From: Cetorhinus maximus
Lineage: Eukaryota
DNA length: 64,000 bases
NCBI RefSeq assembly: GCF_964194155.1
Contig: NC_135891.1
Location: 98,270,001-98,334,000 of the forward strand
Direction of reading: 5' to 3'
The first letter of the stretch is position 1. Each line of letters starts with the position of its first letter. Made by a program: the position numbers and the translations under genes. This document shows, piece by piece, positions 1 to 64,000 of this stretch. The notes under the pieces were generated by a model. That model was given only the letters and a program-made list of their open reading frames with translations, was not told the DNA's origin and ran no database searches.

Positions 1-321
1 GAGTGATAAATGTTGGGTAGGGCACTGAGGACTATTCTGCTGGGTTTTTTTTTTGAATGGTGCCATTGGATCTTTTATGGCCGAGAAGCCCAGTCAATGC
101 CTCGGTTTAATGTTTCATCCAAATGACGGTACTTCAGGCAGCACAACCTGCCCAAAGTACTGCACTGGAATGTCAGCCCATATAATGTGGTTAGGTCAAG
201 CGAGGCTACAACATTCTGATTTAGAGGCAAGAAAACAATTAATCATTTGACTTTGATGTGTCAACCCCAAATTACAACTGTATTAATGACCTAACCAAAA
301 CAAACTTGATAAAATACGTAC

Positions 322-556
322 CATCTCCTAAGGCCAAGACTGCTTCTTTACTTCCAATATTCCGCAGGGCAAACATCGCTCTGTATCTGTCGAACAAGGG
401 CAAGGATTCATCCAAGAGAGTTTCCCTCAACTTCTTAATATCTTTCTCCAGAGCTGGGGGAGCAGGATCAATTGAACAGTATTGGCTTTCATTCTGGCCT
501 TTGTTATTTTGAAGCCATTCAATTCGTTTAACTGCCAGCTGACAAGTTTCAGCAAC
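322..556 (-). CDS. DOHH: DOHH (deoxyhypusine hydroxylase) third coding exon; the gene continues left of the window
   Basis: 235-nt exon with ttag| acceptor and |gtacgt donor. Translates VAETCQLAVKRIEWLQ...SIDPAPP...LFDRYRAMFALRNIG...LALGD, matching DOHH HEAT repeats; frame continues from the previous exon. Confidence 0.96.
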
Positions 557-2639
557 CTAAGTATTTCAATACAAATTAACCATTTAAATGAGATATAGGA
601 GAGCCACTTAATCATATTATAAAGGTATCAAAATAAATTAATACAATTCAGTTTCCCAAAAAGAATTGTGGAGAAGCACCGTTCTAAGATTCCATGAAAA
701 TAAACTACCATATGTTCTTGGGCTTCACCAGCGTCTCACAATCCACTGGATATATTACTGCTCGGGCTATCATTTTCTGTAATGGTAGTTAAACAGCCCC
801 AGTAGGGCTGAGGAAGAGAGATAATGTGTGTACTCGTGGGTGTATATTTGCATGTTGTATTGTCCCGCTCTCTCCCCACTTTCACAGGAGTACAAACAGG
901 GTTTTGCCCAGGCTCATTCATATCTGTCATTATGGTGTTGGAATCTGAATCTATAAGACCCAAATCAACATTGTCTGAAGCCGGGCATGTGGGATCTCAA
1001 CAACTGAATTCAAAGCACTTGGCGGTATAGCTGCTATTAGGTCTCATCTGTTCTGCTTAGTGAGCACAGCTTTGTTTTTATAGGTCTCTCATCACTACTG
1101 CATGCTTTCATCCTGTTTTGTTCTTGTGAATCTAAACTGCAACTTTTCTATGGTTCCAATATCTTTTCACTAATGGGACAACCATAGTAGACACAGTAAT
1201 CCAAATACAATTTAACCAATAGCGTATAAAACACAGCTCCACCTCTTTACTTTTGGTCTTAGAACTCATAAGTCTCTATGTTGAGCACAAGCATCAGCTA
1301 GTACTTTTGCTTATTGTGTTTGATGGCTGCACTGTGAAAGAAGAACTTCTTGATACATTCTAATATGGGCTGTTATTCAGAAAGCCACATTACTGTTAGA
1401 GAAACTTATTGCCCTAGCTTTGAATAGGATAATAAGTAGCACTTTGTAAAACACACAACTTTCCCAAATTCTACAGATGTAATTGCATAATTTATTTAAG
1501 CCAAGTGCAAACACAGCTAAATTTGAAATACATCATGAAAATTATTCTGGAAATTGAAAAGCTGTGCACTGAAACACAGCAATCCAAAAATTGGGTTTCA
1601 GATATATTGCTTCACTGTGATCACTGGATAGCATTCTGAAAATGGAATTTTGGTTTAAATTTCTTACTCTAGTCTGAAGCCAGTGCCCCATGTTGCCTTG
1701 GGATCATCCAAGTTGAACACAGAACAGGGCATGTGTTTTGAAATTCTGTACTGCTGTAAACTGAACACATAACAAAGTGGAATCAATAACTTCCAGTCAG
1801 GATCCAGTAACAAAGGCAATAGTTGTTAACCTAGGTCCTTCATGACACTGTTGAAGCCCATTACATCAGGTAGGAACACTCGACAGAGGTAACGTGGGGT
1901 GGGGGAAAGAGGGGAGCAGGGCAAACATCAAAAGAGAAAGGAGTGCTTCAGATAAAAAATGGATCTGAAGCTGTGATGACACTATACAAATACAAGTTGA
2001 CATTAAACAGTTGTTTTCTCCTTTTCTATAGATTTCCAACCTCAATGTACTTTTAGATTATGACTTTCCGTCTAATTATTTCTCCCCTCTCGTGTTGTGT
2101 TGTTCCTGACTTGCATTTGACTCTTGTTGGCATGAAATAGGGAACTTGCCATGGACAATTCCAGGGCTTGGTCTCTTTTTGTTAGCACTTTCCGATTTAT
2201 GTGGATCAGACATGATCTTCGAAGCTCAAGGGCTGGAAAAGAAGTTTGTGTTTGGGGGAAAAGCCACAAGTGTTCTGGCCCTTTTATGTTACAGCTTCTG
2301 TTCCTGGAAAGTCACTGGGTTACTGGCTGGTACAGTCCTATATTCTAGTAAAGGTGATCTAGAACTATGCTTGGCAGCAATGCTGAGATGGGGCATAGTA
2401 CAACCAAGAGGGCTTTTTTAAAAAAAAAAATACGAAATGACCCATAGTTCCATTAAACACTCCTATTACCAAACCCATTTAACAGCCAGAAAATTTTTAT
2501 CCCATGTACCCTCTTCTTTGCTGGGAGTGAACAAGGCCAAATGGAAGCTGAGAACCACACATCAGAAGGAAAAAACAATCAGATGGAAAGTAATATGAAC
2601 TGATCTTGAAGGTGAAAATCCAGAAAAAGGAAGAAAACA

Positions 2640-3230
2640 ATATTTTAAGAAATTGTATTTATATAGCACCTTTAACATCATAAACCATCCCAAGGCGCGC
2701 TACAGGAGCGTTCCTAAGCAAAATTTGTCACCGAGCCACGTAATGAGATATTAGGGTAGATGACCAAAAGCTTGGTCAAAGAGGTGGGTTTTAAGGAGCA
2801 CAGTAAAAGGAGGAAAGAGAGGTAGAAAAATAAAGGTTTACAGAGGAACAATTCCAGAGTTTTAGGCTTTGACAACTGAAGGCACCACCACCAATGATGC
2901 AGCAATTAAAATTGGGAGTGCTGAAGAGGAGGGCAGATCCTGGAAGGTTGTGGGGCTGGAGATTGGGTAGGGAAATGTGAGGGCATGAAGAAATTTGAAA
3001 ACAAGGATGAGAATTTAAAGAGACTTTGCTTAACCAGAAGCCAATTCAGGTCAGTGAGCGCAAGGGCAATGGGTGATCAGAACTTAGTGCGAGTTAGGAC
3101 ACAGGCAGAATTTTGGATGGCATCAAGTTTATGGAGGATAGAATATAAGAGGCTGGACAGGAGTGAGCTGAAATAGTCAAATCTAGAGACAACAAGGTAG
3201 GGATGCAGCTGGGCAATGATAGAGGTGGAA
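2640..3230. mobile_element. Decayed LINE 3' fragment (L2-like)
   Basis: Starts with a ttgtatttatatagcacc...cccaaggcgc tail motif that recurs elsewhere in the window (e.g. ~29500); no intact ORF. Confidence 0.5.
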
Positions 3231-3311
3231 ATGGAGTTTTACTGTTGATGTGGTCAGAAGCTGATCTTAATTAAATTACGCATCTATAAAATGAAATTAA
3301 AATATCCTTAC

Positions 3312-3388
3312 CTCTATTGCTGCATCATGGGAGTAATAGCTCAATATTTCAAGGACCTCTGGTTTTCCAATAGCTCCCAATGCCTCAC
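3312..3388 (-). CDS. DOHH: DOHH second coding exon
   Basis: 77-nt exon, tttcag|...|gtaagg; translates (G)EALGAIGKPEVLEILSYYSHDAAIE, completing the HEAGEALGAIG motif. Confidence 0.96.
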
Positions 3389-3819
3389 CTGAAATATAGT
3401 AACAGTATAAAAAATGCAATACAAATAAATCCCAGGGAAAAAAAACGATAATTTAGACATTTATTAGCTGCAGCAGATTGGGAACTGGCTGAATGACTGC
3501 ACACACAAAGTTGTAGTTGAAAGATATAGATCTGCTTGGAGGCTAGTTACCAATAATTTCCTGCAGGGCTCAGGACTTTTTCATTGATGATTTTGATGCT
3601 TGTGTTGGGGATTGATCTACAAGCTCACATAACACCAAATGTAAAGACTCTTTAGGATGCTCAACCACTAAAAGCAAATCTAGAAATGTCAGAAAAATTG
3701 GCTCATGTTTAGTGAATGCTGTTCAACTTAAAGTATATATAGTGTTATGCACGTGGCAGATAAAAGGCAGAATATGTTTGCACTCTACAGCAACAAAAAG
3801 CCAGTGATGAAAAATAGAA

Positions 3820-4265
3820 AGAAAGACTTGCATTTATAAATCGTTTTTCACGACTATGTGTCGAAGGGCTTTAGAGCCAATGAAGTACTCTAGAGTGTAA
3901 TTACTGTTGCAATGTAAGAAACACTGCAGCCAATTTGTGCTCAGCAAACTCCCACAAACAATGTGATAATGACCGGATAATCTGCTTTTTGTGATGTTGA
4001 ATTACAGAGAAATATTGACCAGGGCAGAGGAAATATCTCCCCTACTCTCCTCCTAGTGCCTAGAGATCTTTTACATCCACCCAAGCAAGCAGATGGGGCC
4101 TCGGTTTAAAGCCCTAAAGACTGCACCTCCAACAGTGCAACACATCCTCAGTATGGCACTAGGGTGTCAGCTTTGACATTTGTGCTCAAGCCTTAGAGTG
4201 GGGCTTGAACCCAGAACCTTGTGATTCAAAGGTGAGTGCGCTATCCAATGAACCACAGCTGACAG
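3820..4265 (-). mobile_element. tRNA-derived/Deu-type SINE copy
   Basis: Similar sequence recurs at ~9935-10500, 1-240 and, in the opposite orientation, ~4900-5210 and ~58230-58600; tRNA-like head (cttgaaccc = reverse B-box) near 4203. Confidence 0.6.
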
Positions 4266-5641
4266 ATAGATGTGGCTGTTTTCATATGTCACTCCCTAAA
4301 AAGCTGCATTATTCTGCATTTGTAACAAGTCATGGCATCTACCCACACAAATGTCCCATTTTAATGTTAACCACTAGCTGATTTCCTTCAGTGTTGTTCA
4401 TAGATAGTTGGAAAACATGAGGCAAGATTGTAATTCACTCGAAACCCATTCACTTAAAAGTGAAAAGTCAGGCCTATGGCGTTTCATAATAAAGTGGATC
4501 TCCAATTATGTTGCAACAGTAAATAAACAATATATTGTTTGAGAGAGGCGTGCTGGTTTTTAAGTACTCAGGAGGGGATGTGAAGCATTTGAGGGCAATG
4601 GCTTGTGGCTAGGGAAGTGAAATGAAGACTTTGGGGAAAGATAGTGAGTACCAGCATATCAGGGGTACGAAGGCAGTCAATAAAGGAACCGAATAGCTGG
4701 GTGCTCAAGAATGGATGAGGAATTAGCATATAGGTATTACTGGTACTAGAGATTAGATATATAGCAAACTCAGATGCAAATCAAACGGAATATTTACATT
4801 TGAAACACAGGCAATGGTAATCAAGTCCTGTACATTTACCTGGGCAGCTTACAACAAGCAATGAGTTTCTAACACTCATATTAGTTATCGTGTTGTCAAT
4901 GATAGAAGGATGCTCAAGTCCCACTCCATGACTGAGGCAGTACAGCATTGTCAGAGATGTCATCTGTCAGATGAGGAGTTACAACCAGGTTCCGTCTGCT
5001 TGTTCAGGTGAATCTAAAAGATTTCACTCCACTACTTGAAGAAAAGCAGGGGAGTTTGCTCAGTATCCTGGCCAATGATTATCCCTCAAACACCACCAAA
5101 ACAGATTAACTCATTATTTATTGCATTGCTAATTGTAACTTTGCAATTGTAATTGTGTTTGCTTGTGTTAACAACATTGATTACATTTTAAAAAGTACCT
5201 CAGTGGCAGAAAAGCAGAGAAATCCTCGGGTAACCCGTTTTAATCTATGAACAACTCCCCGCAACATTGGTTATTTAACCTGAATTTTTACTATTAACAG
5301 AGAATCCAACAGATTCTAAATATTAAGATTTAACCAGTACATATACAGATCCAAAAAACAGATAGCTGTCCAGGAACAGCAGTCAAAAAATATTTACCTG
5401 CTCCAACACCCTACCTCTGGTCTGTCAACCCCAGTCACAGTGTAACTACAAGAACGATCAAACTTTGATTTTATAAGGCGTCTTTCACAACCTTTGGGAT
5501 GCCCCAAAGCTTTTCACAGCCAATGAAACATTTCTGAAGCATAGTCACTATTGTAGTGCAAGAACAACTCATATTTATATGGGAGTAAAGTACATCAGAT
5601 GTTGGAAATCTGAAATAAAAACAGAAAATGCTGGAACATAC

Positions 5642-5904
5642 TGTTGGGATGGTGTTGGTTACATAATGTGCCTATTAAAGTAGTCTTCATTGTCTTCTGT
5701 ACGTTAACAGCAAGTCTTTATTAACTACTTGTAATTATATACAAATATAGTGTACAGGCATGGAGTTATCTCCATGCTAGCTATACATCCCTGGCCAACC
5801 CCACAATGACCCTAGGTCTAAGTCATGTGCCATCTTACATCAGTGTGTGGGCGGTACTGTACAGTCCCACATTAACCCTGTATGTGCCAGACCCTTCCAG
5901 TATA
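5642..5904. mobile_element. Short LTR-like insertion within a SINE tail, 5-bp TSD CATAC
   Basis: Begins TGTTGG; CATAC at 5637-5641 and 5905-5909; interrupts the repeat motif aaatgctggaa-atactca. Confidence 0.45.
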
Positions 5905-6294
5905 CATACTCAACCCAAAAGATTAACTGTTTCCCTCTCTACAGATGTTGAATATGTCCAGCATTTTCTGTTTTGCAATCATATAGTGCCTTTTACATAG
6001 TAAAGCATGGCCCTTCACAGGAGCAATTACTACACAAAATTTGACCTTTAAAAGAGCCTTTCCACATGTTAAATAGTTACTTAATTGGAAGTAAGCATAA
6101 AACTGCCAACAGTAGGCTCCTTGAAATAAAAAAACAAAAAATGTTGGAAATGCTCAACAGGTCAGGCAGCATCTGTGGAGAGAAACAGAGTTGATGTTTC
6201 AGGTCCAGATGACCGGGGGTGATAGAAGGTTGCTCAAGTCCCACTCCATAACTGAGTATATGACCCACCCAGCAGCTCGGTATAGCACTGAGGC

Positions 6295-7155
6295 AGAACA
6301 TAACATAACTAGGAGCAGGAGTAGGCAATTCAGCCCCTTGAGCCTGCCCCGCCATTCATTACGAACATGGCTGATCTCATTTCGGCCTCAACGCCAATTT
6401 CCCGCCCTCTCCCCATAACCTTTCAACCCATTACTAATTAAAAATCTGTCTATCTCTTCAAATTTATTCAGCATCCACTGCACTGAGGTAGTGAATTCCA
6501 CAGATTCACAACCCTTTGAGAAAAGTAATTCCCCATCCCTGATTTAAATCTACCACCCCTTAGCCTAAAACTATGGCCTCTTGTTCTAGAATGCCCCACA
6601 AGGGGAAACATCCACTCCACGTCTATCCCCTTTAGCATCTTATATACCTCAGTTAGATCTCCTCTCATCCTTCTAAACTCTAGCAAGTATAGGCCTAAAC
6701 TGCTCAATCTCTCCTCATAAGACAAGTCCTGCATCTCTGGAATCAATCTAGTGAACCTCCTCTGAACTGCCTCCAGTGTAACTACATCCTTCCTCAAGTA
6801 AGCGGACCAAAACTATGCACAGTACTCCTGGTGCGGTCTCACCAATGCCTTGTACAGTTGCAACAACACTTCCCTATTTTTATACTCTATTCCTTTAGCA
6901 ATAAATGCCAAAATTCCATTTGCCTTCCTTGCTACTTGCGGTACCTGCATACTAGCTTTCAGCGATTCATGTACGAGGGCACCCAGATTCCTCTGCACTG
7001 AAACATTTTCTCCATTTAAATAACAAGTCGCCTTTTTATTCTTCCGACCAAAATGGATAACCTCACACTTGTCCATGTTAAACTCCATCTGCCAAATTTT
7101 GACCCATTGACCTAACCTGTCCATATCCATTCGTAAGTTTCTTGTTTTTTCGTTG
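6295..7155 (-). mobile_element. CR1 LINE 3' fragment (RT C-terminus and 3' UTR)
   Basis: ORFs WQMEFNMDKCEVIHFG...LYKALVRPHQEY and LEAVQRRFTRLIP...YFSQRVVNLWNSLP are typical of the CR1 ORF2 C-terminus. Confidence 0.9.
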
Positions 7156-7326
7156 CAACATCGCAGTGCAGCATTGTCAGGGGTGCCATCAATCAGACGG
7201 AAAGTTACAGTAAGCTGTCACCTCGGCTTGAAACGTCGATTCCCGTCTCTCTCCACAGCGGCTGCCTGAGCTGCTGAGCATTTCCAGCATCCGCAGTATT
7301 TCGCTTTCGCGCGGACACTGCCAGGA

Positions 7327-7520
7327 AGAGTATAAAAATAGGGAAGTGTTGTTGCAACTGTACAAGGCATTGGTGAGACGGCACCTGGAGTACTGTGCAC
7401 AGGTTTGGTCCCCTTACTTGAGGAAGGATGTAGTTACACTGGAGGCGGTTCAGAGGAGGTTCACCAGATTGATTCCACAGATGCGGGGGCTTGTTCTTAT
7501 GAGGAGAGATTGAGCAGCTT
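7327..7520 (+). mobile_element. Short CR1 fragment, inverted relative to the 6295-7155 copy
   Basis: agagtataaaaatagggaagtgttgttgcaactgtacaaggcattggtgagac is the reverse complement of ~6835-6888. Confidence 0.85.
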
Positions 7521-7552
7521 TTGGATACCCGGTGTCCAGCCTCCAGCCTCAC

Positions 7553-7826
7553 CTGCTTCGTGCCTGACCATGGGCTCCTGGCTGAGATCCTGCAGCACCC
7601 GGGTCAGGGCGGGGATAGCGCGCGGGTCCTGCATCTGGCCCAGGCAATAGGCCAGTTCGTGCTTCAGCAGCGCCGACTCGTCCCCGAAGCCCCTGGAGAT
7701 CCACTCGATGGCGAGCGGCCCGCCCAGGTTCCGGAGGGTGAACAGCGCCCGAAACCGCTCCTTCAGCGGCCTCGACACGTCCACCAGCGTCCGCCCTACC
7801 GACTCCACCGCCATCGCGTCCACCAT
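7553..7826 (-). CDS. DOHH: DOHH first coding exon (ATG at 7826)
   Basis: 274 nt: MVDAMAVESVGRTLVD...RFRALFTLRNLGG...SALLKHELAYCLGQM...EPMVRHEA, with two iron-binding HE motifs; donor CAG|gtgagg. Confidence 0.97.
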
Positions 7827-7900
7827 CTTGAAAGGGCCGTGACGCCGGGGGAACCACGTGACTCCAGTCCCCCAGCAGTCTCCGGGGCCAATTGGAATAA
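7590..7900 (-). promoter_or_regulatory. CpG-rich island over the DOHH start exon, with E-box, CRE half-site and CCAAT; candidate DOHH promoter
   Basis: High CpG density against AT-rich flanks; CACGTGAC at ~7855-7862, TGACG at ~7840, CCAAT at ~7888. Confidence 0.55.
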
Positions 7901-8619
7901 CCCATGTAGCTTGGGCCTGGAGGGGTGGCACTGGATGAATCCATAGCGCAGGGGGAGATGCAACCACATTCTCTGGCATTGAGAGCACGTGGGGAAATTA
8001 TACTCAATTCAGTACCTGCAAAAGCACCTATTGCCTCACTTTGATAGAACACTTCATTTTAATTTGTAAAGATCAATAGGAAAATATTACAAAGTAGGTT
8101 TAATTCCCAGTCTGAAGTTAGCTGATCCCAGTTGGGTTTGAGCAGCCTCAATGTTACTGCATTAAGGGAGGAAGGAAAATCAGAGTTTCCTGATTGTGAC
8201 TCTACACACTGGCTCCTCTTAGAAAATGTTTCTGAAATTATGCAGGATGAAGATCCTCCACGTTCAAATAGATTTATGACAGTTGCTATTTGAGTTCATA
8301 CATAAAGCATAGCAAATACTTAGACAAGGTAATGGAAGGCTGATGCACATATGGGATTGTATACCATGAGTAGCACCTTCAACAAGGCACATGCCTGGAG
8401 TGTTATGGAATACTCTCCAATTGCCTGGATGAGTGCAGCTCCATCAACACTCAAGAAACTCGATGCCATTCAAGAAAAAGCAGCCTGCTTGATCAGCAAC
8501 TCACCCATAAACATTCACTCCCTCCACCATCAGTGCACCGTGGGAGCTGTCTGCATCACATACAAGATGCACTGCAGCAACTCCCCAAAGCTCCTTCCAA
8601 ACCTGTGACCTCTACTGCC

Positions 8620-9660
8620 TGTTGTTGTTCATCCCTCAAGGCCAAGATGACCATGTCTATTATCCGGAGTGTTTGCTAAGATTCTGGTAGGTACTGAGGG
8701 CAATCTATGTCTGGAATGTTCTGCTGCAAACAGAACAACATACTGTAGATGATTGAGGTTTGGACAACCTGCTGGCTCAGAATTTCCTCTCCGCCTCTGA
8801 TATTGCGCTTGCTTTTGAAGGAGGCCACAACCTTTTTTATTTGGTTGCACCAGGTGCAGCGATCCTGGACAAGCTCCTCACAGCTCTCAGGGGCAATATC
8901 AAAACTCCTAAATGAAGCCTTCAGAGTGTCCTAGTAGTGCTTCCTTTGACCACCATGAGAGTGCATCACAGACTCAAATTCTCCATTGAAAATTCGCATT
9001 GTTAAGTTAGTATCAGGCATTCTGGCTACACGACAAGCCCAATTCAGTTTGACTCTTTCAATATGGTGTGGATGTTTGGCATTCTAGCTCAAGTGAGCAC
9101 CTCAGTATCTGGTTATTTGTCTTGCCATTGGATCTTCAGAAGGTTCCGAAGGCAGCTCAAATCAAAGTGGTTGAGTATCTTGGCATGACACTGATACACA
9201 GTCCAAGTTTTACATGCTATAGTAGAGTGGACAGGATTATTTCTCTACAGACTTTCTGTTTTGTAGGCAGACATACTCCTCTTCATTCCCAGACTGATAT
9301 TTGCCAAAGGCTACACTTTGGTGATTCTTGCATGTGCCTCGTCATCAATATAGATAGCTCAAGTGAGCATGTTGCCGAGATGAGTGAATCTATCCGCTGC
9401 TGACAGGTTCTGGTCATGGATTGAAACCTTGGGCCCTCGGGCTTCCCTGCAGCAGGCTGATACATTACTTCAGGTTTCTTTGTGCTGATTGTAAAGCCAA
9501 AGCTGTCCCATGCATTGGAGAACAAGCCCATCCTATATTGCATGTCCAGCTCTACCCCAGCAGCTGGTGCACGGTCACCAGCAAAAAGGAAATCGCAAAG
9601 TATGTCCACCTATCACCTAGATAAACAAAGGCAGCAGATGGATGGAAGCATCACTCTGAC
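8620..9660 (-). mobile_element. Decayed RTE-like LINE fragment inserted in another LINE remnant (8375-8615 and 9680-9855)
   Basis: Translation ...DFLFAGD...FGFTISTKKPEVMYQPA resembles RTE RT (LFADD...GLTIS.KKTEVM.QP); the flanks resemble the repeat at 12090-12785. Confidence 0.7.
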
Positions 9661-12089
9661 TTGGAGCTAATAATGCTGTTCCTTCAACTGTTGCTGGGTC
9701 AAAATCCTGGAGCTCCCTTCCTAACAGCACTGAGGGTGTACCTACACCACATGGACTGCAGCAGTTCAAAGAAGGCGGCTCACCACCACCTTCTCAAGGG
9801 CAACTAGATGTGGGCAACAAATGCTGGCCTTGTCAGTAATGCTCACATCCTTTGAAAAATTAAAGAAAGGAGAAAAGGGAAAGAAAATCATTCAGTTCAA
9901 AAATTGAAAATTGATTCATGTAATACAAAATGGATTTGCATTTATATAGTGCCTTTCACATCCTTGTGACATCCCCAAGTGCTTCAGAGCCAATAAAGTA
10001 TTTCTGAAGTGCAGTCACTGTTTTTCTGAAAATAAATGTGGCAGGCAATGTGTGTACATAAAGTCCCAGAACCGCCAATGTGATGGATGTCTAAATAATT
10101 TGTTTTAGTTATGATTGAAGAGCAAAAATGTTGGCAGGGCATCGGGAAGGACCTACCTGGTCTTCAGATAGTGCCTAGGGATCTTTTACATCCACCAGAA
10201 AGCTCTTTTTAATATTTGTTCTTGGGATGTGAGTGTCACTGACAAGGCCAGCATTTATTGCCCATCCCTAATTGTCCTTGAGAAGGTGATGGTGAGCTAC
10301 CTGCAGTACATATGGTGAAGGTACACCCACAGTGCTGTTAGGAAGGAAATCCCAGGAAACATCTCATTCAAAAGACTGCTCTCCAACAGTGCAACATTCC
10401 TTCACTGCACTGAATTATCATACTGGATTATATGCTTAATCACTAGAATACAACATGAACCAGGACCTTCAAACAATGAGGAATGTGCGCTACGGCTGAA
10501 CAATGGTTACATGGTGACCAAAGCTAACAGCAACAAAATTAGTATAAAGACAAAATGTACTCTAGAACATTTACTGTAAAACTCATAGTGAGAGATTTAC
10601 AAATTGCAAGAGGAGGCATTTGAGCTCAACAGGCCACTATGTCATACAGCTAGTGGTGATCTACACACTTCATGTGGCCAGGTTGAAATGTATACTGCTG
10701 AGCAATATTGTCATATGGGGTGTAAATGCTAGTGAGGGTACTTCAGTACAGCCGGGTTAAGAAAGGGGGAAGAAAATCAGCAGGATGCTTGCTCTTATAC
10801 ACTGTTCATTGACTTCTGTTAGAAAGGATACATGGATGTCACTAGGGAATCAGGCACAGCTGTAATGTCTCAGATTGAATAGCCTGCCAAAATTCAGTTT
10901 TTGTTTACACACAAAGATTTGGCACCCTTTCTGTTGCACTCCTACACAGGATAAAAACACTTGCCAGCCTGATAGGTGATCTTTGTCTTCTCTATTGCAA
11001 CCATTCCAGTTTGTTTTATTAATACTACTATATTCAATGTCTTTATAAACATTGTGCTTTTATTGCACCTCGGCTGCATATATGCTGCTCCACATGCTTT
11101 CTCTTCATCCTGCACTATCTTGTTTCCTAAAATCAATACTCATTACAATTTTGAATACCTGTAGTCTAACTCATTCTCAGAACCTCTAAGCATTCATTAC
11201 CTACCCCAGTCTTACCTTTCTCCAACCATCTACAGGTTATTAATGGTCAAGCATGAGCTCACTTAAAACACTACTTATGGGGATCATAAAAATTAAAGCA
11301 TAAAATAGAGTTGCTGACCTCTTGTGTCTCTGATCAGGTTATCCCTTCAAATTAATCATTATATGCTAATTCTTTTCTCCTGTTCCTTCACTATATCATT
11401 CTACATTTTCCTTTTCAAATTCTTATACAATTTTCATCTAAATTGTCTTATTCATTCTGTTGTAAGTCACTGTTCTGGTGCTAATACATTTCCATATAAA
11501 ATAAATCATGCCCCCACCCTTCCGATTCCTCCAATGATAATCCTGCACCTCTCTTTTATCATAGATCTTCCAACAATTGGAAACAATCTTTTACCACTCA
11601 CCCTCTCAATATCTTCCAAAGTTTTGAAAACTTCAAATTCCTCACCCTACGTCCAAGGAGAAAACCCCAATTTTTAAAGCTTATTTTCATAATTATAGAA
11701 TTGCATTTTTATCATTTTAGTGGATCTTAGTTTTAACTTTTCCATGTCTTCTTTCTCTAATGGCTACAGGACAGAAGGAGACCATTTGTCCTGTCGAGTC
11801 CATGCTGACCCTCTGCAAGTGCAGTTCAGCTAGTCCCACTCCTCTGCTCTTTCCCCATAACCTTGAACATTTTTTATCTTCAGGTGTTTATCCAATTCTC
11901 TTTAGGAAGCCACAATTTAATCAGCCTCCATCACACTTGCAGTGCGTTTGAGACCTCAACCATTTGCTTTGTGAAAAGTCTTTTCTCGTGTCGTCTTTGG
12001 TTCTTTTGTCAATCACTCTGAATCTGTGTCCTCTGGTTCTTGACCCTTCTGCCAAAGGGAATAGTTTCTCTCTATCTACTCTGTCTAGG

Positions 12090-12785
12090 CATTACCATCA
12101 CTGAATACCCCTCTATCAACATCCTGTGGGTTACCATTAATCAGAAACTGAACTGGACCAGCCATATAACTAATGTCGCTACAAGAGCAGGTCAGAAGCT
12201 GGGAGTTCTGTGAGGATTAACTCATCTCCTGACTCCCCAAGGCCTGTCCACCATCAACAAGGCACAAGTCAGCAGTGTGATGGAATACTCTACACTTGCC
12301 TGGATGAGTGCAGCTCCAACAACACTCAATAAGCTCAACACCATCCAGGACAAAACAGCCTGCTTGATTGGCATCCCATCTATCGCTTTAAACATTCACT
12401 CCCTCCATCATCAACATAGTGGCAGAAGTGTGTACCATCTACAAGATGTACTGTAAAAACTCACCACAGCTCCTTCAACAGCACCTTCCAGACCCGCAAC
12501 CTCTACCACCTAGGACATGGGCAGCAGATGCATGGGAATATTACCACATGCAAGTTCCCCTCCAAGCCAAACACCACCCTGACTTGGAACTATATTGCCA
12601 TTATTTCACTGTCTCTGGGTCAAAATCCTGGAAAGCCCTTCCTAACAGCACTATGAGTGTACCCACGCCACATGGCCTGTAGTGGTTTAAGAAGGCAGAT
12701 CACCACCAGCTTCTAAAGAGCCAGTAGGGAAGGGCAATAATTGCTGGCCTAGCCAGCGATGCCCACACCCCATGAAAGAATAATT
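12090..12785 (+). mobile_element. LINE 3' fragment (L2/CR1-group-like)
   Basis: RT C-terminal remnant (...KAQVSSVMEYSTLAWMSAAPTTLNKLNTIQDK...), repeated at 8375-8615. Confidence 0.65.
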
Positions 12786-13112
12786 AAAGACCCCCCATGA
12801 CCTTGAATAGCTATATCAAATCTCTCAACCATCTTTTCTATAAGGAGAACAACCCCAGCTGCTCCAATCTATCTATGTAACTGAAATCCCTCATCCCTGG
12901 AACCATTCTAGTAAACCTTTTCTGCAGCCTCTCCAAAGCAGTTACTTACTTCCTAAAGTATACAGCCCAGAATTGGGCACAATACTCCTGTTGAGACCAA
13001 ACCAGTGTCTTATAAACATTCATCATAACTTAATTGCTTTTGTACTCTATGCCTCAATTTATAAAACTCATGATCCTATAAGCCTTTTTAAGCACATTTT
13101 CAATTATTCCTG

Positions 13113-13991
13113 TGTAAAGAACATATCATTTTATTTCTGTTGGACTGTGGACTAATATTAAAATGGCTGCAGTTGAAAGACATGTTTACTGGAACAGTGT
13201 GAGGGATATATACAATGTTGCTATCCTGGAACAGAGTGTGCCATGAAAGACAGAATGGTGCCGAGGAGGAGTCTGGTCTAATGGGGAACTGCCTGGAAAC
13301 AACATTTTAATTGGCTCCTGACTAGGTGACCAGGCTTTGTGTGAGAGCAGTGCAGCAGAATAGCTCATTTCCTGAAAGGAAAAAAGACATAAAACCTCTT
13401 TCTCCTGTGTGTGGAAGATTCCACTAATTCTGCAATAATAGCTAGCTGGCTTTTTCTTCTCATATCTCTATAACCTGCTCTCTCTCTGAAAACCCCTGTC
13501 GAGAGGCAAAGGGGAAAATCACTGTTAGAGACATTGAAAGGCACATGCTCAACCAGTGAATTAAAGTCTGAAAGTGCTGGAAGACCACCTCATGTCATTA
13601 ACAAAGAACTGAAAGGAATTTGGAAGGCACCGATCAAAATCAACCAATCAAATCCTGTACTCCGGAATTGGTGCTATTGAACTGTTTTATCCCACCCTTA
13701 AAATCCATGTTTCTGTGTGTCTTATGTGTCTTGTTTGTGTGTATAGGGATTTAAGAAGGGGTAGAGTTTAGGTTATGGAATTAGAAATTAGCAGTTCATA
13801 TTTCTTTCTTTTGCCACTGGTTAAAGGCAATTTATTCAATAAACAGTTGTTTACTTATTAAATTTACAAACCTGGTGCTCATATTCTGTTCACTGAAGTT
13901 ATACAATTAGGTGGGTTGATCAAACTTTTTCATGGCTCGGGGAGCAGTGGGGCTTGATATTACAGCACACTATCCTCAATGAGTTGTGACA
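13113..13991 (+). repeat. 5' LTR, followed by a degenerate tRNA-Pro-like PBS (~13997-14016)
   Basis: TGTAAAGAAC...GTGACA; downstream tgggggcttgggtccaggat resembles the tRNA-Pro PBS TGGGGGCTCGTCCGGGAT; AATAAA at ~13838. Confidence 0.92.
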
Positions 13992-14304
13992 AAGTTTGGG
14001 GGCTTGGGTCCAGGATATTTTGGAACAGAAGACAATGACAATTTGGGTGTAGATTTAGTAAGTAAAGAGCTATAAGGAAACACCAGGTTTGTACTGTCAA
14101 AAATAAGATGGCACTGAAAACTGCTAAAGCTTTCCAGCAAGTGGAAGAGATGTTCCTGATGATTTTACAATGGATCCCAAAGGCCAGATTAATCAAATTG
14201 GCAAATAAATTAAGAGTACGAATGCCTGCCAAAGCTAGGAAGACAGAAATAATTGAAGAGATGGCACAGCATTTGAAATTGGAAGGAATACCTGAGAGAC
14301 CAAG

Positions 14305-17300
14305 ATAAAAGCAAAAAACTGCAGATGCTGGAAATCCAAAACAAAAACAAAAATACCTGGAAAAACTCAGCAGGTCTGACAGCATCTGTTGAGAGGAGCT
14401 CAGTTAACGTTTCGAATCTGCATGACTCTTCAACAGAACTAAGGAAAAATAGAAAAGGGGTGAAATATAAGCTGGTTTAAGGTGGGGTGGGACAAGAACA
14501 GTTGGATAGAGGGTCAGTGATAGGTGGAGATAACCAAAAGATGTCACAGACAAAAGGAAAAAGAGGTGTTGAAGGTGATGATATTATCTAAAGGAATGTG
14601 CTAATTAAAGGTAGAAAGCAGGACAAGCAAGGGACAGATAGCTCTAGTGGGGGTGGGGTGGGGTGAAGGAATCGAAAAAGGCTAAAAGGTAGAGATAAAA
14701 CAATGGATGGAAATACATTTAAAAATAATGGAAATAGGTGGGAAAAGAAAAATCTATATAAATTATTGGAAAAAACAAAAAGGAGGGGGAAAATCGGAAA
14801 AGGGGTGGGGATGGAGGAGAGAGTTCATGATCTAAAATTGTTGAACTCAATATTCAGTCCGGAAGGCTGTAAAGTGCCTAGTCGGAAGATGAGGTGCTGT
14901 TCCTCCAGTTTGCGAGTTTGCGTTGAGCTTCACTGGAACATTGCAGCAGGCCAAGGATAGACATGTGGGCATGAGAGCAGGGTGGAGTGTTGAAATGACA
15001 AGCGACAGGGAGGTCTGGGTAATGCTTGCGGACAGACCGAAGGTCTTCTGCAAAGCGATCGCCCAGTCTGCGTTTGGTCCCTCCAATGTAGAAGAAACCG
15101 CATTGGGTGCAACGAATGCAGTAGACTAAGTTGCGGGAAGTGCAAGTGAAATGCTGCTTCACTTGAAATGAGTGTTTGGGCCCTTGGACGGTGAGGAGAG
15201 GGGAAGTAAAGGGGCAGGTGTTGCATCTTCTGCGGTTGCATGGGAAGGTGCCGTGGGAGGGGGTTGAGGTGTAGGGGGAGATGAAGGAGTGGACCAGGGA
15301 GGGAATGATCCCTATGGAATTCCGCCGGGGGAGGGGGGATGAAGGGAAGATGTGTTTGGTGGTGGCATCATGCTGGAGTTGGTGGAAATGGCGGAGGATG
15401 ATCCTTTGAATGCGGAGGCTGGTGGGGTGATAAGTGAAGACAAGGAGGACCCTATCATGTTTCTGGGAAGGAGGAGAAGGCGTGAGGGCGGATGCGCGGG
15501 AGATGGGCTGGACACGGTTAAGGGCCCTGTCAACCACCGTGGGTGGAAAACCTCGGTTAAGGAAGAAGGAGGACATGTCAGAGGAACTGTTCTTGAAAGT
15601 GGCATCATCAGAACAGATGCGACAGAGGCGGAGGAACTGAGAGAATGGGATGGAGTCCTTACAGGAAGCGGGGTGTGAGGAGCTGTAGTCGAGGTAGCTG
15701 TGGGAGTCGGTAGGCTTGTAATGGATATTGGTGGACAGTCTATCACCAGAAATTGAGACAGAGAGGTCAAGGAAGGGAAGGGAAGTGTCAGAGATGGACC
15801 ATGTGAAAATGATGGAGGGGTGAAAATTGGAAGCAAAATTAATAAATTTTTCCAGGTCCAGACGAGAGCATGAAGCAGCACCGAAGTAATCATTGATGTA
15901 CCGCAGAAAGAGTTGTGGGAGGGGGCCGGAGTAGGACTGGAACAAGGAATGTTCCACATACCCCATAAAGAGACAGGCATAGCTGGGGCCCATGCGGGTA
16001 CCCATAGCCACACCTTTTATTTGGAGAAAGTGAGAGGAGTTTAAGGAGAAATTGTTCAGTGTGAGAACAGGTTCAGCCAGATGGAGGAGAGTAGTGGTGG
16101 ATGGGGATTGTTCGGGCCTCTGTTCGAGGAAGAAGCGGAGAGCCATCAGACCATCCCGGTGGGGGATGGAGGTGTAGAGGGATTGGACGTCCATGGTGAA
16201 GAGGAGGCGGTTGGGGCCAGAGAACTGGAAACATGATAGGGTCCCCCTTGTCCTCACTTATCACCCCACCAGCCTCCGTATTCAAAGGATCATCCTCCGC
16301 CATTTCTGCCAACTTCAGCATGATGCTGGACCAAACACATCTTCCCTTCACCCCCCCGGCAGCATTCCATAGGGATCATTCCCTCCGTGACACCCTGGTC
16401 CACTCCTCCATCACCCCCTACACCTCAACCCCCTCCCATGGCACTTTCCCATGCAACCGCAGAAGATGCAACACCTGCCCCTTCACTTCCCCTCTCCTCA
16501 CTGTCCAAGGGCCCAAACTCTCATTTCAAGTGAAGCAGCATTTCACTTGCACTTCCCTCAACTTAGTCTACTGCATTCGTTGCTCCCAATGCGGTTTCCT
16601 CTACATTGGAGAGACCAAACCGCTTTGCAGAACACCTTCGGTCTGTCCGCAAGCATTACCCAGACCTCCCAGTCGCTTGCCATTTCAACACTCCACCCTG
16701 CTCTCATGCCCACATGTCTATCCTTGGCTTGCTGCATTGTTCCAGTGAAGCTCAACGCTAACTGGAGGAACAGCACCTCATCTTCCGACTAGGCACTTTA
16801 CAGCCTTCTGGACTGAATATTGAGTTCAACAATTTTAGATCATGAACTCTCTCCTCCATTCCCACCCCTTTCCGATTTTCCCCCTCCTTTTTGTTTTTCC
16901 CAATAATTTATATAGATTTTTCTTTTCCCACCTATTTCCATTATTTTTAAATGTATTTCCATCCATTGTTTTATCTCTACCTGTTAGCCTTTTTCGATTC
17001 CTTCACCCCACCCCACCCCCACTAGGGCTATCTGTACCTTGCTCGTCCTGCTTGCTACCCTTAATTAGCACATTCCTTTAGATAATATCATCACCTTCAA
17101 CACCTCTTTTTCCTTTTGTCTGTGACATCTTTTGGTTATCTCCACCTATCACTGGCCCTCTATCCAACTGTTCTTTCCCACCCTCCCTTAAACCAGCTTA
17201 TATTTCACCCCTTTTCTATTTTTCCTTAGTTCTGTTGAAGAGTCACGCGGACTCGAAACGTTAACTGTGCTCCTCTCAACAGATGCTGCCAGACCTGCTG

Positions 17301-17328
17301 AGTTTTTCCAGGTATTTTTGTTTTTGTT
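14305..17328. mobile_element. Penelope-like element (RT + GIY-YIG; Neptune-like Cys linker), two inverted arms, inserted in Gypsy gag, 16-bp TSD
   Basis: TACCTGAGAGACCAAG at 14289-14304 and 17329-17344. Minus arm 14305-~16231 has MDVQSLYTSI, GVAMGT, RYINDYF and NLVYCIRC..YIG; plus arm ~16228-17328 repeats the 3' part. Confidence 0.93.
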
Positions 17329-20230
17329 TACCTGAGAGACCAAGTTCTCCAAGGGGTGGTTCATTGGAATGGGCTCAAATTCAGTTGCAAATAAAAAAAT
17401 TGGAACTAGAGGCAGAAGATAAAGAAAAGGAAAGATAAAGGATATTCCAAAGGGAACAGGAGAAAGGGCAGAGAAATAAAAAAAAATGTAAAGAGATGGG
17501 GCATTCCAAAGGGAACAGGCAGAAAGGGCAGAGAAAGAAAAAGGAAAGAGAGAGAGCATTTCAAAGGGAGTTAAAAATGGCCAAGTTAGAAAAGGAAGAA
17601 AGAAAAAAAGAGAGAGAATTCCAGCTTAAAATGCTGGCAATTAAAAAAGACACACCAGTAGGTGAGGCAGGACTTATTTCCAGATTGGAACCCAGTAGGG
17701 AGATGTTTAAATTTGTACAAGCTCTTCCAAGGTTTGAGGAAAGAGATGTTAAAGAATTCTTTATTTCATTTGAGAAGATAGCTAAACAGATGAACTGGCC
17801 AAAGGAAAACTGGACATTGCCCATGCAGAGCAAATTTACATGTAGAGCGCAGGAAATTTACGCTTCACTGACAGAGGAGGTTTCTAGGGATTATGATGTG
17901 GTGAAAAGGCCATTTTGAGTACATATGAGTTGGTCTCTGAAGCGTACAAACGAAAGTTTTGAAATTTAAGGAAACAGCCTGGGCAAACTTACATTGAATT
18001 TGAAAGGATTAAATGAAGTAGTTTTGACAGGTGAATACAAGGAAGAATTTAAGAACTCCCTACCTCCTGTAATAAGAACCCATGTTGAAGACCAAAGGGT
18101 TGCAACTGCTAGACAGGCAGCAATAATGGCTGACAATTATCAGCTGAAAAACTGAACATTTTTTCCATCACCTCCATAAATTTGAAAAAGATAGAAAGTG
18201 GGTGAGTGAAAGTAAGGCAAGTAGCCAGGGTAAACTGGATAGCTGGGAATACCTTGAGATCTCCTCCCCAGATCAGGGAGGAAGCTACTGAGGGTGGAGG
18301 TGAAACTCGATGGCCTAAATATTTCCATTGTAATAAAGTGGGACACATTTGTTCAGCTAAACCCAAAACTATATTAAGGGACACAGGAGCTACTCAAACT
18401 CTTTTGCTGGAGAAGGACCTAATTTTCCCTCCAGAGAGTTCAATGAAAGCTAAAGTATTGGTAAACGGGACAAGTGGAGAGTATATCCCGGTTCCATTGT
18501 ACAAAGTGCAATCGGAGTGTGATTTGTTGTCTGGATCAGTGGTGTGGGAGTGACTAAGGAATTACCCGTGGATGGAGTTGATTTCCTTCTGTGGAACGAT
18601 TTGGCAGGAGTGAAGGTTATAGCTTCGTCCATAATTACAGAAAGTCCGAGAGAGGCTAAAGAGATGGAACAGTTACAAGAACAAGTTCCTGGTATTTTTC
18701 CATCATGTGGAGCGACCAGAGCAATGGCTAAACAAAGTCCATAACCTGAGGTCAAAGTAATACAATGAGCAGATGTTAGAGTAGCCGAAACTTTCTTGAA
18801 GGATGAGGATCCGGCAAAGGAAGCGTTTGGCATGTCTTCATTGATTGAGGCTCAGAAAGTAGATCCAGAGTTAAACAAGTTAGCACAGTCAGCTCACACT
18901 GAAGCTGAGGCTGAAGAAGTTCCAGAGTACTATTACCTTGAAAACGGAGTTCTGATGAGGAAGTGAAGACACCCTCACAGACCTGCAGATGAGGAATGGA
19001 TGGTTGTTCATCAGATAGTGGTACTGCCCAAATATCGTACAGAGATATTGCGAGTAGCACATGAAGTCCCAATGGCAGGACATGTAGGAATATGGAAAAC
19101 CCAAGCATCGATAAACAGGTATTTTACTTGGCCAAGACTTCATAAGGTTGTAGTGCAACTTTGTAAAACGTGTCATACATGTTAGGTAGTAGGTAAACCT
19201 CAACATGTAATCAAACCTGCACCTTTAATACCCATACCTGTTTTTGAAGAACCATTCAGTCGAGTATTAGTAGTCTGTGTAGGACCATTACCCAAACTGA
19301 AAGCAGGACATCAGTATATCCTTACAGTCATGGATATGACAAATCGATTTCCAGAAACTATTCTTTTAAGGACAATTACAGCTAAGGTGGTGGCGGAAAA
19401 GTTAACTCAGTTTTTCACTCGTTATGGCTACCAATTGAAATACAGTCTGACCAAGATTCTAACTTCATGTCTAAAATTTTCCAGGACATAATCAGCAGTT
19501 TGGGTATCAAACAAATAAAGCCGATTGCCTATCACCCACAGACACAGGGAGCTTTAGAGAGATACCATCAGACTCTCAAAACCATGATTAAGACCTATTG
19601 CCATGAATACCCTAAGGATTGGGACAAAGGATTCGATTTCTTACTATTTGCTACCAGAGATTCTCCAAATGAATCAACTGGATTTAGTCCATTCGAATTG
19701 ACCTATGGTCATGAAATAAGAGGACTGTTAAAAGTGACTAAGGAAAAGCTCCTAAAGCAGAAAGACGAATCCTCCATTTGGATTACATGTCCATGTTTCT
19801 AGAAAGACTCATAGGATCATGTAAAGTAGCACGAGAGCATTTAAAAATTTCCCAAGCAAAAATGAAAGAATGGGCAGACAAACATGCTACAACTACAACG
19901 TTCCAAGCAGGAGATGAAGTATTGATATTATTACCTTTGCAGGGTGAACCCCTGAAAGTGAAATTCGGTGGCCCCTACAAGGTAGTTAGGAGAGTTAATA
20001 AAGTAACTTATCTGATAGATACCCCTGAACATAGGAAGAAGAAACGGTTATGTCACGTAAACATGTTGAAGCAATATCATCACAGAGAAGATGATGGGAA
20101 AGAGCAAGTATGCCAGCTGGTCGGAGTAATGGAGGATGACAGAGACAGTAAGAGTAAGGTAGAGGGAGAAGTAGAGAGTGCACAAAGCAAACCTCCGACA
20201 GTTAGACATTGTGTTCTCACATTTAAAGGA

Positions 20231-20862
20231 AGGATGGGGGAGGGAGTTCAAGATCTAAAGTTGTTGAATTCAATATTTAGCCCGGAAGGCTGTAAAGTGC
20301 CTAGTCGGAATATGAGGTGCTGTTCCTCCAGTTTGCGTCCCTAACCCCCCATCCCCACCCCCTTTTCCGTTTCTTCCCCCTCCCTTTTGTTTTTTCTAAT
20401 AATTTATATAGATTTTTCTTTCCCACCTATTTCCATTATTTTTAAAGCTGTCATGCCCTGTCAGTCTTTCCACCCCACCCCCACTAGAGCTGTACCTTGA
20501 GTGTCCTGCCATCCATTCTTAATTAGCACATTCTCTTAGATAATATCACCATCTTCAACACGTCTTTGTTCCTTTTGTCTGTGACATCTTTTGATTATCT
20601 GCTCCTATCACTGCTTGCTTGTCCCTACAACCACCCCCCCTGCACCCCCCAACTTCTCTTCCCCCACCGCCCCCCCCCCCCCCCACCTTAAACCAGCTTA
20701 TATTTCACCCCTCTCCTAACTTTACTCAGTTCTGCGGAAGGGTCATGAGGACTCGAAACGTCAACTCTTTTCTTCTCCGCCGATGCTGCCAGACCTGCTG
20801 AGTTTTTCCAGGTAATTCTATTTTTGTTTTGGATTTCCAGCATCTGCAGTAGTTTTTTGCTC
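20231..20862. mobile_element. Truncated Penelope-like insertion (short minus arm 20231-20338 plus a plus-strand 3' end) between Gypsy IN and RT
   Basis: Near-identical to 54735-54802 and 56330-56810; no clear TSD, and the Gypsy RT N-terminus appears deleted here. Confidence 0.85.
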
Positions 20863-22157
20863 TTAAGCAGCTTTAGTACTGGTTCCTAAGTTGGATGGAA
20901 CAACTAGATTTTGTATAGACTACTGGAAAGTGAATGCAGGAACGAGGACAGATTCGTACCCAGTTCCTTGATTAGAAGATTGCATCAATAGGGTTGGCAG
21001 TGCCTCATTTCTTTCTAAAATTGATCTATTGAAGGGGCACTGGAAATGCCATTAACATCAAGGGCTAAAGAAATATCTGCCTTGGTTACACCAAGTGGAT
21101 GGTATCAATGTCGAGTCATGCCATTTGGGTTTAAAAATGCTGAGCTACATTCCATAGACTTATGAATCAAGTTGTAGCTGAAGTACATAACTGTGCAATT
21201 TATCTAGATGATGTTATAATATGTAGTAATACATAGGAAGAACATGTAAAGAAATTAAAATTAAGGGACCTGTTTAAACAATTGCAGTTGGCTGGCTTAG
21301 TTATAAATCTGGCCAAAAGCGAATTTGCAAAAGCAAGAGTAAATTACCTGGGTCACATTGTAGAACAAGGGCAAGTAATGCCAAGAACAGCAAAAGTGAA
21401 CACTCTAATAGAATTTCTCATTCCTAAAACTAAACGAGAAATTGAGGTTTTTGGGAATGTGTGGGTTTTTATAGGAAACTTGTGCCTAACTTCAGCACAA
21501 TAGCTGTACCTCTCACCAATTTGTTAAGAAAACAGACAAAAGTGGTATGGTCAGCAGAATGCCAAGCAGCCTTTGAAAATCTGAAGGCAATCTTAATAAA
21601 TGAACCAGTGTTGGCTGCTCCTGACAATCCTTTTAAAATGGCTATTGATGCTAGTGACTTGGGGGTAGGTGCAGTCGTATTACAAGTTGATAAATTAGGG
21701 ATAGAGAAACCAGTGGGGTGCTATCCCAAGCAACTAAATCAATATCAGAGGAAGTACCCTACTGTAGAAAAATAAACTCTAGCATTGTTGTCTCTTCAAC
21801 GTTTTGAAGTTTACGTCTGACACAATAAAAAAGAAACACTAATTTACACTGACCATAATCCACTGGCGTTCATTGAACAGCTTAAAACTCGAAATGTGAG
21901 ACTGTTTAGATGGAGTCTATTGTTTCAACCATTCAATGTAAAGATTGTTCACATTGCCGGCAAAGATAATGTGATTGTGGATGCATTGTCCCAGGTGTAA
22001 ATTATTAAAATAAGTTAAAGGGGTAAGAGATGTTGAAGATTGTATAAGGGGGAGGATGAATGGAATTAAGTCTCGTGCTTTGTTGTCCATATGTCACATA
22101 CCTTGTGATAAAATGCATTTTTGAAATGGTGTTTCATCTCTTTTAAAGGTGGAGACA

Positions 22158-23029
22158 TGTAAAGAACTATCATTTTACTTCTGTTGGACTGTGGACTAAA
22201 ATTACGATATCTGCAGTTGAAAGACATGTCTACTGGAACAGTGTGAGGGATATATATACTGTTGCTATCCTGGAACAGAGTGTGCCATGAAAGACAGAAT
22301 GGTGCCGAGGAGGAGTCTGGTCTAATGAGGAACTGCCTGGAAACAACATTTTAATTGGCTCCTGACTAGGTGACCAGGCTTTATGTGAGAGCAGTGCAGC
22401 AGAATAACTCATATCCTGAAAGGAAAAAGACCTAAAACCTCTCTCTCCTGTGTAAGATTCCACTAATTCTACAATAATAATTAGGTGGCTTTTTCTCTTC
22501 ACATCTCTATAACCTGCTTTCTCTCTGAAAACCCCTGTCAAGAGGCAAAGGGGAAAATCACTGTTAGAGACATTGAAAGGCAAGTGCTCAACCAGTGAAC
22601 TAAATACTGAAAGTGCTGGAAGACCACCTAGTGTCATCAACAAATAATTGAAAGCAATTTGGAAGGCATCAATCAAAATCAACCAATCAAATCCTGTACT
22701 CTGGCATTAGTGCTATTGAACTGTATAATCCCATCCTTAAAATCCATGTTTTTATGTGTCTTATATGAATGTGTGTAGGGATTTAAGGAGGAGTGGAGTT
22801 TAGGTTATAGAGTTAGAAATTAGCAGTTCATATTTCTTTCTTTTGCCACTGGTTAAAGGCAATTTATTCAATAAACAGTTATTTACTTAAGCTTACTAAC
22901 CTGGTGCTCGCACCCTGTTAACCTAAATTAAACAATTAGGTGGGTTGATCAAATCGTTTCAGATTTGTCGTGGCTTGGGGGGCAGTGGGGCTTGATATTG
23001 CAGCGTACTATCCCCAGTGAGCCGTAACA
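22158..23029 (+). repeat. 3' LTR, preceded by a purine-rich tract
   Basis: TGTAAAGAAC...GTAACA, a direct repeat of 13113-13991 with mismatches and indels; aaaggtggagaca immediately upstream. Confidence 0.92.
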
Positions 23030-24418
23030 CCTGCCACCATCAATGATTTGAGCACATGTATGCATTCAGGTCTTCCTGGTCCTGAACCTCCTTTAGAATT
23101 ATACCCTTCAGTTTACATTGCCTCTCCTTATTCTTTTTACCAAAATGTATCACTTCACACTTCTCTTAAATTAAGTTAGGTAAACATAATTTGCCTTTAA
23201 CAAATCTATGCTGGTTTTCCTTAATTAATCCACTGTTGTCCAAGTGACTGTTAAGTTTTGTCCTGAGCTACGTAATATTTCAGCCCTGGTCCAATTACAA
23301 AGTCAACATTGCTTTCTTGCTTTTACATTCAATGGTCCACATAAATTTCAAAATCCCATGTGTATTTTATGACCTTTTCTATCTGCAGTCATATCTTTGA
23401 AATATATTGATCTTTCTGTTACTCCATTAAAAGAATTTCATACTGCTTAGTACTTCATTTCTGCATTTAACCAGGTCACTTAACCATTCATTCTATTAAC
23501 CTATGTCCTCCTGCAATCTTAATTTTTGATTTTGATTTTTTTCTCCTATGCTCTTTTAACCTGATTGGTTTCCCTTAGTTGGGTATCTAATTTTTTAAAA
23601 AAGCTAAGGGAGTCAAAACAAGTTCTGCAAAAAAAAGTTGCCTCTCTTCTGAACTGTCTCACAAAGTTTTTACTTCCTCCTAGGCATTGGGTCTCAAAAT
23701 GAGTATGGTACAAGCATGGTTAATTTGTATTTTACCTCCCGACACAACAGCTTTTTGTTTGTTGTTGTTTGGAATTTGATGGTTTAAGTAAAATCAACCC
23801 GATCCTTAACAAATGATTTCCTGAAAACTAATTTTGCTCTTACCTTTCCAGTGTGTTTTATTTGCCCTACTTTAATGATTGCTTTTAAAGTTTTTAATCT
23901 AATGTATTAAATTTACTAATATGTTCAGTGTATTTTTCTTTAGTAGATTATTCATGAATTTTGTATTTTTTATTTTATCTTCGCCAGATATTCAAATGAT
24001 CTATTGATTTTCTAATCTTTAAGCTACTGGTTAAAAAGCTTTGCTAATAATTGTACAAAGTCCTGTTGCAAATATCAGAGAGAAGTTGTTTAACCAAGCT
24101 TGACTGCAACTGAAACTTTTTAAACTGAGCATGCAAACAAAATATATTCTTAAAGATAAATCTCAGCTGCTATTCAGGTTTCAGCAGCTGCACATTTAAC
24201 CAACTTATGGCAAGATGCCATTAGTACAGTAACAATGGGCTTTACCATTGCTATAATAAGAAAGGAGATAATATTATATGTTTTATTGCTACATCATATC
24301 AGTATACAATATCAAGGCATTCCTAGTCAGTGATGAAAATCATATCGAAAAATTATCATACATTATTTACAGTTTCCATAAATGCTACTATTACAACCTA
24401 AAACTGAAATGCTAACAT

Positions 24419-25534
24419 CTAGCTTTCCTTTAGACCCATAAAGTAAGTAGACAATACTTGACGAATTTCTTCAGCTTGCCTATCAACTGTTCTATCTGAC
24501 ATTGTTTGATTTGGCTGAGGGAATTCATCCTGCCCAAGAACACGCAGCCAGTCATTATTAAAACCATCGTTATGTTTTTCGCAGATATTGTGAAGAATGC
24601 AACAGGCAGTGATCATTGTTGGAATCAGTTCAAGGCTACAGTCATTCCGCTTAAGAAGACATTGCCAACGTGCTTTGAGTCGTCCAAATGCATCATCTAT
24701 CACAGTGTGAGCTTGGCTTAACCTGCAGTTAAACACAAGTTGATGCTGTGATAGTTTTGCTGTTTCTGAATATGGCTTCAGGAGCCATTCCTGTAGTGGA
24801 TATGAAGAGCTGCCTATCAGTAGGTATTTCACTGGTGTTCTCAGAATATTTTTTGAGCAGTCAGGGAACAACCTTCCTTCAGTAGCCATTCTCCATAGAT
24901 CAGAATTCCTTAGAATTTTTGTATCAAGAGAACTCCCAGAAAATCCAGTACAGACGTCCCAGAAATTCCCAGTATCATCAACTACACCTTGTAATACAAC
25001 TGAATGCCATCCCTTTCTGTTTAGGTAATCTTTGTGATATTGTGGAGGGGCAATGATGGGTATGTGGCAACTATCAATGGCACCAACACATTGGGGAAAA
25101 TCCCACTTTCGAGCGAACATTTGAGCTATCATTTCAAATTCTTGATTAGAAGGCATCCTAAGATACAGCGGCTTTAAGAGAGACACAATGGCATGACATA
25201 CTTCCCTTACACATTTACAAACAGTTGATCTGCCTATGCCAAACAAATGGCTAATAGTTCTATATTCGACGTTAGTAGCAAGTCGCCAAAATGCCACTGC
25301 AACTCTTTTTTCCAGGGGCAGCGCGGGACGAAGGTGAGTATTGCGACGAGAAACCATGGGCTTCAGCTTATTACAGATATGGAAAAATGTTTCCTTAGAC
25401 ATTCTGAAATTTTCCAGCCAATCATTTGGCTGAAAGTCCTTCATAACCACACGTTCCCACCAGTCCGAACTTCTTGGCTTACACCAGATTCTTGTACGAC
25501 AGTTACACCTACTACCTCCACGTGCCATCACCAT
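24419..25534 (-). CDS. Harbinger transposase-derived gene (HARBI1/ALP1-like, DDE_Tnp_4-type fold), exon 2
   Basis: Uninterrupted 371 codons plus stop after the acceptor tgtttgcag|ATG. Motifs WLENFRMSKETF, an HTH (YRTISHLFGIGRSTV), FPQCVGAIDSCHIPI, YLNRKGWHS, AFGRLKARW and ACCILHNICE; AATAAA on the minus strand at 24282-24287. Confidence 0.93.
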   Translation of the reverse strand: MVMARGGSRCNCRTRIWCKPRSSDWWERVVMKDFQPNDWLENFRMSKETFFHICNKLKPMVSRRNTHLRPALPLEKRVAVAFWRLATNVEYRTISHLFGIGRSTVCKCVREVCHAIVSLLKPLYLRMPSNQEFEMIAQMFARKWDFPQCVGAIDSCHIPIIAPPQYHKDYLNRKGWHSVVLQGVVDDTGNFWDVCTGFSGSSLDTKILRNSDLWRMATEGRLFPDCSKNILRTPVKYLLIGSSSYPLQEWLLKPYSETAKLSQHQLVFNCRLSQAHTVIDDAFGRLKARWQCLLKRNDCSLELIPTMITACCILHNICEKHNDGFNNDWLRVLGQDEFPQPNQTMSDRTVDRQAEEIRQVLSTYFMGLKES

Positions 25535-27828
25535 CTGCAAACATCAAATAAAAATTTTGTTACAACTATACTCCTTAAACATCCAGCAATACTGCAAGAT
25601 TTAAGAGAGATCTGTATTTAAAAGTTAGTACAAAGGACATATGCTGTTACAGCTATTTCCTGCTAAGGCGTGCTGGGATCATAATGTGTATGAACATCAC
25701 ACAAGTATTCAAAAAGACACACTTCAGATGTGGTAACACAATCATAGTCAAGATTTCCTTTTGGATGAAAATCTTATTAACAAGATGTCTGAAAATAAAT
25801 AACTTTCTCTTTAAATCATTGGAAATGGAGTTTTTAATCATTATGCCCGGGAGGACAAGCTAATTTATAACAATTTTAAGTGCATCAGAAAATGTAATAG
25901 AGCTGTATAATTCGGAGTGTGTTCATAGAAGGCATTTGCCCACATTTTGAAGATTTCTTTTGAAAGGTTGAATAATATAAAGAATCATGGAATGAAAAAA
26001 GGCTATTTGGGCCTATCAACAAGATTTTATGCTTTTAGGAACCATTGCAGAATTTCACGATGGATATAACTTTTAAAAAGGTTTTTAGCCAGCTTGCAAT
26101 TTAATGCAATGGAATTTGTTTTTCTCAAACTCAACCAAGCATTAACGCGAACTCCATTCAATTCATTTCCACCCAGAAATTTAAAATGAACAGAATTAAA
26201 CTTTGGTGTGAATGTTCATTTCCTACAGGCACAGACTCCATCCCAAAAGTAAATAGAGGTTTCAATCAAAACACTATTATGGTTAGAAGGAAAAATAAAT
26301 TGGATTGGCATACAAACTGGTTTAATAAGGCCTTTGCAATTTTGCTTAGGGTTTAAAGTTTTGCAATTTCTTAATGCATAATTAGTTTTTAACTTTTAAA
26401 CATGATCATAAACAGAATGATTGCCAATTCAGTTGTCAAATTAAAGTTTCACCTTGATACATATTGATAATAGCTATATCTAATCACTTTTTTCTGGCTG
26501 TAGGGGTTGGAAAAATAAGTTACCCTTCAGCTCTTGTCTACAAATGTAGTCTGCTAAAATTCAGAAGCTTTGTATTCAGGGGAAGGGAAAATTATGTAAA
26601 GAAACCGATTTTTTTTCATTTCAGACACCCAGTGCCAGAACCTGGTACTTCCAGTTTACAGCCAACTGTAGCACTAAGTTCATTATATTCTGGCCTGACA
26701 GTAGTTTACAGGGAAACAAAAATAACTGAAATAAATCTAATTTAAGAAGAGCACCCCTCCTTCACCAATATTCATTTAACACAATCCTTAGAGTCAGCAT
26801 GTGGAAAATGAATCTAAATCTAATCCTATTTGGGAGTAGCTAATTGCTCTGTGCACTTACTCTCCCAGCACAGTCCATCCAGTTTCTGAATAACCTTAAA
26901 ACAAGAAATATCACATTTGCAGGGCAGAGCAGATCATTTGCGAAAGAAGGTTCGAACTTCGCTATACAGGAGATCCTTTGGTCCTTTACACCAATTCTGG
27001 CTTTCTGAAAGAGGCGTGTACCTAGTCCCATTCCACTATCTTTTATTTAGGTCTTATCAAATATTTATCTACTTCATATTCATAAGCTACTGTGGTGTCT
27101 GCCTCCATTACTTATTGATGAGCCGATCCAACGTTCCAACAACCCTCTGTTTAAAAAAATTCCCAAGCTGATTAGAATCAACCAGCCCATCTCAATTTCA
27201 GTCATTATGGTGAAGGATTTCAAAAATAGGTCTCCATGTGCTTCATGTCTGGCGCTATTTAAATTGTATCAAATAATCTGATTTGACACCTCGCTCCCTT
27301 CCTGAAGTAACGGGATCCAAAAAGGCCGCCAAAGGCACTCACTTTGCAGCATTTATTCTGAGTCTGACTGGGGTTACAAACTGCTCTCTGTCCTGGTGAA
27401 GAGTCATAACGGACTCGAACCGTTAACTGTCCCCACTTCCCCCCCTCTCTCCCCCCCCCCCCCCCCTCTCCGCAGTCGCTGTCAGACTTGCTGAGATTTT
27501 CCAGCTATTTTTGTTTTTGTTACAAACTCCTGCTGGGTTTCAGCTAATGGATGAGCAACAATAGTGAGCGTGAAGAGGCGGCAGCGATTTGCCTGGTCCT
27601 GCCGTCCATGTGAACCCCGCTGACAGGAGCCGGGGTTCAAGGCGCGGGCGCCAGTCAAAGTTGTGCCCTTTGTGTGGCTGCACACACCCGGGTTTTGGCG
27701 TTTGTTCCCCTAACTCACCCCCACCCCCCCATACCCTCTCTCTCCCCCCCACCCCCCGCATACCCTCCTCCACCCCCTCTCTCCCCCATACACCCCCAAT
27801 ACCCGCTTACACCCCCTCTCCCCCTCAC

Positions 27829-27990
27829 CAATATCATTTTCCGCTGCCGTTGCTGGAAATACTGCCTCAATCTCAGCCTCCTCTGCGTATCGTTCCTCCT
27901 CTCGACGCTCGCACTTTCATACTCGGAGCGGCGCTTCATTAACAGAAATAGGAATAAAAACATCATTGGCAGCACCGTCTCCTGCGCCAT
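27829..27990 (-). CDS. Harbinger-derived gene, coding exon 1 (54 aa)
   Basis: Kozak aacATGG at 27990; MAQETVLPMMFLFLFLLMKRR...RQYFQQRQRKMIL; donor TTG|gtgagg in phase 0, matching the phase-0 acceptor at 25534; lies in a CpG island. Confidence 0.8.
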
Positions 27991-28530
27991 GTTGACTGAC
28001 CTGGGAAGTGCTCGACTCCCCCTCCCCCTCCCCCTCCCCAGGGGCCCGGGCCTGGGGCCTAGGCCCGGAATGTCCCCCATCGGCAGTTGGAACCGGATTC
28101 CACCTCTAAAGCCCGGCTCCCTCTTTAGAGTTATTGAAGGGGAGAAATAGAAATGACCGCGGGATTAGTATGTTGGGAAGCCTGTTCCACTTTATAACTA
28201 TAGGGTTTATTGTGATGGCGTAACCATGGTGACTCGACAGCACCTCCCCCCCCTATCCAGGGCCACCCGCGTCGCCATGGCAACGGCGCACTTCCGGTGG
28301 AGGTTTGAATTCGAGTGACGTCACAATGGTAACGGTCGCCGGAAGTGCGGCCGCCATGTTGTTGGGGGGCGGGGGGGGTTTGGTTGGATGAGCTGTTCAA
28401 GTCGGAGCGGAGGGCAAAGCGGGTGGAGAACGTTTCAATGAGAATCTCTGACACGGGCAGCATGTGAGGGCCAGTCCGCCAGCCCTTCGGTCGAGATTCC
28501 TCAGCAGACAGTCCGACGCTGCAGGTACGG
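27990..28530. promoter_or_regulatory. Bidirectional CpG-island promoter (Harbinger-derived gene and FZR1)
   Basis: CpG-rich. Palindromic CRE GTGACGTCAC 28315-28324; inverted ETS sites ACTTCCGG 28290-28297 and CCGGAAGT 28339-28346; YY1-like GCCGCCATGTT 28350-28360; RFX X-box-like GTCGCCATGGCAAC 28271-28284. Confidence 0.85.
28360..28524 (+). other. FZR1: Probable FZR1 non-coding exon 1 (5' boundary uncertain)
   Basis: Donor CAG|gtacgg at 28524/28525 at the edge of the CpG island; the next exon (from 32446) has an acceptor and 5' UTR before the ATG. Confidence 0.6.
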
Positions 28531-28619
28531 GGCAGAGTTAATGTTCTCACTCTTATGCTGTGGTTACTACAGGTGCCCAGCCTGGTGCCTCACTGTCTGT
28601 AAAGGCGCTGATGGCCAAC

Positions 28620-28830
28620 ACCAACCTGACCCTAACACCAACCCTGACCCAAACACCAACCCTGATCCTAACCCTAACCCTGATCCTAACCCTAACACCA
28701 ACCCTGATCCTAACCCTAACACCAACCCTGATCCTAACCCTAACCCTGATCCTAACCCTAACACCAACCCTAACCCTAACACCAACCCTAACCATAACCT
28801 GATCCTAACCCTGACCCTAACACCAACCCT
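28620..28830 (+). repeat. Degenerate telomere-like hexamer array (CCCTAA/CCCTGA/TCCTAA/CACCAA)
   Basis: About 35 hexamers with a recurring 24-bp unit ccctgatcctaaccctaacaccaa. Confidence 0.92.
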
Positions 28831-31800
28831 GGGCTGGGATAAGTTTCTTCAAGGTCTGGGTTTGGACTATCCAGATGCTGTTGTCTCCCGTCCTTTCTTT
28901 TTTAAATCGTTTGTAGCTGGATTTGGGATTGCTCTTGGTTTTATTTTAATGAGCAGGAATGTGGCTTCACTGCAGATATCAAGGTGCATTTTCTGTGCTG
29001 CTGTGGCAAATGTTTCTCAAAAGACATCTCGATTCCCTTTGAACACATCAGAAATAGCTTCCATTTATTCATGTGCTCATGACAGCCCAACCCCTTTCAC
29101 GACTATGGCAAAATAACTAATTTTGAAATGGTGTAACTGTTAGGAACATAGGGAACAGTCAATTTGCGCACACAAACTTCCTACGAACAGTATTGAGATC
29201 ACTGACCGGTTAATGTTACCCGTGGTATTGGTTTAGATAATCGTTGGCTAGGACTCTTAAGGGTGTGTATTCGTTCTTCTATTAGTGCCCTTAGATTTTT
29301 TTTAATGTCCACCTGAAGAGGCAGGTGAGGTCTTTTTAAATAATGAAAAACAAGGCTGCAGATGTTGGTAATCTGAAAAAGAAAACGCTGGAAACACTCA
29401 GCTGATCAGGCAGCATCTGGAGAGAACTGATGAACTGAATGAAGTCAACACATTTAATGCCTGTCTTCATCTAATAGACAAGATTCTGTACCAAAAGGAA
29501 ACTTATGTTTATATAGTTTCTTTAATGTAATAAAATGTCCCAAGGTGCTTCACAAGAACATTTTAAAACAAAGTATGACACCAAGCCACTAAAGTCAGAT
29601 GACCAAAAGCTTGATCAAAGAGAGAGGTTTCAAGGAGTGTCTTAAAGGAAGAAAGTGTAGTGCTCCTGCTACAAGTGACTGCCACAAACACCAGCCCTTT
29701 TCAATTGCAAACATAGGAATTGCTAGACATAAAAGGACCAAGGTTTATCTACTATGTATTCTACCATCTTTGCAGTTGCATGGTGCCATGATAATGGAGC
29801 TGATTAATCCTAGCAATCAGCCTCTTGATTAGTCTACCGCAGACACGATGTGAGGGAAACCTCAGTGAATTGGGAGCCATAGGTTAAAGTCACATTCCTT
29901 TTAAGCAAACTGCACTGACCACATGTCATATCTCAAATTATTCACGCATTGCACCCCAAAATGTTATTTACTGAAAGAAATCTATCTAATTTACATTTTA
30001 ATAAGTTAATAGGAATGTCTTCCACTATATCACTTGTCAGCCTGTTCCACTGAAATATTGTTTTTGTGGTTTAATGAGTTTTGATTTTATTCCCTTTCAA
30101 ATGTAGACCATATTCTACTGTCCTGACAAGGTGAAATGGATTGTCATGGTCTGCATTATCTGGCAAGCATACCACATACCCAGCTCTTCGCAGCGTGAAC
30201 ATGCCTAATTCCAGCCCCTTCTTCATTCTGAATGTTATCTCCTATCTTTTCAATAACACTGAAGTGCTATGTAATCAGTCAGTCAGTTCAGGATGGAAAT
30301 ATTTTCCTGGAGTTTAAAACTGCATACATATGCTGTATTAGCTTATTGTTACCTTTCAATTGTTCCCAATTGGATGTTTTCTCTGTGTCAGTTTAATGCA
30401 TCCCAGTTGTCAGTGCCAACAACCATGTTGCCAAGTGCAAATTGTTATCTGTGTGCAATTTCTAGAAATTGCAAGCTACTTCATTTATCTCAAAATATTT
30501 GTATTCAAGAGAATGGGTTTTGGTGCAGAGAAACTTTACTACTTTCTTATCTGAATAGATGGGATTACTATTGTAATACTGATTGACAAATGCGACAAAC
30601 TTGCTGTCCATTTGAATTAGTAAAATACATAGTGTGAGAAGAACAATTCAATGTTTTATATATTGCTTTGTGTGTAATTAAATTTTTAAGAACACTTGTT
30701 AAAAGGGGTGAAGTGATGTGTTTTGGGGGTCTTTTGAAGGTAGAGAGCAAGGCATAGTATTTTTCAAAGATATTCAAACAGTGGCATAAAAGCTGAGGCA
30801 TTGGTCTTCTATAGTAGACTTGGGCAAGCAATAATTGGGAGAGAGGACTGGAGGGCGTAGGTTTCGATTTGTGGGAGAGACAGTTGCACAAATAGAGTAT
30901 AATGAGGTGGGTTAGGAATTTGAAAACTTGATTGTTTATTGTTGAATGTGGAATGAGTCATGGCCAGGATGGACCTGTGGAGTTTTGGATTTATAATATT
31001 TACCATCACATCACGAGTTTGTACTGATTTGTTAATTGTACAAACTTCCAATATTTAGGATCCAATTAGTCGCAATGTCTTTGGGATTTACCAACGTTTT
31101 TCACAGCCACTGAGTTAATTTTTGTATGTGCTGTTACTTTTGATATCTAAGCTGATGCAACCACCAGTTTTAAACAAAGAAAGGCCCCAAAAATAGTGAT
31201 GAAATGTAAGGTGTTAATGGTGTTCGAAGGGTAGATGTTAGTCAGGATGCCAGGAGAACTCTGCTGCTCTGCACATGGTGCAATGGGATCTTTTACATGC
31301 ATCTGAACAGAAATTTAACATTTTGATCTCATCTAAATGATTAAACCTCCAACAATTCCTCAGTACTGTACAAGAATATTGTGGCTGGTTTGCTGTAGAG
31401 TACTGGCTGGAATGCAGCAGTCAGAGATTGTTCTAGCATTCAATCTTCAATGAAGTGCGAGTTTTGTCTTTTAGGCTTAGCAAGTGTATTAAGTGCTATT
31501 CTATTCAGATCAATTCAGGAACTTTGTGTAGTGAAGTGTGAAATTATGAATTATGCTTTTTTTTTTTGCTGCTAAATCCCTCATTCTGTGATCGTAATTG
31601 GTGGTGTCAGTAATGCCAAAAGAGTTCCTTTATTTTTTGCCCTATTCTGAAAAGTCAAACTTTAAGCTCTCGCCATTCTCTGACAAAGTGCTATAATCCC
31701 AATTTTAATAAATCATGTTTCCCTGATACCAACCTTTCCTGATATTGAGGAGACAATGAACACTTCAAAATTCTTTGTATTGCTTCTTGCATTTCCACTC

Positions 31801-32486
31801 TGAACATTTATGCATTTTCCTCTCTCTCTATGCCACTGTTGGAGTCAGAGCCTTGAGTAACTTTGATCATATGAAACATCTACTTTTTCCTTTTTTAAAA
31901 AAAACTTTTTCCAAGTCCACCTTTTCAACCTAATCTATCCTTTATGGCACAATGTTTGTTCCCCTATCAATTCCTAGTTTTACTCAATTCCCCTGGCCCT
32001 GTGCAGTGCCTTTGAATGCTTTCTACATTAAAGCTACAAATATAAGTGCAAGTTATTGGTCCTACATGATCAGCTTGATGCTGTTATAAGGTCTTACTTC
32101 CAAAAAAAGTGAAGACTTTTAAAACATGTGTTCTTTTACGGAAACATTTGCATTACAAGTTGGAACCTTGGACAGTGCCCTTCAGTTATGTTACTAGAAC
32201 CCCTTTCCACGCACACACTGATATCATTGAATCAGATAAACAGTCAAACTCATTCTGTATGATCAGTTCCAAAAGTGTCGTGTCTCAAAGTTCCGATTGA
32301 AAATATCCAAATAGTAATTTATTTGAATTCCAATTAGTGAATTGTTTTGTAATGTATATTTATCAAGGCTACTACCAGTGTAAAAGTTGCACAGTATATT
32401 AAGTATTTACACTTGGATTGTTGTTTCTTTCTTTCCTGGTTTCAGAACTAATTCCTGATTAGCCTCAAAGTTCAATTCGCCTAACT

Positions 32487-32555
32487 ATGGATCAAGACTA
32501 TGAACGACGACTTTTACGACAAATTAATGTTCAGAATGAAAACATGGTCCCTTGT
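32487..32555 (+). CDS. FZR1: FZR1 (Cdh1, APC/C coactivator) coding exon 1; exon starts at 32446
   Basis: MDQDYERRLLRQINVQNENMVPC; ttcag| acceptor, |gtaagt donor. Confidence 0.97.
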
Positions 32556-34219
32556 GTAAGTGCTGACCTTTCATTGGTGTTTCATATTCCTGTTTGATTC
32601 GCTTTATTTTTCTGCCTTGCCATGCGTCTCATGGTGCACGAAAATTTCATCCAGTAAAATGTCAGTTGAGCTGTGGCTAACCTGAACCTCACCACCTCCA
32701 AATGTCGAGCCTCCAGTTCATCAACCCCTGGTGCTGTCAGCTCAAGCTGAGTCAGGCAATGTGGAATCTTGGTGTCTTACTTGACCATGAGCTCAGCTTC
32801 CTTTCCCATAATCTGCTCCATTATTGCTTCGTTATGTGTATGTTCTCAATCAAAATACTCACTCCAAATACAACCCAAGATTTGCAGGACAAAATTTATA
32901 GTTATACAATTGAGTGTTTCTCACATTTCAAGTTAACCACATAATTTCTTTTGCACCTTTCTAAAACTCTAGTGACAGTGTTGAATTAATGGTCAATATC
33001 ACATAGGTGAAAATTATATTTTGGATGTGTATTGACACAAAATCAGTAGAACTGTCATGCCCATGTGGTATTGCCCCAACTAACATTAGTTATGTCTATG
33101 TTCATTTAAAGTGAGGCTGGCTTTATCTATAAATTATGTACAAAACCTTTTTCTTTAACGGTACATGAAGTATTTTATGCCAGTCTAATAGTGTAAGCAA
33201 AATAGTGTTAGTTCACTGCATTTTTGGCATTAGTCTATTATAACCTTAATAAATTTAATGTAAATAGCAATAAGTATTTACAAAAAACTTAACAGCTGGT
33301 GAAGCAAAGTGCCAGCATTGAAATTTGGAGGTGAAGTGACTAAGGAATCCTTGATCACATGACTACTTCTCCCCTGGAGTTTAAAACCAAATGAGTTCTC
33401 TTGACTAATCCTTAATTATCGTAAGAAATATTATGGAGACTCTGTCACAGAGCTTTTGGTATATCTATAAAATGAAAAATAAGGAAACATAATGCACATG
33501 ATACTTGTGATGTGGAGTCCTGGACTCTATCTTTGGATAAACTATGTTTGAGCTCTATCATTGACTTCTACATCAGAAGTGGGACAACTGTGAAAGAAAT
33601 TGTAATGTGAACAAGAACAGTGACTTCGACTTTAGATGTCCAACTTGGAAGTAGCTTTTGCTTGTTAATTGACAGATTTGATGATTGCAACTGGATATTA
33701 TCATAAAGTTGTATTCAATTAAATCTGTTGCAGCCAAGGAATCAATAGAAGTGGGTACATAGTAAATGGAGCTCACTATATAATTTGGGAGACAGGTTGA
33801 CAGCCCTTAAGTTAAGTGTGCAACCTTGGTGAATTTTGTCCAGGCTGAAGTTGACATCTATCGAAGATCTAGGTACCAATATAAATCAATGAGACAGATC
33901 ACTATTCCATCTCCCAAACAATATCTTGAACTTTCTTCTTGAGCTGTATGAAGCCAGAATACTGCAGCTAGGGGGTCTGTTAGCCTATCACAATGGGAAA
34001 ATCTTATTTCAAGAAGTTAAGTAGATTGTACCAGATCGGAGGTGAGCCTGGCAACAACACCATATCACCTGCATAAGGAGCACTGCAATATTTGAGAAAA
34101 CGTGACTAGAATCCTGAGTCCATCTAAACATCAATGAAGACAAATTTGTCATACTTTTGATTTGTATTTAAACAGTGATTGATTATTTCTACTCTGTAGA
34201 AGATCACTTTGGATATATG

Positions 34220-34570
34220 GGGCAGGATATTGAGGTCGGCGAGCAGGGGTGGGGCCCGCTCGCCGACGTGTAAAATGACGCGGGATGACATTGGGCTGAA
34301 CTCCCGACGTCACCCCACGTCATTTCAGTTTTCAGGAGGTGGGGGCACAGCTGAATCAGCCGTGCGCCCACTGACCTGTCAACGGCCAATTGAGGCCATT
34401 TAAAAAGTAATTGAGCTAGTTAATGGACTTGCCTGTCCAACCTTAAGGTTGGTGGGCAGGCTGGGAGCCCTGGCGGGCTTCAGAAAAAGCATGAAACCTC
34501 ATCCACAGGTGGGATGAGGTCTCATGTAGGTTTTTAAAAGTTTAATAAAGGTTTGAATGAAAGTGATGGA
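34220..34570. mobile_element. One-ended Harbinger terminal fragment
   Basis: gggcaggatattgaggtcgg resembles the TIRs at 38322 and 42506; internal sequence resembles the reverse complement of ~42210-42506. Confidence 0.65.
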
Positions 34571-34693
34571 CATAAGGCCCTTCTTCTGGAAACACTTGTG
34601 AAACGTGAACTTCTGTTTTCTCTTAACAAATGTTGCCTGTCATATATTTCCAAGACCACCTTTTAACATTACTTGAACCTTTATTTGGTTTCT

Positions 34694-36300
34694 TGACAAG
34701 ACAGGAAGTCAGCAGACAGTAGTTTCGGTGGAACACATTAAGAGGATTTAATAAGTAATAAAGTAATACTTAACTACCAGGTGACAGTTTACAAGTTACA
34801 CACGGCTTTTACTCTCCGGAACAGCTTGGATAGAGGTCAACGCTAGTTCTGGTTTGGTCTGACTCCTTTCTCTGTTTCTTTTCTTCTCTCTTCAATTTTT
34901 TTTCTTCTGTGAACCTGTACAACTTTTAGAGCCCTTTTTACCCCTCTTTAGCTCTGGTATCCAGGATTTATTTTACCATATTTGGTAAAAGCAATTGACT
35001 CGCACCATTTATATCACAGTCAGTATGATCGATACACTATTCACGTTTTCATCAATGCACCATTGATACACAATAGCTATATCCTAAACTATAATTAACT
35101 AAGTCTAAGGCATGCAATCTTAGACTTGGCGTATAAATTGTTGTTTGGTAATACGTTTACAAATGGAGTTTAGCAATACAATGAAAAATATGCAAACAGC
35201 TTAGTCATTTCAGATCGTCCTTTTCCTGCCTTATTATTAAATTGTACATTCCACAGACACTCAATCATTTTGAACTGTTCTAACTTTCATTTAATCATTC
35301 TAAATTGTTCTAACCTCTTGCCCTTTTTCCTCTATAAATGTCTAGTTTCATGCAACGTTATCCCAAATCATCCTGTGACATCCTCTCTTGACATCTAACC
35401 TAATCAATGCAAGCAGTACTTCATAGGCAGTCCCTCAGGATTGTGGATGACTTGCTTCCACTCTGATTTGATGGGTTCTGAAATGGCTGACAAGTCCAAT
35501 GTGCAGTCTGCAGACTCTGCTACGTGTGGGGCAGGTGGTACTTGAAGGGTTGGGAAGATAGTTTGTTTTGAGGTTTGTTTGCTCTCTCCAACATCTTGAC
35601 TTTGCCTCTGCACGTCCCCAGCGAAGTGTCTCGATTGTTCAGTGCCTTCCCAAATGAGCCTTTGCCATTTTGGTCAGTCACAAGCCAGGGTCTCCCATTA
35701 ATCAAGGGAATGTTTGGGGATGCTTTGAGGACATCCTAAAGCATTTCTGCTGTCCTCCTGGGAGTTTCATGCTGCAACCGAATTCCAAGTTGCTTCAGAG
35801 GTCAGGCATATGAACGACATATCCTGTGCAGTGGAGTTGGTATTCAGCGATTAGCACCTTGATGCTGAGCAAGTCTGCTTGGGAGAGGATGCTGCTGTTG
35901 GACCACCTTTCTTGCCATCAGATTTGGAGGATCTTATGAAGGCACTGCTGGTAGTACTTCAATGCTTTAAAGTTCCTGCTGTTGGTTGTCTGATAATCTT
36001 GGAGCTGGTTGGAAGAGGACCTTAGTTTTCCAAGTGTTAAGTGAAAAGCTCAGGTTTTAACCTAGTCAATAGCCGAGATTTTCCGGTCCTGCTGTGGCAG
36101 TTGTTGTAAAGTTGACGGACCAGCAAAAGGTCCATTGGCTTCAGGCAGGAATTTCACCACGGGAGCAGGAAAATCCCAGCCAACGTAAGCAGCAATCTCC
36201 CTTAGAACACAACCCAGCAGTTAACTCTCAAACATTTATAAGGTACAGTATCTAAAACTCATAATGCAAGGAAAATATATAAAAACCCATATTTCTTGCA
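34694..36300. mobile_element. Solo LTR-like element (TGACAAGA...TCTTGCA, TSD TTCT) carrying a nested RTE fragment (~35410-36000) and a MITE
   Basis: TTCT at 34690-34693 and 36301-36304; short inverted termini; the nested segment resembles 8620-9200. Confidence 0.55.
36071..36181. mobile_element. ~110-bp MITE with Harbinger-like termini
   Basis: Left end agccgagattttcc; right end ggaaaatcccagcc, whose reverse complement is ggctgggattttcc. Confidence 0.5.
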
Positions 36301-36510
36301 TTCTTTTATTTCAGGTTTCTAGTATTGCAGTTGTTTTTATATCCAGGTTTCCGAGCATGAGCCGAACTGCAAAAAATTGCAGAAGAAATTAATGCTGGAG
36401 ATCAGAAGTATCTGTGAAATAGGTTAATACTGCTATGCTCTAATTTTATTGCAGATTTTGTATTTTTAATGTTAATTTAACACCATTCTCCATTTCTGGA
36501 TTTTGTTCAG

Positions 36511-36636
36511 ATATCAGAAGTTAGAAGAACATTAACACCTTCGAATTCACCAGTGTCGTCACCAAGTAAAAGTGGAGACCGGTTTATTCCTTCAAGAGCA
36601 GCAGCAAACTGGAGCATAAACTTTCATAGAATTAAT
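36511..36636 (+). CDS. FZR1: FZR1 coding exon 2 (C-box)
   Basis: ISEVRRTLTPSNSPVSSPSKSGDRFIPSRAAANWSINFHRIN, containing the C-box DRFIPSR; AG/GT ends. Confidence 0.97.
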
Positions 36637-38602
36637 GTAAGTTATTGTTGAAAACATTCAATAATGTAGGCATTTTGGAGGGAAAATATCTGTACATTCA
36701 GAATTAATTTAGAATGACCTTAAATGCTTGCTTTTATGAGGGTCCATTTACTTCCATTGTTCCTTATTCAACATAGCCTACATAATGTTTGGGGAGCCAC
36801 ATGAAGTTAGTTAAATATTACTTGCCACTATTATTCTGCCACCAATACTCTGTAAAGTAACAAAGCATAATCCGTAACTTGCTACCCACTGATTTCTAAT
36901 ATGGATTCAAATAAAATTTCAGTTTTCTGTAGGTTATATTGGATTAAAAAAACTTTTAGCTAAGTAGCACTCTTACTGTTGTGCTTGAGCTTGCCTTTTG
37001 AATATAGGAATTCCAACTAAATTTGCTATGAATTGCCAAAGTTTGTAGATTATTTACCATCTTATTTCATTTCCCAGGCAGTGGACGAAATTTAATGGAG
37101 CCTGCAGGAGCGGGCATGATGGAGGGGAGCTGGGAGAATCCGGCAGGAGTACCTGTGTCTGATTTTCAGCATCGGGAAAATTGTCCTGAATTTAGTGGGG
37201 GATATAAGAGAAGTCAATTTAGCTCACTAATGAGCCTGTGCCTCCCGATGGTTGCACAGCAAACTCTATCAGGTTTAGCTGTGGCTCTGTAGTGGCTGGG
37301 TCCCACAGGCACTCAGTGACCGAGTGAGAAACCTGGCACCGGGCAGGACCTGCCCGTGCATCCAATGCCCCACACCTCCCGACCTTGATCTTCCCCCCTT
37401 CTGTTGCCGGCTCCACAAAACCTCCATCCCTCCCCACTCGCCTATCTCCAGGGATGCAGCGATGGTCCCTGGTAAAGGTCTCGGAGAATTACCAGCATGA
37501 GGCACTGCTACCAGTGGCGCTGCTGGCAATGGAGACTGCCGGCCTCTCATTGGCCAACAACTGTTGGGGGCAGGGTTTTGCCCTACTGGAGCCTTGACTG
37601 TGTGGGACACAGGGCTCCCACTGGTTCTTCAACCGTGCGAGCGACTCCTGTTGCACAAATTAAATTCCACCTGGTAAATGGATGTGAAAGGAGATGGGAT
37701 TCACTGCATGAAATGTACATTGACTGGAAGAAGGTACATTAAGTGTAGCATGATTCCCAGACATTTTCTCTCCTCTTCCTTTCCCATCACCCCTTCAAAT
37801 AGTTCCAGTTGTGTGGGGATCCATTCCATCAAATCTTCAGATATGTGGGAGGAGGAGAAAAGGCATTAGTGTTCATTAGGCAGTTCTCAATTTTTCTACC
37901 CTTGCCTTGGAAGAGCAATGTTCAGCCAATGCTTACAGCAGGTCTGCCAGTGAATGGCGGTCATTTGCTTCTCAAAGATTGACATCCTTCTCTTATTTGG
38001 AGCAGTCAGGAATTTAAAACTTCGGTCCTTGGTGGGAAAAAGTCCAGACGAGAAATAGACACAAAGTAGCAGTGGAAAGATTGGGGAAATGGACAAAAAC
38101 ATAGTTGAAAAGTGTAACAGAATAAAGGTCAGCCTATTTTAAGTGGTGTGTTCTTAATATGGAAATTTGCTTTTGCTTAGAAGTGTTTTTCTGCGATGGT
38201 CACATTATATTGAGCCTTAAACATTTATGACTAAGGTAAAAGGTTATGCGCAATATAGTTTGTGTGCACAATTGTCTGAAAAAGTAGGTGTCACAAATTG
38301 CAGATAGGCCTCCCAGCTCTTGGCCGGAATTTTGAGGTCGGTGGGCGGGTGCAGTGGGCAGGCCCAGCAGCAGACTGGAAATGACCCAATACCAGCGATC
38401 GGCCCCTCACCGTGATTTTATGCTGGCGGGCCAATTAAGGCCCGCCGAGCGTGAATAGTGGCTCCCCAATGGTTGGGAAGGGGTAGGTGAGGGCCTGCTG
38501 ACCGTGGGATCCAATGGTGGCTGGTTTAAAACCAGCACAGTCAGGCCCTGGAAGGCTGCTGGTGGCGAAGACATCTTTGATGTCAGCAGGAGAGCAAATA
38601 TT

Positions 38603-40440
38603 ATGGATACAAATGCAGCTGTAGACGCCAGGCGGGTGGGCACTTGGCACCCCCCTTTTCTGATGAGTGCCAGGCGGTCCTCCTGGAGGAGGTGGCTGCC
38701 AGGAGGGTCACCCTTGTCTCCAGGGATGGAAGGAGGAGGTCGCCGCACCTAACATAAGAGCTTGGGAGGAGGTGGCAGTGCTGGTCAGCAGCCATGATGT
38801 GGTGCAGCTTACCTGCATCCAGTGCCGCAAGAGATATAACGACTTGCTACTCTCAGGAAGGGTGAGTACCGTGTTGGCATGGATCATTGTGTTGAAGTGT
38901 TAAGGGCTGGCCGTCCCCCTGTGGAGCTCAGGGGTGTTAGAGTCTGAGTGCCAACTGTCAATGACGCCGGAGCTGGCCAAGGAGGTGAGCCTTGGCTGCT
39001 TGGACTGAGTGCCTTGTGGCCCAAGGGCCACGACTTGGATCTGCCCTGCAAGGTGCTGCTCAGGTGGGTTGGCCAGGCTGTAATGGTGCTGCAGGTCGCG
39101 TGGACTAGTCAAGGCTCCTCTGTCCTTTCAGGAGAAGACAGCCCATAACAGCATTGAAAGGCTGCAGACAGGCTGAGGCCCCCCAAACCTCCTCATCCTA
39201 ACCAGGCATGAATAGGATGCTCTTTGAGATGGAGAGCCGGCATGCACCTCGGTCAACCAGCCGTCCAGAGGCTGGGGTGTCAGACGAAGGTAAGAGTGCA
39301 GTGCACCGAGGTGAGAGTTTCGGATGGTGCAAACCTCCTTGTGTAGCCTCATCGTTGATGGGAGCCTCAACACTGCATTCCCCATTGACGATGGCACCTT
39401 GATGCAGATCTCCATGGTTTCACCAATGTGTCTAGCGTGCACAGTGACATTGTGGTGACTTAAACTAATGACATGTCCTTGTTCTCCCTTAGGTTTCCAC
39501 CACGCACCCAGTCTCAGGACCCTGAAGACCCACCCCTGATGCCAGAGGACCATTAGGCTCCAGATGCACCTGCATCACACCTGCTCTCTGAACCGGGCAC
39601 CAGTGCAGATGCCAGCACCTTGGTGGACGTTAGATCTTTGGCTAGAATGTTGGTGCACAGGAGTGAGGGCACTTCACACTCGCTTGAGGTGCAGGCGGAG
39701 GCAGAGTGTTCCCAGGGCACCTGCAGTCGGAGGATGGCTGGAGACCAGGACGATGCTCAGCCGAAGGCAGATGATGAGCCGCTAGAGTCGTCCATTAGGC
39801 AGCAGATACTGAATGTCCAGCAAGATGTGTGGGAGGATCTGGCAGAGATCCATGAGGGAATGCGTGCCATGGTTTCCATTATGGAGGAGCCCATGTGGAG
39901 CATGAGTACTGTGTTGACCATCATGGCTGAGCGCACTGCCTCCTCCATTGAGAGAGTGGCAACTCTCATGGAGAGGCAGCTCCAGGAACAGAATCGGATT
40001 CCTAGGGTTGCGCTCGGACCTGCGAGCCCTCTTACAGGCACTGAGCTCAGGTGGTCAGTGTCTGTGTGGAAGATGGATGAGGCACCCAGTATCCCAACCA
40101 AGTACCCGCCCATCAGTGGTGAGCAGGGAGGTCCAGAGTGACTTCACATTGGCGCACGAGCTGCCTGTTGTCTCTGCAGGCTCCTCTCAGAGCGCTCTGG
40201 ATGATGGCAGCAGCTCCTCTGCCCCTCTGACCGTGACATCTGATGAGGCTGCGGCGACTGGGGAGATGCCAGCCGTGGAACTGGCCGCTCCCTCCCAGGC
40301 GGGGCCAGCATAGGCTGCACTAGTCAGAGGACGACTGCGAAGGTCATCGAGGCCAATAAGACAGTCAGCAGGCTGTTTCCAATGCCGGTGCCAGCAAGGG
40401 GCAAGCACCAAGATGTAGCACTCACAAATGTAAGTTTAAG
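38603..40440 (+). pseudogene. Harbinger Myb/SANT-like DNA-binding gene remnant (probably 3 exons)
   Basis: RAWEEVAVLVSSHDVVQLTCIQCRKRYNDL then donor |gtgagt (~38861); next exon EKTAHNSIERLQTG*GPP (from ~39132); coiled-coil-like third exon; stops and frameshifts. Confidence 0.8.
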
Positions 40441-40779
40441 GCACCATGAGCACAAGAGGGACTGGTCCGGGTAATCTTCTGTTGTGCAGTGTTTTGTTTC
40501 TTTTAACTGATCTGGGGTTGAAGACCAAGAAGGTTCTGTTAATTTGTTTTGACTGTCAACATGAGATAAATTTTCTTTTGTTGTAATGGCCTGGGCATAC
40601 TTCACCTTTTTTTATTTAATGAGGTGCAGGGTATGCCAGTATGTAATGCTGGACCTGGACGGCTCAAAACTTTATTGCACAGGCATTGAGTACTTTGGGG
40701 TCAAAGGAAAGGGCCATTTCAGACATGTGGGATGGAGACGGCAGCCCTGGCATAAGGTGGTAGTGCTTGTTTGGCAGCC

Positions 40780-41991
40780 TAGCTGTTGGATTAAGGTGTC
40801 CCTGCCTCCCTGGAGGCTACATAGGTCTGCCTCCACGCCCTCAGCGTTCTCCTCACCGTGATAGTCTTCTGACTGACTACTGGAGCCATCATCTGTGGCC
40901 CGTGGAACTGCGTCAGCATCCTCTTCCTCCAGTGGGTCCCCCCTTTCCAGTGCCAGATTGTGGAGAGAGCAGCATGCAACCACTATCAGTTACACCCGCT
41001 CTTGGGGATATTGGAGTGCTCCCCCTGAACAGTCAAGGCATCAGAAGTGAGTCTTCAGAAGACCCGTGGCCCTCTTTATCATTGTCCTTGTGGAGGCATG
41101 GCTCCTGTTATACCGCTGCCCTGCCTCTGTTCTTGGGTGGCGGAGAAGCTTAATAAACCACCTTTTCAAGGGAGAGCTCCTGTCACCCAGCAGCCATCCA
41201 TCCAGTCGGGCTGGAGCACTGAAGTGCCTGGACACCTGGGAGTTCCTCAGGATGAAGTGTCACGGGAGCTGCCAGGGTACCTTGCACAGACTTGCAGAAT
41301 ATGCACTCTATGGTCTCTCACTATCTGCACGTTCATGGAGTGGAATCCCTTCCTGTTAACAAAGGCACCTGGCTGACCCCTGGTGCCTTGATGGCCACAT
41401 GTGTGCAGTAGATTGCACCCTGGACGCTGGGGAACCCAGCCATCGCTGCAAAGCCTCTGGCTCGCTCAGCCTGGTTGGCCTCGTCTGTAGGGAAATGAAT
41501 GAAAGTCAATGCTCACCTGAACAGAGCTTCTGTCAACGGCTTGACGCAACTGTGGACAGCTGATTGGGAGACTCCACGCAGATCCCCCACTGACCCCTGG
41601 AAAGAGCCAGAGGCATAGAAGTTGAGGGCCACTGTGACCTTCAGAGCCACTGGCATGGGGTGTCCACCCACACAGTCGGAGCTGATCTCAGGCCTGATCT
41701 CAGGCCCAATCATCTGACAGATGGAGGTCATCCTGTCCTGTGAGAGGTGGAGCCTCCTTCGGCATTGGACATATTGAGGTAGCTGCATCACCGCCTGTAA
41801 ACCCTGGCAGCAGGATAGTGGTGTCTTCTGCGGCCCCTTCCACCTTGGACTTCCTGCTGGCCCTGTGCCTGCGCCTCTCCTGCCACAGGTCGCTCCCCTG
41901 GAAGCTGCATAGGGACACCTGGCCTCCTCTCCCTTCTGCCCCTCTCTTCCTCCTTGGAGGAGGTGCCACCAGCAGAGACTACAATCCCCAT
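40780..41991 (-). pseudogene. Harbinger transposase remnant
   Basis: Fragments [64 protein letters not shown] and VACCSLHNLAL in shifting frames. Confidence 0.88.
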
Positions 41992-44083
41992 TACCAGGGT
42001 TAAAAGAAAGCTGTCTGCACCCTGGAAGGGTCCACACAGTCTGAATTCTCCGGGGTCTTTGGAAACACCAAGGAGTCATGAAATGAAGCCTGGAAATGCT
42101 AACAATGAAGCCCCAAACAGAGATGAAGCTGCCACATACCAATAAGTCACCAGCAGCAAACTATCTACCAACTCCTCACTACCCATACTGGCAATGCTGC
42201 TGACCTTTTTTAACCCGCCTGTGGATGAGGTTTTTGAAATTGTCGGCTGGCCGTCTGCCCATTTTGCCCATGCAACAACCATGAAATCACACAGTCAATG
42301 AAAAATCGGCATCAGTTGACTTTTTAATTGCCTTAACTGGCCTTTTAAATAATGACGGGCGCGGTTCCGGCACCCCGTGCGCATGCCGAGGGAAATATCG
42401 AGCCAGTGCGTGATGACATCGGGATGCTCACCTGACGTCATGATGTGCTGTTTTACGCTTGAACGTGTCAGCTGCGCACCCGCACACTGAGCGAAAAATT
42501 CTGCCCCTTGTGTTACTGAGAAGAGGATATTGGCCTACATTTTCTCAAAAGCGGCGTTGTTCCAGAAGCCATTCATTCTTAGTGGAATTGTTGCCACAAT
42601 TGCTTTTTGCTCTTTGTTTTACTGAGACTTTTTAAATAATGCAGTAGATCATCTAAGGTGTTACAAATAGTAAGGACAGAAGTCTTGTACACTATATAAT
42701 GTACAATATATTGTTCTGTTCCTTTAAGGCTGCAAAATATAATTACTGTTAAAGAAATTGTCCTTGGCTTAATCAGAGTTTAATTTTTGTGCAGTGTGAA
42801 AAATGTTTAAGTTTTGGGTATTAAGTGACTGGCTTTTTCCATAAGACAGTCTTGTATTTGTAGCAAAATGTGATTGCCTCTCGTGTTTATCTTTTCAATG
42901 TTTATATATTAATATAGTCGTTTAATAAAATAGTCACCTGATGAGACAGCATGTTAGCAGTTACTAAGTTGTAAATGTCTCATATCGTTAATAGCTCAAA
43001 GATTGTTACAAGTAGATCCTGCCCTATTAGGATTCAAAATGATGCCAAGCCTGCGTTCTGTATATTTAACATTCTGTAAACCTACACACTTGCAAAGATA
43101 TTTTTGTTGTACCAAGCAGCACTCCTCCAATTCTGGCCTCTTGAGCATCCCCAGCTTTAATCACTTCTTCATTGGTGGCCCTGCCTTCAGCTGCCAAGAC
43201 CCTAAGCTTTGGAATTCCCTCCATAAACTTCTCTTCCTCTCTTTTCTTCTTTAGGACACTACTTAAAACCTACTTTATGACTAAGCTATCAGCCCTAATA
43301 TCTCTATGTAGTCTAGTGTCAAATTTTTGTTTGGTAACTCTTCTGTAAAGTATTTGGGCTATTTTGTTGTGTTAAAGTTGCTATGTAAATGTAAACCATG
43401 TTGCTATAAGATCTAGGAGATTTTGGATTATTTCCTGAATTGTGTTTTTTTATCTTTGGGAAGTGCTGCATGTCTCAGCCCTTCAGTTTGAAAAATATTC
43501 TGAGCCTGAAGCTGAAACTTCTAGATTTCTACAGAGCCACTATACAACTTGGGTATTAGCAAAATAAACTGTGTGCCATCTATTAACCCATCTAACAAAA
43601 AATGTGACTTGCATCTTATTGCAGTGATCTCATTCTTTTAATTAAATTACCAGATTTTTTTTCTATTTCTGTTGAAATAAATGGTTGTCATGGTCTTAAC
43701 TGATTAACCAAATTTCGTTTTTTTAAAGAGCAATAAGCCTATCTTTTCTAGTTTTTTATGAGCAGACAAACTGTTGCTCGCTAATCACAAGATATATGAT
43801 TTGACAGCAGTAAAACTATATTGTTCACTCTGATCCACAAACCAATAAGATCCATTGAACAGTGTTGAGGTGTACATCCGACTAAGTTAAGGTCACCAGA
43901 CCAACAGCCAAGAAAACAAAAATTATTGGTCTGTAGCAGAGAAAGCACAATGATCTGCAAGTATCACCATTCATAAATAGACCTGTTGACCATTTTTAAG
44001 ATGGTGCTGCATAAATGGCCTACGTAAATTGAGCATTGAGTACATATACTGAACATATATTTTGATTTTTGTGTCTGTTCTAG

Positions 44084-44147
44084 GAAAATGAAAAATCACC
44101 CAGTCAAAACAGAAAAGCAAAGGATGCAACCTCCGACAGTGGCAAAG
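44084..44147 (+). CDS. FZR1: FZR1 coding exon 3
   Basis: ENEKSPSQNRKAKDATSDSGK; AG/GT ends, 64 nt. Confidence 0.95.
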
Positions 44148-45400
44148 GTTCAGTACATATAGTTCTAGTTACTTTAATTATGCCGTAGTTACGCACAGGA
44201 AACTAAAATTTTACAATCTTTAGACATTCAGAAAAGGTAGTTCTTCAAATGTGTTCAACCTTAAGGAAAAAATGTAACAGAATGGTTAAAAACAAATTTG
44301 ATTAGTATGTGGGAACTAATTTATTTTGCTGTTGAGGTTGGAAATTAGGGCAAATAATGTATTAAGATAATTAGAGGAGTGAGAGTGGAGCAGTATTGCC
44401 TCTGTCTATTCATCTTTTTCCTTCTCCATTCTCTACCCTTCACCTTGCACTTCAAGGGGATCATCATTCCCTTTTCTGGGCAGGCAGAGGGGCCAAACAC
44501 TGATAACAGTTCTTATTAACACAGGTGCACGGGTGACCCAACTTTACCTGCATTGTTCTTTCACCAACTTCAACAAAGTTCAAAAAACAGAAACAAAATG
44601 CACCCAGGTATATCAGAGAGAAGGTCTGAAGAGTCCCACTGTTTACCAAATAGTTTATTACAACCCTCCTTAATATTAAAAATAAGTTAAAGGCATACGT
44701 GTATTTAATTCCTACATTTTTGTATTGGAAGTTCTTCACGTCTTTCTGCTTTCACAACTCTTGCAAAACATTAAATGTTTGAAATGCCAGCAACATAAGA
44801 TATTAAATTGTAATATTTTAAAATTAGGATTTGAATAAACAGGCTCATCGTCCCCAAAAAGAGTGCAGAGAGTAGTTAGAAAACCATTTATACAGCGGGT
44901 TGTTGAGAAACATTGGGAGGAAGCAGAATTTATAATGGATTTAAAAAGAGAAATGGATGCATATTTGAGAAAGAAAAAAACTGAAACAAGTACGAGTGAA
45001 CAGTAGTGGAGAGGGCTAGATAACAGCCTCAGCTGGTGTATTCTTCAGTGTCCTGGCAATACCTGTTCCAGATTGTTGGGTATTAAGGAAATCCAATAGA
45101 TATGAGGATAATGTGGGAAGGTGGAGTTAAGGTAGAAGATCAGCCACAACCTTATTGAATGGTGGATTTGGCTCGAAGGGTCATATGTCCTACTTCTCCT
45201 ATTTCTTATGTTTATGAAAGATACAAAATATTAGGATAGGAATGGTTAGAAAAGATCCAGGAACCTGGTTGTTAGTCAACTGGCAAGCCTTAGCCTGAAT
45301 CATCTAGGCAGACACCAGATGCGAGAATAATTCTCCTGGCCACACCATACCAAATCAAATAATGGTTCCGCTAGTTGGAGATGCAGAGCCTCAACAGTGT

Positions 45401-47096
45401 TCCCTCTTCACCCAAAAGAATGAGGATGAAGGTATCGAACTCGGGGAGAGAGACTGCGAGGTTCTTGAGCAAATTGATATATGGAGTGACAAGGTATTGG
45501 AGGTGTTGGCAGGCTTAAAAGTGGACAAATCTCCTGCAGGTCCGGATGATTTGTGTCCCAGACTGCTGAGGAAGGCAAGGGAGGAGATCGCAGGGGCTCT
45601 GACCCAAATTTTTAATTCCTCTCTGGCCACGGGGGAGGTGCCAGAGGACTGGAGAACAGCTAATGTGGTTCCGCTATTTAAGAAGGGTTGTAGAGATAAG
45701 CCAGGGAACTATAGGCCAGTGAGTCTCACATCAGTGGTAGGGAAATTATTGGAGAAAATTCTGAAGGAGAGAATCTATCTCCACTTGGAGAGGCAAGGTT
45801 TGATCAGGGATAGTCAGTGTGGCTTTGTCAGAGGGAGGTCATGCCTAACAAATTTGATTGAATTTTTGAGGAGGTGACCAGATGTTTAGATGAGGGTAGT
45901 GCAGTTGATGTAGTTTATATGGATTTCGGTAAAGCCTTTGACAAGGTCCCACATGGGAGACTTATAAAGAAGGCAAATGCACATGAGATACAGGGTAATT
46001 TGATAAGGTGGATTCAAAATTGGCTTAGTTGTAGGAGACAGAGAGTGATGACAGAAGGATGCTTTAGTGACTGGAATCCAGTGTCCAGTGGCATACCACA
46101 GGGATCTGTGCTGGGTCCCCTATTATTTGTCATTTATATAAACGACATAGTTGACTATGTGGGAGGTAGCATTAGTAAGTTTGTGGATGACACAAAGATT
46201 GGCAGGGTGGTTAACAGTGAGGTTGAGTGTCTTGGGCTACAGGAAGATATAGCCGGGATGGTCAAATGGGCAGATAAGTGGCAGATGGAATTTAACCCTG
46301 AAAAGTGAGAGGTGATACACTTTGGAAGGAGTAATTTGACAAGGAAGTATTCAATGAACGGCATGACACGAGGAAGTTCTGAGAAACAAAGGGACCTTGG
46401 TGTGTGTGTCCATAGATCTCTGAAAGCGGAGGGGCATGTTAGTGGGGTGGTGAAAAAGGCATATGGGATACTTGCCTTTATCCATTGAGGCATAGATTAC
46501 AAAAGTAGGGAGGTCATGTTGGAGTTGTATAGAATCTTGCTGAGGCCACAGCTGGAGTACTGTGTGCGGTTCTGGTCGCCACATTATAGGAAGGATGTGA
46601 TTGCACTGGAGGGGGTGCAGAGGAGATTCACCAGGATGTTGCCTGGGATGAAACATTTAAGTTATGAAGAGAGGTTGGATAGACTTGGGTTGTTTTTGTT
46701 GGAGCAGAGAAGATTGAGGGGTGACCTGACTGAGGTGCACAAGATTGAGGGGCATGGACAGGATGGATAGGGAGCAGCTGTTCCCCTTAGCTGAAGGGTC
46801 AGTCATGAGGGGACATAAGTTCAAGGTGAGGGGCAGGAGGTTTAGGGGGGATGTGAGGAAAAACTTTTTTACCCAGAGGGTGGCAACAGTCTGGAATGCA
46901 CTGCCTGGGAGGGTAGTGGAGGTGGGTTGCCTCGCATCCTTTAAAAAGTACCTGGATGAGCACTTGGCACGTCATAACATTCAAGGATATGGCCAAGTGC
47001 TGGTAAATGGGATTAGGTAGGTAGGTCAGGTATTTCTCATGTGTCGGTGCAGACTCGATGGGCCGAAGGGTCTCTCCTGCACTGTGTGATTCTGTG
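45401..47096 (+). mobile_element. 5'-truncated CR1 LINE (RT domain and 3' tail), 8-bp TSD AACAGTGT
   Basis: WRTANVVPLFKKG, NYRPVSLTS, DFGKAFDKVPH, GIPQGSVLGP, KFVDDTK; frameshifts; tail ctgtgtgattctgtg; TSD at 45393-45400 and 47097-47104. Confidence 0.93.
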
Positions 47097-48814
47097 AACA
47101 GTGTCTCTTTGGAAACCAAATCTTGGTACAAACAGAGCCTGGATATTCACATGTTCTTGTACACAGATACATGTACCTCAAAACTGCTGACCCAAGACTG
47201 AGCATTGTCTAGCTATATGACGTACATTGATTTTTTTTCGATACACTGTTTTGTTGTTAATAAGGTGTGGCTGCCTGCAAAGATCAGAATCCTCCACTGC
47301 ATGGGGCCAGCCATGCATTCTACTATGCAGTCCAAATGGATTGTCAGGAGATTTCAGTATTTCAGGATTCCTGGCCTCTTTAGCTGCTCTTGTACAAAGA
47401 CCACTGTTGCTACATGCACCTTGCCCAGTATAAATGCTTTTGTAAAGCTCTGTGTTATCCTCCTGCATTGATCTGCCTGTTACTGTTCCCTAGTTGGCAT
47501 GGAAAAGTGGACTATAGGGACACTCCCTGAAGTTTGTGGGCTTTGGGGAAAAAACTACCCTACTGCTTTGGACCAGGTGCACCCATGGGTTGAGATATGG
47601 CCAGTCATACCTTCAGCTGCACACTTCTACCACTAGATGGAGCTTCCGATCTTCATACCAACAGCATCATTAATGCACCCTGATGGAAATGTGCTGTCTT
47701 GAATTTCTTTTCTTTGGGGTGGGGGGACAAAGCAAAAAGCCCACAGAAGATCCACTAATGTAATGTTTAAAATCATTTTCCAATTTATTGTGTAGAAACT
47801 TTCATATGTTACATGCCTTCACCGCATTGAGAAGGTGGCGTAATATTAATGTCCATTGGACTAGTAACCGAGGCCCAGACTAAAGCTCTGGGGCATGGGT
47901 TCAAATCCCATGATGGAATTTAAATACAATGAATTAATTCAAATAATTAATGGAGCTAGTTTTAGTAAAGATAACCATGATACTATCATCAATTGTCATT
48001 AAAAACTTATCTGGTTCACTAATGCCCTTTAGGAAAAGAAATCTGCTGTCCTTACCTGGTCTTACCTACATGTGACTCCAGACCCACAAGCAATGTTGTT
48101 GACTCTTAACTGCCCACTCAGTTGTACCAAGCTGTTACCACATGGACTGCAGTGGTTCAAAAAGGCGGCTCTTACCACCTTCTCAAGGGCAACTAGGAAT
48201 AGACAACAACACCCAGACCTGATTGAAAGAATATAAAAAACATGCAACCTTGTAGGATAGAGAGGTGAAAAACTGAATTTATATTACATATCATTGCTTT
48301 TGCAAAATGTAATAATCATTTTAACAATTCACATCAATTGTAAGGAAATTGTTCGGAGCTAAAGCAGGCCTCTGCATAATACTGAAATGTGTGCTCAATA
48401 TTAGGTGTATTTAGGGATATTATAAATGTTATGACAACTACATTGTGCACAGTGCTCAATTTAAAATCCTCCTAGGTGAATAATGAAATGAAGAAACCCT
48501 GAAAATGAAATCTATATGTGAAACTTTGATTTTAAAGTTAAAATGTACTCTGAGGGAAATGTGCTGTGTTCTGATATTTTGTGGGCAAAGCCACAGAAGG
48601 TCCAGTCCGCCTCTTCAAAACTGTGAAGTCAAGTTCCCTGGCTCTCACGATTTTGTGATCTTAAATCATCGGTGGATTAAAATAGTCATTTTTAGTGAGT
48701 TGTGACGTCTTTCGTCTATCCGTAGATTAAGGGTAAACTTGATGCAGAAATTAAACTGTTTTGTGTTTGGAAAGCAGTTGGTAAAACTTTGTTTAACTGT
48801 CATTGTCAAATATA

Positions 48815-49024
48815 GAAAGAAGGTGTTGTACTCCCTGTATCATTGGGTTGAAAGAAGGTGTTGTACTCCCTATATCATTGGGTTGAAAGAAGGTGTTGTA
48901 CTCCCTATATCATTGGGTTGAAAGAAGGTGTTGTACTCCCTATATCATTGGGTTGAAAGAGGGTGTTGTACTCCCTATATCATTGGGTTGAAAGAAGGTG
49001 TTGTACTCCCTATATCATTGAGTT
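48815..49024 (+). repeat. Minisatellite, 6 x 35 bp (gaaagaaggtgttgtactccctatatcattgggtt)
   Basis: Units start at 48815, 48850, 48885, 48920, 48955 and 48990; near-identical, with no spacers. Confidence 0.95.
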
Positions 49025-49367
49025 GAGTGCATATTATTTCAAGTCACATGATTTGATCACAGAAAACGTCTGCCTTCCACCTGCTGTGATGCCAACTGAC
49101 AGTTAACAAATCACTTGCAACTAATAAACATTACTGCACTGGAAGGTACTGCATGCACCTCAAAATATAATGCTGGTAAACCACCCCATTTGCTCTTTCT
49201 CAGTTTAAAGTTCTTTCAACCCTGCATTTTGTAAAATGGAACAGGATAAAAGCCTGACAAGTATTACAACTGTTTACAGTGCTATAAGTGAAAACTGCAT
49301 CCTACTTGAGCTTACTTTTTAAATTCTATTTTTCTGTGTTTCCCTCTGGCCCTATTTGGTTTGACAG

Positions 49368-49495
49368 ATGGACTTGCTTATTCTGCATTACTTAAAAATG
49401 AGCTGCTTGGAGCAGGCATTGAAAAAGTTCAAGACCCTCAAACCGAAGACAGAAGATTACAGCCTTCAACGCCTGAAAAAAAAAGTTTATTCAAG
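49368..49495 (+). CDS. FZR1: FZR1 coding exon 4
   Basis: (D)GLAYSALLKNELLGAGIEKVQDPQTEDRRLQPSTPEKKSLFK; 128 nt. Confidence 0.96.
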
Positions 49496-49960
49496 GTATG
49501 CACTTTTCATCACTGAAAACAGAACAATTGAATCTGTTCACCTGTACTGTCACCATTTTATACCAAGTTTTACTTGTTAAAAATTAATCCCTAGATGATT
49601 TGTCAACTTTTAGTCCTGTTAATTTCTTCTCCAGTATTTTAATAATTACTTTAGGTCCCTCACTTTCATTAGACACTTGACTCCCTGCTACTTATGTTAA
49701 GTAAATGGAAATACATTTATGTATTTATCACTACAATTACATTTATGATTCTATGAACTGATTATTCTATTAATGTTGACTTTATAGCATCACTGAAAAT
49801 GAACTATCTATATTTATTGAAAATCCAGATCTTAAGAGCTTTGTTCTCTACCTTGCCATGGAATACATTAAACCACCATTGTGTTCCCCAATTGGAATAT
49901 TTAAAAAAAAATATTGGTGTTAACATCTGTAACCAATCTTGTACTGATTTTATTTTCTAG

Positions 49961-50043
49961 TACTCACTCAGCACTAAGCGTGCAAGCCCTGATGATGGAA
50001 ATGACATTTCACCTTACTCCTTATCCCCTGTTAGCAATAAAAG
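49961..50043 (+). CDS. FZR1: FZR1 coding exon 5
   Basis: YSLSTKRASPDDGNDISPYSLSPVSNK(S); 83 nt. Confidence 0.96.
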
Positions 50044-51904
50044 GTAATGTATATCTCCTTATGCCATTTTGTAATGGGAATTCAAATGATTCAGTGATAC
50101 TATATTTCAAGTAACCTGAATGTTGAAATTATTTATCTCTTAGCTAATTTTAAATGTCGTTACTGAAAGTTCACACAAAGTTCCCTCATTTTCTCTTTTT
50201 TGAATTGCAACTTTTGTGGAAATGACTATATATTCTGAAGCTCAATGTGGGTAGTTAATACATTGCAATCAGAATGCTAGGGACATGAGCTTCAGTAGCC
50301 AAATGACGTTTTCTTGTTGTAGACACTTTGAATTTAGTAATTCCAAAACAGATTAAAAATAATGTTCAGGATAATATCTAAATATAAAAATTAATACATT
50401 AAACAGCAGAATATATATTGGCTCTGAACTGTACATGTGGGTTGTGCCATTTTCTTTACTATGCTGTTTTGTCGGCTCTCCTTCAATCTGGAGCTTTGAA
50501 TACTGCAGTCCTTTAGATGGCTTCAGTCAACAATTCGCTATTGAATTGTTTAATTTGCTAGACAGTTTTGTGGCCTTTCTTGAATGGATTCTTGAACTCC
50601 ACTCAACCCAACTTAACGCCAAGAACTGCCACCAACTAACCTGGATCCTATAACAGACCCCTAGTATTTCCATCATGAAAGAAATTTGAGGGAACCTTGT
50701 CAAAGAATATGATATTGAGGATAGAAAATTGAACCTGGAGGTTTCCTTGCTTGCTGGAATTGTGCATCCAATTTCATTTTCTGCTGCAAAGCTTCAGAAA
50801 ATTATGGCATGAAGAACTAAATCCATTATTCAAGTCGTGTCATAATTTTCTGAGACTTTTGTGCTGCTCTAGCAATGCTCCAGTTGAAACCGTGCAAGGT
50901 TAATTAACGTAACTCTGCTGTCAAGTCCCGTCAATGGCGATTGTGAATTTCTTGGATTTGTACCAGTGGCTGCCACTTAGACTGAAATTTAATGGTGCAG
51001 GTGAATGCATTTAAATTTGAGATCCAAATAATTGATTAAATAACTTTAAAATCTTTTGTCCTTTCTTGGTATTTTCTCTGGATCAAGTTGGGCTAACCAT
51101 GATGCTGGCACCAAGCCTTGGGTAGATCTGGGTTGGGTGGTGCTGGGGGCTGGGTAGCCAGATGGGTGTGGGGGTGGCTGCTGGTGTGAGCACAAGTTGG
51201 CATCAGCCTGGAGTAGTACTTAGAGCTCCGCAGTAAGGTAGGTTAAAAAGCAAAATGTAATATTTCTTGTATTGATTATCTCCAATGACCTTTTTAAGGA
51301 CCATGTTTTATGTCGCTGAAGGACCCAGAAAATCTGAGTGGTGCATACCCATACTTTGCATATGCATGCTTTGCTCAGTTTCTGACTGGTTTTGATGCGG
51401 GGTCCTTAAGCAGGTATTGGCACTCTCATTAGCATACACAAGAGAGTCAACAACCAGCTGAGACCGCCGCTAGGCACTCCTGAATATTGCCTGAGCCAGG
51501 TTGCTGTCTGAAGTATTTCAGGCATCCTTGATGCACGGGACGTAGCCCCATAAATCTGGACCTTTTTCACCTAAGAAATGGGCAAAATAGGTCTATTTTT
51601 GCTTCCTTTGCATCTCACAGCCCCTTTTCTTGAATCTGAGACGTTTTGATAGTTTGTTACTAATGCTCTAAATATAAAACATGTTCTTACCTGAAGCAGC
51701 TTCAAGGTTTGTCAGTACCCAGTTATGGATGGTCACAAGGAAATTATAACAATACAGTGCCAAATAATGCTCCCTTTTCCTAAAGTGAGCAGAATGCTAC
51801 CAGTGGTAGCACAGCACATGAACATATTAACCATCGTCAAACTTAAAGGGTACATACTGCTATTTGGATTGGCATTTAATTTTGTATACTTCTGTCTTAA
51901 ACAG

Positions 51905-52088
51905 CCAAAAATTGTTGCGGTCACCAAGAAAGCCTACTCGCAAAATCTCGAAGATTCCATTTAAAGTTCTTGATGCACCTGAACTTCAGGACGACTTTTA
52001 CTTAAACCTAGTGGACTGGTCTTCTCTAAATGTATTAAGTGTTGGACTTGGCACTTGTGTGTACCTTTGGAGTGCTTGTACTAGCCAG
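51905..52088 (+). CDS. FZR1: FZR1 coding exon 6 (KLLR motif, start of WD40)
   Basis: QKLLRSPRKPTRKISKIPFKVLDAPELQDDFYLNLVDWSS...WSACTSQ; 184 nt. Confidence 0.97.
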
Positions 52089-54263
52089 GTGAACCTTTTA
52101 GCTTCCAGTCTCTTTCCCTCCTTGTTTCTGTCTCTCTATCCACCCCTGCTGGATGAACAATTTAGTTATTGCATGGTTTCTGCTAAAATGCATGTTTCAG
52201 TGACCAATGTCAGTATCGGAAAGGCTCATTTACTTTTTTTTTTAGTTTACTTCATGTTAATCACGGATTACCACAATCAAACATTCTTTATTCAGCATTC
52301 TTCACAACCTCATGATGTTGAACCTGATCAATATTCTAGAGAAATCATGTGATGAATGATGCCTCCTGGTGATGTTTTTTGTTATTAGTAAACATTAGTA
52401 ACAATGACGTGTTATTGATCATTCATACATGCCTTCCACATACATCGGTGTAGCACTTTATCTTTAGAAAAAGAGCAAAAATTTCTGCTCCAAGTGTTAG
52501 CTATTTGTCTTGGTAGTTTGATTTCATTATTGTTTCTACTTGGTGACTTTTATTATTAGCATTTATTACTTTATTAAAATTTAGCATTTTATTACTTTTG
52601 TAATTGTTGTGACAAAGTTAACATCTCAGACTTTTTTTTAATTAAAAAGGTCAATTGGCATGGCCATTTTTAGGTTGGTACATATTATTGACTTTCATTT
52701 GTGAAGTTGTTTGTACATGTGATTATATTCATACATTGGGCTGTTCTTTTAATTGTGCTACTGTTGGTTACTGTTGCTCAGTTCTAACATGAGTGTGCAA
52801 CACTGTGGCTATTGCAATATCATAGCAGATGGAAGCCAGAGTCTGAGATTGGAAGTGTATAAATAGGGCTGAATGGATAGTCACAGCTGTGCTGGATCAT
52901 GAGCGATAGTTTCCTAGTTGTTGCGGCACATCAAGGAGCCACTGAAGCAAGCGCAAACTGGACATCTGTGATGGGGAGTTAGGAACTGGGAGCCAAGACC
53001 TAGGTTGCAAGGAAGTTGGGGCCTAAAGCCAGATGGTTAAAGCTGAGGGACCCTGCTGCCTATATAAGCAGAGGGCTAGATCTTGGGAGAGAGTGGCAAG
53101 ACACAGGAGTTGGGTCCTGTGGTTGATGCAGAAAGGAAAACATGATAAGGAAGCCCATTCTGGAGATGGGACAGAACGGAGTCTTGGAATGTGTTCAGCA
53201 ATCAGGAATAATTTCAAGGATTAGGGAAGAGTTGAGTCCTAAACCAATTATTAAGATTAAGAATTTAATAATCTATTTTTTTTAAAAGTGGCATAATTTT
53301 TTTTCTCAGGTAGGTTTCATGTGACTGCAGTAGCATTTCGGCAACATCTTTTTTTCAAAGAACATGATAAAAGCTTCTTTAATTCAATGCACTTCTCTGT
53401 ATAGAAGCATGGGATGTTGATTTGTTACTGGCTGCTCCATTGTATATATTTTGCAACATATTGCAAAGGTCTCTAGGATTTTTGTCCATCACATGACTTC
53501 TCTAGTGCTCATCAGGACTCAGGTGTGTATATGATGCTTTCTATTTGTAAATGAGGTAGGTTCCACTATGTATGTAACAAATAATGCACTTTTGTACTCA
53601 TGCTTATGTCCTCTGGTCCGTCAATGTCGCACTTTTAAAATTCTTATCCTCGTATTCAAATCCCTCCATGGTCTATCTCTGCAATTTCCTCCAATTCTCA
53701 GCTCTCTGCGTTCTTCCCACTGGCCTCTTGTGAATTCCCTGCTTCCTTTGTGCCAAAACTGGCTGAATTACCTTCAAGCTGTGTAGATCCTAAGCTCTGC
53801 AATTCCCTCTCCAAATGCCTTTGCCTCTCCAACACTCTCCTTTAAAATACTGCTTAAAACCTACCTCTTTTACCAAGGACTCCAAATGTTGTCGTCTCTA
53901 GCTTGCTGTCAATTTTTTGTCTGATTACACTCCTGTGAAGTACCTTGAGAGATTTTCCTACATTAGGGGTGCTGCAAAAATGCTAGTTGTTTTTAGATTC
54001 TTAGTGTTATCAACTGTTCCTGTTTAAGATATTCTGCTTTCTAAACACTAATAAACTACCATCTGGTGTATTTATACTTTTAATGTCTAGGGAATGAATG
54101 ACCCAAAGAACATGTCCTCTTTATTGTTATTTTAACCATTTATTTTAAAATAGAGCTTAAGAAACCAAAAGTAGGTCACATGAATATTTCCAAAGATGGA
54201 ATATTTATTCTAAATTTTCAAATCATGAGTAACCTTGTTCCTAAAACATACCCGTTATGCTTA

Positions 54264-56814
54264 ACAAAAACAGAATTACCTGGAAAAACTCAGCAGGTCT
54301 GGCAGCATCAGCGGAGAAGAAAAGAGTTGACGTTTCGAGTCCTCATGACCCTTCAGCAGAACTGAGTAAAGTTAGGAGAGGGGTGAAATATAAGCTGGTT
54401 TAAGGTGGTGGTGGTTGGGGGGGGTGGGGGGGGAGAAGTTGTGGGGGAGGTGGTTGTAGGGACAAGCAAGCAGTGATAGGAGCAGATAATCAAAAGATGT
54501 CACAGACAAAGAAACAAAGACGTGTAAAAGGTGGTGATATTATCTAAGAGAATGTGCTAATTAAGAATGGATGGCAGGACACTCAAGGTACAGCTCTAGT
54601 GGGGGTGGGGTGGAAAGACTGACAGGGCATTACAGTTATAGATTTTAAAATAATGGAAATAGGTGGGAAAAGAAAAATCTATATAAATTATTGGAAAAAA
54701 CAAAAGGGAGGGGGAAGAAACGGAAAGGGGGTGGGGATGGGGGAGGGAGTTCAAGATCTAAAGTTGTTGAATTCAATATTCAGTCTGGAAGGCTGTAAAG
54801 TGTCAGCCTGTTCCTGCCCCACGGAACTCATTTCTCGTTATCTTGACTCCCTTCTCTCTCCCCTTGTCCAGTCCCTTCCCACCTACATCCATGATTCCTC
54901 TGACACCTTACATCACATCAACAATTTCCAGTTCCCTGGCCCCAACCGCTTCCTCTTCACCATGGACGTCCAATCCCTCTACACCTCCATCCCCCACCAG
55001 GATGGTCTGAGGGCCCTTAGCTTCTTCCTTGAACAGAGGCCCGAACAATCCCCATCCACCACAACTCTCCTCCGTCTGGCTGAACTTGTTCTCACACTGA
55101 ACAATTTCTCCTTTAACTTCTCTCACTTCCTCCAAATAAAAGGTGTGGCTATGGGTACCCGCATGGGCCCCAGCTATGCCTGTCTCTTTATGGGGTATGT
55201 GGAACATTCCTTGTTCCAGTCCTACTCCGGCCCCCTCCCACAACTCTTTCTCCGGTACATCGATGATTACTTCGGTGCTGCTTCATGCTCTCGTCGGGAC
55301 CTGGAAAAATTTATTAATTTTGCTTCCAATTTTCACCCCTCCATCATTTTCACATGGTCCATCTCTGACACTTCCCTTCCCTTCCTTGACCTCTCTGTCT
55401 CAATTTCTGGTGATAGACTGTGCACCAATATCCATTACAAGCCTACCGACTCCCACAGCTACCTCAACTACAGCTCCTCACACCCCGCTTCCTGTAAGGA
55501 CTCCATCCCATTCTCTCAGTTCCTTCGCCTCCGTCGCATCTGTTCTGATGATGCTACCTTCAAGAACAGTTCCTCTGACATGTCCTCCTTCTTCCTTAAC
55601 CGAGGTTTTCCACCCACGGTGGTTGACAGGGCCCTCAACCGTGTCCGGCCCAACTCCCGCGCATCCGCCCTCACGCCTTCTCCTCCCTCCCAGAAACATG
55701 ATAGGGTCCCCCTTGTCCTCACTTATCACCCCACCAGCCTCTGCATTCAAAGGATCATCCTCCACCATTTCCGCCAACTCCAGCATGATGCCACCACCAA
55801 ACACATCTTCCCTTCACCCCCCCTGGCGGCATTCCATTGGGATCATTCCCTCCGGGACACCCTGGTCCACTCCTCCATCACCCCCTACTCCTCAACCCCC
55901 ACCTATAGCACCTCCCCATGCCCACGCAGAAGATGCAACACCTGCCCCTTCACTTCGTCTCTCCTCACCGTCCAAGGGCCCAAACACTCCTTTCAAGTGA
56001 AGCCGCATTTCACTTGCATTTCCCCTAACTTAGTCTACTGCATTCGTTGCTCCCAATGCGGTCTCCTCTACATTGGAGAGACCAAACGCAAACTGGGCGA
56101 CCGCTTTGCAGAACACCTGCGGTCTGTCCGCAAGAAAGACCCAAACCTCCCTGTCCCTTGCCATTTTAACACTCAACCCTGCTCTCTTGCCCACATGTCT
56201 GTCCTTGGCTTGCTGCATTGTTCCAGTGAAGCCCAAAGCAAACTGGAAGAACAGCACCTCATCTTCTGACTAGGCACTTTACAGCCTTCCGGACTGAATA
56301 TTGAATTCAACAACTTTAGATTTTGAACTCCCTCCCCCATCCCCACTCCCTTTCCGTTTCTTCCCCCTCCTTTTTGTTTTTTCCAATAATTTATATAGAT
56401 TTTTCTTTTCCCACCTATTTCCATTATTTTAAAATCTATAACTGTAATGCCCTGTCAGTTTTTCCACCCCACCCCCACTAGAGCTGTACCTTGAGTGTCC
56501 TGTCATCCATTCTTAATTGGCACGTTCTCTTAGATAATATCACCACCTTTTATACGCCTTTGTTCCTGTGACATCTTTTGATTATCTGCTCCTATCACTG
56601 CTTGCTTGTCTCTACAACCACCACCACCCCCCACCTTAAACCAGCTTATACATCACCCCTCTCCTAACTTTACTCAGTTCTGCTGAAGGGTCATGAGGAC
56701 TCGAACTGTCAACTCTTTTCTTCTCCGCCAATGCTGCCAGACCTGCTGAGTTTTTCCCGGTAATTCTGTTTTTGTTTTGGATTTCCAGCATCCGCAGTGG
56801 TTTTTTGTTTTTAT
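54264..56814. mobile_element. Penelope-like element in an FZR1 intron: inverted 3' arm (54264-54802) plus 5'-truncated plus-strand RT/GIY-YIG (54803-56814), 13-bp TSD
   Basis: CCCGTTATGCTTA at 54251-54263 and 56815-56827; open frame to 56269 with RYIDDYF, CPRRRCNTC and NLVYCIRC..YIGETKRKLGDRFAEH. Confidence 0.94.
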
Positions 56815-57909
56815 CCCGTTATGCTTAGTTTATTTTACAAATGTATCCTGAATCTCAAGGTTGTTAATCTTTTTACGTAATTCTGTGCTCAGTTGATTCT
56901 ATGAATAGAGATAAAAGTTCATGAACAAGACAGTTGTATGTACGGTCGATTTGCAGCCACACAAATTGGCAACAGTCTTTTTATTAAAAGCTCTTGTTGG
57001 TATGCAATCTTTCAAAATATCAGTTTCTAAGAAAATGCATCAATAACCTTTGATTGTCAAAGGAAAGATATTCATCTTGGAGATACCAAGCGGATGTCAT
57101 TTATGGTTTTGGATAGGACTTTTTTTGTTGGCAATTGCGTGTGTGTCCTCGCACTCTCATGCTCTCTAATTAATAAATTCACATTTTCTAACTGAAAGTA
57201 AGTGATTATTTGAGGCTGTTCTAATTGTAAGCACAACATAGGATGATCAGGAGGCAATTAGAGGCTGTTATTAAATAATAGAAATTACAGTGAGGAACAA
57301 GACAATTATTGAAGTTTATAGAACACAGTTAGAACAGGTCTTCAATCAGCCTGTCGTCTTCATAAACAAAAAGCTTCTTGAAATAAAATATGAACACTTT
57401 TTTGCGTTTTAGAAAACTCAACAAAAACTTTATCTGAATTAAAACTTTAGAAATATGATCTATAGCTTCACACTATTTTGGGAAACAAAAAAAGCAACTC
57501 AAATTTTTAGAAGCTAACGGGAAAAATATTCGGCCTGTACAGCTGACAGTACTGGTGCATTTTGAGCATGTATAGTGTATAGAGTCTAGAAATCATTCAA
57601 AACCCATGCAAGTAAAGTCTTTAAGATATTAAAATATGCAAAGACAATTTAATACATTCATGTAATGTTAGTGTGAAATATGTCATTTAAGAATGTTGTT
57701 TCAACCTTTATTTTGTGCATTAGATCAGGCATTAGAAAGAGCATTACAGTAAAATGCCAGTGAACTTTGAAAATTTTCTGGAATAAATTGTTTGAATTCT
57801 TTTATCCAATTTTTGCTTTCAGCACACCTTTAAGAAACTGTTGATGCCCTAATTGTGTACATCTATTAAAATGTATATCCTAAGTATTGACTTTCTTTCT
57901 GTTTTTTAG

Positions 57910-57975
57910 GTAATCAGACTGTGTGACCTTTCTATAGATGGAGATTCTGTTACATCGGTTGGCTGGTCAGAAAGA
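57910..57975 (+). CDS. FZR1: FZR1 coding exon 7
   Basis: VIRLCDLSIDGDSVTSVGWSER; 66 nt, AG/GT ends. Confidence 0.95.
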
Positions 57976-59325
57976 GTAAATATCATTCTTTTCATGTGAA
58001 AATAGAGCTAAGCTAAAGTCATTTTTAAAGAGACCTTTTTCATCTAATTTTTATGTTTTATTCTTAATCACTTTGTTTATTTGTGAGTATACATTGCAGC
58101 AAGCAAAATAAATCTTGTTTCTGTTAAGCAATGTACTTTAAAGTTATTTTGGTATTCCTATACAGTTGGTATGAATTTGTAACTTATAAAAGGAAAACTT
58201 ATCACCTTAGTAACATTCTTACTTCTGATACAGAATGTCTTGGGTTCAAAGTCCAATTAAGAGAGCGCATTATAGACTAATATTTCAGTGCTGCTCTGTT
58301 GGAGGCTTTGTCCTTTGGGTGAGACATAAAACTGAGGCTGCATCTGCCCTGTTTTTGTAAAAGAAACTATGGCACCTTTCAAAAGAAGCAAAGTTGTTCT
58401 TCTGGTGTCTGGCCAATGCTTATGCTTTAATCAGTAAAAAAAAAATTACCTGGTCAGTTACCCCACTGCTGTTTAAGCGATCTTGTTCTGCACAAATTCA
58501 CTGCCTTGTTTCTCTACGTTACAGCATTGCAACACTTCAAAATTTCTTAATTGACTGGGAAACATTGTGGGATAACCTAAAGTTATGAAAGGCACTATAT
58601 AAATGTGTTTGTTCTTTATATACTTTAGAGAACAAGATTGTTTTGCTGTGATAATTGGGAGGAAATTGAATTTAGAAAGTTGAAGTGATTTTCATTTCAT
58701 CTAGCGTTCCAGAATGTGTAGCAGATCTTAATTCGTATTCCCTGGACTGTGCATTACCCTTAGGAGATGATGGAAATCCATGCTAGTTGAATTCTTGGCT
58801 ACTGTTCAGTATAGTATTCATTGTTTTAGGGGCAGATTAATAAACTTTACAGAACTTAATGAAATTAATAAAAACTGATTATTGCATGTGCAACACCGAG
58901 ATGATTTGCTATTAACAAATATTAAGACATCTACTGGGCATACCATTCTCTTGCAAAAATAGAAAAACAAAAAACTTCATAATTAACATTGCGGTCTACT
59001 GTACCATTCGAGGTAAACACTTGATTTACTCCTGGTGGCATGAGGTGGATCTTTTAGTTTCAAGTATGATGTGGATATAAGGTAGCTAATCTTTTTTTTA
59101 TGTACTAATAAGTACTGAGACTTTACTGTGTAATATGTCAGAAAGAAAACTTTGAAATGGGAATTTTAATTGCTGTAATTATACAAAGCCATTATTTTTC
59201 GGGCAAAAATAAGTTTTAAAGTGTATTACCTTAATTTCCAGCCATTATTGGTGGCAATAATAATTACCATTTATAGGTAGTAACTGAAAAGGATCTTGGA
59301 ATCAAAATTATTTAATTTATTCTAG

Positions 59326-59428
59326 GGAAATTTGGTAGCAGTTGGGACACACAAAGGATATGTTCAGATCTGGGATACAGCTGCAGGGAAGAAATTATCC
59401 ACACTTGAAGGGCACTCCGCTAGAGTGG
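59326..59428 (+). CDS. FZR1: FZR1 coding exon 8
   Basis: GNLVAVGTHKGYVQIWDTAAGKKLSTLEGHSARV(G); 103 nt. Confidence 0.96.
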
Positions 59429-59922
59429 GTAAGTTGTTGGGTTGAAGTTCATGGAACTGTTTTGATTTGCCAAGAGCATCTTTAAATTAGAATTTTGAAA
59501 CCTGCTACAACTTTGTGGAGCACAAACCTGTTCATATAACAAATAAATAATTAGTATGAAGGAACAAAGACAATATTTTGAATAAAACATTTGATTTTCC
59601 AGCCAATTTATATATCCTTCAGATATTGTCATTTTCATAGGCTCCAAAAGGTCTCTGCTAGCCCTTTTCAGCATAAGACACTAGCATAGATGTGATGCCC
59701 TAATTACCATGTTTATAATGCAACGCTTCAGAATTGGTGAAATGATTGTATGGAGGATGAAGGTAATTTTTCAATTTTTGGTAAAATTGAACAGTTAATT
59801 TTTTATTACTTGCAGACAAAAATCATTTTTTTTTGCCTGTGCTTATGTTATTTCATCTCATCCAACACCCCCCCGCCGCCTCTTATTTACTTTCCTCTAT
59901 CACTACCTCCACTTGTTAGACA

Positions 59923-60775
59923 TATTATGATCCCCGTAGAGACTGATAACTTTTTGAAAGATATTTGAATTCCCAGTGACTGACATGAAAGAATTGCATG
60001 ACAAGATTTAAGTTTTAAGACTTTTATATTAACAAACTAAAATCAGCATCAATTAAACATTTCTTAGTAGGCAACCAATATTCTAAATTACAGGAATGAT
60101 AACCCTTATTAATGTCTTAACACAACCCATAACCCCACGCTGCATATATACTTCACAGCACGCTCTCCACAGGACTACAGTCTTTATAGGAAACAGTTCA
60201 CAGTCACTCCCAGCTTCCAATGGATTCACTTCTCCCCGTTTCACTGAGTTGTAACGTTCCGTGACCGTCAAAAGGCACTTCCCTTAGTTTTTGGAGAATT
60301 CCTGAACTGACTTTAAGCATTAAAGCCCATTCTGGCAATTCCTTCTCCAGCCTGGCCAGGACAAATCTTCCAGTGTCCTTAATACGCTGCAGGTGTTCCT
60401 CCTTAGACCAAAGGACATAAAGTCCCCTGCATTCTGCCAAGTAGTGCACAGAAAGGCAGCACTCTTCTCTCTGCAGACCACACAAGCTGCAGCCTTTGTG
60501 TCTATATCTTTCTCTCTCTCTCGGCGTCCAGGGTTTTTTTCCCAGACACTGTCCGGGAGCCTGTAAGCCTATAGATAGCTGCCTCTCTCTTTTTGTGTTC
60601 AGGTGTGAAACATGGTACATGGGTTCAGTAAGTCTTAACCTAGGTGACTCGCTCCCCCAGTCTCCACGGTAACCAAACCACACAGGCTTGTTTTCGGGCA
60701 GATCACATGTCTCTTCACTACTCCATTTTATCTTAAATTAAAGGGACAATCTTATAAAACCTTGCATTCATAACA
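59923..60775. mobile_element. Possible solo LTR
   Basis: Inverted termini tattatga...tcataaca and composition unlike the flanks; no TSD found. Confidence 0.35.
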
Positions 60776-62998
60776 TACTTTCTTTTTTGTCCCCTATTCA
60801 TCCAAATCTTGAAGCACTTTGTATAATGATTCATTTTTGAAATCCTAGGACAGTTCTCATGTAGGTAAATGTGGAAACCAGTTCGCAAACAGCAGTCAGA
60901 TGAATGCTGAGATAATCAGTTTTTGGTGGTGATGTTTGAGCATAACGACTAGAAAACTCCAATGTAATCATTTGAATAGCACCATAGGACCCTTAATGTC
61001 CACTTGAACAAACGGACTATTTCTTGGCTTAACATTTTGACTTAGCAATGTGGCACACCGAGTACTACAATAATCAACAACACAAACAAAGCAGGGTTCC
61101 ACTTCAAGCTCTGTCTCTTTTTCCTCCCCTACCTATGTTCATGGCAGAAGTAGCTAGAATTTCCAGTACACTCTTGTCCATGCCATAAGTAGGACAATTT
61201 ACTCTAACCCTAATCTGACCACTTCCTTTAGTTTAAAATTCCTCCCCTTAAATATTGGCAAATCAAAAGTCATTATTTTCAGCCCCTGACACAAGTTTTC
61301 CTCCCTCATCATTAACTCCTTGGGCAGTGTCCCTGGGTAAGTTGAACTGTTTTCACCCTTGATGCCCTTCTAATTCAAACTAAGTTTCCAATTTCCATTA
61401 CAAAGACTGTTTATGTCCCTACTTAAGCCTGTTCACTGTTGACATCCTCATTTGTGCCTTTATCATCTCTAGGCTAGATTACATAAATGGTTCCCTTGTT
61501 AGCCTTCCATTTTCCACCCTTTTATAAGTTTGTCCAAATTACATTTGCTCATATCTTATGCTGCACCAAATTTTACTTGCCTCCCACCTGTATCCTCCTT
61601 ATCCACATTATCTTCCAGTACCCGAATGCCTCAAATTAATAATTCTTGGCACGGTCTTAATGTCTTTAGGTCCTCTGCTCTTTCTTTCTCCATAGCATCT
61701 ACCAATCCTATTGTACAGTCCATTATCCCTCTGGCCCCAACTACTTCTATATTCTCACTTCACCTTTGACAGTTGTATTTTCATCTGCCTAGGTGTATCA
61801 TCCTGTGGAATTCCCTCCCTAAACTGCTCTGCCTCTCCACCTTTCTCTAAGATCCGCATATTTGGTAATGAACTGAACTAAAGTTGTGTATTGAGGACAA
61901 GGCCTTACTGTCAAAGAAGTCATATATGCCACACGTCTTGGAGACATTGGGTATCTTAACTCTCAAATGCATTCCTTGATGAGGCACGCATGCGTCAGCA
62001 TTTCAAAGGGAGTAAACTTTGACCTAACTTATGAGAACAGACTGGAGCAATTAAGTAGATCAATAGTCTGTCGTTGAATTTAAGAATGGATGTGAGCAGC
62101 TTTGTTTATTTCATGGAGGTGGTCAACACCAAGTGGTTCCTTTTCAGTTACAACTAGTCACAACTTAAAGTTAAAAAATATGTGCATGGTGCTTAACCAG
62201 GTCTTCCTCAACCCCTAAAAATAAAATACAGAAATTTATCATATTTACTGGAAGAAGGAAGAGTGATTTGACAAAATAAGAAGCAAATTCCAGTGTGGTC
62301 ATCAGAAAAATCAGATGATTAATGTGGACCAATGAGTAACATTTTTAGTTTTCAGTTTTCTACAATCATGTGTTCTCTACCTCTACAATATGACAGAAAA
62401 CGTTGAACATGAATAGTATAGATGTAGCTCTTTTTTTAGATATAATAGCTGTATGTGTTGAGAGATACTGGTCTTTGACAGAAATAGTTCCCCTCATTTA
62501 TCTTCTGCTCCCGAAAGATTAACAATTACACTGTCTAATTTTATTTAAAGTATATTCAGGTAGACAAAGCAGTAACAACTATTGCTAGGTGTCCCAGTAC
62601 GATTGCTATGTCTGCCTTCTTACTTGCAACTTAATTCTTCAAAAGTCTATTAATGTATTTACGTCATCCTGAAACTAAAAGTCTTAAGGTCTTGGAAGCT
62701 GAAATAAAATATTCACGAAACTGACCCACTTCCAAATGGGAACACAAAAGTGGACTTCTAAAGACATTACTGATGTCTATGCTATTTCATATTGTGTATG
62801 CAAGATTAAAATTTGGTAGAAATGAAAAAATAACTTTGTATTTACTTTCTGCTGGACTGTTGTCAGCAGACAAATTGGCTTCCGATCAACTCATTAAAGC
62901 AGCTTTCTGTTAAAATAAAGTCAACACAAGTTGTCAGTGGTTGTGTACATTTTCAGCACTGCAAGGAGTTTACATTTAAGATTGATTTGTGGTTATAG

Positions 62999-63183
62999 GA
63001 GCTCTTGCATGGAATGCTGATCAGCTGTCATCAGGAAGTAGAGACCGTCTTATTCTGCAGAGAGATATCCGTACCCCACCGTTGCAATCAGAGCGACGAC
63101 TTCAGGGTCACAGACAGGAAGTTTGTGGTTTGAAATGGTCGACAGATCACCAGCTTCTGGCCTCTGGAGGAAATGATAACAAG
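62999..63183 (+). CDS. FZR1: FZR1 coding exon 9; the gene continues beyond the window
   Basis: (G)ALAWNADQLSSGSRDR...GHRQEVCGLKWSTDHQLLASGGNDNK; 185 nt. Confidence 0.97.
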
Positions 63184-64000
63184 GTAATAAAATCTATTTA
63201 AAAAAAAAACAAACATAATGAAAACTGAATTAGCTGATCTAGGTTGTAGTAGTCATAGGGGCTTTATAGTTGGGTTTGATGCTCCTTTCTTTTGGAGGAT
63301 GAAATGGGGCACCCACTCGAGTAATTCCATTTTTAAAAAAAGGAACACCTGAACTGGAACTGCCTTGACTATGATCCTTCTGATGGGAGATAGCTGACCA
63401 CGTTCACTTTTGCAGCTCATACATGAGTAATTGCCACCAGGGTGAGGTACTGAAATGCAATGAGAACCATTGGGGAAGCACTTTGAGAAGAATCAAGGAA
63501 CAAAATGGGCACAGGGGAAAACTTGTAAACTAAGACGGTACTGTGGTGCTCTGTCCACCAATATCCCTCTCTCACTGCACTGTTGTGAGGAAGTAGCAAG
63601 TATAAGCCATAGTTTTCTCACAGGAACAGCTTATTCTGAGCTACATTGGTGAAAATAGATGCAAACAGTATACATGTTCACTTTTGAACATAGTTTGTAT
63701 TACCGGGGCTTGCGCTTCCTCATTTCAAATAATGGAATTTTTTTTGAACTTGAGCTTTTAAAAACTAATGGCCTGTGCCATTGCTGTGTGATCAAGTACA
63801 GGCAGATGTATGTGTACACAAACAATGGTATTATTCAGGAATGATCAAGCCATCTGGTTTGCTGAATGAGCAGAATAATTAAAAAACAGATTACTCTCTA
63901 TATAGGTGTATTGTATTTCCAATACTTAACTGATCCAGAGTTTGTTAATTAAGATTTTGTGCAATACTCTTATTAATGGGGGTCCAATTTCCATATCTTC

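Follow-up and report, generated by a model that had tools for sequence, protein, structure and literature searches.

A single-copy Harbinger transposase-derived gene between DOHH and FZR1 in Cetorhinus maximus: a probable second domestication in vertebrates

The stretch of Cetorhinus maximus DNA analysed here (64,000 nt, hereafter the window) carries, between DOHH and FZR1, an intact gene of transposase ancestry, best read as a second, independent domestication of a Harbinger transposase in vertebrates. Taken jointly, the data incline us towards a single-copy, spliced host gene of PIF/Harbinger descent that is separate from HARBI1, arose in the ancestor of jawed vertebrates, was lost in mammals and lepidosaurs, and in sharks would act as a non-catalytic scaffold binding a Myb/SANT protein. 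A sequence-only reading of the window had proposed an independent domestication; copy number, synteny, dN/dS, splicing and a phylogenetic tree (containing no HARBI1) now support it. Our literature searches found no description of the gene, and Atlas searches with the protein returned generic names only. As that reading foresaw, database labels include "ALP1-like" and "putative nuclease HARBI1", together with "uncharacterised".

The gene has the following structure:

27829 to 27990, minus strand: coding exon 1, 162 nt, 54 codons, supported by the splice joint and by conservation in orthologues
25535 to 27828, minus strand: phase-0 GT-AG intron, 2,294 nt, with a short dispersed repeat near 27465-27525
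24419 to 25534, minus strand: coding exon 2, 1,116 nt, 371 aa plus stop, encoding a helical/HTH domain, an RNase H-like core and C-terminal helices
24279 to 24418, minus strand: 3' UTR, with AATAAA at 24287-24282; the longest contig stops at 24279
26861 to 27433, minus strand: minor alternative first exon joined to exon 2, in one contig from run X4

Joining 27990-27829 to 25534-24419 yields an open frame of 425 aa that ends in a stop codon and is free of internal ones. Thus, the 425-codon, two-exon frame without stops or frameshifts that had been read from the letters is borne out by translation, as are its phase-0 intron of about 2.3 kb and its polyadenylation signal. The start codon had been described as a Kozak ATG in a CpG island, and it does have A at -3 and G at +4 and lies within such an island (27501-28500; GC 0.56-0.60, CpG o/e 0.70-0.72). 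The exact joint 25534-27829 (2,294 nt skipped, CT..AC on the plus strand) is found in contigs of two of four runs, X1 and X4, which represent two other species and two studies; the remaining two runs stop short of the junction. The runs behind the contigs are presumed, not recorded, to be RNA, but two contig sets, X4 and X12, also contain the join between FZR1 exons 1 and 2. With that presumption, the gene possesses the spliced, intact ORF expected of a domesticated transposase gene. The alternative first exon contributes 57 aa from an ORF at 27031-26861, and the RefSeq model P0272 starts with this peptide.

The neighbourhood of the gene comprises:

7554 to 7826, minus strand: first coding exon of DOHH, the downstream neighbour on the same strand, which has a separate CpG island (about 7.5-8 kb)
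27991 to 28370, no strand assigned: likely bidirectional CpG-island promoter common to the gene and FZR1, judging from the CpG island, the contigs and FZR1 exon 1
28371 to 28524, plus strand: non-coding exon 1 of FZR1, spliced to exon 2 at 32446, with the ATG at 32487

A later FZR1 exon gives a PF24807 match. By comparison with consensus motifs, the promoter interval presumably contains X-box-like (28271), ETS-like (28290 and 28339), CRE-like (28316) and YY1-like (28350) motifs. Nesting of the gene within DOHH intron 1 was considered and rejected for Cetorhinus, because a separate CpG island lies at the first coding exon of DOHH. Consecutive accession or index numbers place orthologues beside DOHH in nine species in all (Callorhinchus, Cetorhinus, Chiloscyllium punctatum, Scyliorhinus torazame, Latimeria, Gavialis, Alligator, Eretmochelys and Natator), and a tinamou gene model fuses the gene with DOHH. 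From these we infer that the gene occupies the same position next to DOHH in distant species. Adjacency to FZR1 was seen in the Cetorhinus genome only, and teleost a-copies lie on a record other than that of DOHH in all three species with both listed.

DNA-level searches of the 4-Gb genome returned one full match, the gene itself, and a single 270-bp fragment with a stop, against the many near-identical dispersed copies that a mobile element would leave. Another 108 scored protein matches show 27-33% identity; the 18 of them that were retrieved all belong to a mobile family. Of 102 inverted-repeat pairs, the 25 longest include none of Harbinger type that flanks the gene, and none of 150 scored genome candidates places a PF13837 (Myb_DNA-bind_4) match at the locus; within these searches, the absence of a TIR/TSD and of an adjacent Myb/SANT ORF, remarked on earlier, holds. 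Altogether, as far as these searches reach, the gene shows none of the features of an active Harbinger transposon (TIRs with a 3-bp target duplication, a Myb/SANT ORF, dispersed near-identical copies, an intact DDE triad). A contrasting element is present in the same window:

38322 to 42506, no strand assigned: genuine but decayed Harbinger transposon, separate from the gene and lying within an FZR1 intron

This element has 31-nt terminal inverted repeats, a CTT target duplication, a frameshifted transposase (minus strand) and a broken second ORF (plus strand). The latter is probably of Myb type, to judge by its likeness to other copies; Pfam recognised no domain in two short fragments of it.

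The 425-aa protein matches DDE_Tnp_4 (PF13359) in Pfam with an E value of 6e-30 (104 bits against a cut-off of 24.8), and also Plant_tran and HTH_Tnp_4. This RNase H-like domain places its origin in the PIF/Harbinger transposase superfamily. Fold searches with a structure model (pLDDT 85.8) gave DDE transposases as the best solved matches, with piggyBac at Z 9.4 (237 aligned, rmsd 5.0) and Tn5 at Z 8.5; no solved Harbinger transposase was among the fold-search matches. Exon 1 encodes a predicted long N-terminal helix (residues 6-58). At the catalytic positions, the following codons are found:

25073 to 25075, minus strand: D208, first catalytic Asp, retained according to the alignment
24809 to 24811, minus strand: S296, replacing the second catalytic Asp; all 12 cartilaginous fish rows have S here
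24695 to 24697, minus strand: D334, replacing the catalytic Glu; among the 12 cartilaginous fish rows, 11 have D and one has H

The Cetorhinus triad is thus D-S-D instead of the intact DDE of an active Harbinger transposon. The sequence-only reading made no mention of this broken site. Triad loss of the ALP1/HDP1 kind affects all 12 cartilaginous fish and 96 of 126 clade sequences, with different residues lost in sharks, teleosts, caecilians and frogs. The full DDE is kept in the other 30 clade rows, as against 27 of 29 transposon-like outgroup rows, and is found in birds (11/11), turtles (3/3), crocodilians (3/3), coelacanth (1/1) and sturgeon, gar and bowfin (3/3). Since the full triad persists in these groups, catalysis or metal binding may matter there. 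In Ping, a single DDE change is reported to have lowered excision about 150-fold (PMC2836001). Conservation in the clade versus the outgroup is 0.41 versus 0.21 for the N-terminal helix, 0.65 versus 0.51 for the helical domain and 0.56 versus 0.56 for the RNase H core; relative to the outgroup, it is shifted from the core to the N-terminal helix and helical domain.

Orthologues occur in chimaera, sharks, rays, coelacanth, ray-finned fish (two copies in some teleosts), amphibians, turtles, crocodilians and birds, in keeping with the suggestion that the gene is old in jawed vertebrates. A tree was built from 15 chosen orthologues, a hagfish protein, fish and transposon-like relatives and two plant "ALP1-like" proteins. 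All 15 orthologues fall in one clade (support 100/100), whose branching matches the species tree except at a weak coelacanth node (85/54). The nearest relatives outside it are fish and unnamed transposon-like proteins and the hagfish gene; adding the latter to the clade was rejected (p-AU 0.014). Phylogeny had been expected to separate the gene from HARBI1, and this stands in so far as no member groups with a mammalian protein, HARBI1 being outside the sequences in the tree. Judged from these sequences, descent has been vertical. The shark and chimaera proteins are 85% identical over 425 aa. The distinct coding differences listed, 5 non-synonymous against 14 synonymous, give an omega of about 0.10 (p 1.5e-6); for X1, the value would by hand calculation rise to 0.21 if three unlisted differences were all non-synonymous. 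The gene is under purifying selection, with a dN/dS against relatives of about 0.1, not near 1.

No mammal or lepidosaur member of the clade was found in the protein databases searched. No named mammal appears among the best 120 of 508 or the best 120 of 171 matches, lists that extend to sea-urchin and other transposases at about 41-50% identity, and the amniote branch gained none of 145 new representatives. A control search with DOHH listed 8 named mammals and 16 named lepidosaurs. Loss in mammals, as suggested earlier, is thus likely as far as protein databases go, and the apparent loss extends to lepidosaurs, where it is likewise likely. A loss in frogs, suggested by word-based searches, was overturned. 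Since the frog orthologues were found by profile search only, and not by two word-based searches, a mammal or lizard copy that has diverged or lacks annotation could be overlooked.

The mammalian gene HARBI1 is described as located at 11p11.2 alongside AMBRA1 and ATG13 (PMC12945570). In Cetorhinus, the interval between AMBRA1 and ATG13, HARBI1's human position, contains no Harbinger ORF; AMBRA1-like and ATG13-like exons lie on C9 and the gene on C13. These exons we take to be such from their motifs and from their position near a midkine/pleiotrophin-family exon. The 790 kb beyond that exon yielded only decayed transposon pieces. PF10033 and PF09396 profile searches of the genome for the HARBI1 region gave no match, and of two HARBI1 motifs the first found one transposon fragment and the second nothing. 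With its position away from AMBRA1/ATG13 and no mammalian member found, the gene does not behave as HARBI1. Both are host genes derived from Harbinger transposases of the DDE_Tnp_4 family and old in vertebrates; HARBI1, whose partner is NAIF1, is the vertebrate case named in the literature, its function given as unknown (PMC9392472). They differ in locus (DOHH-FZR1 versus AMBRA1-ATG13), in the triad, broken in most lineages of the shark gene's clade, and in nearest kin, which for the shark gene are, among the sequences compared, zgc:113227-type and unnamed transposon-like proteins.

A transposase would have been domesticated in the jawed-vertebrate ancestor after inserting beside the FZR1 promoter, which it may then have captured. 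Sharks would have lost cutting activity, two of three catalytic residues being changed; on this ground, the likely role of the shark protein is that of a non-catalytic scaffold of the ALP1 sort, working with a Myb/SANT partner. Its N-terminal half may bind this partner, which, on the plant ALP1 model, would carry it into a nuclear chromatin complex; mammals and lepidosaurs would later have lost the gene. In other Harbinger pairs the N-terminal end of the transposase binds the Myb protein, and the interaction outlived domestication in Harbi1/Naif1, HDP1/HDP2 and ALP1/ALP2 (PMC7282668). Plant ALP1, HDP1 and HHP1 are likewise domesticated PIF/Harbinger transposases with a broken triad, which a Myb/SANT partner keeps in chromatin complexes (PMC4671723, PMC7282668, PMC8616336), and ALP1 is described as also having a single intron close to the 5' end and as having lost the triad in particular lineages. 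The shark gene, in contrast, is of independent origin, and its partner and complex are putative; the label "ALP1-like" is a similarity name only, since two plant proteins so named fall far outside the clade. The insect genes DPLG, APLG, LPLG and BPLG are also independent PIF domestications, known by synteny, purifying selection and lost element hallmarks (PMC9710019), but the shark gene is far older. Lacking a co-domesticated Myb/MADF gene beside it, it resembles the transposase-only insect cases. The zgc:113227-type fish proteins, hagfish P0081/P0306 and sturgeon/bowfin P0099/P0452 belong to the same Harbinger sub-lineage (43-48% identity) and lie outside the clade; the zgc:113227-type rows retain transposase motifs, and additional, separate domestications may lie behind the hagfish and sturgeon/bowfin proteins.

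Candidate partners in the Cetorhinus genome are Myb_DNA-bind_4 genes that are split by introns and encode Harbinger-like helices at the C-terminus. Predicting a complex between the orthologue P0001 and one of five candidates (L043, as its C-terminal helix), run without alignments or controls, gave a score of 0.17. Against the scaffold stand the lack of a Myb gene beside the gene, unlike several insect co-domestications (PMC9710019), and the triad itself, which is whole in every turtle, crocodilian and bird row (17/17) as well as in coelacanth, sturgeon, gar and bowfin. A bolder version, which we hold tentatively and think rather doubtful, is that the gene belongs to an undescribed ALP1/ALP2-like chromatin module of jawed vertebrates, kept from sharks to birds and lost in mammals, pairing the dead transposase with one of three intron-split Myb/SANT genes in the Cetorhinus genome (L022, L023 or L024); on this view, the oldest Harbinger-transposase gene of vertebrates would be this one and not HARBI1, and the records called "HARBI1" in cartilaginous fish would be this gene misnamed.

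Other accounts compete with the scaffold. The protein might be a domesticated metal-dependent nuclease or DNA-processing enzyme in full-triad lineages, structural only in sharks, most teleosts, caecilians and frogs. The whole DDE in all bird, turtle, crocodilian, coelacanth and sturgeon/gar/bowfin rows fits this, as does land-plant ALP1, reported to keep its triad in basal groups and to have lost it in angiosperms (PMC4671723). It is nonetheless unlikely: the HD motif is gone from 126 of 126 clade rows and the RK pair from 123 of 126, while the outgroup retains them in 26 and 25 of 29 rows, conservation that suggests a catalytic role for both; and the Cetorhinus protein is strongly conserved without two triad residues. 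Less probable still is a host repressor, a dead transposase that titrates the Myb protein or poisons the transpososome and is dropped after Harbinger extinction. Many Harbinger copies do reside in the Cetorhinus genome, and mammals, where the gene was not found, are described as lacking Harbinger transposons (PMC9392472, PMC9179366). Yet the resident mobile family is just 27-33% identical and distant in the tree, and ALP and Ping proteins are reported not to cross-bind (PMC7282668). The slow sequence evolution is also unlike that of an arms-race gene. Moreover, birds retain the gene although they are not known to have active Harbingers, and lizards reportedly have Harbingers, yet no orthologue was found there.

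A true orthologue of HARBI1 sitting at a different locus, or an old duplicate of HARBI1, is a very improbable identity for the gene. Several members do bear the name "putative nuclease HARBI1", and Cetorhinus has no Harbinger ORF between AMBRA1 and ATG13; but HARBI1 is a mammalian gene of that very neighbourhood (PMC12945570), while neither best-120 list yielded a named mammal, the amniote branch took in 0/145 new representatives and the closest non-clade kin are fish and unnamed transposon-like proteins and the hagfish gene. We give almost no credence to a recent or horizontally moved transposon merely appearing intact. Transposase Pfam domains and the horizontal transfer of Harbingers reported in fish (PMC9179366) would suit it, but the single copy, the broken triad, the lack of terminal repeats in our search, the same neighbour from chimaera to turtles and crocodilians and the species-tree topology do not; synteny and tree already contradict it.

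The gene would be a second, independent vertebrate case, as old as jawed vertebrates. The main screen for such genes is described as having begun from human proteins (PMC9392472), which makes it blind to genes lost in mammals. The names "HARBI1" and "ALP1-like" in databases conceal distinct genes, and this may affect the dating of HARBI1. The repeated loss of catalytic residues parallels that of plant ALP1. Since zebrafish and birds have the gene, it can be knocked out, and whether domesticated Harbinger transposases serve as Myb-partnered chromatin adaptors in animals too becomes testable.

The gene between DOHH and FZR1 comprises 425 codons and a stop, drawn from two exons joined in frame across a phase 0, GT-AG intron of 2,294 nt. 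Its ATG has A at -3 and G at +4, a CpG island covers the start and an AATAAA lies 130 nt past the stop codon; the intact two-exon ORF, Kozak ATG, CpG island and polyA signal described in the sequence-only reading are thus all seen. Exon 2 matches the Pfam families DDE_Tnp_4 (E 6e-30), Plant_tran and HTH_Tnp_4. A structure model based on 64 relatives (mean pLDDT 85.8) predicts a single long helix (residues 6-58), then a helical domain and an RNase H-like core; the closest solved structures are the piggyBac (Z 9.4) and Tn5 (Z 8.5) transposases. The gene and its surroundings are as follows.

14,881-16,257 and 54,623-56,266: long reverse-transcriptase-like ORFs (459 aa and 548 aa) belonging to a repeated retroelement
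17,400-22,000: broken ORF fragments of a Gypsy-like LTR retroelement, between DOHH and the gene
25534-24419, minus strand: coding part of exon 2
27990-27829, minus strand: coding part of exon 1
28371-28524, plus strand: FZR1 exon 1
28620-28850: degenerate TTAGGG-like repeat array, start of FZR1 intron 1
38322-42506: full-length, decayed Harbinger transposon in an FZR1 intron, with 31-nt terminal repeats and a CTT target duplication

Evidence of splicing comes from four small contig sets of related species (X1, X4, X12 and X17), presumed to be RNA. The 25534-27829 join, which the earlier reading had singled out for checking, is exact in X1 and X4, which come from different organisms and different studies; X12 and X17 extend over no more than portions of exon 2 and the 3' UTR. 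A single low-depth X4 contig uses an alternative first exon (26861-27433). FZR1 exon 1 appears in X4 and X12 contigs, continuing into a match at 32446, the FZR1 exon carrying the start codon. Since the first exons of the two genes stand head to head with about 400 nt between them, a shared promoter is likely. DOHH, downstream on the same strand, has a separate CpG island of its own. Four over-extended bird models (P0020, P0023, P0026, P0029) translate upstream sequence corresponding to 28271-28357, and their upstream peptides fit ETS-, X-box- and CRE-like motifs of the shark promoter; there is a hint, at sequence level, of a promoter conserved between shark and birds.

A DNA search of the 3.99-Gb shark genome returned the gene's locus and one 270-bp fragment (96%, containing a stop), and nothing else. 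The remaining 108 scored protein matches share 27-33% identity with the gene's protein; the 18 of these that were fetched have retained transposase motifs and group as a distant family, abundant in this genome, to which the element at 38322-42506 belongs. No such terminal repeats or target duplication were found around the gene among the 25 longest of 102 repeat pairs. The gene is not a mobile element; the single copy answers the copy-number check proposed earlier, and the repeat result agrees with the lack of visible TIR or TSD noted then. The fragment, an internal piece of exon 2 (L002:1507-1776; G000:C1:94,786,123-94,786,392), has a Harbinger transposon copy roughly 360 bp away. Coding differences listed against related sharks number 5 non-synonymous and 14 synonymous on ~1,004 and ~271 sites, giving an omega of ~0.10 (p 1.5e-6) among the differences listed, with 21 further rows unlisted; a worst-case hand calculation for X1 that counts unlisted differences gives 0.21. 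The dN/dS ratio among relatives, proposed as a check, is therefore not near 1 on the listed differences. The gene is very probably a domesticated transposase.

The exon 1 peptide is present in full-length relatives from cartilaginous fish (sharks 91-96%, chimaera 85%), ray-finned fish (sturgeon and gar 61-62%, zebrafish 54%), coelacanth (65%), amphibians (caecilian 51%, axolotl 47%), and turtle, gharial and bird (51-53%). A public shark record named "uncharacterized" (P0272, XP_078411992) encodes the same protein in exon 2 and begins with the alternative first exon. A careful tree built from 36 selected rows unites the 15 orthologues in a single clade (support 100/100), where the cartilaginous fish are the sister group of bony vertebrates; coelacanth groups with ray-finned fish at weak support (85/54), contrary to the species tree. 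Hagfish (P0081/P0306) and sturgeon/bowfin (P0099/P0452/P0319) proteins are related, lie outside the clade and have eroded catalytic motifs. Forced placement of hagfish within the clade was rejected (p-AU 0.014), and these proteins may have arisen by separate, further domestications within the same sub-lineage of Harbinger. Teleosts carry two copies in a quick tree of 65 rows, a pattern consistent with the teleost genome duplication.

Accession order, an indirect guide, points to synteny with DOHH across vertebrates: records for the gene and for DOHH are numbered consecutively, by accession or index, in nine species that range from chimaera to turtles and crocodilians. In several more, parrot among them, the two records are of equal length; in three teleosts one of the two copies (the a-copy) and DOHH lie on separate records. 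Tinamou model P0141 fuses the gene with DOHH and another small gene, and bird DOHH proteins sit in the gene's database cluster (P0025) despite no similarity; either annotation fusion or genuine read-through splicing would account for both.

No mammal or lepidosaur is named in the best 120 of 508 matches to the shark query or the best 120 of 171 to the bird query; a control search with DOHH, by contrast, named 16 lepidosaurs and 8 mammals. When 1.84 billion representatives were searched with a profile, the best 150 of 32,345 matches included 145 new ones, of which 10 fall in the clade, seven with teleosts and three, all frogs, with amphibians; none of the 145 joins amniotes. The frog orthologues had escaped the word searches, and the library holds annotated genes only and hides those members that lie within 50% of the bird representative, so loss in mammals and lepidosaurs is graded likely. 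The mammalian loss suggested earlier stands insofar as no mammal is named among the listed matches; resting on protein databases, it is likely at most.

These searches bear on whether the gene is HARBI1 itself. AMBRA1-like and ATG13-like exons, so named from motifs and position, lie either side of one CpG island on contig C9. Scanning G000:C9:76,490,000-76,620,000 (L114-L126, L143), an interval without N, with two profiles revealed no Harbinger ORF; the same profiles detected the gene and decayed copies nearby. Human HARBI1 is placed at 11p11.2 beside AMBRA1 and ATG13 in PMC12945570. With a true HARBI1 orthologue, mammals would be expected inside the clade; no mammal appears there among the listed matches, so the gene does not behave as HARBI1, being set apart by locus and mammal absence in a tree whose rows are relatives other than HARBI1. 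HARBI1's range is given as cartilaginous fish to mammals in PMC9392472, one text supplement of which gives no accession for shark HARBI1, and as teleosts to mammals in PMC9710019. The chimaera record annotated as "putative nuclease HARBI1" corresponds to the DOHH-linked gene, a label foreseen by the sequence-only reading; other cartilaginous-fish "HARBI1" records may do so too, and HARBI1 itself may be absent, relocated or younger than cartilaginous fish.

We found no description of the gene in the literature. It is real and hitherto undescribed; an earlier mention is possible because subscription journals, Repbase reports and most supplements lie outside the search. HARBI1 is the sole vertebrate transposase-derived Harbinger gene named in passages of PMC9392472, PMC8616336, PMC5753468 and PMC9179366, and a chicken study lists FZR1, DOHH and unnamed LOC genes together on chromosome 28 (PMC12649552).

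The shark protein retains D208 and has S296 and D334 where transposases carry D and E. Among 126 clade rows, hand-assigned to lineages with fragments and fused models excluded, and representing clusters, not independent events, the DDE triad is whole in 30, including every one of the 17 rows from turtles, crocodilians and birds, as well as the basal bony fish. It is absent from 12/12 cartilaginous-fish rows, 69/69 otocephalan and euteleost a-copy rows, 2/2 caecilians and 2/2 frogs, and the residues lost differ among these four groups. The HD motif occurs in 0/126 clade rows versus 26/29 transposon-like outgroup rows. Cutting activity has very probably been lost in sharks. One DDE change nearly abolishes Ping excision, according to PMC2836001. 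ALP1 and HDP1 have lost the triad and work within chromatin complexes, and contact between nuclease N-terminus and Myb C-terminus is retained in every domesticated pair examined, according to PMC4671723 and PMC7282668.

In the present family the cutting site decayed several times, and the N-terminal helix and helical domain are still constrained relative to transposons. Of the 21 Myb_DNA-bind_4 matches in the genome, five loci stand out as strong. Two (L025, L026) resemble MSANTD1 and MSANTD2; the other three have distant C-terminal exons sharing one helix motif. These intron-split genes, with Harbinger-like C-terminal helices, are as follows.

L022/L043: C9:95.27-95.28 Mb
L023/L055: C19:68.26-68.28 Mb
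L024/L049: C9:87.29-87.31 Mb

L022, L023 and L024 are probably domesticated Harbinger Myb genes as well, and are candidates for the partner. By analogy with the domesticated pairs, we lean slightly towards a putative role in which the protein would serve as a scaffold that a Myb/SANT partner imports and targets.
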